Of a DNA stretch of 64,000 nt, positions 1 to 64,000 are shown piece by piece (within the stretch, counting starts at the first letter, position 1; every line of letters starts with the position of its first letter). The translations under genes were made by a program, and so were the position numbers. This DNA comes from an uncultured Chloroflexia bacterium (GTDB taxonomy: Bacteria > Chloroflexota > Limnocylindria > Limnocylindrales > CSP1-4): the NCBI GenBank assembly GCA_963744095.1, contig CAVUSH010000006.1:389670-453669 (forward strand). Direction: 5' to 3'. The notes below the pieces were generated by a model. The model made no database searches and was not told the origin of the DNA. It worked only from the letters and a program-made list of their open reading frames with translations.

Positions 1-1315
1 TCCGGCCGACCGGCCGGACGATGTCGTCGTAGAACCGGCTCGTCATCTCGTAGGGCCGGAAGAGCGGGCCGATCCCGCCCCCGTGACGGTCGAGCGCCCA
101 GTCGTGGGAGATGCCGAACTCGAACGTCGAGCCCGCCTCCGGGTGGATCTTGCAGAGGTCCTCCAGGGCCTGGGCGATGCGCTCGTTCTCGTCGAGCATG
201 CTGTAGGCCATGCTGTCCTGCTCCCAGGCGTAGGACGCGATGATCACGCCCTTGTCGATGTCCGGGTCCTGGCCCGCCGGCGTGTAGACGACGTTGCGGA
301 TGGCGAGGTCGGTCACGGTCACGCCGTGGGTGATGGCGTAGTCGTCGACCCACCAGCGGCGGCTGAACTGCATGAAGATCTTGTGGGCCCGGCCGTAGTA
401 GACGTTGCGGATCGTGAACCACTTGTCGATGTCGAGGCCGTTGATCTCCATGTGCCGGAGGAGCACGAAGGGGACGGTCAGGATGCACTCGTCGGCAGTG
501 ACCGATCCCGGGGTGCCCACGCTGTCCCTGAAGTGGACGACGACGTCGTCCCGGCGCTGCTCGATGGCGTGGACCTCGGCTCCGAGTCGCGTGTCGTTCA
601 GGAGCGCCGGGGCGAACGCGTCGGCGAGGGTGTCCGCCCCGGCGTCGATGTACTCCAGGTCCCCGAAGACGTCCTCGTGCCAGTGGGCGAACCACTCGAC
701 CAATGAGAAGTGGAAGCGCCCCTCGAGGTTGAAGAGCGGGCCCATCAGGGCGAGCGCCTGCTCGCTGACTCCACGCTCGACGAGGAAGCCCAGCAGGGAG
801 TAGCGGTCGTAGCGCTCGACGACGCGCTCCCAGCCGCCGGGCTCCGCCACGAGGTCGGTGAGCGGGCGCATCGCGTCGCGGAGGATCTCCGCCGGGGGCC
901 GGCCGCGCTCTCCGGGCGGCAGGTCGAAGTCGAAGCTGTCGGCGGTGAAAGCGCTCCGGCGCACGCTCCTGCCGTTCAGGTGGATGAACGTGTCCTGGTC
1001 CTCCATCCCGAACGGCGTCGTCGCGAGGCCGAACCGGTCGTGGATGAGGTGCTGGCCGAGCAGGTGCTGCCGCGGGAAGCGCATCGCCCCGAACTCGCCG
1101 TACATCCGGCCGGCGAACCCGCGATACGTGTAGATCCGCCCACCCAGCCGGTTGCGGGCCTCGAGGACGGTGACGCGGTGCCCCGCCTCCTTGAGCATGA
1201 GCCCGGCCGTGAGCCCGGCGATGCCGGCGCCCACGATGACGACGTGGCGGCGCTCCCCGGCGCGCGCCGGGAGGCCCTCGCGGAGGACGCCCAGCAGGTC
1301 GATGGTCGTGGCCAT
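1..1315 (-). CDS. flavin-containing amine oxidase / L-amino-acid oxidase family protein (about 438 N-terminal codons; C-terminus outside window)
   Basis: Hand translation of the minus strand from ATG 1315-1313 gives MATTIDLLGV...RHVVIVGAGIAGLTAGLMLKEAGHRVTVLEARNRLGGRIYTY... This carries the GxGxxG plus LEAxxRxGGR FAD signature and stays open to position 1. It is absent from the ORF track because no stop lies in the window. Confidence 0.8.
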   Translation of the reverse strand, partial: MATTIDLLGVLREGLPARAGERRHVVIVGAGIAGLTAGLMLKEAGHRVTVLEARNRLGGRIYTYRGFAGRMYGEFGAMRFPRQHLLGQHLIHDRFGLATTPFGMEDQDTFIHLNGRSVRRSAFTADSFDFDLPPGERGRPPAEILRDAMRPLTDLVAEPGGWERVVERYDRYSLLGFLVERGVSEQALALMGPLFNLEGRFHFSLVEWFAHWHEDVFGDLEYIDAGADTLADAFAPALLNDTRLGAEVHAIEQRRDDVVVHFRDSVGTPGSVTADECILTVPFVLLRHMEINGLDIDKWFTIRNVYYGRAHKIFMQFSRRWWVDDYAITHGVTVTDLAIRNVVYTPAGQDPDIDKGVIIASYAWEQDSMAYSMLDENERIAQALEDLCKIHPEAGSTFEFGISHDWALDRHGGGIGPLFRPYEMTSRFYDDIVRPVGR

Positions 1316-1498
1316 CGGCAAACCTTACGGGTGTCGTGCAAGCCCTCCGGGCGGGCGCCGGCCGGGGCCTGACGGGGCGGTGGAGGTCTGACATACCACC
1401 CGGGCCCCGGCCCCATACTCGCGGTGGGCCCCGCGGGCAGGCCGGATGTGTAGCGATCGCCGGCCACGAGACGGCCGACTCCGGGATGGGAGCAGCGC

Positions 1499-2569
1499 AT
1501 GAACGGAAGGGAGCGCATCCTCGCGGCGCTCGACGGCCGGGCGCCCGACCGGATCCCGCTCGCGCTCAGCTTCTACCACGTGGACGGCGCGGCCCTGGCA
1601 CCGCCCGGCGCCTGGCGCGACGACCTCGTCGACATCGGCTTCGTGGAGTTCCCCATCTCCACCGAAGAGGCGGACCTGCGGCGGCGGGCCCTGCCGCACC
1701 CGGGGGACACGCGTCTCGGCAGCCCGTCCCAGGCGGCGCGATACGCCCGCTGGCGGTACCACCCGGAGGCCCACCGGGGCGCCAATCCGCTGGAAGGCGC
1801 CCGCACGCTGGACGACCTCGAGCGCTTCCCGTTCCCCGACGTGAGCGGCCCCTATGTCGCCGACGGGCTGGCCCGCCAGGTGGCCCGGTTTCACGACCAG
1901 GGCCTGGCGGCGGGCGGCAACACGCCCCACCTCGGCGGCGAGCTCTTCGAGGCGGCCTGGCGCCTGCGCGGCCTGGAGAACTTCCTCCTCGACCTCGTCT
2001 CCCGCAAGGAGATGGCCCACTTCCTGCTCGACCGGCTCGCCGAGCTCGCCCGCCGGAACGCCACGACCCTGGCTCGGGCCGGAGTGGACGTCCTCGCCCT
2101 CGACGACGACGTCGGGATGCCAGGCACGATGATGATCAGCCCGGCGCTGTGGCGGGAGTTCTTCCGGCCCCGCCTGGCGGGGATCGTCGACGCGGCCCGC
2201 GCGGCGAAGCCGGATTTGCGCGTCATCTACCACAGCGACGGGCACGTGGAGCCGATCCTCGACGACCTGGTCGAGATCGGGATCGCGGGGGTCAACCCGG
2301 TCCAGCCCGAGCACATGGACGCAGCCCGCATCCGGCGCCGGTTCGGTCCGCGGCTTGCCCTGTGGGGCACGGTGGGCCGCCAGACGACGTTCGCCTTCGC
2401 CGGCCCCGCCGAGATCCAGCGTGAGGTTCGAGAGCGAATCGAGGCGCTCGGACCTGCCGGCCTGGTCCTCTGCCCCGCCTACGACATCGACGAGCCCGAC
2501 GTGCCGTGGGCCAACGTCGCGGCGTTCCTGGAAGCGGGCCTCGCGTGGGGAGCCATCGCTGAGCGATGA
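1499..2569 (+). CDS. uroporphyrinogen-decarboxylase (URO-D) family protein
   Basis: 356-aa ORF. ...VIYHSDGHVEPILDDLVEIGIAGVNPVQPEHMD... is typical of the URO-D/MtaA-like TIM-barrel family. The stop overlaps the next start (ATGA). Confidence 0.7.
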   Translation: MNGRERILAALDGRAPDRIPLALSFYHVDGAALAPPGAWRDDLVDIGFVEFPISTEEADLRRRALPHPGDTRLGSPSQAARYARWRYHPEAHRGANPLEGARTLDDLERFPFPDVSGPYVADGLARQVARFHDQGLAAGGNTPHLGGELFEAAWRLRGLENFLLDLVSRKEMAHFLLDRLAELARRNATTLARAGVDVLALDDDVGMPGTMMISPALWREFFRPRLAGIVDAARAAKPDLRVIYHSDGHVEPILDDLVEIGIAGVNPVQPEHMDAARIRRRFGPRLALWGTVGRQTTFAFAGPAEIQREVRERIEALGPAGLVLCPAYDIDEPDVPWANVAAFLEAGLAWGAIAER

Positions 2570-4368
2570 TGCGCGCTACGGTCGAGGTGGCGACCGGAGA
2601 GGAGGGCACAGGCATGGCGGCGACGACGGCCCGACAGAAGCGGCGCTCGGCGATGATCCTGGGGGGCCTCCTGCCCATCGTCCCGGCCCGCCTGCCCACC
2701 GACGTGATCGCCGGCGCGACGCTGGCGGCCCTCGCCATCCCCGAGGTGATGGGCTACACGAAGATCGCCGGCACGCCGGTGATCACCGGCCTCTACACGC
2801 TCCTCCTGCCGATCCTCGCCTTTGCCATCTTCGGGTCCTCGCGGCACCTCGTGGTGGGTGCGGACTCGGCCACGGCGGCGATCCTGGCCACCGGGCTCGT
2901 AGCGACGGGTGCTGCCGCCCAGTCGACGGAGTACGTCGAGCTGGCCTCGCTGGCCGCGCTCATGTGCGCGGTGCTGCTGATCGGGGCCCGCCTCCTCAAG
3001 CTCGGCTTCATCGCCAACTTCCTGTCCCGCAGCGTCCTGATCGGGTTCCTCACCGGCGTCGGCATCCAGGTCGCCATGGGCCAGGTGGGGGGCATGTTCG
3101 GGATCAGCGGTGAGACCGGGGGCACTGTCCAGAAGTTCACGGAGACGCTGGCGTCCATCCCGACGAGCACCAGCGTCCCGACGCTCGTCGTCTCGATCGG
3201 GGTCCTCGCGACGATCCTCGTGCTGGGCCGGGTCAACAAGGCGATCCCGGGCGCCCTGATCGCGGTGGTCGGGGCGATCGCGGCGAGCTACTTCCTCGAT
3301 CTTGCCGCGCGGGGCGTGACCGTGCTCGGGACGGTACCCGGCGGCCTGCCCTCGCTGAGCCTGCCGACCGCCGTCATCACCCAGGAGAACCTCGCGATCC
3401 TCCTGCCCACGGTGATCTCCCTGGTGATCGTCATCCTGGCGCAGAGCGCGGCGACGTCGCGCGCCTACGCCATGAAGTACGGCGACAGCTTCGACGAGAA
3501 CGTCGACCTCGTCGGCCTCGGCCTGGCGAACGCGGCGGCCGGCATCACCGGCACCTTCGTGGTGAACGGCAGCCCGACCAAGACCGAGATGGTCGACGGC
3601 GCGGGCGGGCGGAGCCAGGTCTCGCAGCTGACCGCGGGCGCGATCGTGGTCGCGGTCCTGCTCTTCCTCACCGGCCCGCTGGCCTACATGCCGAACGCTG
3701 TCCTCGCGTCGGTCGTCTTCATCATCGGCCTGCGCCTGGTCGACTACCGCGGGATGGCGGCCATCGCCCGCCTCCGCCCGGGGGAGTTCGCCGTCGCCCT
3801 GATCACCGCGGCGACGGTCGTGGTCGTCGGGGTGGAGCAAGGGATCATCCTGGCGATGGCGCTCTCGATCGTCGAGCACATCTACCACAGCTATCGCCCG
3901 TACGACACGCTTCTCGCCATGACGCCGGACGGCACGCCGGGCCCGGTCCCGCTCGCGGAGCGCGCCGAGGCGGCCCCCGGCCTGGCGATCTACCGCTTCG
4001 GGGCGAGCCTCTACTACGCGAACGGCAGCCGCTTCAGCGAGGAGATCATGGACGTCGCCGAGGGCGCCGATCCGCCGCTGCGCTGGCTCGGCGTCTCCGG
4101 CTCGTCGATCGGCGACATCGACTACTCGGGGGCCGACACGATCCGCCAGGTCCGGGAGGAGCTCGCCCGTGTCGGCGTCACGTTCGCGATCTGCGACGTG
4201 AACCCGAAGGTCCGCGGGCAGCTCGACGCCTACGGCCTGGACGAGACGATCGGGGTCGACCGGATCTTCGCCACCGCGTTCGACCTGCTGAAGGCCTACC
4301 GCGCCACGGCGGGGACGGCACCTTCGGACGCGGCGCCCGCCGCCGGGACACCGCCGCCGGAAGGCTGA
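2566..4368 (+). CDS. SulP-family anion (sulfate) permease with C-terminal STAS domain
   Basis: 600-aa ORF. SulP N-terminal signature DVIAGATLAALAIPEVMGYTKIAGTPVITGLYT, many TM segments, and a STAS-like C-terminus. An alternative start lies at 2614 (MAATTARQK). Confidence 0.9.
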   Translation: MMRATVEVATGEEGTGMAATTARQKRRSAMILGGLLPIVPARLPTDVIAGATLAALAIPEVMGYTKIAGTPVITGLYTLLLPILAFAIFGSSRHLVVGADSATAAILATGLVATGAAAQSTEYVELASLAALMCAVLLIGARLLKLGFIANFLSRSVLIGFLTGVGIQVAMGQVGGMFGISGETGGTVQKFTETLASIPTSTSVPTLVVSIGVLATILVLGRVNKAIPGALIAVVGAIAASYFLDLAARGVTVLGTVPGGLPSLSLPTAVITQENLAILLPTVISLVIVILAQSAATSRAYAMKYGDSFDENVDLVGLGLANAAAGITGTFVVNGSPTKTEMVDGAGGRSQVSQLTAGAIVVAVLLFLTGPLAYMPNAVLASVVFIIGLRLVDYRGMAAIARLRPGEFAVALITAATVVVVGVEQGIILAMALSIVEHIYHSYRPYDTLLAMTPDGTPGPVPLAERAEAAPGLAIYRFGASLYYANGSRFSEEIMDVAEGADPPLRWLGVSGSSIGDIDYSGADTIRQVREELARVGVTFAICDVNPKVRGQLDAYGLDETIGVDRIFATAFDLLKAYRATAGTAPSDAAPAAGTPPPEG

Positions 4369-4374
4369 GGGGCC

Positions 4375-5721
4375 ATGTCGCCGTTGCCATCGAGCGAAGA
4401 GCGTCGGAAGGCCGGCGCCGAGGCCAGGACCCGGGTGCCGCCGGCGGCCCACGGGGGCTGGCGGCCGGCACCCGACCGGCCCGATCCCGTCGGACTCCTC
4501 CAGGAGCAGGCCGCCACGCGGGTGCCGGATCTCGTCCCGATCCGCTACGGCCGGATGGCGGTCTCGCCGTTCACGTTCTTCCGGGGGGCCGCGCTGCCGA
4601 TGGCGGCCGACCTCGCTACGACGCCGGCCAGCGGCGTGATCGTCCAGCTCTGCGGCGACGCCCACCTCTCGAACTTCGGCCTGTTCGCGTCCCCCGAGCG
4701 CGACCTCGTGTTCGACATCAACGACTTCGACGAGACGCTCCACGGCCCGTTCGAGTGGGACGTGAAGCGCCTCGCCGCGAGCCTCGTGGCCGCCGGGCGC
4801 TCCCGCGGCTTCGCCGATCACCTCAGCCGGCACGCCGTCCTCCGCGCCGTGCAGTCCTACCGCGAACGCATGGCGGGGTACGCCGGGATGAGGGCGATCG
4901 ACGTCTACTACGCCCGGGTCGACGTCGCCGGGATCCTGGCCTACGTGGACAAGCGGGCGCGGCCGTTCCTCGAGCAGACGGCGAAGTCCGCCCTCCACCA
5001 CGACGCCCTCCACCAGCTCCCGAAGCTCACCGCAGTCGACGCGAAGGGCCAGCGTCGGATCGTCGACCATCCCCCGGTCATCACGCATCCCGCCGATCTC
5101 ACGACCGACGTCATCGCGGCGGCGATGGCGGGCTACCGCGACACGATCGCCGAGGACCGACGGGTGCTCCTCGACCGCTACGAGCTCGTCGACGCCGCCC
5201 GCAAGGTCGTCGGCGTCGGGAGCGTCGGGCTCGGCGCGTTCGCGGCGCTCCTGCTGGCCGACGACGATGACCCGCTCTTCCTCCAGGTCAAGCAGGCGGA
5301 GGCCTCGGTCCTGGAGCGGTTCCTGCCGCCCAGCAGCCAGCCGTCCCACGGGGCCCGCGTCGTGGCCGGGCAGCGTCGCCTCCAGGCGGCCAGCGACGCC
5401 CTGCTCGGCTGGACGGTCGGCACGGGCGGGCGCCACTGGTACGTCCGCCAGCTGCAGGACCAGAAGGGCGGGGCCGTGATCGACGCGATGACGGTGGATG
5501 ACCTCGTCACGTGGGGCGAGCTGTGCGGCTGGGCGCTCGCCCGCGGGCACGCCCGGTCGGGCCAGCCCGCCGAGATCGCCGGCTACCTCGGCGACGACAG
5601 GGCCTTCGACCACGCGATCAGCGACTTCGCGGTGGCCTACGCCGACCAGAACGAGCGGGACCATGCGGCCTTCGTCGCCGCCATCGAGGCTGGCCGGATC
5701 GCAGCCGAATCGGGAGTCTGA
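4375..5721 (+). CDS. DUF2252 domain-containing protein
   Basis: 448-aa ORF with IRYGRMAVSPFTFFRGAALPMAADLA...CGDAHLSNFG...FDINDFDET, as remembered for DUF2252. Confidence 0.8.
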   Translation: MSPLPSSEERRKAGAEARTRVPPAAHGGWRPAPDRPDPVGLLQEQAATRVPDLVPIRYGRMAVSPFTFFRGAALPMAADLATTPASGVIVQLCGDAHLSNFGLFASPERDLVFDINDFDETLHGPFEWDVKRLAASLVAAGRSRGFADHLSRHAVLRAVQSYRERMAGYAGMRAIDVYYARVDVAGILAYVDKRARPFLEQTAKSALHHDALHQLPKLTAVDAKGQRRIVDHPPVITHPADLTTDVIAAAMAGYRDTIAEDRRVLLDRYELVDAARKVVGVGSVGLGAFAALLLADDDDPLFLQVKQAEASVLERFLPPSSQPSHGARVVAGQRRLQAASDALLGWTVGTGGRHWYVRQLQDQKGGAVIDAMTVDDLVTWGELCGWALARGHARSGQPAEIAGYLGDDRAFDHAISDFAVAYADQNERDHAAFVAAIEAGRIAAESGV

Positions 5722-5747
5722 TCAGCCGACGGGCAAGGCCTGTCGGG

Positions 5748-6282
5748 TCAGGAGGTCCCCTGATCGTCGACGTCGTGGTCGACGAAGTAACGACGCCATG
5801 GCCCGCTGGCCGGGATGAACGCCTCCATGACGGCAGCGCTCAGCCTGGACGACGTGCATCAGGTCGTGGGCAGCCCATTCGTTGAGCAGCTCGCGCAGGG
5901 TGACCGGGCCAAGCTCGGCGTGACGCGCCGTGCGATCGAGATCCGCCTCGGTGACCGTGGCCAGGAGGGCCAGGCTCTCGGTCCGCAGGGCGGCGTGCCG
6001 GTCGGCCAGGAGTGTCGGGTCCGTGCCGGCGGTGATCGGCGTCGACTCCCTGTCGGGATCGAAGGCCGCGAAGGCCGGCCGGCCGGCCAGCAGCGCGCGC
6101 ACGCGGGCGGCGAAGACGACCGCCTCGGTGTCGGCCGCGTGGCCGAGGCACTGGAGGGCTGACCACTCGCCCGGTGCGGGCGGACGCAGGAGCAGCTCCC
6201 GGTCCAGGCCCGTGGCGAGCGCCCGCCAGCGGGCGGCGTCGACGCGCAGGATGGCGATGGTGCGGCTGACCACATCGGTCAC
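5748..6282 (-). CDS. DinB-family protein, reading frame broken by an apparent 1-nt insertion at ~5835
   Basis: GTG start at 6282 overlaps the upstream stop (GTGA). VTDVVSRTIAILRVDAARW...LLNEWAAHDLMHVVQAER is followed by a junk Arg-rich tail in frame. The +1 frame gives AVMEAFIPASGPWRRYFVDHDV... with a stop at 5750-5748. Confidence 0.75.
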
Positions 6283-6641
6283 GGCATGTGCGCCTCGTTC
6301 TCGGCGAGCCGGACCTTGACGATCTTCGTCACGAGTGCGGCGGGGATGGGGCTGTCTGCCGGGAAGCGGATCGTCCCCTTCCCCGCCAGGTAGGGCGTCA
6401 GCTCCTCCCCGAGTGCCTCGACGACCGCGCCGCTCGCGGGAAACAGGCTGTAGTGGTTCTTGAACGCGCCGTAGGACACGAGGAATTGACCGTGTGTCCT
6501 GAACGCCGGCATCTCGTAGGCGATCGTTTCCGTCGCTCCGGGGGCGGCGGCCTTGATCGTCTGCCGGAGCTCCTCCAGGGCGGCGCGCCGCTCTTCCGGG
6601 AAGGCAGCCAGGTAGTCCTCGACGCTGGTGGGTGCGGCCAT
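6279..6641 (-). CDS. DUF1801 (YdhG-like) domain-containing protein
   Basis: MAAPTSVEDYLAAFPEERRAALEELRQTIKAAAPGATETIAYEMPAFRTHGQFLVSYGAFKNHYSLFP... The RBS GGAGA lies 6 nt upstream of ATG 6641. Confidence 0.8.
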   Translation of the reverse strand: MAAPTSVEDYLAAFPEERRAALEELRQTIKAAAPGATETIAYEMPAFRTHGQFLVSYGAFKNHYSLFPASGAVVEALGEELTPYLAGKGTIRFPADSPIPAALVTKIVKVRLAENEAHMP

Positions 6642-6745
6642 GGCAGTCTCCTTCGGCGCGAGACAACGGTCCGAGGGATCCCCCGCGCCGGCGCCGCCTC
6701 GCGGCACGGGCGGCCTGATCTTGGAAGAGCCCGATCGCGAAGCTC

Positions 6746-7165
6746 CTATGCCTCGGGCGACGGGCGATGATCCGATGCGCTGGGCGCGGCACGGGCCGTG
6801 GTCACGACGCGCGCTCCGCAGCTCGGGCAGGTCCCCGCAAGGGCGGCCCGGCCATTCCGCATGACCACGGCCTCGGGATCGACCATCAGTACCGTCCGGC
6901 GCTCCCGCATGCAGTACGCCCGCGGGCCGGGTTCGGGACCGGTGGGCTCCTGGTCGGCGGCGTGGCCGGCCGCCAGGAGCTCCGCGACGAGACCTTCGAG
7001 CGCGAGGCGTCGCGCTCGGGCCTTGTCGAGCTGGCGGGCCCGCCTGGCCTCGACAGCGCGGACATCCGCGAGCTGCCGTTCGAGGCGGCGCAGCTGTCGC
7101 TTCGCCTCCTTCGAGCGCGCCCCGGCGCCCGGCGAGCGGACGGCCTTCGTGGTGCCCTTGGCCAT
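6746..7165 (-). CDS. hypothetical coiled-coil protein with C-terminal DUF5679-like zinc-ribbon
   Basis: Strong RBS (AGGAGGAGG) before MAKGTTKAV. The C-terminus YCMRERRTVLMVDPEAVVMRNGRAALAGTCPSCGARV resembles the DUF5679 ribbon, but its first CxxC is degenerate. Confidence 0.5.
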   Translation of the reverse strand: MAKGTTKAVRSPGAGARSKEAKRQLRRLERQLADVRAVEARRARQLDKARARRLALEGLVAELLAAGHAADQEPTGPEPGPRAYCMRERRTVLMVDPEAVVMRNGRAALAGTCPSCGARVVTTARAAPSASDHRPSPEA

Positions 7166-7337
7166 CTTGGCCTCCTCCTGCAATCGCCCTGGCTGCGGCT
7201 GAGCGGACAGCTCGGCGCTGCGAAGCGCGCGGCACCGCGAAGAGCTGGCGACCGTCCGGATCGTACGCCTGCCGGCCGGGGCCCGTGTGCAGAGGCTGGA
7301 GGCCCTATGGTGATGATCGTGGTCGGCGGCGGGCGAC

Positions 7338-7952
7338 GTGCCGACCCAGGCGCGGCTTGACAGAGGAGCAACCTTGTCCGTCCTCGACGAAGCGCCGCAC
7401 GTCCATGCCGACGATCGCGCCACGTGGCGGGCATGGCTGGAGGCGAACCACGCGACCGCCCGTGGTGCTTGGCTGGTGACCTGGCGGCCTCGGTCCGGCC
7501 GGGTCGGCCTGGACTACGAGGCCGCCGTGGAGGAAGCCCTGTGCTTCGGCTGGGTGGACAGCACCGGCGGCCAGGTGGACGACGAGCGCGGCAAGCTCTA
7601 CTTTGCGCCGCGCAAGCCGCGCAGCGTCTGGGCTGCGTCCAACAAGGCGCGCGTCGAGCGCCTGATCCGCGAGGGCCGGATGGCTCCGGCGGGCCTCGCC
7701 GCGATCGAGCGGGCGAGGGCGAACGGATCGTGGGAGATCCTGGATGCCGCCGAGCGGTTGGAGGTTCCGGGCGACCTCGCCGCGGCCCTCGAGAACCGCC
7801 CGCCGGCCGCCGTCAACTTCGCGGCGTTCCCTCCCTCGGCGCGCAAGATGCTGCTCGGCTGGATCGCGCTGGCGCGGCGCCCCGAGACTCGTGCGGCGCG
7901 GATCACGGAGATCGCGGAGGCGGCCGCCCGCGACGAACGCGCTCGGGGCTGA
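7338..7952 (+). CDS. YdeI/OmpD-associated family protein
   Basis: 204-aa ORF. WRAWLEANH...GAWLV...ALCFGWVDS...LYFAPRKPRSVWAASNKARVERLIREGRMAPAGL... is the typical YdeI fold signature. The true start may be internal. Confidence 0.75.
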   Translation: MPTQARLDRGATLSVLDEAPHVHADDRATWRAWLEANHATARGAWLVTWRPRSGRVGLDYEAAVEEALCFGWVDSTGGQVDDERGKLYFAPRKPRSVWAASNKARVERLIREGRMAPAGLAAIERARANGSWEILDAAERLEVPGDLAAALENRPPAAVNFAAFPPSARKMLLGWIALARRPETRAARITEIAEAAARDERARG

Positions 7953-8043
7953 CGCCGGGTCAGGAGCGGTGCCGGTCCGACGCCGGTGGGCTTCACCTTC
8001 TCCGATGGCTGCCGCCCCGCTGACTCGCCGTGCCGAGTCGAGC

Positions 8044-9216
8044 TCAGCGGGATGCGAGCTGTTCCTCATAGGCCTCGATCAAGTCGAACAGCTCGTCGGC
8101 CGCGTACTGCCGGTCGTAGTCGCCTTCACTGACCTGGCGCAGCACGCCAGCTTCCGCCAGGACCTTCAGGCCCTCCAGCGCTCGCTGGTGTCGAGCGCCG
8201 ATCGCGGCGCGCATGGTTGCGGCCGACGTGATCGGCTGGGCCGGGAGCAACGGGATGATGCGGGCTGCCGCTGAGTCGCGTCGTGGGCGTCCGGCCCGCT
8301 GGAACCATTCTGCTTCGAGCTCGGCGACGCGCGCGGCCAAGTCGACAGATAGCGCGGCGGCCCTGCCACACGCCCAGGCGAAGGAGGCGCACCAGGCGTC
8401 GATCCGCCCGTCGCGGAAGCCGATCAGCCCGTCGACATAGAGGTTTGCCCTGGAGGCGAGCACGATCGAGATCGGTGGGACGAACACCGGGGCCACGCCG
8501 CGACGGCGCAGGACCACGTGGATCAAGCATCGCCCGACGCGCCCGTTGCCGTCGATGAACGGGTGGATCGTCTCGAACTGTGCGTGCGCGATCGCCGCCT
8601 GGGCGACGGCCGGGAGATCGTCGCGGTTCATGAACTCGAGGAGATCGGCGATCAGCGGCTCGACCTGGTCCTCCGGCGGCGGCACGTAGCGGGCGTCGGA
8701 TGGGTTCTCCAGGCGGCCGCCGATCCAGTTCTGCTCGCGGCGGAAGGCCCCGGGCAGGACCCGGGCCGGTTCGTGGGCCATGAGGGTCCTGTGGACGGCC
8801 AGGACATCGGCCGCCGTGAGGTCCCGCGCGCTATCCCCGATGGCGATGGCCTCCTCCATGGCCACGACGTTGGCGGCCACGGCCCGCGCGGTTCCCCTGG
8901 CTGCTCGCGGGTCGATGAGCGCGCGCGCCAGGTTCCGCTGGCTGAGCTCGATCCCTTCGATGCGGCTCGACGCGATGGACTCCGACCGCAGGAGCAGCGC
9001 GCCGATGGCCTCGAGCCCGCGCACGCGGTCGTCGGAGTTGAGCCTGCCGACCGCGGTCTCGGCCTCGCTGATCAGCCTGGCGGTTTCGAAGCTGACGGCA
9101 GGCTGGATGGCGGCGATCGGGTCTGGGACGAAGGCGCGATAGGTGAAGAACTGGCGCGCCTTGCGGCCGCCCATCGCCCCCGGGTCACCTTCCCAGCGTC
9201 GGTCGATCCATGTCAC
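8044..9216 (-). CDS. Fic family protein (class II, N-terminal inhibitory helix)
   Basis: 390-aa ORF. Fic core HPFIDGNGRVGR is present. The Fic_N region carries SSRIEG, matching the [ST]xxxE[GN] motif. Confidence 0.9.
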   Translation of the reverse strand: MTWIDRRWEGDPGAMGGRKARQFFTYRAFVPDPIAAIQPAVSFETARLISEAETAVGRLNSDDRVRGLEAIGALLLRSESIASSRIEGIELSQRNLARALIDPRAARGTARAVAANVVAMEEAIAIGDSARDLTAADVLAVHRTLMAHEPARVLPGAFRREQNWIGGRLENPSDARYVPPPEDQVEPLIADLLEFMNRDDLPAVAQAAIAHAQFETIHPFIDGNGRVGRCLIHVVLRRRGVAPVFVPPISIVLASRANLYVDGLIGFRDGRIDAWCASFAWACGRAAALSVDLAARVAELEAEWFQRAGRPRRDSAAARIIPLLPAQPITSAATMRAAIGARHQRALEGLKVLAEAGVLRQVSEGDYDRQYAADELFDLIEAYEEQLASR

Positions 9217-9403
9217 AACCGTCGATCACCCTCGTGACTTTGACGCCTTAGTGAACCATAGCGACGTAATCCGTCATGGTCAACAAGCGGATTGACGCCG
9301 TTGGCGAGCTCGGCGGACATAGACCGAGGCGGGCTCGGAGGCCTGCCTCGCCCATCGATGCCACAACTGGAGGCTATCCTCCGATTCGGGGTAGAGTAAC
9401 GGT

Positions 9404-10075
9404 ATGGGAATCGCCGATGCCAGCAGGCCACTTCGGGTCGACGCCGAGCGGAACCGTGGACGGATCGTGCAGGCCGCGCAGGCAGCGTTCGCCGAGCGGG
9501 GTCTCGACGTGCCGCTCGAGGATGTCGCCGGGCGTGCCGGAGTCGGCATCGCCACCCTCTACCGGCGCTTTCCGGCCCGCGAGGACCTGATCGCCGCCTG
9601 CTTCGAGCGACGCGTCGCCGAATATGCCAACGCGGCCGAGGAGGCGCTGGAGGCTCCGGACGCCTGGGCGGGCTTCTGCGCCTACGTCGAGCGCGTCTGC
9701 GCGATGCAGGCCGCCGACCGCGGCTTGAAGGACGTGCTCACGAGGACGTTCCCCGACGCGAGGGCCATGGAGGCGCATCGGACCCGCGGCTACGAGCTGT
9801 CCGTCCGAATGATCGAGCGGGCCCAGGAAGCCGGAGCGTTGCGGGCCGACTTCGTCCCGGAGGACCTCGTCCTCCTGCTCATGGCCAATGCCGGTGTCGT
9901 CCAGGGCGCCGGCGAGGCCGCGCCCGATGCGTGGCGGCGGTTCGCCGCCCTCATGCTCGAGGCATTCCGCGCCGACGGCGCCAGCCCGCTGCCCGCACCG
10001 CCCACGCCGCGCCAGGTCATGCGGGCGATGCGGGGGATGAGCCGCATGACCGATACGCCAGGGAGCACACGATGA
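9404..10075 (+). CDS. TetR/AcrR family transcriptional regulator
   Basis: N-terminal HTH RNRGRIVQAAQAAFAERGLDVPLEDVAGRAGVGIATLYRRFPAREDL. Confidence 0.9.
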   Translation: MGIADASRPLRVDAERNRGRIVQAAQAAFAERGLDVPLEDVAGRAGVGIATLYRRFPAREDLIAACFERRVAEYANAAEEALEAPDAWAGFCAYVERVCAMQAADRGLKDVLTRTFPDARAMEAHRTRGYELSVRMIERAQEAGALRADFVPEDLVLLLMANAGVVQGAGEAAPDAWRRFAALMLEAFRADGASPLPAPPTPRQVMRAMRGMSRMTDTPGSTR

Positions 10076-10500
10076 CGCTCGCGTCCCACACGACACCCAC
10101 GGTGCCGGAGACATCCACCTCCGGCGAGGGATACCGGCCAGGCATCTGCAACATCGGACCTGCCGAGATCGCCCGGCGACGCCGGGCAGGGCACGTCGGG
10201 CTCGGTGCCGCGATCGTCCTGCTCGCCGGGCTCGTGGCAATCGGCGCACCGCCGCTCAGCCGGCTGCTCGTCGCCCTCCCGGCGGCCGGGGCGGCATCGG
10301 GGTATCTCCAGGCACGCTTCCGGTTCTGCGCCGGCTTCGGGTCACGGGGCATCTACAACTTCGACGAGCTCGGCCAGACGGTGCAGGTCGAGGACGCCGA
10401 GGCCCGGCGACGCGACCGCGCACGCGCGACCCAGATTGGTCTCGCCAGCGTCGCGATCGGCGCGGCCGTCGGCCTCATCGCGGTCGGCCTCCCGCGATGA
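10072..10500 (+). CDS. hypothetical membrane protein
   Basis: The ATG overlaps the tetR stop (ATGA). There are two hydrophobic segments (GLGAAIVLLAGLVAIG, GLASVAIGAAVGLIAVG), and the stop overlaps the next start. Confidence 0.6.
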   Translation: MTLASHTTPTVPETSTSGEGYRPGICNIGPAEIARRRRAGHVGLGAAIVLLAGLVAIGAPPLSRLLVALPAAGAASGYLQARFRFCAGFGSRGIYNFDELGQTVQVEDAEARRRDRARATQIGLASVAIGAAVGLIAVGLPR

Positions 10501-11123
10501 CCATCGACGAGCAGGGTGGCCCGGAGGCCGGGGCCATCACCGATCGTGTGGACGAGGTCGCGGCCGCCCTCCGCATGCACAACATCGAGGCGGTCGTCGT
10601 TGAGGACGGCGAGGCGGCGCGCGCGTTCGTCCTCGGCCTGATCCCCGAGGGCGCCGAGGTCCACTCCGGCAAGTCGAAGACGCTGGAGGACATCGGGCTC
10701 TACGCCGAGCTCGTCGACTCGGGCCGTTACGACCCCGTCCGGCCGCGCCTGGCCGCCATGGATCGGGCGACGCAGGGCCGCGAGATCCGCAAGCTCTCCG
10801 CCGCCCCGGACTTCATGCTGGGCAGCGTCGCCGCGATCACCGCAGACGGGACGCTCGTCGCGGCGTCGGCCACCGGCAGCCAGCTCGGTGCCTATGCCGC
10901 GGGCGCGGGGCGCCTGATCCTCGTCGTCGGCAGCCAGAAGCTCGTGCCCGACCTCGATGCCGCGATGCGACGGATCCGCGAGGTCGTGTTCCCCTGGGAG
11001 AACGACCGGGTCCGCGAGCGACTGGGCGTCGACACCTCCCTCGAGAAGGTCCTCCTGATCCTCGGCGAGTGGCGACCCGGACGCACCACCGTCGTGGTCG
11101 TCCGCGAGCCCGTCGGCGTCTGA
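10497..11123 (+). CDS. LUD (LutC/YkgG-like) domain-containing protein
   Basis: 208-aa ORF. ...DFMLGSVAAITADGTLVAASATGSQLGAYAAGAGRLILVVGSQKLVPDL... is typical of the lactate-utilisation LUD domain. Confidence 0.75.
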   Translation: MTIDEQGGPEAGAITDRVDEVAAALRMHNIEAVVVEDGEAARAFVLGLIPEGAEVHSGKSKTLEDIGLYAELVDSGRYDPVRPRLAAMDRATQGREIRKLSAAPDFMLGSVAAITADGTLVAASATGSQLGAYAAGAGRLILVVGSQKLVPDLDAAMRRIREVVFPWENDRVRERLGVDTSLEKVLLILGEWRPGRTTVVVVREPVGV

Positions 11124-11264
11124 CCGCGGGCAGCGATCGCCAGGTCAGGCCGGCATGACGTGCGCGTCGAGATCCAGCAGACCTACCCGCTTGCCGACGC
11201 CGCGGGCGCCTTCGCCGCCTTCACGGCCGGAACGCGCGGCAAGCTGGTCGTGACTGTCGGGTGA
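11124..11264 (+). pseudogene. C-terminal remnant of a zinc-type alcohol dehydrogenase / quinone oxidoreductase (MDR) gene
   Basis: With no start codon, the frame reads ...HDVRVEIQQTYPLADAAGAFAAFTAGTRGKLVVTVG-stop (TGA 11262-11264). This is the characteristic last ~35 residues of MDR oxidoreductases. Confidence 0.45.
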
Positions 11265-11350
11265 CCGGGCGTTCAGCGGCAAAGGCGGGACGCGAGGATC
11301 GCGTTCGGGGACCCAGGATCGTGACTTGACCCGGCCGCGAGAATCCCCGC

Positions 11351-12544
11351 ATGACGAACGCCGGTTGGGGCAGGGCGTTCGATGCCCGTCGCCTTGCCCA
11401 TCTCGAGCTCCAGATGTGGAAGGCCTACTATCGCCGCCAACCCGTCCGGCTGTTCGGCCTCCTCATCCTGGCCAACCGCGAACAGGCCCGCGTCGGCTGG
11501 ATCCGAGCGGTGGTCGCCGCGGCCTGGCTCGCCCGGGGCGCCGCACGGTTCGGGCGCTCGACCGGCGACTACGACCGCTTCCTCCCCGACGTCGTCCGCG
11601 GATATCGCGCTCTAGGCCTGCCCGATGGGGTCGACGCAGCCGGAGTCGCCCGACAGGAGCTGCGCTGGTGGGTCGTCCGGCGCGAGATCGGTCTCACGGC
11701 GGGCGAGGCGGCCGGTGAGGCGATCGCCGCGGTCTATGCGGCCCTCTACGGCCTGCCCGGAGCGGCCGTAGCGGAGGCTGGACGGCTGCGCGGGCGGGCG
11801 GCGGAGGTGCGTGATCGCGGCGCCGCCGACGACCCGGACGGGCCGGCGGGGCGGGGCCGGACGTACTGGCCGGAGGTCGCCCGGCTGCTCGACGCGTCGT
11901 ACCGCAGCCTGCGAACCGCGCTCGATGCCGCCCCGCCAGAGGCGCCAATGGACGCAGACGCCGCCACCCCGGCGAACGCGTACCGCTTCGTCACCCGCTG
12001 GCTCGTGCCGGCAGGGAGAGAGGAAGTCGCCGAGATCCTCGCCGATGCACCCGCGCTCGCCCGCTGGTGGCCGTCGGTCTACCTGCGCGTGACCGAGCTC
12101 GAGCCCGGTGACGAACGCGGCCTCGGGAAGGTCGTCGACCTCTGGACAAAGGGCTGGCTCCCGTACACGCTCCGCTGGCGCTTCCGGGTCACCGAGAGCG
12201 ATCCGCCGGCCGGCTTCGCGCTCGAGGCAACGGGCGACTTCGTCGGCCGGGGCGTCTGGCGGCTTTCGGAGGAGGAGCCGCCTGCCGGACTCGAGGGAGC
12301 CTGGACGATCGTCGAGTACGACTGGCGGATCCTCGCCGAAAAGGGCCTCCTGCGACGCCTGTCGTTCATCCTGCGCCCGGTGTTCGCGGCGAACCACCAC
12401 TGGGCGATGGCCCGCGGCGAGGAGAGCCTGCGGCTCGAGATCGCGCGACGGCACGCGAGGCGCGATCCCGCGCTGGCGGGCGCGATCCCGCCGCCGCCCG
12501 GCCCGACGTTCCAGCCACCATGGCGCAGCGCACACCCGGACTGA
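11351..12544 (+). CDS. two-domain protein: conserved hypothetical N-domain fused to an SRPBCC (polyketide cyclase/dehydrase-like) domain
   Basis: 397-aa ORF. The C-terminal half YRFVTRWLVPAGREEVAEILADAPALARWWPSVYLRV...GDFVGRGVWRL... is SRPBCC-like. Confidence 0.65.
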   Translation: MTNAGWGRAFDARRLAHLELQMWKAYYRRQPVRLFGLLILANREQARVGWIRAVVAAAWLARGAARFGRSTGDYDRFLPDVVRGYRALGLPDGVDAAGVARQELRWWVVRREIGLTAGEAAGEAIAAVYAALYGLPGAAVAEAGRLRGRAAEVRDRGAADDPDGPAGRGRTYWPEVARLLDASYRSLRTALDAAPPEAPMDADAATPANAYRFVTRWLVPAGREEVAEILADAPALARWWPSVYLRVTELEPGDERGLGKVVDLWTKGWLPYTLRWRFRVTESDPPAGFALEATGDFVGRGVWRLSEEEPPAGLEGAWTIVEYDWRILAEKGLLRRLSFILRPVFAANHHWAMARGEESLRLEIARRHARRDPALAGAIPPPPGPTFQPPWRSAHPD

Positions 12545-12599
12545 GCCCTGGATCCCGTCGCGCTCTTCAACTGAGCTGAGGGCCCTCGTGTAAAAGGGG

Positions 12600-12630
12600 C
12601 TTGACACGACGGTGGATGTCAAGCTACCTT
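12600..12630 (+). promoter_or_regulatory. promoter with embedded perfect inverted repeat, placed for a leaderless XRE mRNA
   Basis: CTTGACA(12600-12606)-N10-TGTCAAG(12617-12623) has perfect 7-bp arms. TTGACA -35, an 18-nt spacer and TACCTT (12625-12630) follow, with the ATG 7 nt downstream. Confidence 0.55.
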
Positions 12631-12637
12631 TCCATCC

Positions 12638-12841
12638 ATGCAGAACGACGTGCGGGAGCTGCGAACGGGCCGGGGCCTCCGCCAGGAGGACCTCGCGAAG
12701 GCGTTGAAGGTGTCGCGCCAGACCGTCAACGCGATCGAGACCGGGCGGTACCTGCCGTCGTTGCCACTCGCCTTCGCTCTCGCGCGCTACTTCGGCAAGC
12801 CGGTGGAGGAGCTGTTCCATGGAGACGACGATGGGCGCTAG
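12638..12841 (+). CDS. XRE-family helix-turn-helix transcriptional regulator (small, 67 aa)
   Basis: LRTGRGLRQEDLAKALKVSRQTVNAIETGRYLPSLPLAFALARYFGKPVEELF. Confidence 0.9.
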   Translation: MQNDVRELRTGRGLRQEDLAKALKVSRQTVNAIETGRYLPSLPLAFALARYFGKPVEELFHGDDDGR

Positions 12842-13208
12842 GTGGGGGATGCCGGCCCTCGGGCTGCTGCTGGGGGTGCTCCTCTTCGCGGCCTCGGCGA
12901 TCGGAGGCCAGCCAGTCCTGGGGCTCGGCATGCTCGCCGTCATGGCGGTCTACAGCGCGATCCTGGTCGTCTTCGGTGGCCGGAGCGAGACGATCGCCGT
13001 TCTAGGCGGTCGGCCGGCGGACGAGCGGTTCGCCTCGTTCGACATCCTGGCGACGGCGGTTGCCGGGATCGTCGCGATCATCGTCGCGATCGTCGGCTTC
13101 CTGTGGGCCATCGCCCACGGCCAGAGCGGCACCGACTTCGCCGTCGTCGCCGCCGCGGCCGGGATCGGCTACCTCGCTGCGATCATGTGGCTCCGCCGGC
13201 GGGGCTGA
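12819..13208 (+). CDS. membrane protein partner of the small XRE regulator
   Basis: 129-aa ORF with four hydrophobic segments. It overlaps the regulator's 3' end, and an alternative start lies at ~12831. Confidence 0.65.
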   Translation: METTMGARWGMPALGLLLGVLLFAASAIGGQPVLGLGMLAVMAVYSAILVVFGGRSETIAVLGGRPADERFASFDILATAVAGIVAIIVAIVGFLWAIAHGQSGTDFAVVAAAAGIGYLAAIMWLRRRG

Positions 13209-13227
13209 TCGAGGACCGCTTGCCGGC

Positions 13228-13680
13228 CTATGTGCCCGGAGAACAGCAGGCGCACCCGCCCTCGGCGGTTGCGACCACGGCGTAGGCAGCCTCGCAGCAT
13301 GGTCCGTCGAGGACCGCAAGGGACCGCTTCGGCCGTTCAAGGTGCCCGAGAAGCCCGGTCAGCCGGGCGTCGAGCGCCTGGAGCCCGGCGACCCGGGCGG
13401 CGATCTCGGCGCGCCGCTCGCCGATCAGCCGGGGCAGCTCGGCGGTCGCGTCCGAGCAGTGGCCGGAGTGGCACCAGCCGGCGATCCTGGCCGCATCCTC
13501 GAGCGGGACATCGAGCCGTCGCAGGTCGAGCAGCAGGCGCAGGTGCTCGACGTCCGCGTCGCCGTATTCGCGGTAGGCATTGTCCTTTCGACTCGCGCGC
13601 GGAAGCCAACCGGAACGCTCGTAGAAGCGGATCGTGTCGGTGGAGACGCCGACCTCCCGGGCGAGCTCGCCGATCCTCAT
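13228..13680 (-). CDS. MerR-family transcriptional regulator with Cys-rich C-terminus
   Basis: MRIGELAREVGVSTDTIRFYERSGWLP...YREY is a MerR HTH. The C-terminus carries CHSGHC and GPCC...GGCACC clusters. Confidence 0.9.
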   Translation of the reverse strand: MRIGELAREVGVSTDTIRFYERSGWLPRASRKDNAYREYGDADVEHLRLLLDLRRLDVPLEDAARIAGWCHSGHCSDATAELPRLIGERRAEIAARVAGLQALDARLTGLLGHLERPKRSLAVLDGPCCEAAYAVVATAEGGCACCSPGT

Positions 13681-13691
13681 GTGATCAGCAA

Positions 13692-13716
13692 ACCTTGGAG
13701 TGGGTCGGATGTCAAG
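13692..13716 (-). promoter_or_regulatory. MerR-type operator/promoter copy A (immediately upstream of merR)
   Basis: ACCTTGGAGTGGGTCGGATGTCAAG is 22/25 identical to 15658-15682. It contains CTTGACA on the coding strand and overlaps the VOC stop codon. Confidence 0.5.
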
Positions 13717-14104
13717 TGCTTACGCGGACCTCCGTCAACTCGTAGGTGTTGCCCTCGCTGTCCTTGAACCAGGCCGCCTTGGCGACCCCGAAGTCGGCCA
13801 GTCCGCCGACCATCCGGACTTCGCCGAGGTCGTACTCCTCGAACGTGATGCCGCGCCCGCGGAGATCGGCCATCACCGACTCGATGTCGTTGACCTCCCA
13901 GCCCGCGATCGTGTTCTTGGCGGTCCCGGCTGACGGCGTGGCGTACAGATACAGCCAGGTCTCGCCGGCGAAGCGATACCAGACACCACCCGGGTCCTCA
14001 TGTTCCGGCACGAGTCCAAGCCGTTCCTCGTACCAGCGGCGCGCCCGGCCGAGGTCGACGGCCGCTGCCCTAACGCTGATCGGGAACCGGCTCAACGTCG
14101 TCAT
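13712..14104 (-). CDS. VOC (glyoxalase/bleomycin-resistance) family protein
   Basis: 130-aa ORF. ...AAVDLGRARRWYEERLGL...GITFEEY...AAWFKDSEGNTYEL. Its start overlaps the upstream stop (ATGA). Confidence 0.8.
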   Translation of the reverse strand: MTTLSRFPISVRAAAVDLGRARRWYEERLGLVPEHEDPGGVWYRFAGETWLYLYATPSAGTAKNTIAGWEVNDIESVMADLRGRGITFEEYDLGEVRMVGGLADFGVAKAAWFKDSEGNTYELTEVRVST

Positions 14105-14559
14105 GACATCGCCGTCGCCGCGGCCGGTGCCGCCTCGAGCCGCTCCTTGAGGCGGACCAGCTCGGCGGCCTCACCCGCCCGGATCTCGCCCGCGAACAGT
14201 GGCTCGACGAGACGCATCAGCCCGGTCAGGCCCAGGGATCCTGCCCAGACCACCCTGGTGCTCTCCGGCCCGGTGGCTTCGAGGTCCATCGCCACCTCGC
14301 CCCGCATCGGGCCCGAGAGGACGCGGTAGGCGAGCCGACGTCCGGGCTCCGCCTCGGCGACTTCGAACTCGATCGTCTGGCGCCTCGGCCCGATCTTGAC
14401 GTTCTCATGCGCTCGGGCGCCGACCTCAGTCGACCGTCCCTGGACGATGCGTGCGTCGATGACGCTCATCCAGGTCGGATGGCGGTCGATGTCCGCGGCG
14501 TACTCCCAGACCTCCATTGCCGATCGATCAATCGTCTGCTCGCTCCGGAACGGGATCAC
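14101..14559 (-). CDS. SRPBCC family protein
   Basis: GTG 14559 overlaps the upstream stop (GTGA). VIPFRSEQTIDRSAMEVWEYAADIDRHPTWMSVI... Confidence 0.7.
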   Translation of the reverse strand: MIPFRSEQTIDRSAMEVWEYAADIDRHPTWMSVIDARIVQGRSTEVGARAHENVKIGPRRQTIEFEVAEAEPGRRLAYRVLSGPMRGEVAMDLEATGPESTRVVWAGSLGLTGLMRLVEPLFAGEIRAGEAAELVRLKERLEAAPAAATAMS

Positions 14560-15644
14560 CTCACGACCTCCCTCTGCTCGACGACCGGCAAGGCGCCGGC
14601 GATGACCGTGGCGAGGCGCGCGTATGCGGCCTCCTTGTCGACCCGCATCTGCTCGACCGCATCTGCGTCCGCGGGCGGTCCGCCCTGGCGGGCCCAGCGA
14701 AGCCGGAGCCGGGTGCCGCCGTCGGCCGGATCGAGATCGGCCGTGGACGCGACCGGACCGAGCCCGGGCACCGCGAGTCGCCAGGCGACGTGGTCGTAGG
14801 GCTGCCAGTCGACGATCTCCTCGAGCGTCGCGAGCCGGCCGGTCACGCACTGCGCGGTCGTTCCCACGCCTCGGCGCCCGCCGGCTGACGTCTCCTCGAT
14901 GACGAGCGGCCCTTCCCACAGCATCCGGAGCGCCGGCGACGTCAGATGAGCCCAGACGACCGACGGCTCGGCGGCCAGTGTCGCCTCGATGTCGAACGCC
15001 GCGTCGGTGTCGGCGATGTCGATGCGGCGCTCTCCGCCTTCCGCCTGCCAGCGAGCCTCGAGGTCCAGGGTGAAGGTGGCGACCCGGCCCAGGTGCTCGA
15101 TCAATTCCGCGCCCGACGTGAGCCCCAGGGCGTCTGGGTCGAGACCGAGGGCCTCAACCGCGGCGGAAGTGAAGAGCGCAAAGCCGTTGGCGCGCGCCTC
15201 GGTGGCCCCCGCGCCTTTCAGGAGCCGATGGACGAGGATGACGTCGGGTCCGGCCAGCTCGTCCCGGCCGGCAATGCGGCTGCGGACGAAGGCCCCGTGA
15301 TGGACGAAGAGCTTGAGGTCGAGGCGGGGAGCCAGCCGGCACGAGTTGCAGTCGCAGCTCGTGGCCTGGTCGATGCTCCTCAGCCGGCGCCGGAAGGCGA
15401 TGTAGGACGCCTCGATCGCGTCGACGAGGAGCGACCCGTCGGCCCGCCCGTCCTCGACGAAGAGGAAAGCGGCATCGCCCTCGAGCTTCGCCAGCCTGAA
15501 CGGCGGCTCCAGGCGGCCGACGATCGTCTCGAGGAGGTCGCCCGCGATGGCCGGCGCATGCTCGATCTCGCTCCGCGACAGGTAGGCGGTGTAGCCGGTC
15601 AGATCGGCGATGACGAGGAAGCCGGTCGCAGGGGACGCTGCCAT
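14556..15644 (-). CDS. DUF2652 (cyclase-fold) domain protein fused to an SRPBCC-like C-domain
   Basis: 362-aa ORF. FLVIADLTGYTAYLSRSEIEHA...LAKLEGDAAFLF...CDCNSC...LKLFVHHG. The C-terminal half PSVVWAHLTSPALRMLWEG... is SRPBCC-like. Confidence 0.75.
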   Translation of the reverse strand: MAASPATGFLVIADLTGYTAYLSRSEIEHAPAIAGDLLETIVGRLEPPFRLAKLEGDAAFLFVEDGRADGSLLVDAIEASYIAFRRRLRSIDQATSCDCNSCRLAPRLDLKLFVHHGAFVRSRIAGRDELAGPDVILVHRLLKGAGATEARANGFALFTSAAVEALGLDPDALGLTSGAELIEHLGRVATFTLDLEARWQAEGGERRIDIADTDAAFDIEATLAAEPSVVWAHLTSPALRMLWEGPLVIEETSAGGRRGVGTTAQCVTGRLATLEEIVDWQPYDHVAWRLAVPGLGPVASTADLDPADGGTRLRLRWARQGGPPADADAVEQMRVDKEAAYARLATVIAGALPVVEQREVVR

Positions 15645-15650
15645 GCGCAG

Positions 15651-15682
15651 ACTCTAGACCTTGGAGTCGGTCCAATGTCAAG
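15651..15682 (-). promoter_or_regulatory. MerR-type promoter/operator copy B for the DUF2652-SRPBCC-VOC-merR operon
   Basis: The coding strand reads CTTGACA (15682-15676), then a 19-nt spacer, TAGAGT (15656-15651), 6 nt and the ATG at 15644. The 19-nt spacer is the hallmark of MerR-dependent promoters. Confidence 0.6.
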
Positions 15683-15731
15683 ACGTGGAATCACGCGAAA
15701 CCGGCGCCTCGCGGTAGGCTGTCCCTTGCAC

Positions 15732-16013
15732 ATGACCGAGAGCCACGCGTTCCACGGCACCGTTCGATACTTCCGGGCCGAGCAGGGGTCCGGGTTGGCC
15801 GTCGTCGACGTCCCGCCGGATGTCACCGCCCGCCTTGGCGGACTGAAGCAGGTCCGTGTCCGGGCGCTGGTCAACGGCCAGCCCTTCGTCTCGAACACCA
15901 TGCCCGCCGGCGGCGGTCGGCTCGCGTTGAGCCTGAGCCGTCAGATCCTCGAAGCTTCGGGTCTGCACGTGGGTGACGAGGCCGACTTCGCGCTCGAGCG
16001 CCTGACGACGTAG
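15732..16013 (+). CDS. DUF1905 domain-containing protein
   Basis: MTESHAFHGTVRYFRAEQGSGLAVVDVPPDVTARLGGLKQVRVRALVNGQPFVSNTMPAGGGRLALSL... Confidence 0.75.
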   Translation: MTESHAFHGTVRYFRAEQGSGLAVVDVPPDVTARLGGLKQVRVRALVNGQPFVSNTMPAGGGRLALSLSRQILEASGLHVGDEADFALERLTT

Positions 16014-16051
16014 CGCGGCGACATCTCTCCGCCCCGCCGATCCCCGCACCC

Positions 16052-16589
16052 GTGTCGGCGGCCGGCTTCCTGGACCGCCGTATCATCGCCCGCGTGACCC
16101 GATACCCCGACGGCCTCGACGTCGAAGGGCCGGTGCAGGCCGAGCTGTTCGTCGTGTGGCTCGCCGATGATCACCTCGAGCTGACCGGCCCCTGCGGACC
16201 GGCTCCCTGGCTCCTCGAGCTCGGACGATGCCGATCACCCGGTCGAGGTCGTGACCCGGGTGGTGCGCGATGCGATCGGCGAACCGCTGCTGGTCCACTC
16301 GACGTCATGGCGGCGCGACCGTGACGCCGTGATCCTCAGCTTCGTCGTGGTCATCGACGGAGCGCTGGTCGGGTCGATGGCCAGTCTGCCGATCGAGCGA
16401 AGCGAGCTGGCCCGAGGCGAGGCCACAGCCGCTCCGCGCGAGATCGCGACCGCACAGGTCGTCGAGCACGGGCTGCGGCACATGGCCTGGCTGGCGAAGG
16501 ACGACCCCGCGGTCGCCGCGGAGCTCCCGGCCGGATGGCGCGACCTGCTGGCAGCGTATGTCCCCGAGCCGTTCCGCAACCTCGGCTGA
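16052..16589 (+). CDS. conserved hypothetical protein, frame broken by a 1-nt indel at ~16223
   Basis: ORF 16052-16324 reads sensibly to ...TGPCGPAPWLLELG and then turns Arg-rich. Frame +1 continues DDADHPVEVVTRVVRDAIGEPLLVHSTSWRRD..., which is ORF 16251-16589. Confidence 0.5.
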
Positions 16590-16600
16590 AGGAGAGCCCC

Positions 16601-16783
16601 ATGGACAACGAGACGATCACCGTGCGCTGCGTCTGCGGCTGGGAGACGACCGGATCGGAGGACGACGTCGTGGCAGCCACCGAGGAACACGGCCGCCGGC
16701 TGCACAACATGACGCCGACCCGCGAGGAGGTCCTCGCGATGGCGGTCGCGACGCCCGACCACCAGGAGAGCCCAGCCAGGTAG
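16601..16783 (+). CDS. DUF1059-like small protein
   Basis: RBS GAAGGAG lies 6 nt upstream of the ATG. MDNETITVRCVCGWETTGSEDDVVAATEEHGRRLHNMTPTREEVLAM. Confidence 0.6.
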   Translation: MDNETITVRCVCGWETTGSEDDVVAATEEHGRRLHNMTPTREEVLAMAVATPDHQESPAR

Positions 16784-16866
16784 CCCGGCGGCGTGTCCAT
16801 CCGGGCGAGCGCCATTCGTCGTGAGGTGACAGGCTGGACTGTGCCGGCCACCACGAGGAGCACCCC

Positions 16867-17229
16867 ATGCCGCGTTTCTTGCTTTCCGTCCACAGCGTCG
16901 ACGGCGAGGCCCGCGAGCCGATGACCGACGAGCAGATGCAGCACTCCTGGCAGGAGATCCAGGCCCTCGAGGCCGAGATGAAGTCGGCCGGAGCGTGGGT
17001 CTTTTCCGGCCGCCTGCACGACGCCGACACCGCAACCGTCGTGCGCCTGTCCGGCGGCGAGGTGCTGACGACGGACGGCCCGTTCGTGGAGGCGAAGGAA
17101 CACCTGGGCGGCTTCTACATCATCGAGGCGGCCGATCTTGACGCCGCGCTCGGCTGGGCGTCGAAGGTCACCCGCACGATCTCGGCGCCGATCGAGGTCT
17201 GGCCCTTCGCGGACACGGCCGGCGGCTGA
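16867..17229 (+). CDS. YciI-family (DGPF domain) protein
   Basis: ...TTDGPFVEAKEHLGGFYIIEAADLDAALGWASK... is the canonical YciI motif. Confidence 0.85.
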   Translation: MPRFLLSVHSVDGEAREPMTDEQMQHSWQEIQALEAEMKSAGAWVFSGRLHDADTATVVRLSGGEVLTTDGPFVEAKEHLGGFYIIEAADLDAALGWASKVTRTISAPIEVWPFADTAGG

Positions 17230-17232
17230 TCC

Positions 17233-18444
17233 TTGCCCGTCGTCGAGGAGGCGCTGGTCGGCCGGATCTTCCGCGAGGAGTCCGGTCGGTCGGTGGCCAC
17301 CCTGATCCGCATCTTCGGCGACATCGACCTTGCCGAGGACGCGGTCCAGGACGCCTTCGCCCTGGCCCTTCGGAAATGGCCCATCGCCGGCCTGCCGCCG
17401 AACCCGGGTGGCTGGATCACGACGACCGCGCGGAATCGAGCCATCGACCACCTGCGCCGCGAGGCGCGCGGGCGTGAGCTCCTTTCGGAGGTCAGCGAGG
17501 GCACCGACGAGCCGCCTGGAGAGGAGACCGGGCCCGTGCAGGATGACCGGCTCCGCCTCATCTTCACCTGCTGCCACCCCGCCCTTTCGCCCGAGGCGCA
17601 GGTCGCCTTGACGTTGCGCCTGCTCGGTGGCCTCACGACCGACGAGGTGGCTCGTGCCTTCCTGGTCGCCGAACCGGCGATGGCCAAGCGGATCGTTCGG
17701 GCCAAGCACAAGATCAAGGCCGCGCACATCCCGTATCGGGTCCCGTCCGAGGCTGAGCTGCCGGAGCGACTTCGTCCGGTCCTGGCCGTCCTCTACCTGA
17801 CCTACAACGCGGGCACGGGCGGACCCTCCGGCGACGACCTCCGCCAGGAGGCGATTCGACTCGCCCGTGCGATCGCCGGCCTGATGCCCGATGAGGCCGA
17901 GGTCGCAGGGCTGCTCGCGCTTCTCCTGTTGACCGAGTCGCGGTGGCAGGCCCGCTTCGCCGGCGACGGTTCGCTCGTCCTGCTTCGTGACCAGGATCGC
18001 CGTCTATGGGACCCGGCGATGATCGACGAAGGTCAGGCGATCGTCCGCGCCTGCCTTCGCCGCAACCACCCGGGCCCCTATCAGATCCAGGCTGCGATCA
18101 ACGCCGTGCACGCCGACGCCCGCTCGATCGAGGAGACGGATTGGAGCCAGATCCTCGCCTTGTACGACCAGCTGCTGGCAGTAGCGCCGACGCCCGTCGT
18201 TGCCATGAACCGCGCCATCGCCCTGGCCGAAGTCCGGGGTCCGGAGGCGGCGTTGACGATCCTCGACGACCTTGACCTCGACGACTACCACCTGTTTCAC
18301 GCCGCCCGGGCAGACCTCTTGCGACGGCTGGGGCGTCCCGATGACGCAGCCCGCGCCTACACCCGTGCGGCCGCCCTGGCGGCGACCGACGCCGAGCGCT
18401 CGTTCCTTCTTGGCCGCGTGGCAACGGCGCGATCAGGCAGCTGA
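17233..18444 (+). CDS. ECF-type sigma-70 family RNA polymerase sigma factor with long C-terminal extension
   Basis: The sigma region 2 is IFGDIDLAEDAVQDAFALALRKWP...NPGGWITTTARNRAIDHLRR. A region-4 HTH and a ~230-aa helical tail follow. It sits in the typical pairing with an upstream YciI gene. Confidence 0.85.
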   Translation: MPVVEEALVGRIFREESGRSVATLIRIFGDIDLAEDAVQDAFALALRKWPIAGLPPNPGGWITTTARNRAIDHLRREARGRELLSEVSEGTDEPPGEETGPVQDDRLRLIFTCCHPALSPEAQVALTLRLLGGLTTDEVARAFLVAEPAMAKRIVRAKHKIKAAHIPYRVPSEAELPERLRPVLAVLYLTYNAGTGGPSGDDLRQEAIRLARAIAGLMPDEAEVAGLLALLLLTESRWQARFAGDGSLVLLRDQDRRLWDPAMIDEGQAIVRACLRRNHPGPYQIQAAINAVHADARSIEETDWSQILALYDQLLAVAPTPVVAMNRAIALAEVRGPEAALTILDDLDLDDYHLFHAARADLLRRLGRPDDAARAYTRAAALAATDAERSFLLGRVATARSGS

Positions 18445-18475
18445 CACGAGCGGGCACGCGAGGATCGGTCAGCCC

Positions 18476-19171
18476 TCACGCCGGAAGCGCCATCCCTTCG
18501 CCCAGCGTCGGTGAGGCATGTCTTGCGAAGCGGCTCGGCCCGAGCCAGCGCGGGAAGCCGCGCACGAGATCGGCCGAGCCGTCGAGGTGGATGTCGCCCC
18601 TCGCGACGGCATCGGCGAACCGCGCGCGACCGAGCAGCACTTGCCCGAACGCCTTCTCGTCAACGGAGACGACGAGGTCGACCTCGCGCCCGGGGTCGTT
18701 GTAGCAGAGCTCCGGGTCCCCGCCGTCGAGGACGAGCCAGTAGATCTTCGGGTGGCCGGTGAACTCGAAGCGCACCGTGACCCGCCGCCCGGGAAGGCGC
18801 GCCGGATCGAGGAGCGATTGGACCGTCAGCATCAGGTAGGCGGGATCGCAGTCCTCCCGGCGCAGCTCGATCCAGTGCTGGGCCCAGATGCCGAGCTCGT
18901 TGAGGACGGTCTCGAGCTCGCGCCCGGCTGGCGTCGGGTGGTATTCCGAACCGCGTCCGGTCCGATTCGGCCGGCGCTCGATCACCCCGGCCTCCTCGAG
19001 CGTCCGCAGGCGCTGTGAGAGGAGGCTCTGCGAGATCCGCCCGACGTTCCGCTGGATCTCGCTGAAGTGGTGGTTCCCGAAGAGGACGATCTCGCGCAGG
19101 ATCAGCGGCGTCCACCGCTCCGCGATGACTTCGCTGGCGAGGGAGACCGGGCAGATCTGCTGGTAGCGCAC
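18476..19171 (-). CDS. HxlR-family winged-helix transcriptional regulator with extra C-terminal domain
   Basis: Starts at GTG 19171. ICPVSLASEVIAERWTPLILREIVLFGNHHFSEIQRNVGRISQSLLSQRLRTLEEAGVIER. Confidence 0.8.
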   Translation of the reverse strand: MRYQQICPVSLASEVIAERWTPLILREIVLFGNHHFSEIQRNVGRISQSLLSQRLRTLEEAGVIERRPNRTGRGSEYHPTPAGRELETVLNELGIWAQHWIELRREDCDPAYLMLTVQSLLDPARLPGRRVTVRFEFTGHPKIYWLVLDGGDPELCYNDPGREVDLVVSVDEKAFGQVLLGRARFADAVARGDIHLDGSADLVRGFPRWLGPSRFARHASPTLGEGMALPA

Positions 19172-19322
19172 GGCGCCAGTCTCTGCCCGACCCCGGGCGA
19201 CCGCAAGTGCAGAAATTGCACGAGCAACTCCAGTTGCTGCACTTGCCGCTGATGTCGAGGGCAGCCGAGGCTCCGTGTTGATCGTCGTCGTCGACGGCGA
19301 GGCACGGAGAGGAAGCTCGGAC

Positions 19323-19709
19323 ATGCAGCTCATCGTCGGGGTCCTGATGTGGCCGGTCATCAGCCTGCTCATCACCGGCGGACTCCACTTCACCGCCGAG
19401 GCCGTCTGGCCGGACCTGCGGAACACCTTCATCCCGCCCACCCTCGCCCCGCTGCTCCTGGCCTACGGGCTGTGGGTCGGCTATCGCACCGTCGATCGGG
19501 GCGGCACATACCTGCACGCCATCGTGTTCGCGGCGATCCTCGGCATCCTGCCGATCGTCCTCGACGTCGTCGGATTCGGCGTCATCCTCGGGCGCGGGAC
19601 ACAGGCCGGCACGCTCGCCGGCGTCTTCGGCTTCGGGATGATCCTCTTCGGCTCGCTGATCGGCAGCGGCTTCGCGCTCAGCCGCGAGTCGGGATCACCG
19701 TCGCGCTGA
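19323..19709 (+). CDS. hypothetical membrane protein (divergent from hxlR-like gene)
   Basis: MQLIVGVLMWPVISLLITGGL... There are four hydrophobic segments. Confidence 0.6.
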   Translation: MQLIVGVLMWPVISLLITGGLHFTAEAVWPDLRNTFIPPTLAPLLLAYGLWVGYRTVDRGGTYLHAIVFAAILGILPIVLDVVGFGVILGRGTQAGTLAGVFGFGMILFGSLIGSGFALSRESGSPSR

Positions 19710-19810
19710 GCCGACAGAAGGGCCGCCGGCCGGCGGCCGGGGGCCCCGATGCCCGGCGCCCGTGGTCCCGTTCGACAGGGCGCCGTCTGCGCAATCGCGA
19801 CGACGGGGGG

Positions 19811-20104
19811 ATGATGCGCGGGTCGCCTCCGGCGGCGTCTCGAACTGTGCGAGCGGAGCGTCTCGTGGCCTGCGTCCATCTCCCCGACTCGCTGCCGGTC
19901 CCCACGGGGAGCCGATGCGAGGAATGCGGCAGCACCATCAACCTGCGGATGTGCGGCACCTGCGGCCATGTCGGCTGCTGTGAATCACAGGCCGGCGACG
20001 CCCGCCGCCACGCCCTCTCCGAGGATCACCCGATCATCGTGTCGATGCCCGTCGGCTCGGGCTTCACGTGGTGCTACGCGGATAACGCGTACGTCCGCCG
20101 TTGA
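19811..20104 (+). CDS. UBP-type zinc-finger domain-containing protein
   Basis: CVHL...CEECGSTINLRMCGTCGHVGCCESQAGDARRHALSEDHPII. Confidence 0.75.
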   Translation: MMRGSPPAASRTVRAERLVACVHLPDSLPVPTGSRCEECGSTINLRMCGTCGHVGCCESQAGDARRHALSEDHPIIVSMPVGSGFTWCYADNAYVRR

Positions 20105-20171
20105 CGGGCACGTACCATGGCGCGCCGGCAATCTCTCGACGCAGCCGGAGGTCGAAAGGGGGGTGGGGGTC

Positions 20172-21158
20172 ATGGCTCAGGCGCCAGCGGCCGATCGGGT
20201 TCGCCCGGACCGCGCCACGCTCGCGGCCTTTGCGGGGGTCGTGCTGTTCGGCGGCGTCAACGCCATCGCGGTGAAGAAGAGCGTGGCGGAGCTCGCCCCC
20301 TTCTGGAGCGCCGGCCTCCGCTTCGTCGTCGCCGGCCTGCTGCTCGTGGCGATCGTCGTGGTGACGCGGAGATCGTTCCCGCGCGGCCGAAGCCTGGCGG
20401 GCGCGGCCCTGTACGGCGCCCTGGCCTTCTCGGCGAGCTTCGCGTTCATCTACCCGGCCCTTCGCGAGGTGCCGGCCGCCACGGGTTCGGTCCTGCTCGC
20501 GCTGGTGCCCCTCCTGACGTTCGGCCTCGCGATCCTGCACGGGCAGGAGCGCTTCCGCGCCCAGGGGCTCCTCGGCGCCCTCATCGCGGTCGCCGGCGTG
20601 GCCGTCGTCGTGGTCGACCAGCTGAGCGCCGCCGTCCCCCTGGGCCTGCTGCTCTCGTTCGTGGCCGGCGTCGCCTTCATCGCGGAGAGCGGCGTGATCC
20701 TGAAATGGGTCCCCCGCAGCGATCCCTTCGCCACCAACGCCGTGGCCATGCTGACCGGCAGCGCCTTCCTCCTGGCCATCTCGATCATCGCCGGAGAGAC
20801 GTGGGCGGTCCCCGCCGAGCCCGCGACGTGGGCGGCCATGGCCTACCTCGTGGTGTTCGGCTCGATCGTGATGTTCGGGCTCTACCTCTTCGCGCTCCGC
20901 CGCTGGACGGCGTCCGCCGTCTCGTACGTCACGCTCCTGATGCCGCTCGTCACGGTGCCGCTCGCGGCGCTGCTCACCTCGGAGTCGATCTCCCCATCGT
21001 TCCTGCTGGGCGGCGCCATCGCGCTGGGGGGCGTCTACGTGGGCGCCTTCCTCAGGATCCGGCCGCACCGGTCGTCGGCGACGAGCCTGCCCGAGTGCCT
21101 TCCGATCGATGCCTGTGCCGAGCCGGGGCCGGCCGCCGTCGAGCCGGCAGGGGCCTGA
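20172..21158 (+). CDS. EamA-family (DMT superfamily) transporter
   Basis: About 10 TM segments arranged as two EamA repeats. The start MAQAPAADR is codon 69 of ORF 19968-21158. Confidence 0.85.
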   Translation: MAQAPAADRVRPDRATLAAFAGVVLFGGVNAIAVKKSVAELAPFWSAGLRFVVAGLLLVAIVVVTRRSFPRGRSLAGAALYGALAFSASFAFIYPALREVPAATGSVLLALVPLLTFGLAILHGQERFRAQGLLGALIAVAGVAVVVVDQLSAAVPLGLLLSFVAGVAFIAESGVILKWVPRSDPFATNAVAMLTGSAFLLAISIIAGETWAVPAEPATWAAMAYLVVFGSIVMFGLYLFALRRWTASAVSYVTLLMPLVTVPLAALLTSESISPSFLLGGAIALGGVYVGAFLRIRPHRSSATSLPECLPIDACAEPGPAAVEPAGA

Positions 21159-21228
21159 CGGCGGATGCCGCGACGGCCTGAACCTGCGCTTCCCCGCTAG
21201 GCCAGGAGACTCGGGGCCGGGGCCCGAC

Positions 21229-21630
21229 TTATCGGGCTGGGGGTTCGTCGCGGCGGACCGTGGCGACCCGATCGATGCTCCGATCGAACGACGCGATCAC
21301 ACGGATGCCGGTCCGCTCCGCGCTCGCGATCAGGTAGGCGTCGGCGAAGTCGAGATGGTGCACCTCGTAGACCTCGACCGTTCGATGGAGCAGGTCGGCG
21401 TCGAGCACCCGGATGGCGGGGAAGGCCAGCACCGCGCGGAGGGTCGTCGCCACCTGCGCCCGTGGCGCCTCGTAGAACGACTCGAGGACGTAGGCCACCT
21501 CGGCGAGGATCAGGTCCGGCAGGAGCAGCTCGTCAGCGGCCGCGAGGTAGCGCGTCGCCCGGGCAGCGAGTTCCGGCGGATCGCCCGTGAAGTGTCGGAT
21601 CAGGACGTTGGCATCGACGAATGCCGTCAC
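21229..21630 (-). CDS. vapC: type II toxin VapC (PIN domain)
   Basis: MTAFVDANVLIRHF...LLPDLILAEVAYVL...LDFADAYLIASAERTG...IASFDRS carries the PIN acidic residues. It overlaps the antitoxin stop. Confidence 0.9.
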   Translation of the reverse strand: MTAFVDANVLIRHFTGDPPELAARATRYLAAADELLLPDLILAEVAYVLESFYEAPRAQVATTLRAVLAFPAIRVLDADLLHRTVEVYEVHHLDFADAYLIASAERTGIRVIASFDRSIDRVATVRRDEPPAR

Positions 21631-21875
21631 CGGCGCTCGGCGGCTCGGGACCGCCGCGTCTGGCGCAGGACCTCCGTCCAGGGCGTGCCTCGCCTGGCCG
21701 CGGGCACGCTCACCGAGCCCGCCATGGCGAGGAGATCCGGGGTTCGCGCGAGCACGGCGTGATCGCCCTCCACCCTGAACACGAGTCGATCCCCCTCTTC
21801 CAGGGCCAGTGCCTCGCGGACTGCGCGCGGCACCGTGACCTGGCCCTTGGAGCTGAGTCTCGCCGAGACTTCCAT
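21627..21875 (-). CDS. vapB: AbrB/MazE/SpoVT-family antitoxin (VapB)
   Basis: MEVSARLSSKGQVTVPRAVREALALEEGDRLVFRVEGD... Confidence 0.85.
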   Translation of the reverse strand: MEVSARLSSKGQVTVPRAVREALALEEGDRLVFRVEGDHAVLARTPDLLAMAGSVSVPAARRGTPWTEVLRQTRRSRAAERR

Positions 21876-22054
21876 GGCCTGCTCCTTACAATCGGACCCA
21901 CGTAAGGATACCACGGCGCGCTAACGAACCCCGGTGCGCCAACCACGAGTGGCCCCCTGCCGATCGACTCAGACATCGACCAGCGCGGAAGGCCACGTGT
22001 GATCCTGATCGGCCACGAAACGCGGCCGGTCACCTATTCCACCGCCAAGAGCCC

Positions 22055-22489
22055 TCAGGCGTCTCGGGCAGAGCGACCCCGAAGGTACCCATCAGCAGTC
22101 CGCAGCCCATTGCCGAAGCCCCAATCGACCACGATGTGGCTGAGCCACGCCAGCGCGGCCACGAGCCAGAACGGCGGCAGGATGCCGGCCGCGGCCAGGC
22201 CGAGCAGGGTCAGCGGCAGGACGGGCTGATGCATGGTGTTGAAGAGCGGCACCGCGCGCAGGGCCAGCTGGCCCTGCGCATGCGGCTGACGGATCCCCAC
22301 GAGGACCGTGAGGTGGGGCACGATCCCGAACACCAGGAGCGGGACAAGCCCGACATGAAAGGTGCGAGGCCTGCGCGTTGGCGAAGAGCGCGAGGCCGAG
22401 CCCTGGAACAAGCCAGCGTGCCGGAGGCGGAGGCGGAGCCTGCGGGGCCCGTCGACGTCGAGGGATCGAGTTCGGGCGATCGTCACCAT
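22055..22489 (-). CDS. DUF4260-like membrane protein
   Basis: The C-terminal LFNTMHQPVLPLTLLGLAAAGILPPFWLVAALAWLSHIVVDWGFGNGLRTADGY resembles DUF4260. ATG 22489 overlaps the corrected stop of the upstream DDN gene. The N-terminal ~45 aa are uncertain. Confidence 0.5.
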   Translation of the reverse strand: MVTIARTRSLDVDGPRRLRLRLRHAGLFQGSASRSSPTRRPRTFHVGLVPLLVFGIVPHLTVLVGIRQPHAQGQLALRAVPLFNTMHQPVLPLTLLGLAAAGILPPFWLVAALAWLSHIVVDWGFGNGLRTADGYLRGRSARDA

Positions 22490-22984
22490 GGCTGGACCGT
22501 GACCCCTGCGGGGCAAGGCTCGAGCACGACCACCGCCCGCTCCGTCGAGCGGCTCGCGGCGAGCGCGTCGAGGTCGTCGCCCCAGCCGGGGTAGTCGCGG
22601 AACTTCGCCCACAGCCGCTCGCGCTCCGCGCCCGCCGCGGCACGGGCTCGCACGGCGCGCGATCCGCCGGGCAGGTCGACCGTCGTCTCGGGACTGCGCC
22701 TGGAGGTTCAGCCACCACGCGGGCTCGGCATCGGCCCAGCCGTTCATGGCCAGCGTGACCAGGTTCTCGCCGTCCTCGTAGTACCCGACGATGACGACCC
22801 GTGGCTGGCCCGAGCGCCGCCCGAGCGTCGTGAGGCGCATCATCCCGAACCTGCCGCCGGCCTTCGGCCGCGTGAGGCCGATCCGCCCCCCGGTGAGTCG
22901 ATAGAGCGCGCGGTGGCCCACCCAGGCGATCCGAACGAACAGCCGTGGAGAGGTGCGAGGCGCCTGCTCGCGCACGGCGGTCAT
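22483..22984 (-). CDS. deazaflavin (F420)-dependent nitroreductase-family oxidoreductase (DDN-like), frame broken by an extra T at 22693
   Basis: ...LYRLTGGRIGLTRPKAGGRFGMMRLTTLGRRSGQPRVVIVGYYEDGENLVTLAMNGWADAEPAWWLNLQAQ is followed, after a +1 shift, by PETTVDLPGGSRAVRARAAAGAERERLWAKFRDYPGWGDDLDALAASRSTERAVVVLEP... Confidence 0.8.
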
Positions 22985-23742
22985 GCTGCGCCCGCCTTCG
23001 CCACGACGGCGATTGGCGACTGGGTGGCCGTCGCCGCCTTGACCTTGTCGCTCGCGTCGGACGTAAGCGCGGCCAGGGCCGACGGCTTGAAGTCCTTGAA
23101 GAGCAGGTACAGGCCCAGGAACGCCTCCCAGATGATCTCCGGGATGGTCGCGATGCCCTGCACCGCGCCGCCCTGCGGGATGACACCCAGCAGCACCGCG
23201 ACCCCGGAGGTGGCGAGCATCGCGCCGCCCACGACGCCGACCAGCGCCATGCGTCGCCCCACAAGACCGGAGCGGAACATCAGCCAGCCCAGGATCAGCC
23301 CGGTCCCGACGCCGTCGGCGAAGCCGGGGCCGAGCAGGAACGTCCAGTTGTGCATCGCGACGAGCGACTTGCCGATCGGGACGACCGATGCTGCGTTCGC
23401 GCTGGTGGTCTCATTGGCCAGGGTCGCGACCGTCAGGAGGCTGAGGAGGCCGACGGCGATGAAGCCGCATTCGACGAGACGAGCCGTGACGTACCCGAGG
23501 GCGAGGCCCTCGTTCTGCCGCTTGAGCAGCGGGAACAGGACGACGGCGCAGCCGATGTTGGTGATGATGAGCAGCAGCTCGAGGAACGCCCCCATGAACA
23601 CGCCGGTGTCGGGGTTGGCACTGAGGATGTAGGCGGGATCGGTCAGAACAGGTCCGTAGGCGAACACTGCTGCGATCGAGGTGATGAACGTCAGGATGAA
23701 GAGCACGCCCACGGCGAGGGCGGTCTTTCGGGAAGAGGTCAT
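22981..23742 (-). CDS. DUF4386 domain-containing membrane protein
   Basis: 253-aa ORF. MTSSRKTALAVGVLFILTFITSIAAVFAYGPVLTDPAYI...GAFLELLLIITNIGCAVVLFPLLKRQNEGLALGYV. The stop overlaps the DDN start. Confidence 0.75.
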   Translation of the reverse strand: MTSSRKTALAVGVLFILTFITSIAAVFAYGPVLTDPAYILSANPDTGVFMGAFLELLLIITNIGCAVVLFPLLKRQNEGLALGYVTARLVECGFIAVGLLSLLTVATLANETTSANAASVVPIGKSLVAMHNWTFLLGPGFADGVGTGLILGWLMFRSGLVGRRMALVGVVGGAMLATSGVAVLLGVIPQGGAVQGIATIPEIIWEAFLGLYLLFKDFKPSALAALTSDASDKVKAATATQSPIAVVAKAGAA

Positions 23743-23814
23743 GCTGGAAGTCCTTTCGTTGCGGTGGGACGCTGGATGCGTGCCATGTCGGTCTCCGTTT
23801 GGTCGTTCAACGAG

Positions 23815-24090
23815 CTATCGAGGGTCTGTGGTCGACGGCCCGGGCTGGTCGATGTCGACCCGCGTGACCGAGACCAGGGGCAGGCCCAGGTCACGAACGC
23901 GCTGGAGCAGCCCGTGGAGCGCCGCCTGGTCGGCGACAGAGCCGCGAATGACCGTGGTTCCGTCGCCCTGGTGGCTGACGGCAAGTCCGTCGAACCATGC
24001 GGCCCAGTGCTCGTCGAGGTGCCCGGTGAGCCGGATCTCGTAACGTCCGGCCTCGGGGCGATCGCCCTTCAACGTGTGTCGTTCGGTCAT
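23815..24090 (-). CDS. small uncharacterised 'DQAALHG' protein, copy S1 (91 aa)
   Basis: RBS AGGAG lies 5 nt upstream of ATG 24090. ...YEIRLTGHLDEHWAAWFDGLAVSHQGDGTTVIRGSVADQAALHGLLQRVRDLGLPLVSVTRV. Paralogous to 29153-29395 and 42666-42863. Confidence 0.7.
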   Translation of the reverse strand: MTERHTLKGDRPEAGRYEIRLTGHLDEHWAAWFDGLAVSHQGDGTTVIRGSVADQAALHGLLQRVRDLGLPLVSVTRVDIDQPGPSTTDPR

Positions 24091-24293
24091 CCCGCTCCTC
24101 ATGTGTGTTGCCTTCTGGATCTCCGGCCGGCAAACACCGACCTGAGTCACTCGAGACAACGTGGAGGCGGATGTGATGAGTGCGCATCACCACACGTGAT
24201 GAGCGGGGTGACAATTCGTCACCGAGACGAGCGAGAACCCGGGGTCGTCGATCCGACGTGCGGCGGCGGCTGGGCGCAGCCGGGGGCGAGGGG

Positions 24294-27045
24294 TCAGGCG
24301 GAGGGTCGGCCGGCCCGGGTGCGCGAGAGCAGGCCGAGCTCGGCGGCACGGCGGACGGCTGCCCTCCGGCTGTTCACGCCGAGCTTCGCGTAGATGTTCC
24401 TCGTGTGCGTCCGCACGGTGCTCAAGGACACCACCAGCTCGCGCGCGATGTCCGGGCCATCGAGCTCGCTGCCCAGGAGGCGCAGGACCTCGAGCTCCCG
24501 CTCGCTGAGCGGTTCGATCAGCGGCTGTTCGACAAGCGTTCGTCCCTCGGCGGGCGCGACAGCGGCAAGGAGTCGGCGCACATAGCGCGAGGCGTTCCGC
24601 TGCTTCGCCGCCAGCTTCAGCAGCGCCGCCATGGGCGGTCCTTCGTCGACGACGACGCGGACGTAGCCCTCCGGCTCGGCCATCGCCAGCGCACGATGCA
24701 GCGACGCAAGCGCACCCGGCACATCGTCGTGGGCGCGACGGGCGAGCGTCAGCAGGACCAGGATCTCGATGACGCTCCCGTTTCGACCACCTTCCTCCGC
24801 AGCTGCCAGCAGGCGCTCCAGGAGCTCCGTTGCCTCTCTGGTGGCGCGTGCGGAACGGTCGTGCGCTCCCTCGGCCAGAAGCAACCTGGCCAGCGTGGCG
24901 TGCTCGAGCTCGTGGACGTAGCTGAGCTCGTCGGCAGCGGAGAGACCGCGCTCGCGCGCCCACTCGGAAGCCTCCGCCAGCCTCCCCTGGGCGATCCACA
25001 CGCGTGCCTTCAGGGCAGCGACGGGGCGCACGTCCGGGGAGAAGTCGCCGACGTAGAGACGCTCGGCCTCGGTGAGCAGCTCGAGCGCCCCGTCCAGGTC
25101 GCCCTGTGCCTGCCGGATCGCGGCCAGGGCGACGCGCGACCGATAGCGGTTCTGGGGCAGGCCGTTCTCCTCGCCCAGCGCCCCGGCCTCCGACAGGTGG
25201 CGCCTGGCGCCCTCGAGGTCGTCCCGCTCGCGGAGGATGGTGCTGATCCCGACGTGCATGTCCGCCGCGCCCCGCAGCACATGGCCACCCTGCCCGGTGG
25301 CGAGCGCCAATCCCCGCTCGAAGACGCGCAGCGCCTCGCCCAGGCGACCCTGGGCGAGCCGGATGTCGGCCAGGGCGAGCGCGCAGCCGATGACGTCCGA
25401 GAGGTGACCGGCCTTCTCCAGGCTCGCCATCGCAGCCGCGTACCAACGGGACGCTTCCTCGAGATCCCCGCTCGTCCAGGAGGCGAGCGCCAGGAGCCCG
25501 GCTGCGCCTCCACGGGCAAGGTGCTCGTCCTCGCCGACGAGGTCGAGCGCCCGCCTGGCATGGGCCACGGTGCCGGCCGCATCGCCGAGGATGAGGGCCT
25601 GGCCGGCGCGGTGCACGGCGACCGAGCCCGGCAATCGGCGGAACGCCGCCTCGTCGACGACGACCATGGAGCCCGCACCTTCGCCCGGGCCAACCACGGT
25701 CCCGTCCATCGCGCCGAGCCACCGCTCGGCGTCCCGCAGCCGCTCCTCGACCCCCTCGACCTCGCCCCTGACGAGGAGCGACCCGGCGTACGCGTTGCTC
25801 AGCACGGGCCGGACCCGGAGCAGCTCGTCGGGGAGCGCCTCGAGCCACCGGCGCAGCGTGGCCTCCCGTCGATGCTGGGTCGTCGCCGGGATCGCCAGCT
25901 CCACGAGGTCCGCCGCCCGCTCGAAGTCCTCGGCGGCGATCGCATGGTCGATGGCCTCCGACCGTTCGCCGTTCTCCTCGTACCAGTCGCTCGCCCGCCC
26001 GTGAAGCACCTGGGCGCGGCCGGGCTGCTCGTCCAGGAGGCGCGCTCGCAGCACGTCGGCAAAGAGCTGGTGGTAGCGATACCACCGGCGGCGGTCGTCG
26101 AGCGGGACCAGGAACAGGTTTCCCCGATCGAGCGCCTCCAGCATGGCGTTGCCGCCATCCTCGCCGGTGACGGCATCGCACAGCGGGCCGCTCAGGCGGT
26201 CCAGGACGGAGGTCTGCAGCAGGAAGCTCCGGACGTGATCGGGTTGACGGTGCAGGACCTCTTCGACCAGGTAGTCGACGATGTAGCGGTCGTCCCCGGC
26301 GAAGCCGGCGATGAAGCCCGCGACGTCCTCGCGCCCCTGGATCGAGAGCGCGGCCAGCTGGAGGGCGGCGATCCAGCCCTCGGTGCGCGCCTCCAGGGCG
26401 GCGACATCGCTCGCCGTCAGGGCCAGCCCCATCGCCTCGTTGAGGTACGCGGCGGCCTCGTCCGGGGTGAAGCGCAGGTCGGCGGCGCGGATCTCGACGA
26501 GCTCGCCCCGCGCCCGCAGGCGGGCCAGCGGCAGCGCCGGATCGGCGCGGGTGGTGATCACCAGGTGCAGCCGCGGGGGGAGGTGCTCCAGCAGGAACGC
26601 CATCCCCTCGTGGATGTCGGGCACGTCGACCTCGTGGTAGTCGTCGAGCACCAGCACGACGTCCTGCGGCACCGCGCTGAGCTCGTTGAGCAGCGTCGCA
26701 AGGACCGTCTCGATCGGCGACTGGCCCGAGTCCAGGAGTGGGAGCCCACTCGCGCCGACCCCGGGTGCCACCGACTGCAGCGCGGTGATCAGGTACGTCC
26801 AGAACAACACGGCCTGGTTGTCACCGGGGTCGAGCGAAAGCCACGCCGTGGACCGTTCACCGGCCGGCGCGGCCGCCAGCCACTCGGCCAGCAGCGTCGT
26901 CTTGCCGAAGCCGGCCGGCGCGGAGATGAGCGTCAGCTTCGACTCGGCGCCGCGGTCCGAGGCGTTCGCTCAGTCTCGGACGTGCGACCAGGCCGCGTCG
27001 CAGCCTGGGGACGAAGAGCTTGGTCTCGAGCAGCGGGCTGGCCAT
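24294..27045 (-). CDS. MalT/LuxR-type STAND transcriptional regulator #1 (P-loop NTPase + helical repeats + LuxR HTH), frame broken at ~26957
   Basis: MASPLLETKLFVPRLRRGLVARPRLSERL is followed, after skipping one G, by DRGAESKLTLISAPAGFGKTTLLAEWL, which runs into the 838-aa ORF 24294-26810. The C-terminal LSERELEVLRLLGSELDGPDIARELVVSLSTVRTHTRNIYAKLGV is a LuxR/GerE HTH. Confidence 0.85.
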
Positions 27046-27067
27046 GTCCCTCATGTTCGCGCGATGC

Positions 27068-27836
27068 TCAGCCCGCCGTCCAGCCGCTGTCGGCGGCGAT
27101 GACCGCGCCGCTCACGTCGGAGGCTTCGTCGGACGCCAGCCACGAGATCAACGTGGCGATCTCGTCGGGCTGGGCCATCCGCGTGCCCGACGCGTGGATC
27201 CGCGCGAGCCGCTCGAGGCCCCACTGGCTCCTCGGGTACCCGGTCGTCGCGATGTTCGTGGCGACCCCGCCCGGGCACACCACGTTGCAGCGGATGCCCT
27301 CGGACTGATACGTCCAGGCGACGCTGCGGGTGTAGCCGATGAGCGCGTGCTTGCTCGTCGTGTACGCACAGCCCGCGGTGCCGCCCCGCAGGCCGCCGGC
27401 GGACGAGACGTTGACGATCGAGCCCGACTTCCGGGCCATCATCAGCGGGAGGACGCTGCCGGCCCAGCAGCATCGGGCCGGTCACGTTGACGGCGAGCAC
27501 CCGCGCCCAGGTCTCGTCATCGACCTCGTGCGCCGGCAGGAAGAAGTCCATGATCCCCGCCACGTTGGCGAGGACGTCGATTCGGCCGTGGGCTGCCACC
27601 AGCCCATCGACCGCCGCGTCGACGTCGGCTCGTTCGGTGACGTCACCCTTGCGGAGCGTCACGTCGACGCCGGCGGTCGCGAACTCATCGGCCGCGAGCG
27701 CGAGCCCCTCTTCGTTCACGTCGATCCCGTGGACGTTCGCACCCTCCCGGGCGAACCGAAGGGCCGTCGCCCGACCGATGCCGTACGCCGCACCGGTCAC
27801 GAGGACCACGCGGCCGGTGTGACGGGTGGTGTCCAT
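27068..27836 (-). CDS. SDR-family oxidoreductase, frame broken at ~27458
   Basis: MDTTRHTGRVVLVTGAAYGIGRAT...NVAGIMDFF...VNVTGPMLLGR is followed, after a +1 shift, by SVLPLMMARKSGSIVNVSSAGGLRGGTAGCAYTTSKHALIGYT..., which carries the YxxxK catalytic motif. Confidence 0.85.
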
Positions 27837-27864
27837 GCTGGCCCTCCTCGAAAGGGTGCGCTGC

Positions 27865-28737
27865 TCAGGCGGCCATCCCTTCCGGGGCGGCCCTGACACG
27901 CTGATCCTGGGTGATGTGCCCGCCGTTCGCGAGCGCCACGGCCCCCACCACGAGCCAGTATCCTGCGCCGTTGGCGATCAGGGACAGGAACATCTGCTCC
28001 CCTGAGATCGCCTCGGAGGTGAGGACGAGCGCGCCGACGACGATCGGCATGTGCATGAGCATCACCACCAGGAGGCTCTGGGTGCGGTCATAGACCCACA
28101 CCATCAGCACCCGGTACGGGAGCAGCCACGAGAAGAGCATCGCGGCCATGAAGAGCGCCGGCGGGATCCCACCGGAGGAGGCTGCACTGCCGGCGAAGAG
28201 CGGGAAGTGCCACGCCCCCCACAGCACGCCCATGATCAGCCCAGTGCCAAGAACGCCATGTCGCAGCCGCAACCTGGGCGTGGCGAAGCCTGTCCAGCCA
28301 AGCTCCTCGAAGACGGGGACGATCAGCCCGACCGCGATGCCGGACAGCAGCAGGCTCGCCTTGTCCTCCGCCGTGACGATGGCGGGGAGAAACGCCGGGG
28401 AGGTGAGCGACAGCGCGAGCAGGGTCAGGATCGTCACCAGCGGCGCGGTGAGGAGCGCCACCGCGTACCAGCGCAGGCCAACGCGCCAACGGCGGAGCCG
28501 CGACAGTAGGTCACGCCAGCCCGCTCTCCCGTCGACGAGGCCCGTCAGGACGACACCGGCCAGGCTGGGACCCAGGAGTGACGCGAAGCCCGCGAGGGCG
28601 AATGACGGGCTGGTCGAAGTCGTCTCGAGGAAGCCGCCAGGGCCGACGACGAGGAGGATGGCGCCCCAGGAGATGGCAAACGCCAGGGCGTAGTAGGTCA
28701 GTACTGGATGCTTCTTGACGAAAGCCTTGACAGTCAT
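27865..28737 (-). CDS. CPBP-family intramembrane glutamic endopeptidase (CAAX protease-like)
   Basis: MTVKAFVKKHPVLTYYALAFAISWG...VPVFEELGWTGFATPRL...GAWHFPLF. The EExxxR-like and H motifs are embedded in TM helices. Confidence 0.8.
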   Translation of the reverse strand: MTVKAFVKKHPVLTYYALAFAISWGAILLVVGPGGFLETTSTSPSFALAGFASLLGPSLAGVVLTGLVDGRAGWRDLLSRLRRWRVGLRWYAVALLTAPLVTILTLLALSLTSPAFLPAIVTAEDKASLLLSGIAVGLIVPVFEELGWTGFATPRLRLRHGVLGTGLIMGVLWGAWHFPLFAGSAASSGGIPPALFMAAMLFSWLLPYRVLMVWVYDRTQSLLVVMLMHMPIVVGALVLTSEAISGEQMFLSLIANGAGYWLVVGAVALANGGHITQDQRVRAAPEGMAA

Positions 28738-29150
28738 CGTGCTGTCTCCTGACTGCCGGAGCACGCGTTCGCGACACGGCCGAAGAACGGGGTCGGGCGC
28801 CAGCCCTGGGCGAGCGTCGCCCAGAGCAGGACGGCGTCGATCGCGAGACCAGGCAGCGTCCACGGGGTGACGAAGATCGTGAGCACGATCGCCGAGGCCA
28901 CCGAGGCGACGACGATGAGCGGCTTCCACAGGGACCGCCCGAACCCCGTGGCCGTCACCGCGGCGAGCAGGTAGGCGACGAAGGTCACGAGCACGAGCGC
29001 GATCCCGACCGTGCGGACCGCGTCAGAGCTGGCTCCAACGCCGGTGACGAGCCACGGATCGGCCGCGACGAACGGCCAGGCCGGGCCGCAGATGTACCCG
29101 ATGTGGATGCCGGCGTGAACGACGAGGAACAGCGCGAGCACGAGCGACAT
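28734..29150 (-). CDS. hypothetical 4-TM membrane protein
   Basis: 138-aa ORF MSLVLALFLVVHAGIHIGYI... Its architecture and N-terminal HxxIHxG motif resemble those of 50728-51132. Confidence 0.6.
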   Translation of the reverse strand: MSLVLALFLVVHAGIHIGYICGPAWPFVAADPWLVTGVGASSDAVRTVGIALVLVTFVAYLLAAVTATGFGRSLWKPLIVVASVASAIVLTIFVTPWTLPGLAIDAVLLWATLAQGWRPTPFFGRVANACSGSQETAR

Positions 29151-29152
29151 GA

Positions 29153-29395
29153 CTAGCCTCCTGTGGGGGACGACGATGGGATGGCGACGGTCTCGACCGA
29201 GATCAGCGACAGGCCGAGGTCCCGGATCGCGGCGAGGAGCCCATGGAGGGCGGCCTGGTCGGCCAGCTCGCCGCTGACGAGGGTCGTTCCGTCGGGCTCC
29301 GTCGCCACCGTGAGATCAGCCAACAAGGTCGACCAGGCCGGCGCGAGCTCGCCCTGGACCCGCACTCGGATCTGGTAGCGGACCGAGTGACTCAT
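29153..29395 (-). CDS. small uncharacterised 'DQAALHG' protein, copy S2 (80 aa)
   Basis: RBS GGAGG lies 6 nt upstream of ATG 29395. MSHSVRYQIRVRVQGELAPAWSTLLADLTVATEPDGTTLVSGELADQAALHGLLAAIRDLGLSLISVETV. Confidence 0.7.
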   Translation of the reverse strand: MSHSVRYQIRVRVQGELAPAWSTLLADLTVATEPDGTTLVSGELADQAALHGLLAAIRDLGLSLISVETVAIPSSSPTGG

Positions 29396-29471
29396 CGGGG
29401 ACCTCCGTATGCTCCGGTCCTGTGGGCCGGATCTCATGACGGAGCGTGCCGCTCAACCCCCCACCCGCACA

Positions 29472-29487
29472 TCCATCCCGGGATGGA
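29472..29487. promoter_or_regulatory. 16-bp perfect palindrome in the divergent S2 / LuxR#2 intergenic region
   Basis: TCCATCCCGGGATGGA is its own reverse complement. It lies 77 nt from the S2 ATG and 150 nt from the LuxR#2 ATG. A near-palindrome GGTTGAATTCGAACC follows at 29494-29508. Confidence 0.45.
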
Positions 29488-29636
29488 CCAGGGGGTTGAA
29501 TTCGAACCGCAGCCCTGTTGGGCTCCGGTTCGGGCGAAGTGGCGTCGAACGGCACTGTGCGACCGGGATCTCCGCCCTGACACTTCCGGAGATCCGTACC
29601 CGGCCCCGCGCCCCTACTGGAGGGCTGACCGTCACG

Positions 29637-31792
29637 ATGGAGATGCCAGGGCGAGATGCCCTGATCACGACGAAGCTCGGCGTCCAGGCGCGGGGCAGGC
29701 GTTACGTCGATCGCGAGCGACTGCGGGCCCGACTCGACGACGCAGCCGAGGCTCGACTCGTGCTCGTCTCGGCGCCCGCCGGCTTCGGCAAGAGCACCCT
29801 GCTCGCCGACTGGCTGGGTCAGCCGGGCGTGCGGGGCGCGTGGGTGTCGCTCGACGCGCGCGACAACGACATCGTCCGCTTCGCTCGCTATCTCGCGGCG
29901 GCCACGGCACGCCTCGCCGGGAACACGGAGGACACTCGCGGCGTTCGACGCCGGGTCCTTCGATCCCGAGCTCGCCCTCGCGCACGTTCTCGACCGCGTC
30001 GCGGCGGCCGGAGACGGCGCCGTCCTGGTGCTCGACGATTACCACCTGATCGACGAGCCGGCGGTTCACCGGTTCGTCGCGTCGCTCGTCGAGCGCCTCC
30101 CCCCGCCGGCCCGCGTCGCGATCGCCACGCGCGCCGATCCGCCGCTCCCGCTCGCCCGCCTGCGCGCCCGCGGCGAGCTCCTCGAGGTTCGCGCCGACGA
30201 CCTCCGCTTCACGGCGGCCGAGGCGACCGCGCTCGTGCGGTCGACCGGCGTCGAGCTCACCTCCGCGGAGGTCGAGGCGCTCACCGACCGAACGGAGGGG
30301 TGGGCGGCGGCGTTGTGGCTGGCGGCGGTCTCGCTGCGCGGCCGACCCGACCATGCCGAGCTGGTGCGGCGGTTCGGAGCGAGCCACCGCTACATCCTCG
30401 ACTACGTCGTCGAGGAGGTCCTCGCCGCGCTGCCGCCCGAGACCCAGGAGTTCCTCCTGCGGACCTCGATCCTCGACCGCCTCTGCGGTCCCCTGTGTGA
30501 GGCGGTCACAGGCGAACGCGACGGCCAGGCGCGACTCGAGGAGCTCGAGCGCGCGAACCTCCTCATCACCCCGCTCGACGACGAGCGGCGCTGGTATCGC
30601 TATCACGCGCTCTTCGCCGAGATCCTCCGCGCCCGGTTGCGGATGCTCCACCCGAACGAGGTCCCCGAGCTGCACGCGAGGGCCTCCGCCTGGCACGAGG
30701 AGCGAGGGGATGACGACGAGGCGATCGGCCATGCCCTCCTCTCGGGCGATCTCGAGCGCACGAGCCAGATCATCGCCATCGCCTCGGGCCGCCACGTCAG
30801 CGCGGGCGAGCTCAGCACCGTGCGGCGGTGGCTCGACGCCCTGCCGCCGGAGGTCGTCCGCGGCCACGCCCAGCTCAGCACGTCGTACGCCTGGTGCCTC
30901 GTCCTCGCTGGCGAGACCGAGGGCGTCGCCGAGCGGCTCGCCGACGCCGAGCGGGCGCTCGCCGACGGACGCGACGGCGGCCCGACGATGCGGCTGGCGA
31001 TCCCGACGCAGCTCGCCCTCCTCCGCTCGCAGCTGGCCGCGCTCGAAGGGGACAGCGCCACCGCGATCGCGCAGGCGCGCCTCGCGCGCGACGCTCGTCC
31101 CGGCTGGGCTGCCGGCGCAGACGGAGGCAACCCTGCGAGGCACGGCGACCGTGCTGCTGGGCTTCGCTCTCGTCCGTGCCGGCGATCTCGACGCGGCCGC
31201 GGAGGCCTACGAAGCCGCGCTGCCCGACCTGCGAGCCGGCGGCAACCGCTTCGCCACCGGCCGCGCGATCGGCGACCTGGCCAGGATCGCGATGAAGCGC
31301 GGCGATCCCGAGCGTGCGCTGCGGCTGTGCGAGGCGGAGCTCGAGCGGACCCCGAGGGAGTCGGCCGCGACCGACAGCCCAGCGGTCTGGGCCGTCATGG
31401 CCAGCGCCCAGGCCGAGCTCGGGCAGGCCGAGCTCGCCGAGGCCACCGCCCGTCGCGCCCTCGAGCTCGCGACCGCCAGCGGCGACGCGCCCTGCGCCCG
31501 GCTCGCCCGGGCGACGCTCGAGCGCATCGGCCCACTGCTCGCGAGCGGGGGCCCCGATCCCCATCGACGCGAGGGGGCGGGTCGCGACGGTCCGGTCGAA
31601 GCGCTGACCGGCCGCGAGCTCGAGGTCCTGCGCCTGGTCGCCCTCGGGCGGTCCAACAGCCAGGTCGCGACCGAGCTGTTCGTGACCGTGGGCACCGTCA
31701 AGTCGCACGTCCACACGATCTCGGGCAAGCTCGGGGCGGCGAACCGGACCGAGGCCGTGGCCCGCGGTCGGCAGCTCGGCCTGCTCGGCTGA
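29637..31792 (+). CDS. MalT/LuxR-type STAND transcriptional regulator #2, frame broken twice (~29937 and ~31093)
   Basis: The protein reads through three frames. First: MEMPGRDALITTKLGV...LVLVSAPAGFGKSTLLADWL...GNTEDT. Second: AAFDAGSFDPELALAHVLD...LVLDDYHLI...TEGWAAALWL...AIAQARLARD. Third: LVPAGLPAQTEATLRG...LTGRELEVLRLVALGRSNSQVATELFVTVGTVKSHVHTISGKLG. Confidence 0.85.
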
Positions 31793-31936
31793 CGCTCGCG
31801 TGCTCGCCGCTCGCCCCTCCCGGCGCAGAATCAACCAGCGCGTCCGTCCAACGATGGATGCGCCGGGTGCCGGTTGAGCCGCAGGGTGATCTCCATCAGC
31901 GATCGCCTCGATCGACCGCACTGGAGAGATGGTCCG

Positions 31937-32485
31937 ATGAGCACGAATGGAATGACCGCGCTGCCGGCGAGCACGTCCCGCAGTGCAGCGGACGAGAGGC
32001 TCGCGGGCGGATCCCGCCTGAGCTGCGAGGCGGTCTGGGAGGCGCTCGCGAAGGCCTCCTTCGCCGTCGTCAGCCACGTCAACGCCGCGGGTGAGCCTCG
32101 ATCGAGCGGCGTCGTGTACGGGGTTGCCGATCGGCGCATGTACGTCGCCGTCGCCGCGGATGGCTGGAAGGCGCGCCAGGTCGTGACCGGCCAGGAGGTC
32201 GCGGTCACCGTGCCGGTCCGTCGCGGCGGCATCCTCGCCCTGCTCGTTCCCATCCCCCCGGCCACCATCACCTTCCATGCCAGGGCGACGGTCCACCCGG
32301 CGGGTTCGCTCGACATCGGATCCGTCTCGAAGGAGCTCGAGAAGCTCGTGCCCGAGGCGCGGAAGGACGGGAGCTGCGTCATCGAGCTCGTGCCGGAAGG
32401 CCGGTTCCTGACGTACGGCATCGGCGTGTCGCTGATGGAGATGGCCAACCCGGCGCGCGCGCTTGCCCGCGTGCCCGTCGCGTAG
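31937..32485 (+). CDS. pyridoxamine 5'-phosphate oxidase-family (FMN/F420-binding split-barrel) protein
   Basis: ...CEAVWEALAKASFAVVSHVNAAGEPRSSGVVYGVADRRMYVAVAADGWKARQV... The start was chosen at the ATG preceded by GGAGAG. Confidence 0.65.
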   Translation: MSTNGMTALPASTSRSAADERLAGGSRLSCEAVWEALAKASFAVVSHVNAAGEPRSSGVVYGVADRRMYVAVAADGWKARQVVTGQEVAVTVPVRRGGILALLVPIPPATITFHARATVHPAGSLDIGSVSKELEKLVPEARKDGSCVIELVPEGRFLTYGIGVSLMEMANPARALARVPVA

Positions 32486-32502
32486 GCGAGAGGAGACCCA
32501 CC

Positions 32503-33168
32503 ATGAAGCTGCTGATCGCCGTGTCATCGAAGCACGGCAGCACGAGGGAGATCGCCGAGTCGATCGGCGAGACCGTCCGTGAGACGGGCATCGAGGTCGA
32601 CGTCGTCGACGCCCAGGACGTCGAGTCCGTCGCTCCGTACGACGCCGTCATCGTCGGGAGCGCGGTCCACTGGGGCCGTTGGATGGGGCCCGCTCGCGAC
32701 CTCGTCAACGGCTCCGCGGATGCGCTGCGCACGCGCCCCGTGTGGCTGTTCTCGAGCGGGCCTCTCGGGCGCGACATCGTGGATCCCGCCGACGCTGCCG
32801 AGGGCAACAAGCTCCTCGAGCTCGTCGGGGCGAGGGAGCATCGGGTCTTTCCCGGCAAGGCGGACAAGCAGCAGCTCGGCTTCGTCGAGCGGCGGATCGT
32901 CTCGATGGTCAAGTCGCCCTGGGGCGACCATCGCGACTGGCCCGCCATCCGCGAGTGGGCCGCGTCGATCGCCGGGGAGCTCACGACGGTCCCGGCCGGC
33001 AGCCGGAGCCTGACGCTCATCGACCTGTGTCGGCCGCGCTCGGCCGTGGCGCTCGCGCTCAGGTCGTGCACGAAGCGCTGCGCTGCGACCGCCATCGTCT
33101 CGCTCAGGCCGGCTCCTCGCGACGAACCGTCGAGACCCGATCGATGCTCCGGTCGAACGACGCGATGA
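32503..33168 (+). CDS. flavodoxin-domain protein (HemG-like), C-terminal ~55 aa probably read-through
   Basis: MKLLIAVSSKHGSTREIAESIGETV...YDAVIVGSAVHWGRWMGPA...RPVWLFSSGPLG...REWAASIAGEL. The tail after that has no family character and runs antisense into the vapC remnant. Confidence 0.7.
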   Translation: MKLLIAVSSKHGSTREIAESIGETVRETGIEVDVVDAQDVESVAPYDAVIVGSAVHWGRWMGPARDLVNGSADALRTRPVWLFSSGPLGRDIVDPADAAEGNKLLELVGAREHRVFPGKADKQQLGFVERRIVSMVKSPWGDHRDWPAIREWAASIAGELTTVPAGSRSLTLIDLCRPRSAVALALRSCTKRCAATAIVSLRPAPRDEPSRPDRCSGRTTR

Positions 33169-33247
33169 CGCCGACCCCGGTTCGTTCCGCGCTCGCGACC
33201 AGGTAGGCGTCGGCGAAGTCAAGCCGGTGGACCTCGTAGACACTCAC
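33104..33247 (-). pseudogene. vapC (PIN) 3' remnant
   Basis: VSVYEVHRLDFADAYLVASAERTGVGVIASFDRSIDRVSTVRREEPA-stop parallels residues ~85-133 of the intact VapC at 21229-21630 (VEVYEVHHLDFADAYLIASAERTGIRVIASFDRSIDRVATVRRDEP). The N-terminal two-thirds and the antitoxin are missing. Confidence 0.7.
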
Positions 33248-33294
33248 CGAAGAGAGCCGGCAGGACGCCCCGGAGCCGGGGCCGAGGTCAGGAT

Positions 33295-33741
33295 CTAGCT
33301 GGGCGGCTGCTCCCCCGGCGGCGGGGCGGCGGGAGGTGTCACGACCGGCGGGGCGGCGACTGGGGTTGGCGGGGGCGGTGCTGCCACCGGCGGGGCGACC
33401 GGAGGTGGCGCCGCGGTCGGCCCGCCACCTGACACGGCCGCGGCGGCGGTCGCATAGCCCGGCACCCGATTGCGATTCACGGCTGCCTGAGCGTAGTGCG
33501 TGAGGTCGACGAACAGGCCGAGGGCGATCCACAGCCAGTCCCAGCCCTCGATGCCACCCTTCGTCCACACGAGCATGTACATCACGGTGGTGAACGGGAG
33601 GAAGATGATGCCCAGCAGCGGGACGAGCCAGGCGTCACCCCAGACGACGGGCCAGCGGTCACTGAAGATCCAGGCGAGGACCAGCACCACCCGCGGCGCG
33701 AACGCGATGCCCATCGCCAGCAGGCACCCGAGCAGGATCAT
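33295..33741 (-). CDS. hypothetical membrane protein with Pro/Ala-rich C-terminal tail
   Basis: RBS GGAGGGA lies 5 nt upstream of ATG 33741. MILLGCLLAMGIAFAPRVVLVLAWIF... has 3 TM segments, followed by PPPVAPPVAAPPPPTPVAAPPVVTPPAAPPPGE. Confidence 0.65.
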   Translation of the reverse strand: MILLGCLLAMGIAFAPRVVLVLAWIFSDRWPVVWGDAWLVPLLGIIFLPFTTVMYMLVWTKGGIEGWDWLWIALGLFVDLTHYAQAAVNRNRVPGYATAAAAVSGGGPTAAPPPVAPPVAAPPPPTPVAAPPVVTPPAAPPPGEQPPS

Positions 33742-34158
33742 CGGTTCCCTCCTTCCGTGTCGAACGGCGTCAGGCGGGGCGACCTTGGCAACCCATGGGC
33801 AGGTCGTCGTGCATCGGGGCCTCGCGTGACGCATATTCACGGTCGCAGCGACGCCTCGTCAAGGTCGAGAGCCGAAAGTCACGGCCCCCGGACCGGGAAT
33901 TGACGTGTCGATCTCGAGGCGACCACCCGCGTCATCCGGCGCCGGCGCCTCGCGGCGCGGTCGTGCAGGGCGAAGTGACAGGTCGGCCGGACGCACCGGA
34001 TGTCCGCCAGGCGGACAAGACCGAACCGCCGTACAGCTCGGGTCGAGCGAATCGCAGGGGAGCATCTGACCGCCCCCATCGACCGCCCGAGCGTCTAACG
34101 TTCTATCCGTGATGGATCCGACCATCAGGCCACCCGCTCAGGGACGAGGAGGTCCTGT

Positions 34159-34788
34159 TTGATGGCAAAGCACGAGCCAAAGTACGAGCCCCTCAGCCGT
34201 CACCTCAGCGCCGCGTCCCACGCCGTCGTGATGTCGTTCGACGAGATCGGTCGACTCGTCGGAGGGCTGCCGCCGAGCGCGTACCGCTATCCCACGTGGT
34301 GGGCGAACGACCTTGGCGGCCGACACGTTCAGGCGCACGCTTGGCTCGATCACGGGCGCCGTGTCGTGGCGGTCGATCTTGACCGACAGGTCGTCCGGTT
34401 CTCTTCCGGCCAGAACGGAGAAGCCCCAGAGACCTACCCAGCGACCCAAGACCCGCGCCTGCACGAGACCCGGAGCATCGAGCCGTACCCGAACAGCAGC
34501 CCGATGGAGGGACAGGTCGTGACCGAGGAGACACAGACAGCGTGGCCGTGCCCGAAGGACGGGACTGCCATGCAGCCCATGGGGCGACGCGGACGCGGCG
34601 GGGCGTGGCGGTGCCCGACGTGTCGGGGCGTCTTCGTCGACGTGGAGGCGATGCGGCGCGGGCGCGGGGCGCAACCACCGAAGTGGTCGCCGGTCGTCAC
34701 GAGCGTGCTGATGAGCCTGCTGGCGACGTTCGTGGTCCGGCGGCTTCGGCGACGGTCGCGCAAGCCTCCCTCGCCGCCCCCCGGCTAG
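34159..34788 (+). CDS. hypothetical protein: DUF7662-like N-domain + TFIIB-type zinc ribbon + C-terminal TM anchor
   Basis: RBS GAGGAGG is present. KYEPLSRHLSAASHAVVMSFDEIGRLVGGLPPSAYRYPTWWAN... is followed by WPCPKDGTAMQP...WRCPTCRGVFVD and then VVTSVLMSLLATFVV. Confidence 0.55.
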   Translation: MMAKHEPKYEPLSRHLSAASHAVVMSFDEIGRLVGGLPPSAYRYPTWWANDLGGRHVQAHAWLDHGRRVVAVDLDRQVVRFSSGQNGEAPETYPATQDPRLHETRSIEPYPNSSPMEGQVVTEETQTAWPCPKDGTAMQPMGRRGRGGAWRCPTCRGVFVDVEAMRRGRGAQPPKWSPVVTSVLMSLLATFVVRRLRRRSRKPPSPPPG

Positions 34789-34962
34789 TCTCCCTCCGGC
34801 CCCCGGCTCCGCACCGGGCGCTCCGCTCTCCTCGGAGGATGGGACGCGCACCGGGCGTCCGGGGGTCGAGGACAACGGCAAGGGCCGAGGGTTGTGCGGC
34901 GCCCCTGTCCGGGGAGTTCAGGCTGCGTCGGCTGCCGAGAGCGGACCCAACCCACAGATCGC

Positions 34963-35037
34963 TGGAGCCGACACTCGGATTTGAACCGAGGACCTGCTGT
35001 TTACGAAACAGCTGCTCTACCGCTGAGCTATGTCGGC
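34963..35037 (-). tRNA. tRNA-Thr (anticodon CGT), CCA encoded
   Basis: The reverse complement GCCGACA-TA-GCTC-AGCGGTA-GAGC-A-GCTGT-TTCGTAA-ACAGC-AGGTC-CTCGG-TTCAAAT-CCGAG-TGTCGGC-T-CCA folds as a 75-nt cloverleaf. The anticodon loop is TT-CGT-AA. Confidence 0.9.
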
Positions 35038-35088
35038 GCGGCAGCCAATCTACCACGCCTCCGGCCCTTCGGCCGGAACGGCACCACC

Positions 35089-38000
35089 TCAGCCGCCGAT
35101 GCCGAGCCCGCCCTCGATCGCTGCCGCCTCCTCGAGCTCGGCCGGGGTCGCGGCGCCGTGCCGTCCCAGGAGCCGGATCGCGCGCGAGACCCACCACGGG
35201 GCCCCTGCCTCGCGGGCATGCCCCAGGGCGTCGCGGGCCAGGCGGGCCGCCGCGGCGCTGCCGGAAGCCTCCGCCCCGGCCAGCCACGAGCCGACGAGCG
35301 CCCGCGAGGCGCGCAGGAGAGGCCGGGCGTCGTCCGAGCCCGGGCGGCGGCAGGCGCTCGACCATCGTCCGGGCAAGCTCCACTCGGCCGGCCACGACCG
35401 TCGCCTCGATGATCCGCTCGACCGCCGCGAGCCACTCGGGCGAATCGTCGTCGAGCGCGAGCCCCGCCATGAGCGTCTCGTCGTCGAGCGCCGGCGGGGA
35501 GCCGAGCCCGGCGTCGGCCAGGCGCAGGTCCACCCCCGCGTGCTGCACGGTGCCGTACGGGCTGTGGGGGAACGAGGCCTCGTGCTCGGCGAACCACGCG
35601 GCGGCCCACTCGAGCGTGGCGCGGTCGCCCCGGGCGTCGGCCATCGGCGTCAGCGCGAACCAGGTGCGGACCGCCGCCCGGTCGTAGCGGAAGCGCACGG
35701 CGAGCTCGAGCCCGGCCCGGGCCGCGGCGACGCCCGCGTCCCAGTCTCCGCCCCTGAGCGCGCGGCTCGCCCGGATCAGCCCGATCCAGCAGAGCCGCTC
35801 GCTGAGCCCGCGCGCCTCGGCCATCGCCTCCGCCTCGTCGAGGAGCCGGGCCGCCGCGGCCGGGTCGCGTTCGGCGACGAGGTCCGACGCGGCCGACAGG
35901 GCCGCCGACGGCCTCGCTCCAGCGGCCGAGGGCGCGCGCCTCGCGCGAGAGGGCCACCCAGTCGTCGGCCGCCTCCAGGTCGAGGTTCGCCGCGAACGCG
36001 AGGCGGAGCCGCCGGGCCTCGAAGATCAGCACCCGGTCGCCGGTCGCGATCGCGGCCTCGAGCACGTCCGCGGATTCGCGGTAGACCGCCGCGTAGTCGT
36101 TGGAGACGCCCTCGATCCCCCGGAGCCGGGCGAGCAGGAGCGGCACGGCATCGGGGCTGTCGCGGCCGACGACGCCGATCGCCTCCTCGGCGATCGCGAG
36201 GGCCTCGGCGAAGCGGATCTGCTCGTAGCGCGCACGCGACAGCGCGGCTGAGGCGAGCGCGAGCTCGCGGCGGGCGCCGGCTGCGGCGGTGGGCGTTCCG
36301 CCGGCCGCGGTGCCAGGCGTCGCGCCGGCTGCCCCGAGCGCCGCGCGGGCGATCTCGGTTGCGGTCCCGAACGCGACGGCCGCCTCCTCGAGATCGCCGG
36401 CGCCGACGATCGCTTCGCCCACTCGCCGCCAGCGGCGGGCGAGGTCGGCGCCGGCGTCGGGCTTCGTCAGGTTCACCGAGCGCCGGAAGAGCTCGGCCGC
36501 CCCGGCGCGGGCGCCCAGGCCGAGTGCACGATCGCCGGCCCGCTCGATCCAGCCGGCGGCGAGGGACGCGGCCGCCGCGCGATCCAGCCCCGCGGCGACC
36601 TGCCCGGCGAGAGCCGGCGCTTCCGCCAGGGCATCGGCGTAATGGCCGCCGATGGCGGCCGCCAGCTCGTCGGCGCGCTCGCCGGCCACCGCCTCGAGCC
36701 AGCGCGCCGAGCGCACGTGCAGCTCGGCCCGCTCGGCCCGCCCGAGGCTCGCGTAGCCCGCGTCCCGCAGCAGCGCGTGGCGGAAGGCGAGCTCGCCCCC
36801 GACGATCGGCGCCGCGTAGGGTCCTGCGACGATGCCTCGCCGGCCGAGCGCCGCCGCCGCGTCGGACGGCGCGTCGATGCCGAGCGTGGGGAGGACGTCG
36901 ACCGGGAACCGGCGGCCGCAGACGGATCCGCGGCGGGCGGCCAGGCGTGCCGGCCCGGGGAGGTCGTCGAGCTGCGCGGCGTAGACGGCCTGGACGGTGG
37001 GCGGGAGGAGCACCTCGTCGGGATCGACGGCCAGCCGGACGCCGCCCCCGTCGGTCTCGACGAGGATCCCGGCGCCGACCCAGGCCCGCAGCAGCTCCTC
37101 GATGAAGAGGCAGTTCCCGTCCGACCGGGCGGCGATGCGCTCCGCGAGGACGTCCGGCAGCGCGGATCCGGTCAGCTCGTCGACGAGGGCCCGCGCGTCG
37201 GACGCGCCCAACGTCGGCAGCTCGATCCGCTCCCAGCCGGTGGCCAACGAGCCGACCTCGAGCACGCTCGGGCGGCCCGTGGCGACCACGAGCCTCCCCG
37301 ACGCAGGCGACGCCTCGCCCGCCGCCTCGAGGAACGCGAGCACGTCGCGACCAGCCCAGTGGAGGTCCTCGACGATCCAGGCCTGCGGTCGTCGTGCCGC
37401 CAGGGCGTCGAGGGCCTGGAGCCAGCTCGTGAAGAGGTCGGCGCGATCCGCGGTGGGCGCCGAGGGCGTTGGCGCCGCGGGCCCGCCGACCGTCCCCGGC
37501 TCGCCGACCGCGTCGAGCAGGTCTCGCACGTGCTCGACGACCGTGGCAGCCCGGCCCGGTGAGACGGCGGCGGCGAGCGCCGACTCGCAACCGGTCGAAA
37601 CGATCCTGCGCGGGCCGTCGCCCGGGGGCGTGCGGGGCGCGGCGGCCGACCCCGGACCCGTGCCCAGGGCCGCCGTCACGAGCCGAGCGATCGGGGCGAA
37701 CGGCGCCCCCGCCTCGGCGGTGACCCGGACCCGCAGCACGGACCAGCCCGACGTCGGGTCGAGGGTCGCCGCGAACTCCTCGACGAGCCTGGTCTTCCCG
37801 ACACCGGGCGGCGCGAGGATGAGCACCCGTGGCGCAGCCCCGGCGGCGGCCTGCTCGGCTGCCGATCGGAGTGCCGCGAGCTCGGTGGAGCGGCCCTGGA
37901 TGCGGTGCCCGCAGGCGCCCCATCGCGAGCTCGCGCGACGGCTCGCTGCGGACCGCGACGGCGCGTGAGGCCCGGACCGGCTCGGCCTTCCCCTTGAGCA

Positions 38001-38520
38001 CGAGGGCCGTCGGCGGATCGAGCTGGACGGCGCCGGCGACGGCGAGGGCGGTCACCTCGCCGACGAGCATCGTCCCGGGCTCGGCGGCGGCCTGCAGCCG
38101 GGCCGCGACGTTCACGACGTCGCCGCTGAGCCTTCCCTCGTCGGGACCGCCGGCCGCGACCACGACCTCGCCCGTGTTCACGCCGACCCGCAGGCGGAGG
38201 TCCTCGGCGTCGAGGCCGAGGCGCGCCCCGAGGTCGCCGATCGCGTTCAGCAGGGCGAAGCCGGCCGAGATGGCCCGCACGGCGTCGTCGTCCTCCGTCC
38301 TGGGGACGCCGAACGCCGCCATCGCCGCGTCGCCGATGAACTTCTCGAGGCGGCCGCGGTACCGCCCGACGACGTCGCGGACGGCGGCGAAGTAGGCGTC
38401 CTGGACGATGGCGAGGTCGTCGGGATCCAGCCGCTCGGCCAGCGAGGTGAACCCGACGAGGTCGGCGAACAGGACCGTGACGATCCGCCGTTCGGGCCCG
38501 GAGACGGGTGTCGACTCCAT
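35089..38520 (-). CDS. class III adenylate/guanylate cyclase domain fused to AAA/STAND P-loop ATPase and TPR-like repeats; frame broken three times (~37905, ~35900, ~35341)
   Basis: The cyclase domain is RRIVTVLFADLVGFTSLAERL...EKFIGDAAMAAFG...GVNTGEVVV...GDVVNVAARLQ. After a +1 shift it continues RIQGRSTELAALRSAAEQAAAGAAPRVLILAPPGVGKTRLVEEF... A long helical region follows, joined through two more +1 shifts to ...LLRASRALVGSWLAGAE...EEAAAIEGGLGIGG-stop at 35089. Confidence 0.85.
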
Positions 38521-38662
38521 CGGGGGACTGTAGCGAGGCCCGCGGTCGCCGTCGATGCGTCCCAAACGGGCTTCGCCGACCAGGCATGCCGCGCTCGATC
38601 CACCGCCCGGCGCCCGTTTCCCCGAGGCGGGGCGGGTAGCGGCGCTCTATGGTTCTCGCGTG

Positions 38663-39781
38663 ATGGCGGACGCAGCATCCGCAGGGGCGATCGCGAGCGC
38701 GCCGGGCGGAACGCCGGCCCGTCCACCGCCGAGCCGTCGGGCGATCGTGGGTCGCGCGCTCGTGCTTGTCGGTCTCCTCGTGTTCGTGTTCGGGATCGTG
38801 CTGCCCCGAGTGGTCGACTACGGGGCCGTGCGCGCCGCGCTCGCGGCGCTGACTCCCGGGCAGCTCGCGCTTCTCGGCGCCACCAGCGCGGTCGCCTACG
38901 TCGCCAACGCGGGCCCCGCCCGCATCCTCGTGCCGGGGCTATCCTGGCCGCGCGCGGTCGGGTCGGACCTGGCCGCGCGCGCGGTCGTCAGCACAGTGCC
39001 CGGGCCGACCGACTTCGCCACGCGGTTCGTCCTGTACCGCCAGTGGTCGATCCCCACCGACGTCGCGAGCGCCGGGATCGTCCTGGCAGCCCTGTTCGAG
39101 ACGTTCTCCTGCCTCGTCCTGCCGGTGATCGCCATCGTCGGCGTGCTCGTCACCGGTCATCCGACCCAGTCGCGTGCGCTCCTGCTCGCCCTGATCGGAC
39201 TCGTCGTGCTGGTCGCCGCGGCGGTCCTGCTGGTCTCCGTCGTGCGCTCGGAGAGCCTCGCGCGGAGGCTGGGCGGCTGGCTCGACCGGATGGCCCAGCG
39301 CACCTGGAAGCTCCTCCGGAAGACGCCGCCAACGGGCATCGTCGAGGGCATGCTGGACCTGCGTGAGCGCTCGAAGGCCATGCTCACGCAGCACGGTTGG
39401 CCGGGCTTCGCCGCAGCAGTGGTCGCCAGGCTCGCCTGGTTCGTCGTGCTCGAGGTCGCCCTCTGGTGCGTCGGGGTCGGCCCGGATGTCCTCCCGCCGT
39501 CGGCCGTGCTGGCGGCGATGGCGGTGGTCGGGATCGTGTCGCTGGTGCCCATCACGCCGGGAGCCGTGGGCGTCACCGAGGTCGCCTACATCGGCATCCT
39601 GTCGAGCGTGGCCGGGTCGGGGATGACCGAGCAGCTCACCGCCGCCGTGATGCTGTTCCGGATCGCCCAGTGGTTCATGCCGATCCCGATCGGGTGGGTC
39701 CTTCTGCTCGCGATGCGGCGGGGCCACTGGGGCGAGCTGCTCAGCGGCCCTGGCGTGGCCCCGACGCCGTCCTCGAGCTGA
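38663..39781 (+). CDS. lysylphosphatidylglycerol-synthase-TM-region / flippase-like (UPF0104) membrane protein
   Basis: About 8 TM segments. ...LVPITPGAVGVTEVAYIGIL...AAVMLFRIAQWFMPIPIGW... is typical of UPF0104. The exact start is uncertain. Confidence 0.75.
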   Translation: MADAASAGAIASAPGGTPARPPPSRRAIVGRALVLVGLLVFVFGIVLPRVVDYGAVRAALAALTPGQLALLGATSAVAYVANAGPARILVPGLSWPRAVGSDLAARAVVSTVPGPTDFATRFVLYRQWSIPTDVASAGIVLAALFETFSCLVLPVIAIVGVLVTGHPTQSRALLLALIGLVVLVAAAVLLVSVVRSESLARRLGGWLDRMAQRTWKLLRKTPPTGIVEGMLDLRERSKAMLTQHGWPGFAAAVVARLAWFVVLEVALWCVGVGPDVLPPSAVLAAMAVVGIVSLVPITPGAVGVTEVAYIGILSSVAGSGMTEQLTAAVMLFRIAQWFMPIPIGWVLLLAMRRGHWGELLSGPGVAPTPSSS

Positions 39782-39895
39782 GGGACCGCGCGCCGGTCGC
39801 GGGCGGCAACTCTCAACGCGGCCCCGGCCGCTGTTCGTCGCGATCACCGGCTCGCGACCGTTGCTGCCGGGCCACCCGCGTGCAACGATGACGGC

Positions 39896-42556
39896 ATGGG
39901 TGCTCCGGAGGAGCCGGTCGGCGTTCGCGCTCCTGGCGTCGTCGCACGAAGAGCGCTGTATGCGCGCCTGTCTGCCGGAGCTTCCGCTGGCGTAACGCTC
40001 GTCTCGGCGCCGCCCGGCAGCGGGAAGACCGTGCTGCTTCGCTCGTGGATCGATGAAGCGGGGCTCCGCGCCCGAACAGCCTGGGTGCTGGTCGAGCGCC
40101 ACGAACGCGACGCCCAGCGCTTCTGGCTGTCGGTCGTCGAGCAGCTGCGCTCCGCGGTCGGCGAGGACGGCGTCGTGCAGAAGGTCGCGCCGACCCCGGA
40201 GTTCGACGGCGACGGGCTCGTGCGGCGCCTCATCTCGGACCTCGAGGCGCTCGATGAGCCCGTCGTGCTCGTGATCGACGATCTGCACGAGCTGGTCTCG
40301 CCGGATGCGCAGGCGCAGCTGGAGCTGCTGATTGCGCGACGGCCGCGGTTGCTGTACGTGGTCCTTGCCACACGCCATGACCCCTCCCTGGGACTCCATC
40401 GCCTGCGCCTCGCCGGCGAGCTGACCGAGCTCCGAGCCGCCGACCTCCGGCTCTCGGCGGACGAGGCGCGGCAGCTGCTCGATGCCTCTGCGGTCGAGCT
40501 GTCCGCCGAGGCCGCCGCCGTCCTCCTGGCGCGGACCGAGGGGTGGGCCGCGGGCCTGCGGCTCGCCACGATGTCGCTCGCCGGTCACCCTGACCCCGAG
40601 CGGTTCGTCGCCGAGTTCGCCGGCAGCGAGCGGACCGTGGCGGACTACCTGCTCGCCGAGGTCCTCGAGCGCCAGCCCGAAGGGGTCAGGCAGCTCCTGC
40701 TCCGCACCTCGATCCTCGAGCGGGTCTGCGGCCCGCTCGCGGACCGCCTCACCGGCGCGAGCGGCTCGGAGCGGACGCTCCTCGAGCTGGAGGACTCGAA
40801 CGCGTTCGTCGTCGCGGTCGACCGTGAGCGCTCGTGGTTCCGCTACCACCCGCTGTTCGCGGATCTCCTGCTCCTGGAGCTTCGGCGCAGCGAACCCGAT
40901 GCCATCAGGGATCTGCACCTGGCCGCCGCCGACTGGCTCGCCGAGCATGGGCACGCCGTCGATGCGATCCGCCACGCCCAGGCCGCCGGTGACTGGGAGC
41001 GCGCAGGGCGCGTGCTCGCCGACCATGGTCTCAGCCTCTCCCTCAACGGACACGTCGCGACCATCGGCGCCCTGCTCGCAGCCTTCCCCGCCGATGCGCT
41101 GTCGAATCCGGAGCTGGCCGCGCTCCTCGCCTTCGTCGAGCTGACGCAGCACTCCCTCGGGACGGCGGCCGCGTACATCGCGCTGGCCGAACGACGTGCT
41201 TCGGAGGTCCTCGCCGAACGGCAGCGTCAATTCGCGGTCGTGCTCGCGGTCGTCAGGCTGGAGCTCGCCCGCCGGCGCGGTGATCTCGAGTCGGCGCTCC
41301 GCGAGGTGGGTCCGCTGCTCGAACCCGTCGAGGCGGACTCGATGACCGAGCTGACGCTGGGCAACGACGCGCGGGCGCTCGCGTTGATGAACCTCGGGAT
41401 CGTCGAGCTGTGGTCGTTCAGGCTTGACGACGCCGAGCGACACCTGGAGCAGGGCCTGGCGCTCGCGCGGCTGATCGACAGGCCCTACGTCCAGATCGGC
41501 TGTCTCGCGCATCTCGGGCTCGACGCCGCCCGACACTCGCTCGCGCAGGCACGGCAACGATGCGAGGAGGCGATCGCGATCGCGGAGGCACACGGCTGGG
41601 CGACCGACCCGATCGCCTGCACCGCGTTGGCGATGATGGCCTTGGCCGAGGCGGCGCAGGGCCGATTCGAGGAGGGAAGCCGCTGGCTCGACCGAGCCGA
41701 GCACTCGATCCGGGCAGAGCCTGACCCCGCCACGGCCCTGTTCGTGCACTTCGTGCGCGGCGAGCTGCACGTCGGCGAGGGCCGGTTCGGAGAGGCGCTC
41801 GGCGAATTCCGTGCCGCTGCGCGGCTCCAGGACGTGCTGGCCACCTCGCACGCGCTGACCGGCCCGGCCAGGGTATCGATCGCCCAGACACAGCTGCGGA
41901 TGGGCGACCTGACCGGTGCACGGGCCACGGTCGCCAGCCTGACCGAGCGGGACCACGAGTTCGGTGAGGCGCGGACGGCCCTCGCCGCGATTCGACTCGC
42001 GGAGGGCGATTCCACGGCGGCCGTCGCAGCGCTCGCGCCGGTGCTCGACGGGACGTTGCCGGTCGTCCGCGCCGGGACCGTGGTCCAGGCGCTGCTGCTT
42101 GATGCGGTCGCACGCGACCAGCTCGGCGACCGCGTGACGGCGGAGCGCGACATCGAGCGCGGTCTGGACATCGCCGAACCCGACTCGCTCGTCTTCCCGT
42201 TGGTCGTGGTGCCGGCGCGCGACCTCCTCGAGCGGCATCCCCGGCACCGGACGGCGCACGCCGCCCTGCTGGCCGACCTCCTCAGCGTCCTCGGCGGGTC
42301 GTCGCTCCCGCCCCGTGGCCGCGAGCCCGTGACGCCGTCCGAGCCGCTCAGTGAGAGCGAGCTCCGAGTGCTCCGCTTCCTGCCGAGCAACCTTTCCGCG
42401 GGCGAGATCGCCGGTCAGCTCTACGTGTCGACGAGCACCGTCAAGACCCACATGCGCCACATCTACGAGAAGCTGGACGCGCATCGGCGCACCGAGGCTG
42501 TGGATCGCGCGCGGGACCTGGGGCTGCTCGGACCATCGGCGCGATCGGGTCGCTAG
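39896..42556 (+). CDS. MalT/LuxR-type STAND transcriptional regulator #3 (intact, 886 aa)
   Basis: Walker A VTLVSAPPGSGKTVLLRSW. LVIDDLHEL, TEGWAAGLRLA and long helical repeats follow. The C-terminal LSESELRVLRFLPSNLSAGEIAGQLYVSTSTVKTHMRHIYEKLDA is a LuxR HTH. Confidence 0.9.
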   Translation: MGAPEEPVGVRAPGVVARRALYARLSAGASAGVTLVSAPPGSGKTVLLRSWIDEAGLRARTAWVLVERHERDAQRFWLSVVEQLRSAVGEDGVVQKVAPTPEFDGDGLVRRLISDLEALDEPVVLVIDDLHELVSPDAQAQLELLIARRPRLLYVVLATRHDPSLGLHRLRLAGELTELRAADLRLSADEARQLLDASAVELSAEAAAVLLARTEGWAAGLRLATMSLAGHPDPERFVAEFAGSERTVADYLLAEVLERQPEGVRQLLLRTSILERVCGPLADRLTGASGSERTLLELEDSNAFVVAVDRERSWFRYHPLFADLLLLELRRSEPDAIRDLHLAAADWLAEHGHAVDAIRHAQAAGDWERAGRVLADHGLSLSLNGHVATIGALLAAFPADALSNPELAALLAFVELTQHSLGTAAAYIALAERRASEVLAERQRQFAVVLAVVRLELARRRGDLESALREVGPLLEPVEADSMTELTLGNDARALALMNLGIVELWSFRLDDAERHLEQGLALARLIDRPYVQIGCLAHLGLDAARHSLAQARQRCEEAIAIAEAHGWATDPIACTALAMMALAEAAQGRFEEGSRWLDRAEHSIRAEPDPATALFVHFVRGELHVGEGRFGEALGEFRAAARLQDVLATSHALTGPARVSIAQTQLRMGDLTGARATVASLTERDHEFGEARTALAAIRLAEGDSTAAVAALAPVLDGTLPVVRAGTVVQALLLDAVARDQLGDRVTAERDIERGLDIAEPDSLVFPLVVVPARDLLERHPRHRTAHAALLADLLSVLGGSSLPPRGREPVTPSEPLSESELRVLRFLPSNLSAGEIAGQLYVSTSTVKTHMRHIYEKLDAHRRTEAVDRARDLGLLGPSARSGR

Positions 42557-42665
42557 GCCGACCGCTCACGCCGGGCGCCCCGGTGGTCACTCTCACACGA
42601 TCCGGTGGATGCGCGCTCATCCCGCCGACCACGACGTTGTGCCCGTGGACGAACACTTTGGGCCG

Positions 42666-42863
42666 ATGCATTACGTGATCCGGGTCCGCGGAGTCCTGGG
42701 CGACAGGCTGCTCACAGCATTCCCCGGGCTCCGGTCACGCACGGATCGTGGCGACACCGTTCTCGCTGGGGCGCTGGCAGACCAGGCGGCGCTGCATGGG
42801 GTCCTGGCGCAGATCGAGGCGCTCGGGCTCGAGCTCATCGAGGTCCGTCGCTCGAGCCGCTGA
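42666..42863 (+). CDS. small uncharacterised 'DQAALHG' protein, copy S3 (65 aa)
   Basis: MHYVIRVRGVLGDRLLTAFPGLRSRTDRGDTVLAGALADQAALHGVLAQIEALGLELIEVRR. Confidence 0.7.
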   Translation: MHYVIRVRGVLGDRLLTAFPGLRSRTDRGDTVLAGALADQAALHGVLAQIEALGLELIEVRRSSR

Positions 42864-43016
42864 CGGTCCCGCCGCGAGCCGCGATCACGCGGAGCGCCGC
42901 GGCTCAGCCGAACGAAAGGAATTGGTCGGATCGGACGACGCCCGCTCATCCGGGCGAGCGGGACGCTCCATCCGACGTCGCGAACCTCGCGACCTAGGGA
43001 AAGGAGCCACGAAGAC

Positions 43017-43841
43017 GTGGGCAACAAGATCCTGGTCTCTGTGTTCGACTCTGAGCGAACAGCATTCGAGGGGCTGACCGCCCTCAAGGACCTGCACCGG
43101 GACGGCGAGGTCACCCTGTATGCGTCGACCGTGATCGCCAAGGATGCCTCGGGGACCGTGTCGGTCCGCCAGGCGGCGGATCGCGGGCCGATCGGGACGC
43201 TCGTGGGCATTGTCACGGGCGGCCTCGTCGGGCTGCTCGGTGGCCCGGCCGGCGTCGCCGTGGGCGCATACGTCGGCGGCTTCGGCGGGCTGATGTACGA
43301 CCTGTTCAAGGCCGGCGTGAGCATGGACTTCGTCGACGAGGTCTCGGCCTTGCTGATCCCGGGCACGGCCGCCGTCGTCGCGGACATCGACGAGATGTGG
43401 GTGACGCCGATCGACATGCGCCTCGGAGCGTTGGGCGGGACGACGTTCCGTCGCCTCCCCGGTGAGGTCATCGACACGGAGCTCATCCGCGAGACCGACG
43501 CCGCGCGGATGGAGCTCGATCAGCTCCGCGCCGAGCTTCGGGAGTCCTCGGCCGAGGCGAAGGCGAACCTGGAGAAGGCGATCGACGGGCAGCGGCGCAA
43601 GCTGGAGGCCCTGGACGATCGCATCGGCACGGCGCTCGGCCAGCAGAAGGCCGAGTTCGAGGCGCGCCTCGCCACGCTGCGCGAGCAGCAGGCCAAGGCG
43701 CGTGAGAGCAAGCGGCAGCAGATCGAGGCCCGCACGACTGAGCTGAAGGCGTCGCACGAGGCGCGCACGGCGAAGCTCGAGGAGGCCCGCCGGCTCGCGA
43801 AGGAGTCCGTCAAGGCCACGATCGAGGCGCTCAAGCCCTGA
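43017..43841 (+). CDS. DUF1269 domain-containing membrane protein with C-terminal coiled coil
   Basis: MGNKILVSVFDSERTAFEGLTALKDLHRDGEVTLYASTVIAKDASGTVSV... is followed by a Gly-rich TM region and then a long Glu/Lys/Arg/Ala heptad-like tail. Confidence 0.75.
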   Translation: MGNKILVSVFDSERTAFEGLTALKDLHRDGEVTLYASTVIAKDASGTVSVRQAADRGPIGTLVGIVTGGLVGLLGGPAGVAVGAYVGGFGGLMYDLFKAGVSMDFVDEVSALLIPGTAAVVADIDEMWVTPIDMRLGALGGTTFRRLPGEVIDTELIRETDAARMELDQLRAELRESSAEAKANLEKAIDGQRRKLEALDDRIGTALGQQKAEFEARLATLREQQAKARESKRQQIEARTTELKASHEARTAKLEEARRLAKESVKATIEALKP

Positions 43842-44069
43842 CCAGGGGCGAGCGTGGCGGGGCCACCGGGGTGCGTGCAGCCTCCGGTGGCCCCGCTGTT
43901 GATTCGCGGACGGAGCTGAGCCACTCGCCAGGGTGCTGCCGCGAAGTCGGCGGCGGAGGGCGTGCCAACCGGGCTGACCGAATCGGCCGGATCGTGTGAC
44001 GACCACTCATCCCTGCGGAACGGACGCTTCGTCCACCACTCAAGGTTCAATCGAAAGGAGAAGGTTCTC

Positions 44070-44633
44070 ATGCTTGGTTTGGTGACCCGCGACTGGTGGG
44101 TCTTCGCTTTCCGGGGCATCGCCGCGATCGTGTTCGGCGTCCTCGCATTCATCTGGCCGGAGACGACGCTCACGGTGCTCGTCTACCTGTTCGGCGCCTA
44201 CGTCCTCGTCGACGGCGTCGCACTGCTGGTCGCGCTCGTTCGCGGCGACGCGGTCGCGCGGCGTCACGCCTGGGCGGTGGGGGTCATGGGCGTCCTCGGC
44301 ATCGTCGCCGGCGTCGTCACCTTCGTGTGGCCGGGCCTGACGGCCATGTCGCTGCTCTATCTCGTCGCCTTCTGGGCGATCGCGATGGGCACGTTCCAGG
44401 TCGTCGGGGCCGTCGCACTCCGGCGCGAGATCGACAACGAGTTCTGGATGGGACTCGGCGGCGTGGCGTCGATCGTGTTCGGCGCGCTGCTCGTCGCCTC
44501 CCCTGGCGACGGGCTGATCTCGCTCGTGTGGCTGGTCGGGCTCTGGTCGGTCGTGTTCGGGGTCTCGAGCCTCGGCCTCGCCTATCGCCTCCATGAGATC
44601 GGCGCGGCGCTGCCCAAGCCCGCTGCGCACTGA
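44070..44633 (+). CDS. HdeD/DUF308-family membrane protein
   Basis: RBS AAAGGAGAAGG is present. RDWWVFAFRGIAAIVFGVLAFIWPETTLTVLVYLFGAYVLVDGV... shows repeated DUF308 units. Confidence 0.8.
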   Translation: MLGLVTRDWWVFAFRGIAAIVFGVLAFIWPETTLTVLVYLFGAYVLVDGVALLVALVRGDAVARRHAWAVGVMGVLGIVAGVVTFVWPGLTAMSLLYLVAFWAIAMGTFQVVGAVALRREIDNEFWMGLGGVASIVFGALLVASPGDGLISLVWLVGLWSVVFGVSSLGLAYRLHEIGAALPKPAAH

Positions 44634-44766
44634 CCCGCATCCGGGCCATGGCGTCCACGAGGGCCACATGTGCCGGACGACCAACGGTGGGCAGGACACG
44701 AGCGCGGTGGGAGCGGCGGCAACGCCGCTCCCACCGCTGAGCCGACCGAGCCAGGGAGAGCGAAAG

Positions 44767-45870
44767 ATGCCCGATGATCGCCGCGACGATACGTCCAGCG
44801 CGGACCGGCTGATCCGGTCCGCCGGTCCGTTCATGGCGCTCGGCGGCTTCGTGCTCGTCCTCGTCGGGGCGCTCGGCGTCCACGAGGTGGCTTCGCTCGT
44901 CGTCCCGGTGATGTTCGGCCTCTTCATCGCCCTCACCGCCTGGCCGATGGTCGGCACGCTCGAGCGCCGTGGCGTGCGGCACGGATTCGCCCTGGCGGGG
45001 GCGATCGTGGTCGTCCTCGCCGTCATTGTCCTTGCGGCCGGCATCGCCGCGCTCTCGGTGGGCGAGCTCGTGGTCCAGATCCCCAAGTACGAGAGCCGCC
45101 TGAGCGCGGCACTCGCGGATCTTCGCGATCTCCTGGCGCAGCTCCCGATTGGCGTCGATCCCGGCGCCATCACTGCGATCATCTCGCCGGAGCAGGTCTT
45201 CGCATTCGTCCGGCCAGTGGCGTCGTCCGTCTCCGAGGCCGGCGGCGCGCTGTTCGTCCTCGCCCTCACCATGATCTACGCGCTCGCCGGCGGGACGTCC
45301 TTCCGGGCGCGGGCGGCTGCGGCCTTCGGCGAGCAGCATGCGCTCCTGCTCGGCACGGAGCGGTTCGCCACCGACCTGCGGCGCTACCTCGTCGTGCGCG
45401 CCAAGCTCGGCCTGTTCGCCGCGGTGCTCTCGTTCGTGCTCCTGTTCGTGCTCGGCGTGCCGTTCCCCATCCTGTGGGCGATCCTCGTGTTCGCCGCCAG
45501 CTTCATCCCGAACATCGGCACCATCATCGCCGTCATCCCGCCGACGATCCTCGCCTTCCTCGATAGCGGGCCGGGGGCGGCGGCGATGGTGATCGTCGGC
45601 TACACACTCATCAACCTCGCCCAGGACCAGTTCCTCCAGCCGGTGGCCATGGGGAGCGAGCTCAACCTGAGCCCGCTGGTCGTCTTCATCGCCGTCATCG
45701 TATGGGCGTGGATCCTCGGCCCGGCCGGCGCGCTCCTCGCGGTCCCCCTGACGGTCGGGCTGGTCATGGTCCTCGAGGCGTTCCCGTCCTCGCGGGGCTT
45801 CGCGGCCCTGCTCCGCGACAAGGTGGAACCGCAGCCCGGGATCGTCGATGAGGCAGCGGCGCCGGGATGA
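44767..45870 (+). CDS. AI-2E family transporter (PerM/UPF0118)
   Basis: ...FIPNIGTIIAVIPPTILAFLDSG...QDQFLQPVAMGSELNLSPLVVFIAVIVWAWILGPAGALLAVPLT. Confidence 0.85.
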   Translation: MPDDRRDDTSSADRLIRSAGPFMALGGFVLVLVGALGVHEVASLVVPVMFGLFIALTAWPMVGTLERRGVRHGFALAGAIVVVLAVIVLAAGIAALSVGELVVQIPKYESRLSAALADLRDLLAQLPIGVDPGAITAIISPEQVFAFVRPVASSVSEAGGALFVLALTMIYALAGGTSFRARAAAAFGEQHALLLGTERFATDLRRYLVVRAKLGLFAAVLSFVLLFVLGVPFPILWAILVFAASFIPNIGTIIAVIPPTILAFLDSGPGAAAMVIVGYTLINLAQDQFLQPVAMGSELNLSPLVVFIAVIVWAWILGPAGALLAVPLTVGLVMVLEAFPSSRGFAALLRDKVEPQPGIVDEAAAPG

Positions 45871-45899
45871 GCGGCCGCGGAGTGAGCCAGAGCGGGCCC

Positions 45900-45985
45900 G
45901 TCTGCGACTCGAACGCCAGCAGCGGGTGCCCGGTCGCGACCGCGGCCTCGAGCACCGTCCCTGACTCCCCGTAGACCGCCGTGGA
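45900..45985 (-). pseudogene. short remnant of a paralogue of the cyclase/ATPase/TPR gene
   Basis: The minus-strand frame reads TAVYGESGTVLEAAVATGHPLLAFES. Compare AAVYRESADVLEAAIATGDRVLIFEA encoded at ~36020-36100. The DNA is about 75% identical over ~80 nt, and there is no start or continuation. Confidence 0.35.
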
Positions 45986-46041
45986 TCCGCGCCGCGGCGA
46001 CGGAGACTGGCTACGATCGGGCTCCGCCGCAGGGAGTCGAC

Positions 46042-46819
46042 ATGGAAGCGCAGCAGCCGAACCACCCCGCCGAGCCGCCCGCTTCTCCGATGCCTCCCGC
46101 CCCTCCGATGCCCCTGGAGGGGACCGAGTGGCGGCTGACCGACTACCTCGGGCCCGCGGGGGCGCTCGTCCCCGTCGCCGGGGACATCATGGCGACGGCA
46201 ACGTTCGACGGCGGGGCCGTGGCCGGCAGCACGGGCTGCAACCGCTACCACGGCACCTACGTCGCCGACGGGGACGCGCTCTCGGTCGGCCCCCTGGCGA
46301 TGACGATGATGGCCTGCGAGCCGGAACGGACGGCGGTCGAGCGGGCGTTCACGGGCGGGCTCGCGGCTGCCGTCGCCTACGCGATCGACGGCGGGACGCT
46401 GGTGCTGACCGGCGCCGACGGCCGGGTCGTCCTGCGATTCCGGGCCGCCACGGCGCTGCCACTCGTCGGGACGCGCTGGATTGCCACCGGCATCAACAAC
46501 GGGCGCGGCGGCGTGGTGAGCGCCTTCGAAGGCGCCGAGGTCTCCGCAGTGTTCGGGCCCGACGGCCGCGTCACGGGCTCCGGCGGCTGCAACCGGTGTC
46601 GGTGGCCCGTACGCGATCGACGGCGAGTCGCTCGCGATCGGCCCGCTGGCGACCACGAGGAAGGCCTGCCCGGGGCCCGAGGGGGTCGGCGAGCAGGAGT
46701 CCGCCTACTTCGCGGCGCTCGGCCGGGTCGCGACCTGGTTGATCCGCGAGGGCCAGCTCGAGCTCCGCGCCGCGGACGGCGCCCTCCAGGTGGCATTCCG
46801 CGCGGCCGACGCCGGGTAA
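46042..46819 (+). CDS. tandem META-domain (HslJ-like) protein, frame broken by an extra T at 46597
   Basis: The first META domain is GTEWRLTDYLG...STGCNRYHGTYVADGDALSVGPLAMTMMAC. The second is TRWIATGINNG...GSGGCNR followed, after a +1 shift, by VGGPYAIDGESLAIGPLATTRKACPGPEGVGEQESAYFAAL... The stop is TAA 46817-46819. Confidence 0.8.
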
Positions 46820-47090
46820 CCAACCGGCTGCGTGCCGGGTGGCCGCGCCGCCGGGTGGCCGCGGTTCGGGGGCGGTCTCGCCGGTGACGGCGCCCGCAAT
46901 TGACACCATCGAACGATTCCGCAGCTTCCGTGCTCACGATTCCCGCCGAGGTCGCCGGTCGGCGAATGTCCACGCTCGGGCATCAGGGATCCGATCGATG
47001 GGATCGATTGCGCCGTCCGCCCGACCGGGCGGGCGACGGCTGGCAGCGAGCTCGACGGCGCCCCACCGGCCCGCCGTCGCAGAACGGGTC

Positions 47091-47139
47091 TTGACACGGC
47101 GGCCCAAGGCCGGTATATATCGCGCCACGATATATCGTG
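47091..47139 (+). promoter_or_regulatory. near-consensus promoter plus 14-bp perfect palindrome (candidate PadR operator)
   Basis: TTGACA (47091-47096), a 17-nt spacer and TATATA (47114-47119). The palindrome CACGATATATCGTG sits at 47126-47139, over the expected transcription start. ATATATCG is also directly repeated at 47114 and 47130. Confidence 0.6.
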
Positions 47140-47163
47140 AAGCGTAAGAAAGGTCCTCCACAC

Positions 47164-47487
47164 ATGGTCACGCCGCTCCCGGAGCTCGGCCGGTTCGCCG
47201 AGCCGGCGCTCCTCATCATGGTCAGCCTGTCCGACGGTCCCAAGCACGGCTACGCGATCATGGCCGACGTCGAGAAGGGGACCGGGCGGCCGATGGGTCC
47301 CGGGACCCTCTACGCGGCCTTGGCCCGGCTCGAGGAGCGCGGCTTCGTCGAGGCGCTCCCACCCGTCGATCGGCGGCGGCCGTATCGCCTGACGGCACTG
47401 GGTGCCACCACGGTTGCCGAGCAGCTCCGCGAGCTGTCGGCCTTCGCCGAGCTCGGCCTGCGCCGGCTCGGGCAGTCACCCGGCTGA
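47164..47487 (+). CDS. PadR-family transcriptional regulator
   Basis: ...ALLIMVSLSDGPKHGYAIMADVEKGTGRPMGPGTLYAALARLEERGFVEAL...RRRPYRLT. Confidence 0.9.
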   Translation: MVTPLPELGRFAEPALLIMVSLSDGPKHGYAIMADVEKGTGRPMGPGTLYAALARLEERGFVEALPPVDRRRPYRLTALGATTVAEQLRELSAFAELGLRRLGQSPG

Positions 47488-47503
47488 CAGGGCGACGCGT
47501 CCC

Positions 47504-48262
47504 ATGATCGCCCTCCTCCTCCGCCTCTATCCCGCCGGCTGGCGTGCCCGCTACGGCGACGAGTTCGGGGCGCTCCTCGCGGAGCGGCCCCTGGGCCCGT
47601 TCGACGTGGCCGACGTCCTGCTCGGCGCGCTCGATGCCCACCTCCACCTGCGGGGGCTGGGCTCCTGGTCCGAACATCGAAGGGGGTTCCCCATGTCGCT
47701 CCGCCTCGGAGGGATTGCCGCCGCGATCGGCGGTGCCATGTTGTTTGCCGGCTTCCTGTGGACCGTGGCCGACCCCGCGGACCAGGATCCCGGCGGCGCC
47801 CTCGGCCTGCTCGGGTCGATCGTGCTTCTCATCGGCCTGACCGGGCTCAGCGCGTTCCAGGCCCGCACCCACCGGGCTCTCGTTTGGGCGGCGTTCGCGC
47901 TGCCGGCCCTCGGCGGCGTCCTGACGGCGGCCGGCCTCCTCCAGATGGGCCTGGTCGGCGACCAGCCCGTCGCGGGGATCTACGGCTGGAGCCTTCTCAT
48001 CATCGGGTTGATCGCGATCATCGTGGGCTCGCTGCTGTTCGCGATCGCGACGTATCGAACGGCCGCCCTGCCGCGCTCGGGGGCGGCGATCCTGGGGATC
48101 ACCGCGGCCGTCTCGGTGGTCTCGTTCGTTACTGCCTCGAGCCTTGCCGGAGCTCAGCCCGTCCTGGAGGCCGGGCTCGGTGCGTTCGCGCTCGGCTGGG
48201 TCGTCCTCGGCCTGCAGGCGATCCGCCTGGATCGCCCGGTCATGGCCACAGGAGCCGCCTGA
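47504..48262 (+). CDS. PadR-associated membrane protein, paralogue A1
   Basis: MIALLLRLYPAGWRARYGDEFGALLAERPLGPFDVADVLLGALDAHLHL... is followed by 6 TM segments. Confidence 0.75.
   Translation: MIALLLRLYPAGWRARYGDEFGALLAERPLGPFDVADVLLGALDAHLHLRGLGSWSEHRRGFPMSLRLGGIAAAIGGAMLFAGFLWTVADPADQDPGGALGLLGSIVLLIGLTGLSAFQARTHRALVWAAFALPALGGVLTAAGLLQMGLVGDQPVAGIYGWSLLIIGLIAIIVGSLLFAIATYRTAALPRSGAAILGITAAVSVVSFVTASSLAGAQPVLEAGLGAFALGWVVLGLQAIRLDRPVMATGAA
47505..47725 (+). repeat. ~220-bp near-identical direct repeat, copy 1 (5' end of paralogue A1)
   Basis: About four mismatches to 49003-49223 (offset 1498 bp). The remainders of the two genes are only moderately similar. Confidence 0.8.
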
Positions 48263-48349
48263 CCGACGCGACCTACGGGGGCAGCGGCGCCCGGATTGCC
48301 TGCGCGGTGATCGAACCCGACTGAAGGAGCAACGGGAGGGGGGACTCAG

Positions 48350-48979
48350 GTGCCAGTCGTGGCTCGCTCGTTGACGGCATCGCCGTTCGGCTCGAACCGC
48401 CTGCTCGGGCTGGCCGGCATCGTCGGCGGCGCCGTCCTGCTCGTCGCGTTCGTGGTCGACATCGCCCCGGAGCTCAATTCCCTGCGGCTGATCCTCTACA
48501 ACGTCGGCGCGGTTGCGATCATCGCAGCGGTCCACCTTCTCCAATCGCCGATCGCCCCCAGGCTGGCGCTCCTCGGTGCGGTGCCGGCGCTCGTCGCCAA
48601 CGTGGGGCACCTCGTGATGATCGTCCTCGCGACAGGCCGGCCCGAGCCGATCGGCGCCGGCGCCTTCGGGCTCGTCTACTTCTGGGTCACGATGGCGATG
48701 TGGCTGACCGATGCCTGGTTCGGGGTCGTGACCCTCCGGCTCGGCGTCGTGTCACGGGTCGGGGCGCTGACCCTGGCGATCGGATCCGTGCTCGCGTTCA
48801 CGGGGCTGGATCGCCTCGGGCTCGTGTCCTCCGCCAGTCCGACCGTCTTCAACACCCTCGCGCTCGCCGGCATCGCCGTCCACGGGATCGGCTGGATCCT
48901 CCTCGGGATCGACGTCGCGACGCGACGGCAAGCTCTCGCGTCGCCACAACACGACGGGGCTCCGGATGGCTGGCCCTGA
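48350..48979 (+). CDS. hypothetical 6-TM membrane protein
   Basis: 209-aa hydrophobic ORF between the two paralogues. It overlaps the next start by 14 nt. Confidence 0.65.
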   Translation: MPVVARSLTASPFGSNRLLGLAGIVGGAVLLVAFVVDIAPELNSLRLILYNVGAVAIIAAVHLLQSPIAPRLALLGAVPALVANVGHLVMIVLATGRPEPIGAGAFGLVYFWVTMAMWLTDAWFGVVTLRLGVVSRVGALTLAIGSVLAFTGLDRLGLVSSASPTVFNTLALAGIAVHGIGWILLGIDVATRRQALASPQHDGAPDGWP

Positions 48980-49766
48980 GCGGACCGACAGGGCGCGTCC
49001 CCTGATCGCCCTCCTCCTCCGCCTCTATCCCGCCGGCTGGCGTGCCCGCTACGGCGACGAGTTCGGGGCGCTCCTCGCGGAGCGGCCCCTGGGCCCGTTC
49101 GACGTGGCCGACGTCCTGCTCGGCGCGCTCGACGCCCACCTCCACCTGCGGGGGCTGGGCTCCTGGTCCGAACACCGAAGGGGGTTCCCCATGTCGCTTC
49201 GCCTCGGAGGGATCGCCGCCGCCGCCGGCGGCGTCCTCATCCTCACCGGGTGGGTCTGGGCCGGGCTGGACCCGGCCGACTCTGATCCAGGCTTCTGGTT
49301 CTTCCTGGCCGGCATGATCGCCCTGCTGGTCGGCCTGACCGGCCTCAGCGCCTTCCAGGCCCGCACCCACCCGGCCCTCGTCTGGGCGGCGTTCCTCGTG
49401 CCGGCGATCGGCGGCGCAGTCATGACGCTCGGCCTCATCGCCATGACCGTGTCTCCCGACCGTCCGCTCGTCGGCGACTGGGCAGGCTGGAACTTCTTCT
49501 TCCTCGGCCTGCTGACCACCGTGGCCGGGTCGTTCCTGTTCGCGGTCGCCACGCTCCGGACCCGGGCCCTCCCGCGCGCCGGGGCCGCATTCCTCGCGAT
49601 CGCCTCCGGACTCGCGCTCCTGTCGTTCGTCGGGTCCATGGGCCTGGGCGACTGGCTCCAGCCGGTCTTCATCGCCGGCTTCCTCGCCTTCCCGGTCGGC
49701 TGGATCGTCATGGGCCTCCAGGCAATCCGCCTGGATCGACCCGGCATTGCCACCGGCGCCGCTTGA
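48966..49766 (+). CDS. PadR-associated membrane protein, paralogue A2
   Basis: ...PLIALLLRLYPAGWRARYGDEFGALLAERPLGPFDVADVLLGALDAHLHL... The C-terminal GLQAIRLDRPGIATGAA parallels A1. Confidence 0.75.
   Translation: MAGPERTDRARPLIALLLRLYPAGWRARYGDEFGALLAERPLGPFDVADVLLGALDAHLHLRGLGSWSEHRRGFPMSLRLGGIAAAAGGVLILTGWVWAGLDPADSDPGFWFFLAGMIALLVGLTGLSAFQARTHPALVWAAFLVPAIGGAVMTLGLIAMTVSPDRPLVGDWAGWNFFFLGLLTTVAGSFLFAVATLRTRALPRAGAAFLAIASGLALLSFVGSMGLGDWLQPVFIAGFLAFPVGWIVMGLQAIRLDRPGIATGAA
49003..49223 (+). repeat. ~220-bp near-identical direct repeat, copy 2 (5' end of paralogue A2)
   Basis: See 47505-47725. Confidence 0.8.
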
Positions 49767-49873
49767 CGGCGGGGCCTGGAGACCGCCAGCGTCCAGGCGA
49801 TCGCTCGATGCCCGGTCCGGCAGCCGGAGCATCGCCTTGACATCAGATGCGTTGCATGTGAGCATCACGCATC

Positions 49874-50110
49874 ATGTCGCGTACCACGATCGACATCGAC
49901 CCGACGATCCTGCGCCAGCTGAAGGCGCGCCAACGCCGCGAAGGGAAGACCCTGGGCCGTCTCGTCTCCGAGCTCCTGAGCACGGCGATGCAGGCGGAGG
50001 GCGAAGTTCCGCCGCCCCCCGCCCCGCTGGCCTGGTCATCGCGCCCGATGCGGGCGCTGGTCGACCTCGAAGACCCGGAGGCGGTGCGCCGGGCCCTCGA
50101 CGTCGGATGA
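49874..50110 (+). CDS. vapB: type II antitoxin VapB (ribbon-helix-helix type)
   Basis: MSRTTIDIDPTILRQLKARQRREGKTLGRLVSELL. Upstream lie TTGACA (49837-49842) and the inverted repeat GATGCG-N16-CGCATC (49846-49873). Confidence 0.8.
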   Translation: MSRTTIDIDPTILRQLKARQRREGKTLGRLVSELLSTAMQAEGEVPPPPAPLAWSSRPMRALVDLEDPEAVRRALDVG

Positions 50111-50541
50111 GCTACACGATCGACGCGAACGTCCTCGTGTACGCCTCGGACGAGTCGAGCCCGGTCCACGCGCGGGCCCGGGCTTTCGTCCAGCGCCTCG
50201 CAGACGGCCCGGAGATCGCCTACCTCTTCTGGCCGACGGTCATGGCCTACCTGCGGATCGCGACCCACCCCGCCGTCTTCGCCCGCCCGCTGACCGCCGT
50301 CGAGGCGATCGGCAACGTCGAGCAGCTCCTGGTCCGACCGCACGTCCGGACCACCGGGGAGCAGGAGGGTTACTGGGATCGCTTCCGCGAGGTGGCCGAC
50401 GACGCGATGCCCACCGGGAACCTGGTCCCGGACGCGCACGTCGTCGCGCTGATGCTGGAGAACGACGTGCGGACGATCTGGACGCGCGACCGCGATTACC
50501 GTCGATTCCCGCGCATCGAGGTCCGCGACCCCTTCGCGTAG
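50107..50541 (+). CDS. vapC: type II toxin VapC (PIN domain)
   Basis: The ATG overlaps the vapB stop (ATGA). MSYTIDANVLVYASDESSPVHARA...LVPDAHVVALMLENDVRTIWTRDRDYRRF. Confidence 0.85.
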   Translation: MSYTIDANVLVYASDESSPVHARARAFVQRLADGPEIAYLFWPTVMAYLRIATHPAVFARPLTAVEAIGNVEQLLVRPHVRTTGEQEGYWDRFREVADDAMPTGNLVPDAHVVALMLENDVRTIWTRDRDYRRFPRIEVRDPFA

Positions 50542-50727
50542 GGCGCCCGTCGCGGGCGCACCCGCGCCAGGGGCCGCCTGCGCGGCTGCCCCCGCTCGCA
50601 CCCGCGCCCGGCGCGGCCCTGCCGGCGCCGGGCCTTCCGACCCGGCGAAAGCGTCCGTCCGCCACTGGCCCGGGCGTCCGACGGCCCGCGACCATCCGGC
50701 CCTCAGGTTCCCGCAGCAGGACCGCCC

Positions 50728-51132
50728 GTGCTCGTCCGACTCGTCATCGCCGGCCTTCTCCTGGCCCACGGCGCCATCCACGCCGGCTTCGTCTCGAAGC
50801 GCCCGCCGCAGAAGCCCGGCGCACCGCCGTGGCCGTTCGACCTCGGGCGGTCGTGGCTGCTGACGCGCCTCGGCGCTCCTGCCGGCACGGTGCGCCTCCT
50901 GGGCCTCGCCCTGGTGGCGGCGACAATCGGCGGGTTCGCGCTGGCGGCGCTCGCCACGCTCGGCCTTCTCCCGGCCGATGCCTGGGGGCCGACGGTGGTC
51001 GTCGGATCGTCGACCTCGCTGGCCCTCCTGCTGATCGGCTTCCACCCCTGGCTGATCGCGGGCGTGGCCATCGACCTCCTGCTTCTCTGGGTCGCCCTCG
51101 TGGCGGCCTGGAACCCCGACCTGCTCGTCTGA
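50728..51132 (+). CDS. hypothetical 4-TM membrane protein (similar architecture to 28734-29150)
   Basis: MLVRLVIAGLLLAHGAIHAGFV... 134 aa. Confidence 0.6.
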   Translation: MLVRLVIAGLLLAHGAIHAGFVSKRPPQKPGAPPWPFDLGRSWLLTRLGAPAGTVRLLGLALVAATIGGFALAALATLGLLPADAWGPTVVVGSSTSLALLLIGFHPWLIAGVAIDLLLLWVALVAAWNPDLLV

Positions 51133-51158
51133 TCCGCTCTTGCAGTAGAGGTGCACCG

Positions 51159-51702
51159 ATGCGCGCGCTGGTTGTCTTCGAGTCGATGTTCGGCAACACT
51201 GAGGTGATCGCCCGCGCGATCGCGGAGGGGCTCGCCGCGAACGCGTCCGTCGAGGTGGTCGAGGTGGGCGCCGCGCCCGCGAGCCTCCCGGCCGACCTCG
51301 ATCTCCTGGTGGTCGGCGGCCCGACGCACGCCCACGGGATGTCGAAGCCGGAGTCACGCGCGGATTCGGCGCGGCGCGCCGGCGACCGTCTCGTGTCGAG
51401 GGGCAGCGGGATCCGCGAGTGGCTGGAGTCGCTGCAGGGCGGCTCCGCGACGGTCGCGGCCGCGGCCTTCGACACCCGGATCAAGGGCCCCGGCATTCTC
51501 TGGGGCTCCGCCGCGAAGAGCGCCGACAAGCTGCTCCGCGGGCTCGGCCTTCGCGTGGCGGCGCGGGCCAGAGAGCTTCCTCGTCGATGGGCCGACCGGA
51601 CCGCTCTTCGACCGCCTGGTCGACGGCGAGACGGATCGCGCCCGCCGGTGGGGCGAGGCGCTCGGGCTCAAGGTCCGCGGCCGGGTGCCGACCGCACGCT
51701 GA
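51159..51702 (+). CDS. flavodoxin-family protein, frame broken at ~51564-51570
   Basis: MRALVVFESMFGNTEVIARAIAEGL...LLVVGGPTHAHGMS...KLLRGLGLRVAA is followed, after a +1 shift, by PESFLVDGPTGPLFDRLVDGETDRARRWGEALGLKVRGRVPTAR-stop (51700-51702). Confidence 0.8.
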
Positions 51703-51789
51703 CCCGCCCTGCGCGGGCCGCGCAGGCGCTGCGCGGGGCGCGCGGCCGCCGCTCGGCCCGACGCCGTCCAGCCCGACGCCGCCCAGCCG

Positions 51790-52827
51790 CTACGCGGTGC
51801 CGCGCCGCGTGTGCAGGACCACCCGCGTGAACGGGATCCGGATCTCGCGGAAGACCTCGATCGAGACGAGGAAGCCCGCGAACAGGAAGACGACGCCCAG
51901 GAGCTCGCCGAGGAAGAATGCCTCGGTCGCCCCGAAGCGCGCCAGGCTGCCCGTCAGCGACGGGAAGAACCCCCCGAGCGCGATGAGGATCGTGGCCGGG
52001 ACGCGCGAGTTCAGCTCGCCCCGGAAGAGAGCCCCGATCGCGCCGGGGATCGAGGCGACGAGGTTGACGGTGATGGCCACGGGCGCGATCGCCAGGTTGA
52101 CGAGGAAGGGTCCAACGCCCCGGTCGCGCCGCAGGTCGTAGCGGACCAGGCGACGCTTCGGGATGAAGACGTAGGTCGAGTAGAGCGCGCCGAGGACCAG
52201 GGCGAACCCGCCGGTGATGTTGAAGAACGGCGTCAGCAGGCGGACGTAGCCGGGGAAGAGCTCGCCGCTGGGGATGCCGGTTGCCGTGTCCAGGGCGTAA
52301 CCAGGTGCGGCGAGCGGCGCGAGCGCCACCATCGGGATGGAGGCCAGGGTCCCGGCGACGATCAGCCCGCCGGCCAGGCGAGCCCAGCCGCCCTTCGCCC
52401 GGTAGGTCTCCACGCCGATCGCCACGGCTGCGATGACGGCGATCAGGAGGTAGACGTACGGGGACGCGCCGCTGTCGGGGTAGTCGTTCTTCCGCCAGGA
52501 GAGGAACGTGAAGAGGCCGGCGAGGACGACGGAGACGGCCGCGCCGTAGCCGAAACGCGTCTTCGCGAGCAGGTACATCGTGCCAAGGCCCAGCCAGCCG
52601 GCCACCCAGACGGCGCCGGTCAGATACCAGGCGCGGTAGAGCGGCTCGCTCCAGCCGAATGCGCCGCCCAGGAACTCCGTCCCCGCCGCGACGCCGTACA
52701 TGAGCATGCCGAGCGTCCAGATCAGCTGGTACGGCTTCCTGCGCTCACGCCACTGGTCAAGGAGGAAGAGCGCGAAGACGAAGCTCAGCAGGGACGACGC
52801 GAACGGGAGGAAGACGTTCGGCTCCAT
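51790..52827 (-). CDS. hypothetical polytopic membrane protein (~10 TM)
   Basis: MEPNVFLPFASSLLSFVFALFLLDQW... 345 aa of hydrophobic ORF. Confidence 0.65.
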   Translation of the reverse strand: MEPNVFLPFASSLLSFVFALFLLDQWRERRKPYQLIWTLGMLMYGVAAGTEFLGGAFGWSEPLYRAWYLTGAVWVAGWLGLGTMYLLAKTRFGYGAAVSVVLAGLFTFLSWRKNDYPDSGASPYVYLLIAVIAAVAIGVETYRAKGGWARLAGGLIVAGTLASIPMVALAPLAAPGYALDTATGIPSGELFPGYVRLLTPFFNITGGFALVLGALYSTYVFIPKRRLVRYDLRRDRGVGPFLVNLAIAPVAITVNLVASIPGAIGALFRGELNSRVPATILIALGGFFPSLTGSLARFGATEAFFLGELLGVVFLFAGFLVSIEVFREIRIPFTRVVLHTRRGTA

Positions 52828-53100
52828 GGCCCTCTTCTCCGCCGGGCGACCCCTGGGACGCGGGGGACGCGGGGGACGCTGGTGGACCGCCCGGCTCTGC
52901 GTGGGCTCCGACACCTCAGGAGCCCGACTGGACCGAACGGTAGGTTCGGCGCCGGGGCGCCTCAATGTGCCCGGCGATCCGACTTTGGCGCGCAGCCGGA
53001 CCATTCGGGGGGTATCGGCCGATAGAGCGATGCCGTTCGCCGCGTCCGAGACCGCGTCATCCGGGGCTCGCGGTCACCAGCAGCGCGACCAGGCAGCACA

Positions 53101-54849
53101 TCAGGCGATCCCACCCTCGGCGGCGAGCTGCTCGGCGGCCTCCGCCGGGAGCCAGAACCAGCGCAGGTGCTCGAAGTCCGGACCAACGGGGAGGGGTCCC
53201 GCCACGCCTTCCGGCGTGGGCGGGGGCGTGGCGAGAAGGGCCCGCGCCTCCTCCAGGTAGGCGCCGAGGCGCGACTCCGGCTCGCGGTGGCGATGGGCCG
53301 CGTACCGCATGGCCCCCTTCTCGTAGCGGACGCCCAGGAGCGAGAGCGGCGGTTCCACGGTGCCGCCGCGATGGAGCCAGAGCCCGGTGAGCGGGTCGAA
53401 GCGGTACTGCGGCAGGAGGCGCCAGCCCTCGCGGGCGACCAGGTCGACCGACTCGAGCACGAAATCGAAGACGGCCTCGCTGATGAAGTAGTTGAAGTTG
53501 ACCCGGACCCAGCCCGGCTTGATCCCCTCGCAGCCGCGGGCGATCTCGCGCTCGAACTCGCGGGAGCGCTCCAGGTCGATCCCGAGGAGCCGGTGGCCGT
53601 ACGGCCCGGCGCACGAGCAGCCGCCGCGGGCCTGGATGCCGAAGAGGTCGTTGAGGAGCGCGACGACGTAGTTGTGGTGGAGGTAGCGGCCCTCGTGGCG
53701 GACGACGAACGAGACGATCGACAGCCGGGGGAGGGCCGGGTTGCCCAGGATCTCCAGGGCCGGGTTCGCCCGCCAGCGCTCGATCGCCCGGCGGATGAAG
53801 TCCTCCTCGCGCTCCCGGATCGCGGCCACGCCGACGGCTTCCTTGAGCTGGAAGACGAGGCCGGCCCGGATCAATTCGACGATCGCCGGCGTGCCGCCCT
53901 CCTCCCGGTGCTCCACGTCGTCGAGGTAGACGTGCTCGGTGGGGTTGACGTAGGCGACGGTGCCGCCGCCGGGCACCGTGGGGACGCGATTGCGGAAGAG
54001 GTCGCGGCGGGCGACGAGGATGCCCGGCGTGCCGGGCCCGCCGATGAGCTTGTGGGGCGAGATGAAGATCGCGTCCTTGGTGTCGAGGGCGGCGTCGGCC
54101 GGGTCGCCGTCGGACGGGGAGCCGTCGGGCGCCGGCCGCCGCGGCGCCATCTCGACCTCGACGTACGGCGCGCTGGCGGCGAAGTCCCAGAACGAGAGCG
54201 CGCCGTGGCGGTGCAGCAGGACCGAGATCGCCCGCGTGTCGGACAGGATGCCGGTGACGTTGGAGGCCGCCGAGAAGCTGCCGATCCGCAGCGGCCGGCC
54301 GGCGTGGCGGACCAGCTCGGCCTCCAGGCGGGCGAGGTCGATTCGTCCGTCGGCGTCCTCCGGGATCGTGATGACGTCGGCGATCGACTCGCGCCAGGGG
54401 AGCTCGTTGCTGTGATGCTCGTAGGGGCCGATGAAGACGACCGGGCGCTCCGCGGCGGGGATCCGGGCGGCCAGGCCGTACCGCTCGTCCAGCTCGGCCG
54501 GGAGCCGCAGCCCCAGGACGTGGACGAGGCGGTCGATGGCGGCGGTCGAGCCGGACCCGACGAAGATGACGACGTGCTCGTCGGTCGCCCCGACGGCGTC
54601 CTTCACGATCTGGCGCGCCTCGGCCCGGAAGCGGGTCGTCTGGAGCCCGGTGCCCGACGATTCGGTGTGGGTGTTCGCGTACAGGGGAAGCACGGCGTCG
54701 CGGAGGTAGTCCTCGATGAAGGTGAGGCTCCGGCCGGACGCGGTGTAGTCCGCGTACGTCACCCGGCGCACGCCGAACGGGCCGGCCACGGCCTCGTCGT
54801 CGCCGACGACGGAGCGGCGGATGGTCTCGATGAGGGGGGTCGCGTCCAT
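53101..54849 (-). CDS. aminotransferase class V-fold PLP-dependent enzyme (cysteine desulfurase/selenocysteine lyase-like, long form)
   Basis: 582-aa ORF. ...VTYADYTASGRSL...YANTHTESSGTG...VIFVGSGSTAAID...FSAASNVTGIL...FISPHKLIGGPGTPGILV. Confidence 0.8.
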   Translation of the reverse strand: MDATPLIETIRRSVVGDDEAVAGPFGVRRVTYADYTASGRSLTFIEDYLRDAVLPLYANTHTESSGTGLQTTRFRAEARQIVKDAVGATDEHVVIFVGSGSTAAIDRLVHVLGLRLPAELDERYGLAARIPAAERPVVFIGPYEHHSNELPWRESIADVITIPEDADGRIDLARLEAELVRHAGRPLRIGSFSAASNVTGILSDTRAISVLLHRHGALSFWDFAASAPYVEVEMAPRRPAPDGSPSDGDPADAALDTKDAIFISPHKLIGGPGTPGILVARRDLFRNRVPTVPGGGTVAYVNPTEHVYLDDVEHREEGGTPAIVELIRAGLVFQLKEAVGVAAIREREEDFIRRAIERWRANPALEILGNPALPRLSIVSFVVRHEGRYLHHNYVVALLNDLFGIQARGGCSCAGPYGHRLLGIDLERSREFEREIARGCEGIKPGWVRVNFNYFISEAVFDFVLESVDLVAREGWRLLPQYRFDPLTGLWLHRGGTVEPPLSLLGVRYEKGAMRYAAHRHREPESRLGAYLEEARALLATPPPTPEGVAGPLPVGPDFEHLRWFWLPAEAAEQLAAEGGIA

Positions 54850-54969
54850 CCGCGGATCGTAGCCCCCGCCGAGCGAGCGCTGGCGGCGACACTGCGGCCG
54901 CCATCGCGGCGCCGGGCGTGCCCACTGCGAGCCGCTCGCGAGCTCGGCGCATCCGCCGCGGAGCGTGGG

Positions 54970-56234
54970 TCAGGCGAGCCCGCGGCCCTTCTCGAGGACG
55001 ACCTGGAGGTCCTGGGTCACGCCCGTCGCGAAGCTCGCCTCGCTGATCGCCAGGTAGTAGTCCCACATCCGGATGAACTCCTCGTCGAAGCCCATCGCCC
55101 GGACCGTGTCGAGCCGTTCGAGGAAGCGCGCCCGCCAGGCCCGGAGCGTCCGGACGTAGTGCGGGGCGATGTCCTCGACGTCCCGGATGAGCAGGCGCGT
55201 TCGATGGGTCGACCGTTCAATGACCGCCAGGGACGGCAGGAGGCCGCCCGGGAAGATGTAGGTCTGGATCCAGTTGGCGCGACGGCGCTGCGGCTCGTAG
55301 GCGACGTCCGGGAAAGTGATCGTCTGGAGGCTCATCCGGCCACCCGGACGGAGCGCCCGGTCGCACGCTTCGAAGAAGGCGGAGTAGAACTCCGCCCCCA
55401 CGGCCTCCAGCATCTCGATCGAGACGATCGCGTCGTACGTGCCCCGGATGTCGCGGTAGTCGCGCAGCTCGACGCTGACGCGCTCTGCGAGGCCCGCGTC
55501 ACGGACCCGCTCGGTCGCCAGCGCATGCTGGGCCTGCGAGATCGTGATCGTGGTCACGCGGCAGCCCAGCTCGCCGGCGGCGTAGAGGGCGAAGCCGCCC
55601 CAGCCGGTGCCGATCTCCAGGACGTGCTCGCCGCCGCGCAGGCCCGCCCGTTCGGCGATGACCGCGTACTTGGTGCGCTGGGCATCGGCCAGCGACTGCC
55701 CGGGCGTGGCGAAGACGGCGCTCGAATACGTCATCGACTCGTCCAGGAAGAGCCGGTAGAAGTCGTTGCCCAGGTCGTAGTGGGCGGCGATGTTGCGCCG
55801 GCTCTGCCCGACCGTGTTCCGGCGAGCGCGGTGGGCCATCGTCCGCTGGATCCGCACGGGGAGGCGCCACCACCCGCCCGAAAGGGCGAGCGCGTCGCGG
55901 TTGAGCGCCGCCACCCGGAACAGGGCCGGCAGGTCGGGGCTCGACCAGAGGCCGTCCATGTAGGCCTCGCCCGCACCGATGTCGCCGGCCAGCAGGAGGC
56001 GGGCCACGGCCGTCGTGTCGTGGATGTGCATCTGCGCCGCCTGGTCGGAGGCGCGTCGCCGAAGACCCGGCGCGAGCCGTCGGGCAGGACGATCGTCAGG
56101 CGTCCGACGTGGATCCGCCGCGCGGCGCTGAGCATGACCCGCCGGGCGACGCGCTCGACGAAGCGATCGACCAGGCGATCGGCGCGCGAGCCCCGGCGCG
56201 CTCCGGACCGCCTCGCCGCGGCGCCTTCGCTCAT
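54970..56234 (-). CDS. cyclopropane-fatty-acyl-phospholipid synthase (Cfa)-family SAM-dependent methyltransferase, frame broken at ~56050 (behaves as a 1-nt deletion)
   Basis: MSEGAAARR...RIHVGRLTIVLPDGSRRVFGDA is followed, after the shift, by SDQAAQMHIHDTTAVARLLLAGDIGAGEAYMDGLW...HYDLGNDFYRLFLD...VLEIGTGWGGFALYAA... Confidence 0.85.
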
Positions 56235-56971
56235 CGCGCCATCTGGCTGCGCCGGAAGAGCTCCGTGCCCCGCGTCCAGAGGCGCAGGGCGTGCCACAGG
56301 ATCAAGCCCATCGTCCGGTGGGAGAGCAGCGGGTGGCGCAGCAGCATCCGGGCCAGCGTCCGATCGGTCAGCCGCTTTCGGCGCAGGACCAGGCTCGCGC
56401 TGAGCACCTGCTCCTGGCCCTGCCGCTCGTCGATGGCGATGCGCACGCCATCGTGATCGTCGCGGACGTGCACCGTGTACCGGCCCTCCATCCCGATGAA
56501 CGGTGACACGAAGAACGCCTTCTCCATCGAGCCCACGAAGCGATCCCCCTCCCTCTCGGGGTGGAGCGTGTACAGGTGCCGCTCGCCGAAGGTGTTGTGG
56601 ACCTCCACGATCACGACCCGGAGGATGCCACGCGCGTCGCGGCAGAGGAAGAAGCTCGCCGGGTTGAAGACGTACCCGAGGACCCGCAGGCTCGTGATCA
56701 GCGTCACGCGCCAACCCTCGGGATCCAGGCCCTCCGAACGAAGGTGCGCCCGGACGTCGACGTCGATGTCGCGGGACGGGACCACCAGGTGGTCCTCGTC
56801 CCGGAACGTCACGACGTTCGCCCGGTTGCGGCTCACCAGGCGCAGCCGGCCGATGACGTCGTCGAGCTCGGCGAGGTCCAGGGCGAAGTAGAAGACGTCA
56901 TGCTCGAGCTCGTAGACTCGAGGGCGCGCCCGGCGATGGCGGACCTTGCCCTCGAGGAGATGCGACCTCAT
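56231..56971 (-). CDS. DUF1365 domain-containing protein
   Basis: [33 protein letters not shown]...[13 protein letters not shown]...[15 protein letters not shown] overlaps sit at both ends. Confidence 0.85.
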
Positions 56972-58297
56972 GCAGCGCGCTCCGCGTCGCCCGCGTCGGC
57001 GTCGGCGTAGGCCGTGTCACCGTCGGCTTCGGCGTCCGCCCGCCCGGCCGCCATCAGCATCTCGGCGACCTCGAAGCCCGAGCGGCAGCCGTCCTCGTGG
57101 AAACCGTACCCGAGGTGTGCGCCGGCGTACCAGGTCCGCAGGTGGCCCTGCAGGTCGCGGATCCCCACCTGGGCGTCGAGCGTCCTGAACGTGTACATCG
57201 GGTGGCTGAAGGCGCGCTCGACGATCACGTGCTCCGGGCTGATCGCCTCGCCGGGGTTGAGCGAGACGCAGTACTGGACTGGGCCGGGGAGCGACTGCAG
57301 GCGGTTCATGTGGTACGTCATCGTGAGGGCGTCGCCGGGGAGCCGGCAGTCCGCGGTACGCACGTTCCACGAGGCCCGGGCGTGCGGGCTGGCCGGCAGG
57401 ATGCTCTCGTCCGTGTGCAGGACGACATGGTTCATCGAGTACTCGAAGCCGCCCAGCACGTCGCGCTCGCCCGCGTCCGCGTCGGCCAGGAGGCGGAGGG
57501 TGTCGTCGGCATGGGTCGCCATGACGACGGCGTCGAATCGCTCCGAGCGGCCGCCGGCTGTCCGGACGGTGACCCCGCGGGAATCGCGGAGGACACCGGC
57601 CACCGGATCGCCGGTCCGCACCGAGCCCGCGGGCAGGGCCTCGACGATCCGGGCCACGTATTCCCGCGACCCGCCGCGGATCACGCGCCACTGCGGCGCG
57701 TTGCCGTAGCCGATCAGCCCATGGTTGTCGAGGAAGTGGAGGAGGTAGTCGACGGGGAACTCCAGGGCCCGATCCGCCCCGGTCGACCAGACGGCCGAGG
57801 TGATCGGGACCAGGAAGTGCTCCCGGACGCCGCGCCCGTAGCGGTGCTCGTCCATCCAGCCGCCGAGGGTCGCCCGGGTGCGCTCCGGCGCGTCCAGCGT
57901 CTGTCGGGCGTCGCGGTAGAAGCCGGGCGATGTCGGCGAGCATCCGCAGGTGGGTCGGCCGGCCGAGCAGCGAGGCATTCGGGAAGATGCCGCGGGCGCC
58001 GCGCGAGCTGAAGCTGATCCGGCAGGCGTCGCAGGCCGAGCCGAGCGACATGTCGCTCGGTTGCGTGGCGACCCCGAGCTCGGCAAGGAGCCCGACGAAG
58101 CGCGGGTAGGTGCGCTCGTTGTAGACGATGAACCCGGTGTCGACCGGTACCGGTCCGGCGTCCGTCTCCACGGTCACGGTCTTCACGTGGCCGCCGGCGA
58201 CGGGATCCTGCTCGAAGAGGGTGACCCGGTGGTCCCGGCGCAGCGCGTAGGCGGCGGTGAGCCCGCTGACGCCCGCTCCGACGATCGCGATCTTCAT
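56968..58297 (-). CDS. NAD(P)/FAD-dependent oxidoreductase (amine-oxidase/desaturase-like), frame broken at ~57922
   Basis: [41 protein letters not shown]...[11 protein letters not shown] is followed, after a +1 shift, by [29 protein letters not shown]...[13 protein letters not shown]...[13 protein letters not shown]. Confidence 0.85.
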
Positions 58298-58755
58298 CGG
58301 TCCGTCCCTCGGCGCGTCGCGGCGCGCTCGTCGAGCGCGCGCTGCATGCCGTCGCGCGCCTGGCGGGCGACTTTCGCGAAGGCGCCGCCGGCGAAGGGAG
58401 CCACCAACCGCTTCACGCCGCGGAGCCGGATGTCCGCCGTGTAGTCGATCCGGGTGCCCTCCGGCGTCGCCTCGAACCGGATGTCGTCGACGGCCGAGAG
58501 ACCGGAGCCCTCGCCGGCCAGCACGACGCGGCGCAGCGGCTCGAGGGCCGTGACGCGGTACTCCATGCTCGCGACGCCGCCGCCCATCCGCACGCCGAGG
58601 CGATAGCGCGCCCCGATGGCGACGGGCCCCGGGTCGAGCCGCTCAGAGGTGGCGACGCCGGGGTCCCAGTCCTTCGTGTTCGCGAAATCGGCGACGAAGG
58701 CGAACGCCTCGTCGAGGGGCAGGGGAGTCTCGATGCGCTCGTTCAGCGTGGTCAT
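58294..58755 (-). CDS. SRPBCC family protein (first gene of the lipid-modification operon)
   Basis: [34 protein letters not shown]... The stop overlaps the oxidoreductase start (ATGA). Confidence 0.8.
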
Positions 58756-58791
58756 GTTGCATCCTGTACAGAGTTCGTATAAGGTATGCGA

Positions 58792-58834
58792 AGCCTACGG
58801 CCACGCAGGCGGTCGTGTCAAGTGTTCGTACAAT
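58792..58834. promoter_or_regulatory. back-to-back promoters of the SRPBCC operon (minus) and the heliorhodopsin operon (plus)
   Basis: Minus strand: TTGACA (58821-58816), an 18-nt spacer and TAGGCT (58797-58792). Plus strand: TACAAT at 58829-58834, 28 nt before the heliorhodopsin ATG. The region is locally AT-rich. Confidence 0.5.
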
Positions 58835-58862
58835 GTTGTGAAGAGCAGAGGGAGAGCGGGAG

Positions 58863-59750
58863 ATGACGCACGTCGAGGCCACTGGAGCCGACCCGGCGCA
58901 GCTGGGGGCAGCCGCCCGCTCAGCCACGCCCGCGAACCACGCCGCGCCGGCGGCGATCGATCTGGCGGCGATCGATCCCGCGCGTGCGCGCGGACTTCAC
59001 CGCTGGAACGTGGTGCTCGCGGGTCTCCACGCGGTGCAGGGCCTGGCGATCCTGGCAATCTCGTTCGCGAAGAGCCCGGTCGTCTCCGCGCCGGTGGTGA
59101 GCAGCTATCTCACCTTCGACACCGCGACGAGCACCCTCGTCCCCGCCCAGCGCGCGCTCTTCGACCTCCCGATCGGGCCCGCCGTCGCGCTCTTCTTCTT
59201 CCTCAGTGCGATCGCCCACTTCGCCGTCGCGTTCCCGGCGCGCCGCTGGTACGAACGCAGCCTCGCGCGCGGCCAGAACCCGGCCCGCTGGATCGAGTAC
59301 GCCCTCTCGTCGAGCGTGATGATCGTCGTCATCGCGACGCTGTCGGGGATCCAGGAGGTCGGGACGCTCGTCGCGATCTTCGGCATCAACGCGGCGATGA
59401 ACCTCTTCGGCTGGAGCATGGAGGCCGCGAACGAGGGCCGGACGCGCGTCCAGTGGCTCCACTACGTCTTCGGGTGCATCGCCGGTGCCGTCCCGTGGAT
59501 CGTCATCACGATCGCGCTCTGGACCGCCGCGACCGCGCCCGGCGCCGCGCCCATCCCCGGCTTCGTGATCGCGATCTTCGTCTCGCTCTTCATCAGCTTC
59601 AACGTCTTCGCGATCAACATGGTCCTGCAGTACCGGAAGACGGGTCGCTGGGCCGACTACCTCTACGGCGAGCGCGCGTACATGCTCTTCAGCCTCGTGG
59701 CAAAGACCCTCCTCGCCTGGCAGGTCTTCGCCGGTACCCTGCGGCCGTAG
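58863..59750 (+). CDS. heliorhodopsin
   Basis: 295-aa 7-TM ORF. NPARWIEYALSSSVMIVVIA, FGINAAMNLFGW, FGCIAGAVPW and GERAYMLFSLVAKTLLAWQVFAGTLRP closely parallel the remembered HeR 48C12 segments RWVEYSLSSSVMIVLIA, FGCIAGIVPW and GERAYIVLSLVAKSALAWQIFSGTLIP. Both the counter-ion Glu and the Schiff-base Lys are present. Confidence 0.9.
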   Translation: MTHVEATGADPAQLGAAARSATPANHAAPAAIDLAAIDPARARGLHRWNVVLAGLHAVQGLAILAISFAKSPVVSAPVVSSYLTFDTATSTLVPAQRALFDLPIGPAVALFFFLSAIAHFAVAFPARRWYERSLARGQNPARWIEYALSSSVMIVVIATLSGIQEVGTLVAIFGINAAMNLFGWSMEAANEGRTRVQWLHYVFGCIAGAVPWIVITIALWTAATAPGAAPIPGFVIAIFVSLFISFNVFAINMVLQYRKTGRWADYLYGERAYMLFSLVAKTLLAWQVFAGTLRP

Positions 59751-59751
59751 C

Positions 59752-60747
59752 GTGGATCTTCGACCGCTGATCGATGCCGGCCTCGAGATCTCGGTCGTCG
59801 GCAGCTTCACCCGGATCGGGCCCGCGGTCCGGCGGCGGCTCTTCGGCTGGTCGCCAGCGCCCGCTGGCGCGCTGGCCGGCCGGACCGTGCTCGTCACCGG
59901 GCCGACGTCCGGGCTCGGCCGGGCCGCGACCCACGTGCTCGCCGGCCTCGGGGCGCGGGTGGTCCTCGTGGGACGCAGCCAGGAGCGGCTGGCACGCCTC
60001 CGCGACGAGCTGATCCGGGTCCACGGCGAGGATCGCTTTCCCGTGGTCGTCGCCGACATGGGCTCGCTCGCCTCGGTGCGGGCCGCGGTCGCCCGTGTTC
60101 TCGCGACGGAGCCGCGCCTCGACGTCCTGGTCGACAACGCCGGGGCGATCTACCCGGAGCGGATCGAGGGGCCGGACGGGATCGAAGCGACCCTGGCCGT
60201 CCTCGTGGTCGGCCCCTTCGCGCTGGTCGCCGGGCTGCAGCCGCTCCTGGGCCGGACGGCCGGCTCGCGCGTGATCGCCGTGACGTCGGGTGGCATGTAC
60301 ACGCAGCGCCTCGACCTCGACGACCTGCAGTGCCGCGTTGGCGGCTTCTCCGGCGCCCGCGCCTACGCCCGGGCGAAGCGGGCCCAGGTCGCGCTCGTGC
60401 GGGAGTGGGCGCGCCGCCTCGCCGGCATGTGCGTTCCGGCGTCCGGCGTTGCGTTCACGGCGATGCACCCGGGGTGGGCTGACACACCGGGCCTCGCGGA
60501 GTCCCTGCCGGGCTTCCACCGGCTGATGCGCCCCCTCCTCCGCACGGCCGCGGAAGGCGCCGACACGATCGCCTGGCTCGCCACCCATCCCGACCCCGCG
60601 TCGACGAGCGGTCGGCTCTACCTGGATCGCCGGCCGCGCCCGTTCGACCGCGCCCCGGCGACGCGGCTCTCGGCGCACGATCGCCGGCGGCTCTGGGACG
60701 AGGTGGTGGAGCTGAGCGGGGAGCCGGATCCGACACCCGCCGGCTGA
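59752..60747 (+). CDS. SDR-family oxidoreductase (RDH/DHRS12-like subgroup)
   Basis: The GTG start lies 1 nt after the heliorhodopsin stop. GRTVLVTGPTSGLGRA...LVDNAGAI...VTSGGMY...YARAKRAQVAL...MHPGWADTPGL. Confidence 0.85.
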   Translation: MDLRPLIDAGLEISVVGSFTRIGPAVRRRLFGWSPAPAGALAGRTVLVTGPTSGLGRAATHVLAGLGARVVLVGRSQERLARLRDELIRVHGEDRFPVVVADMGSLASVRAAVARVLATEPRLDVLVDNAGAIYPERIEGPDGIEATLAVLVVGPFALVAGLQPLLGRTAGSRVIAVTSGGMYTQRLDLDDLQCRVGGFSGARAYARAKRAQVALVREWARRLAGMCVPASGVAFTAMHPGWADTPGLAESLPGFHRLMRPLLRTAAEGADTIAWLATHPDPASTSGRLYLDRRPRPFDRAPATRLSAHDRRRLWDEVVELSGEPDPTPAG

Positions 60748-60825
60748 CGCGACGCTGGTCGTTCGCCACGCCTGGCGGTCGAGCGCGTTTCACCCGGCTC
60801 GATCAGCGCCCGTGAGGCCGCTGCC

Positions 60826-61030
60826 GGGGCGAGTGCCCCTGTCGCGGATCAGCCGCGCCGACTCACCGCCGCGGCGATGGCCGCCGCGGCCGGGGCGAGT
60901 GCCCCCGTCGCGGATCAGCCCGCGCCGACTCACCGCCGCGGCGATGGCCGCCGCGGCCGGGGCGAGTGCCCCCGTCGCGGATCAGCCCGCGCCGACTCAC
61001 CGCCGCGGCGATGGCCGCCGCGGCCGGGGC
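60826..61030. repeat. tandem repeat, 3 copies of a 66-67-bp unit, abutting the litR-like stop codon
   Basis: GGGGC unit starts fall at 60826, 60892, 60959 and 61026. The unit is GGGGCGAGTGCCCC(C)GTCGCGGATCAGCC(C)GCGCCGACTCACCGCCGCGGCGATGGCCGCCGCGGCC. Confidence 0.9.
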
Positions 61031-61978
61031 TCAGCGGCGCCGGCTCACGACCTCTGCGACAGCCGCCGCCGCGGCCACCACGTGGTCGGGCAGCACCAGA
61101 ATCCTGCCGCCCGGGGCAAGCTCCGGCCCGGCGGCGGCGCCCCCGACGGCGATGATCGGGACCGCCTGCGCCTGGAGCGCCGCGACCACGGCAGCCGCGG
61201 CCTCGCGGTCGGCCACAACGACCACCCCGATGACCGCGGCGCGCGCGCGCGACTTCCTGAAGACGTCGACCCAGCCCTCGACCGTCACGTCGGGCCCGAG
61301 GTAGAGCACGCCGACGCCGCGACGGCGGAGCGCGGCGGCGAAGGCCAGGGCTCCGAGCTCGTGGCGCGCACCGGGCGGCAGCCCGACGACGACGGACGGG
61401 CGGGTCGGGATCCCGGCGGCCTGGTAGATCGCGGCGAGGCGCCGACCGGCGGCGGCACTCGCGGCGTGCTCGGCCGCCACGCTGAGCGTGCCCGCCGCCC
61501 ACGCGTCGCCGAGGGCCGCGGCTGCGGGAAGGAGAATGTCGTCGACGACCGCCTCGAACGATCCCGCGGCGAGGATGGCATCGAGGGCCGCCTCGGTGTC
61601 GGCGGGCGACGCGGATTCCGCGGCGGAGACGAACCGGTCGATCAGCCGGGCCCGATGGACGGCCGCCCCGGACGCCCCGGCGGGTTCGGCAGGCTGCGGG
61701 CCCGCGAGCGCGCCCGCGCGTCGGTCCGGAGGCGGCGCGACCACCCGGTCCTCGACGGCCACCTCGCCCGCCGAGATCGCGCGCGCTGCTTCCGACGCCG
61801 TCCAGCCAGATTCGACGAGCGCCCGCATCGTGAGCAGGACCCCGATCGTCGCGTCGTCGTAGAGCCGGTATCCGGCGGCCGTGCGGGTCGGCTTGACCAC
61901 GCCGTAGCGCCGCTCCCAGGCCCGGATGAGGGGAGCGCCAACGCCTGAGCGTGTCGAGGCTTCCTTGATGGTGTACAT
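61031..61978 (-). CDS. MerR-family regulator with C-terminal cobalamin-binding domain (CarH/LitR-type light-responsive regulator)
   Basis: The N-terminal MerR HTH is MYTIKEASTRSGVGAPLIRAWERRYGVVKPTRTAAGYRLY. The helical-bundle motif W-x9-EH (DAWAAGTLSVAAEHA) is present. The Rossmann B12 motif RHELG (xHxxG) is followed by GVGVLYLGPDV. Confidence 0.8.
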   Translation of the reverse strand: MYTIKEASTRSGVGAPLIRAWERRYGVVKPTRTAAGYRLYDDATIGVLLTMRALVESGWTASEAARAISAGEVAVEDRVVAPPPDRRAGALAGPQPAEPAGASGAAVHRARLIDRFVSAAESASPADTEAALDAILAAGSFEAVVDDILLPAAAALGDAWAAGTLSVAAEHAASAAAGRRLAAIYQAAGIPTRPSVVVGLPPGARHELGALAFAAALRRRGVGVLYLGPDVTVEGWVDVFRKSRARAAVIGVVVVADREAAAAVVAALQAQAVPIIAVGGAAAGPELAPGGRILVLPDHVVAAAAAVAEVVSRRR

Positions 61979-62066
61979 GGTATGTCCAACCCTAGCACGA
62001 GATCAACCCTCCGCACAACGGGGAGGCTGGTCATCGCGTGACACCAGGGATGCGCCGCCGCCGAAT

Positions 62067-62212
62067 GCCCGGCACGTCACCATGCCGGCTGGCTGCCCGG
62101 CACGTCACCATGCCGGCCGGCTGGCTGCCCGGCACGTCACCATGCCGGCCTGGCTGCCCGGCACGTCACCATGCCGGCTGGCTGCCCGGCACGTCACCAT
62201 GCCGGCCGGCTG
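62067..62212. repeat. tandem repeat, 5 copies of a 28-32-bp unit between the XRE-like gene and litR
   Basis: The core GCCCGGCACGTCACCATGCCGG starts at 62067, 62095, 62127, 62156 and 62184. Copy 5 encodes the last codons and the TGA of the gene at 62194-62991. Confidence 0.9.
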
Positions 62213-62991
62213 CCGGCGGCGGAACGGGGTCCCGTCACGCTCGGCGGCCGTCGCCAGGCGAACACGCGCGTCGTGGCCACGTCGCACCAGACGAGGCCGG
62301 TACCCCGGGGCGCCGGAGCCCCCGAGACGAGGGCGCGCACCCATCCGGCCGACGAGCCCGGGAAGCGCGCAGCGAACACCTCCGGGTAGCGGGCGACGAG
62401 TGCCCGGTTCCTGGCCGTCGCCCGCACGAGCCAGACCAGGCCGACGTCACCTGCCGTGTCGCCCCAGCGAGCCGTCGCGAGGGCCTCGGCCTCCGCCCGC
62501 TTCCTGTCGCTGGATCGCGCTGAAGCGCCGACGTCGCCGATCGTGTTCCAGCATTCGACGAGAAGAAGCCGCCGCCTGGCAGGATCCTCCAGCCCGACGT
62601 CGGATGATCGCCACGGCTCACTCGGCCTCGTTGCGAGCTCGAAGCTCAGCCCGTACCCGGCCACCCGGCCAAGCCGAAGCACGAGCTCCTGCATTCCCAG
62701 GTGAGGCGCGTCGCTGGTCTCACCGGCGACGTTCCGCTGGAGCACTACCACGAGTGGCCGGTCCACGGCCAGTCCGATCCGCTGCCACGCGTCCAGCGTC
62801 AACCCGGCGCCGTGACCGCGTTCGGCGCGGCTGATCGACTGGCGGGCAAGCCCCACACGCGCGCCGAGCTGCTGCTGCGTGAGGCGCTTCGCAACGCGCC
62901 CCGCCCTGACCTCGCCCCCGAGACGGGCGCATTGCTCCCTGGCGCGGCGCTCGGCTTCGACCGAGAGGCTGGTGCGGATCCGGGTCGGCAT
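62194..62991 (-). CDS. XRE-family HTH protein with uncharacterised ~170-aa C-terminal domain
   Basis: Starts at MPTRIRTSL. The HTH is RVAKRLTQQQLGARVGLARQSISRAERG. The C-domain ...FELATRPSEPWRSSDVGLEDPARRRLLLVECWNTIGDVGA... could not be assigned to a family. Confidence 0.65.
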   Translation of the reverse strand: MPTRIRTSLSVEAERRAREQCARLGGEVRAGRVAKRLTQQQLGARVGLARQSISRAERGHGAGLTLDAWQRIGLAVDRPLVVVLQRNVAGETSDAPHLGMQELVLRLGRVAGYGLSFELATRPSEPWRSSDVGLEDPARRRLLLVECWNTIGDVGASARSSDRKRAEAEALATARWGDTAGDVGLVWLVRATARNRALVARYPEVFAARFPGSSAGWVRALVSGAPAPRGTGLVWCDVATTRVFAWRRPPSVTGPRSAAGSRPAW

Positions 62992-63254
62992 GACCGCTCC
63001 ATGATCATCTCCGGCACTTGCCTGCGCCGTATCCGGGCTGGCGGTGACGGCGTCCTCCCCCGGGCCTGCCCGCGCCGGCACGCACGGCACGCGGGGCACG
63101 ATTGGACGTTCACATGCTCGTGGAGCGGGCACGGGGCGGCACAAGCCCCTGGCCTCGGAGGCAGGGGGCGGCGCAAGCCACTGGCCGTGGAGCCAGGGGG
63201 CGCCGATACCCTGGATCTGCTCATGGAGCGGTCACGGCGAAACACAGCCGGCGC

Positions 63255-63412
63255 GGGCCCCCAGCCGCCGGGCCGCGCGGGCCGCCAGCCGCCGGGCCGC
63301 GCGGGCCGCCCACCGCCGCGGGCCGCCAGCCGCCGTGGGCCGCCAGCCGCGGGCTGCCAGCCGCCGCCGGCCGCCAGCCGCCAGCCCGCGGGCCGCCAGC
63401 CCCCGGGCCGCG
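63255..63412. repeat. degenerate GC-rich short tandem repeats (GGGCCGCCAGCCGCC-like, ~8 units)
   Basis: Read directly from the sequence. The array is intergenic, between the XRE-like gene and the ABC ATPase gene. Confidence 0.6.
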
Positions 63413-63607
63413 CGCGATCCGCGGGAGGGTCGGAGGGCAGGGTCGATCAGGCCCATCGGTCCCATGTGCATCGGGCCGACCCGCCCTGACGACCCCGGGG
63501 GCGCGGGCGGTACGCTGGCCTCGGCCGCCCCGCCCTGACGCCGTCCCGCTCGCGGCGCTACGCTCGCCGGCAGCCACGCCGCGCGCCCGCACCGGAGCCG
63601 ACCACGC

Positions 63608-64000
63608 ATGAGTCTCGTGATCACCGACCTCCAGAAGTCGTTCGGGGAGGTTCGGGCCCTCGACGGGATCAGCTTCTCCGTCGACCCGGGCCAGGTCTTC
63701 GGCTTCCTCGGCGCCAACGGCGCCGGCAAGACGACGGCGATGCGGATCGTCCTCGACATCCTCCGCGCGGACGCCGGCACCGTGACCTGGAAGGGTCGCC
63801 CCTCGACGGAGCTGCCGCGCCGCACCTTCGGGTACCTGCCCGAGGAGCGCGGGCTCTACCCCCGGATGAAGGTGCTGGACCAGCTCGTCTTCTTCGCCGG
63901 CCTGTACGGCGTGCCCCGGAAGACGGCCGAGAAGGAGGTTCGCCACTGGCTGGCCCGCTTCCGCGTTCCCGAGTACGCCGACCGCCGCGCCGAGCAGCTC
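63608..64000 (+). CDS. ABC transporter ATP-binding protein (N-terminal part; continues beyond window)
   Basis: Hand translation from ATG 63608: MSLVITDLQKSFGEVRALDGISFSVDPGQVFGFLGANGAGKTTAMRIVLDIL...YLPEERGLYPRMKV, which contains the Walker A motif. Confidence 0.9.
   Translation, partial: MSLVITDLQKSFGEVRALDGISFSVDPGQVFGFLGANGAGKTTAMRIVLDILRADAGTVTWKGRPSTELPRRTFGYLPEERGLYPRMKVLDQLVFFAGLYGVPRKTAEKEVRHWLARFRVPEYADRRAEQL

Follow-up and report, generated by a model that had tools for sequence, protein, structure and literature searches.

A predicted CarH/LitR-type B12 photoregulator with candidate operators at its own promoter and beside a heliorhodopsin gene in an uncultured Chloroflexota-like bacterium

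The carH/litR-like gene found in the analyzed window, a stretch of 64,000 nucleotides (64 kb), most probably encodes a class I LitR/CarH-type photoreceptor-repressor, whose adenosylcobalamin (AdoCbl)-bound oligomer would repress three promoters in the dark and release them in the light. Conserved candidate sites suggest that light turns on the regulator's own gene, a heliorhodopsin gene, and a photo-oxidative-stress lipid operon. A broader reading is that uncultured Chloroflexota-like bacteria of one clade, found in wetlands, bogs, and sediments, use a B12 photoreceptor to gate directly the transcription of a second, retinal-based photoreceptor (heliorhodopsin), of its short-chain dehydrogenase (SDR) partner, and of a furan-fatty-acid-type singlet-oxygen defense operon, in a two-tier light circuit; we consider the chances of this reading to be evenly balanced.

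The gene and the domains of its product are listed below, with reference to Thermus thermophilus CarH (TtCarH/LitR; PDB 5C8D, 5C8E, 5C8F, 3WHP).

61031..61978, (-) strand: carH/litR-like gene of the class I LitR/CarH type, 315 aa (ORF, codon bias, Pfam, TtCarH match, AF2/Foldseek)
61763..61978, (-) strand: MerR-type winged-helix DNA-binding domain, aa 1-72 (Pfam MerR_1 at 2-69; TtCarH DNA-binding domain 11-83)
61670..61762, (-) strand: flexible Ala/Pro-rich linker, aa 73-103 (AF2 model, homolog alignment)
61418..61669, (-) strand: four-helix bundle with GxxW and W-x9-EH, aa 104-187 (Pfam B12-binding_2, model)
61466..61501, (-) strand: W-x9-EH motif, codons W160 to H171 (aligned to TtCarH W131/E141/H142)
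61034..61402, (-) strand: Rossmann-type B12-binding subdomain, aa 193-315 (Pfam 196-287; H206 codon at 61361-61363)

Codon usage of the ORF is coding-like (GC3 0.90, GC2 0.59). The domain order of the original prediction, a MerR helix-turn-helix followed by a helical bundle and a Rossmann-type B12 domain, was recovered by Pfam: MerR_1 (E 3.7e-14) and MerR (E 2.7e-8) each pass their own cut-offs, B12-binding_2 matches residues 113-184 with 35.9 bits against a cut-off of 23 (E 8.7e-9), and B12-binding matches residues 196-287 with 27 bits, under its gathering cut-off of 32.1 bits. The fold agrees with this order. In the AlphaFold model (mean pLDDT 90.7) the DNA-binding domain contains helices 4-11, 15-25, 42-56, and 61-69, and the bundle contains helices 104-121, 125-136, 141-161, and 167-187; the linker between them has pLDDT of 53-79 and no secondary structure, and is gapped and variable among homologs. 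The top Foldseek matches in the PDB are all TtCarH (E 1e-16 at full length), and the B12 domain superimposes on the TtCarH cobalamin-binding domain (CBD) with TM 0.85 and rmsd of 2.4-2.7 A. TtCarH (5c8d/3whp) is also the best sequence match among PDB chains in the HMMER search (E ~2e-35). The same search matched PDB 8jbs (E 2e-6), which may be the SignatureFinder photoreceptor CtMerR; if so, the sequence similarity is distant.

The best-scoring family is NCBIfam NF052513 TransRegCarH, with 137.7 bits against a curated equivalog cut-off of 400 bits; by this score it falls short of being an equivalog of the NF052513 seed proteins. Judged from its sequence, it belongs to the known CarH/LitR family as an ordinary representative, with AdoCbl binding and photochemistry predicted. 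The original assignment to CarH/LitR-type B12-dependent photoregulators is thus supported by the TtCarH alignment, the fold, the interface residues, and the CarH-like candidate operators. With E<1e-5 as the limit, at least 2,645 database proteins are similar to it, some of them already named "light-induced transcriptional regulator". The labelled relatives come from Chloroflexota, "Chloroflexia", or Limnocylindrales MAGs, and Actinobacteria appear among distant relatives only (45-47% identity); an actinobacterial source, to which the high G+C content would point, was rejected on these grounds. In the class II-V LitR proteins the C-terminal domain has no Rossmann B12-binding subdomain (PMC9758184); here this subdomain, including H206, is present according to Pfam, the model, and Foldseek, which places the protein outside these classes. 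No record of an identical protein was found by exact-protein lookup, and the runs containing the region are DNA metagenomes only.

The segment DAWAAGTLSVAAEHA (residues 158-172) contains W160, nine residues, and E170-H171, exactly the spacing that had been claimed. Coincidence of these residues with the CarH photochemistry residues was a test set beforehand, and it was passed: in the HMMER alignment to PDB chains, W160/E170/H171 correspond residue for residue to TtCarH W131/E141/H142. In the same alignment H206 of the RHELG motif falls on His177 of the TtCarH RHEIG. All four residues are invariant in the 120 closest homologs (120/120) and are found in 126-128 of the 131 representatives obtained by 50% clustering, a conservation beyond chance. 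RHELG is accompanied, as had been noted, by GVGVLYLGPD at residues 221-230 in the B12 domain. The description of RHELG as a His-x-x-Gly lower-ligand motif holds in that H206 aligns with His177, and needs correction in that the local pattern is AxHxxG, not the classic E/DxHxxG. Within the complete classic B12 motif, ExHx2Gx41SxV/Tx22-27GG (PMC8156234), H206, G209, V253, and G279-G280 are in place at the expected distances (x41 and x25), Glu is replaced by Ala204, and Ser is replaced by Gly251. G279-G280 is invariant in the homolog alignments. At the Glu and Ser positions, S/A and G/A, respectively, predominate among the 131 representatives, and the substitutions are therefore a trait of the subfamily.

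The SignatureFinder light-response signature consists of GxxW, EH, GxxH, and GxxxP (PMC11796333). The first three elements are present as G157xxW160, E170H171, and G203xxH206. The fourth, which we read as TtCarH G199-P203 (our own reading, the paper giving no TtCarH coordinates), corresponds here to G228-P-D-V-T232; position 232 is Pro in 126 of the 131 representatives, and Thr is confined to this clade. The His132 position is occupied by Ala161; this column contains His in none of the 120 near homologs, and among the 131 representatives His is outside the seven commonest residues. Changes at H132/E175/S222 were considered as clade-specific novelties and rejected as such, since most of the 131 nearest 50%-cluster representatives have them. 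Of the four departures from TtCarH, just Thr232 is clade-specific. The TtCarH interfaces, R176-D201 in the head-to-tail dimer and G160 and G192 between dimers (PMC10442372), are kept as R205/D230 and G189/G221 in the alignment.

The predicted regulatory sites and regulon members are the following.

61989..62018, (-) strand: promoter of the carH-like gene (-35 TTGTGC 62018-62013; TG 61997-61996; -10 TAGGGT 61994-61989)
61971..61992, (-) strand: operator-like site Pc, halves GGGTTGGACAT and ACCATGTACAC, between the gene's own -10 and its start codon, entering the latter
58815..58836, (-) strand: operator-like site O1, halves ACATTGTACGA and ACACTTGACAC, overlapping the -35 TTGACA (58821-58816) of the SRPBCC operon promoter
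58764..58785, (-) strand: operator-like site O2, halves ACCTTATACGA and ACTCTGTACAG, between the -10 TAGGCT (58797-58792) and the SRPBCC start (58755)
58863..59750, (+) strand: heliorhodopsin gene, predicted regulon member (Pfam PF18761, E 1e-94)
59752..60747, (+) strand: SDR gene, predicted regulon member (Pfam adh_short), directly after heliorhodopsin, adjacency kept in 9 loci
54970..58755, (-) strand: SRPBCC / FAD amine-oxidase (UfaD-like) / DUF1365 (UfaO-like) / CMAS methylase (UfaM-like) operon, predicted regulon member (Pfam)

The coordinates originally proposed for the promoter of the carH-like gene proved exact: TTGTGC, an 18-nt spacer, TAGGGT, 10 nt, and the ATG at 61978. The proposed element, TGnTAnnnT located 10 nt before the ATG with no Shine-Dalgarno sequence, recurs in the orthologous loci: TAnnnT is found at the identical offset in 10/10 of them and is preceded by TGn in nine. 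The term "leaderless" agrees with the missing Shine-Dalgarno sequence; because the distance from the -10 to the ATG is 10 nt, it is better replaced by "leaderless or with a 3-4 nt leader". A scan of 58600-62300 for consensus sigma-70 promoters and terminators called nothing, so that the support for the promoter is comparative, coming from cross-locus conservation.

The candidate operators share a 22-bp motif of two 11-bp direct repeats with the core T-n-K-A-C-R, which is new here. The pattern TTNKACRNANNNTNKACR has three exact matches in the 64 kb, all on predicted promoters, the expectation being 0.36 even with one mismatch allowed. One match lies on the carH-like promoter, and two lie in the 107-bp region between the divergent heliorhodopsin-SDR and SRPBCC/UfaD/UfaO/UfaM-like operons. 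The only other match in the window, at 7625-7642 with one mismatch, is inside a coding region and within chance expectation, and was rejected as a further regulon site. The second half of Pc overlaps the conserved codons Met-Tyr-Thr, which leaves only the first half unconstrained by coding. Matches occur at or just upstream of the regulator start in 15 of 16 related loci, which include 11 of the 12 loci not used in deriving the pattern, as well as 48%-identical relatives in other genomic contexts. O1, which on the other strand overlaps TACAAT (58829-58834), a hexamer that precedes the heliorhodopsin ATG by 29 nt, is conserved in L001, L004, L012, L013, L015, and L016; O2 is kept in all nine orthologous loci examined. 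In the TtCarH operator, 11-bp repeats of the form nAnnTnnACAn stand in tandem and overlap the promoter (PMC8156234); the candidate repeats match it in the TnnACA part only, with two clear repeats per site versus three (T. thermophilus) or four (B. megaterium) in the characterized operators. An array of five 28-bp units upstream of the gene (62066-62214) was rejected as an operator: its period is not divisible by 11, every unit forms a GC hairpin, and the array is found neither elsewhere in the window nor in the orthologous loci. A 67-bp x3.2 array downstream is also local only.

The heliorhodopsin matches TaHeR (6is6) with E 4e-63 and with the SLVAK lysine aligned; functions of UfaD, UfaO, and UfaM are taken from PMC7380195. 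Synteny of the regulator with the SDR gene and the UfaD/UfaO/UfaM-like operon is preserved in 9/9 orthologous loci (L001-L004, L012-L016), heliorhodopsin is present in seven of these nine, and in L015 a photolyase is appended. In L005-L011 the regulator stands next to DUF4397 or DUF378 genes, and tblastn with the XRE protein of the window as a query detected no homolog of it there. A real pseudogene was rejected as the likeliest reading of the amine-oxidase frameshift; at 57920/57923 the short-read contigs of two runs are one base shorter.

By the paradigm of TtCarH and B. megaterium CarH (BmCarH), the protein would in the dark bind 5'-deoxyadenosylcobalamin base-off/His-on via H206, with W160/E170/H171 capping the adenosyl group. 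AdoCbl would lead to head-to-tail dimers (R205-D230) and then to a tetramer (G189/G221), whose DNA-binding domains would sit on the direct repeats and occlude RNA polymerase, O1 lying over a -35 element and O2 and Pc just downstream of a -10. Cleavage of the Co-C bond by UV, blue, or green light would loosen or disassemble the oligomer, and derepression of the three transcription units would follow. This is predicted to yield more regulator, heliorhodopsin together with its SDR partner, and furan-fatty-acid-type singlet-oxygen-scavenging enzymes. Because the His132 equivalent is Ala161, the light state cannot be bis-His and would need other stabilization; it is perhaps water- or hydroxo-ligated, as in CtMerR or in TtCarH H132A. 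The latter was reported to be largely tetrameric after illumination (PMC10442372), which speaks against the proposed mechanism in a protein with natural Ala at this position.

The Ala161 substitution also bears on a possible, although somewhat less than probable, scenario in which B12 and DNA are both bound but the oligomer responds to light otherwise than in TtCarH. The tetramer could become a dimer, as for BmCarH, which is dimeric in the light (PMC8156234), or the oligomer could be kept and its DNA affinity altered; given that a bis-His light state is impossible, release might need oxygen or another factor. The column that is never His in the 120 nearest homologs, the persisting tetramer of TtCarH H132A, and the lack of a bis-His state in CtMerR, with Arg at this position (PMC11796333), all speak for such a response. 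However, it would still be a variant of the family mechanism and would not amount to another function; His132 is missing from most of the subfamily, and variation there is already documented (PMC11796333). Unlikely, on the other hand, is a light-insensitive regulator, either B12-independent like M. xanthus CarA or reporting cobalamin availability. Such a regulator would agree with the absence of the acidic residue and the Ser found in the classic His-Asp-Ser-type B12 motif (A204, G251 here) and with a Pfam B12-binding match below threshold. Yet CarA lacks W-x9-EH, and this absence largely accounts for its B12 independence (PMC8156234), whereas here the motif is present and invariant, and the protein is therefore not of the CarA type. 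The lower-ligand His is invariant too, and the neighbors are light-related: heliorhodopsin, the photolyase in L015, and the singlet-oxygen lipid cluster.

Most MerR-family proteins are activators, and the regulator's own promoter has a long 18-nt spacer, as could be expected of a light-dependent activator using classic MerR promoter distortion; but the conserved repeats are direct, not palindromic, and lie outside the -35/-10 spacer where MerR activators bind, so that this role is quite unlikely. Their positions, over the -35 in O1 and downstream of the -10 in O2 and Pc, fit occlusion as in TtCarH and BmCarH (PMC8156234). The motif is assigned to the carH-like protein by position and resemblance only, and the TnKACR repeats might instead be sites of another factor, such as the neighboring XRE regulator or an alternative sigma factor, with the carH-like gene a mere neighbor. 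This is very unlikely: the motif accompanies the carH-like gene into the unrelated contexts of L005-L011, where XRE was not detected, and it matches the TtCarH half-site in its 11-bp periodicity and its TnnACA core (PMC8156234).

As a predicted class I LitR/CarH-type repressor, the protein is closest to TtCarH, with which it shares domain order and fold at 30-34% identity; W131/E141/H142/H177, R176/D201, and G160/G192 are all conserved, and 11-bp direct repeats with the TnnACA core lie over promoters, here as predicted operators. The differences are His132 to Ala161, Glu175 to Ala204, Ser222 to Gly251, and Pro203 to Thr232, a longer Ala/Pro-rich inter-domain linker, and the neighboring targets, heliorhodopsin-SDR and the UfaD/UfaO/UfaM-like operon instead of carotenoid (crt) genes. 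By description, not by alignment, it also resembles the class I LitR proteins of Streptomyces (LitR) and B. megaterium (LitR/CarH), autoregulated AdoB12 MerR-type photosensors of non-phototrophic Gram-positive or monoderm bacteria (PMC9758184, PMC11519972, PMC8156234); the Streptomyces system acts via a partner ECF sigma factor, LitS. Similar output genes are found under Pseudomonas class II LitR (PplR/PmlR) and in the Rhodobacter sigmaE-ChrR regulon, where SDR, FAD-dependent oxidoreductase, UfaM-type methylase, DUF1365, and photolyase are light- or singlet-oxygen-induced (PMC9758184, PMC7380195). The sensors differ: class II LitR is without the Rossmann B12 domain and requires a LOV protein, and the Rhodobacter sensor is an ECF sigma/anti-sigma pair. 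CtMerR, a light-responsive CarH-like MerR-CBD protein, also lacks a His132 equivalent and has no bis-His state (PMC11796333), but carries Arg where Ala is found here.

The carH-like gene itself is of modest interest, being one more homolog among thousands. The role of His132 in tetramer disassembly is debated (PMC10442372); since this clade naturally has Ala at that position, it can be used to test this role, and a protein of the clade might serve as an optogenetic part. Published surveys of heliorhodopsin neighbors report MerR and SDR genes without stating the nature of the MerR protein (PMC11109279), and within the searchable papers our literature search found none mentioning both heliorhodopsin and CarH. 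The conserved candidate operators provide a concrete, testable non-carotenogenesis regulon for a B12 photoreceptor of an uncultured lineage. Light induction of heliorhodopsin, as predicted here together with UfaD/UfaO/UfaM-like singlet-oxygen defense genes and with the photolyase of one locus, is in keeping with the photo-oxidative-stress hypothesis (PMC8612252), and the two-tier circuit, if true, would make heliorhodopsin part of a defined, light-induced regulon for photo-oxidative stress.

The carH-like open reading frame (61031-61978, minus strand) begins at the first possible start codon, encodes 315 amino acids, and matches the window's genes in codon bias (GC3 0.90, with 72% G+C in the window). 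The original prediction described an N-terminal MerR helix-turn-helix, a helical bundle, and a Rossmann-type B12-binding domain, and all three Pfam domains were detected. The first two score above their cut-offs; the third falls below its own, and its fold is recovered by Foldseek.

Pfam domains of the carH-like protein
Residues 2-69: MerR_1, E 3.7e-14, above cut-off
Residues 113-184: B12-binding_2, E 8.7e-9, above cut-off
Residues 196-287: B12-binding, 27 bits, below the 32.1 cut-off

The predicted W-x9-EH motif lies in DAWAAGTLSVAAEHA (residues 158-172), where nine residues separate W160 from E170-H171; RHELG, which contains H206, and GVGVLYLGPD (residues 221-230) are likewise present. Thermus thermophilus CarH (TtCarH; 3whp, 5c8d) is the top match among all PDB chains (E about 2e-35). 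The alignment places 'gdaWaagtlsvaaEHaas' on 'geaWhrgeigvaeEHlas' and 'ppgarHelga' on 'ppgerHeiga', and thus makes W160, E170, H171, and H206 equivalent to W131, E141, H142, and H177. The AlphaFold2 model, built from 46 homologues, has a mean pLDDT of 90.7 and is disordered only in an Ala/Pro-rich linker (about residues 73-103). Its top Foldseek matches in the PDB are all TtCarH entries, full-length down to E 1e-16, and the B12 domain superimposes on that of TtCarH with TM 0.85 and rmsd 2.4-2.7 Å. In TtCarH, R176-D201 forms the head-to-tail dimer, and G160 and G192 the dimer-dimer contact (PMC10442372); these interface residues are kept as R205, D230, G189, and G221. With a score of 137.7 bits, short of the 400-bit cut-off of the top NCBIfam model (the CarH equivalog), the protein counts as a relative of that model's seed proteins and not as their equivalog.

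CarH homologues are defined in the field by W-x9-EH and a His-containing B12 motif (PMC8156234). Judged from its sequence, the carH-like protein has both features, together with the CarH fold and operator type, and belongs to class I LitR/CarH in the scheme of PMC9758184. The observation behind the original prediction is thus confirmed, and its CarH/LitR interpretation is supported. A CarA-like identity was rejected because W-x9-EH is present, and membership in LitR classes II-V because the Rossmann domain is.

A word-indexed search found 2,645 homologous proteins at E<1e-5. The best 120 of them, nearly all metagenomic, share 64-80% identity and identical Pfam architecture, and none of them varies at W160, E170, H171, or H206; the source labels of a few read 'MerR family transcriptional regulator, light-induced transcriptional regulator', Chloroflexota, or Candidatus Limnocylindrales. 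When 1.84 billion cluster representatives were searched exhaustively with HMMER, 9,181 matched at E<=1e-3, 172 of them at E<=1e-30. For alignment, the best 131 of the full-length representatives were taken, the most distant sharing about 35% identity.

Residues of the carH-like protein, TtCarH equivalents, and occurrence in the 131 representatives
W160 (TtCarH W131): W in 126
E170-H171 (E141-H142): present in 128
H206 (H177): H in 128
A161 (His132): mostly Ala, Glu, or Ser; His outside the seven commonest residues
A204 (Glu175): Ser 51, Ala 44, Glu 5
G251 (Ser222): Gly 51, Ala 43, Ser 21
T232 (Pro203): Pro 126, Thr 4

The 'classic' B12 motif is quoted as ExHx2Gx41SxV/T (PMC8156234). From these counts, departures from it are traits of a large subfamily and not peculiar to this gene. 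The sole departure specific to the immediate clade is Thr232, within the GxxxP element, which is part of the SignatureFinder signature (PMC11796333). Among genomic relatives, the nearest (63-68% identity) bear the label 'uncultured Chloroflexia bacterium' in their MAG deposits, and remoter ones (45-50%) include Nocardioidaceae and Ornithinibacter MAGs; the labels point to a probable Chloroflexota (Limnocylindria-like) origin. Near-identical sequence occurs in bog, wetland, freshwater-sediment, and soil metagenome runs.

The genes beside the carH-like gene form two groups. A heliorhodopsin gene and a short-chain dehydrogenase (SDR) gene lie downstream of it and convergent with it, and four minus-strand genes (54970-58755) diverge from the heliorhodopsin gene.

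Neighbouring genes
59752-60747, plus strand: SDR (Pfam), starting 2 nt after the heliorhodopsin stop
58863-59750, plus strand: heliorhodopsin (PF18761, E 1e-94), intact
58294-58755, minus strand: SRPBCC protein (Pfam)
56968-58297, minus strand: FAD amine-oxidase-type protein, UfaD-like (Pfam)
56231-56971, minus strand: DUF1365 protein, UfaO-like (Pfam)
54970-56031, minus strand: CMAS-family methylase, UfaM-like (Pfam)

The order carH-like, SDR, (heliorhodopsin), SRPBCC-UfaD-UfaO-UfaM-like is found in all nine orthologous loci (L001-L004 and L012-L016). Heliorhodopsin is present in seven, with L013 counted by position (a 271-aa gene with no Pfam match on record), and absent from L015 and L016. 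The heliorhodopsin-SDR pair is kept in most of these loci, and the SDR persists without heliorhodopsin in L015. The Schiff-base lysine of the heliorhodopsin (SLVAK) aligns with that of TaHeR 6is6.

The amine-oxidase, DUF1365, and CMAS genes correspond at the level of protein family to UfaD, UfaO, and UfaM. In Rhodobacter, these enzymes make furan fatty acids, lipids that scavenge singlet oxygen; work on the ufaD/ufaO operon (RSP1091-1087) used a chrR-deletion background, which implies control by the singlet-oxygen stress system (PMC7380195). L015 has a DNA photolyase gene (12917-14107, plus strand) after the CMAS-type methylase, and L013 has a 60-aa photolyase fragment (14613-14795, plus strand) in the equivalent place; both lend weight to a light-damage theme of the SRPBCC-UfaM-like operon. 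At about 57920 the amine-oxidase gene passes from one reading frame into another. In two metagenome runs, short-read contigs of near-identical sequence have one base fewer at 57920 or 57923, which would restore the frame, so the break is probably due to misassembly and not the mark of a pseudogene. Similar breaks are seen in several genes of L003 and L004.

Comparison of intergenic regions revealed a recurring 22-bp element of two 11-bp direct repeats, AnnTTnKACRn followed by AnnMTnKACRn. Its core pattern, TTNKACRNANNNTNKACR, has three exact matches and one further match with one mismatch in the 64-kb window, where 0.36 would be expected by chance at up to one mismatch.

Operator-like sites
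Pc, 61971-61992: GGGTTGGACAT and ACCATGTACAC, from just past the -10 into the carH-like start codon
O1, 58815-58836: ACATTGTACGA and ACACTTGACAC, including the -35 TTGACA of the SRPBCC-operon promoter
O2, 58764-58785: ACCTTATACGA and ACTCTGTACAG, between the -10 TAGGCT and the SRPBCC start

Related loci have matches (at most one mismatch) at positions equivalent to all three sites; shuffled L001-L004 gave 0.32 matches in total. In its second half, Pc overlaps conserved Met-Tyr-Thr codons. The window and L001-L004 were the source of the pattern, which leaves L005-L016 as the independent test. In L005-L010, where the neighbours are DUF4397 or DUF378 genes, matches concentrate in the 90 or so nt upstream of the regulator start, several of them on the opposite strand in purely non-coding DNA; L011 alone among the distant relatives L005-L011 has no match in that interval. 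The motif stays with the regulator across differing neighbours, and this constancy favours the regulator itself as the protein that recognises it. The 11-bp period and TnnACA core resemble the TtCarH operator, three tandem repeats nAnnTnnACAn overlapping the promoter; unlike TtCarH, or B. megaterium CarH (BmCarH) with four repeats (PMC8156234), each window site has only two clear repeats.

The distant carH-like genes (about 48% identity) of L006, L008, L009, and L011 (about 7094-7995, minus strand) are divergent to DUF4397 genes, and that of L005 (7628-7894, minus strand) to a DUF378 gene; the intergenic region between the divergent genes contains the direct-repeat motif. Sequence comparison thus suggests a second, different set of light-regulated targets in the distant group.

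The predicted carH-like promoter was found exactly as described: TTGTGC (62018-62013), an 18-nt spacer, TAGGGT (61994-61989), and 10 nt to the ATG at 61978. TAnnnT occurs 10 nt ahead of the start codon in all ten loci compared (as TAGGGT, TAGCGT, TAACGT, TATGGT, TAGCCT, TACGGT, or TAACAT), preceded by an extended -10 TGn in nine and, in most, by a TTGnnC-like -35 17-18 nt upstream. A generic consensus scan called no promoter at the carH-like gene. The 10-nt gap contains no purine-rich Shine-Dalgarno sequence and, with the usual spacing from -10 to start site, leaves a leader of about 0-4 nt, so that 'leaderless or nearly so' is a fairer description than strictly leaderless. The L016 orthologue starts with GTG, less usual for a strictly leaderless mRNA. 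Within O1, on the other strand, TACAAT lies 29 nt upstream of the heliorhodopsin ATG; it or a close variant is kept in about five of eight heliorhodopsin loci (the window and seven orthologues), and no good -35 for this putative promoter is visible.

Repeats flank the carH-like gene on both sides. Between the stop of an XRE-type gene and the carH-like promoter, a 28-bp unit is repeated 5.1 times at 62066-62214 (91% matches), and each unit forms a G+C hairpin of 8 bp (z = -3.2); neither the rest of the window nor the orthologous loci contain the array, which may be a terminator, insulator, or local expansion. At 60817-61030, from about 70 nt past the SDR stop (60747) to the carH-like stop, a G+C-rich unit of 67 bp is repeated 3.2 times (97% matches). 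It has no full-length copy elsewhere in the window, and the fold of a single unit shows no significant gain in stability over shuffled sequences (z = -1.8). Upstream of the XRE-type gene, 63245-63411 and 63128-63202 are dense in G+C-rich repeats of short period (7, 14, 17, 24, and 32 bp).

Other genes in the window
62194-63144, minus strand: XRE-type gene
39896-42556, plus strand: large MalT/LuxR-type regulator (TPR_MalT, GerE, AAA_16, and AAA_22 ATPase domains)
24294-26810, minus strand: large MalT/LuxR-type regulator (TPR_MalT and GerE domains)
18476-19441, minus strand: HxlR-type regulator
8044-9216, minus strand: Fic-domain protein
1499-2569, plus strand: open reading frame with a URO-D family match confined to the C-terminal half of the model

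The MalT/LuxR-type, Fic-domain, and HxlR-type genes bear no relation to the carH-like finding. The URO-D family also includes corrinoid-dependent methyltransferases.

Architecture, fold, motif and interface residues, and conserved direct-repeat sites at three promoters are established computationally. By analogy with TtCarH and BmCarH, 5'-deoxyadenosylcobalamin would be bound with H206 as lower ligand and its adenosyl group capped by W160, E170, and H171. In the dark, the holoprotein would oligomerise and occupy Pc, O1, and O2. The latter two would bracket the SRPBCC-operon core promoter, and since they and the 29-bp gap fill most of the 107-bp divergent region, a heliorhodopsin promoter there would also be occluded. 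On illumination, breakage of the Co-C bond would lift repression. Ala161 rules out the bis-His adduct, so a light state other than that of TtCarH is required. TtCarH H132A is reported to be largely tetrameric after illumination (PMC10442372), and CtMerR, a photoreceptor found with SignatureFinder, has Arg at the His132 position and is light-responsive without a bis-His state (PMC11796333).

In textbook cases CarH targets carotenoid genes, whereas here the predicted targets are the heliorhodopsin-SDR pair and a furan-fatty-acid-type cluster. In kind, they resemble genes under class II LitR in Pseudomonas (PMC9758184) and those of the Rhodobacter singlet-oxygen stress response (PMC7380195). The ten groups of heliorhodopsin neighbours in a published survey include 'MerR family transcriptional regulator' and 'SDR', the former not identified there as a B12 photoreceptor (PMC11109279). 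An incomplete literature search, in which absence is absence of evidence only, found no paper with both 'heliorhodopsin' and 'CarH'. We consider the chances evenly balanced that a B12 photoreceptor directly gates heliorhodopsin expression within a photo-oxidative-stress regulon; such gating, if true, would be of moderate interest.
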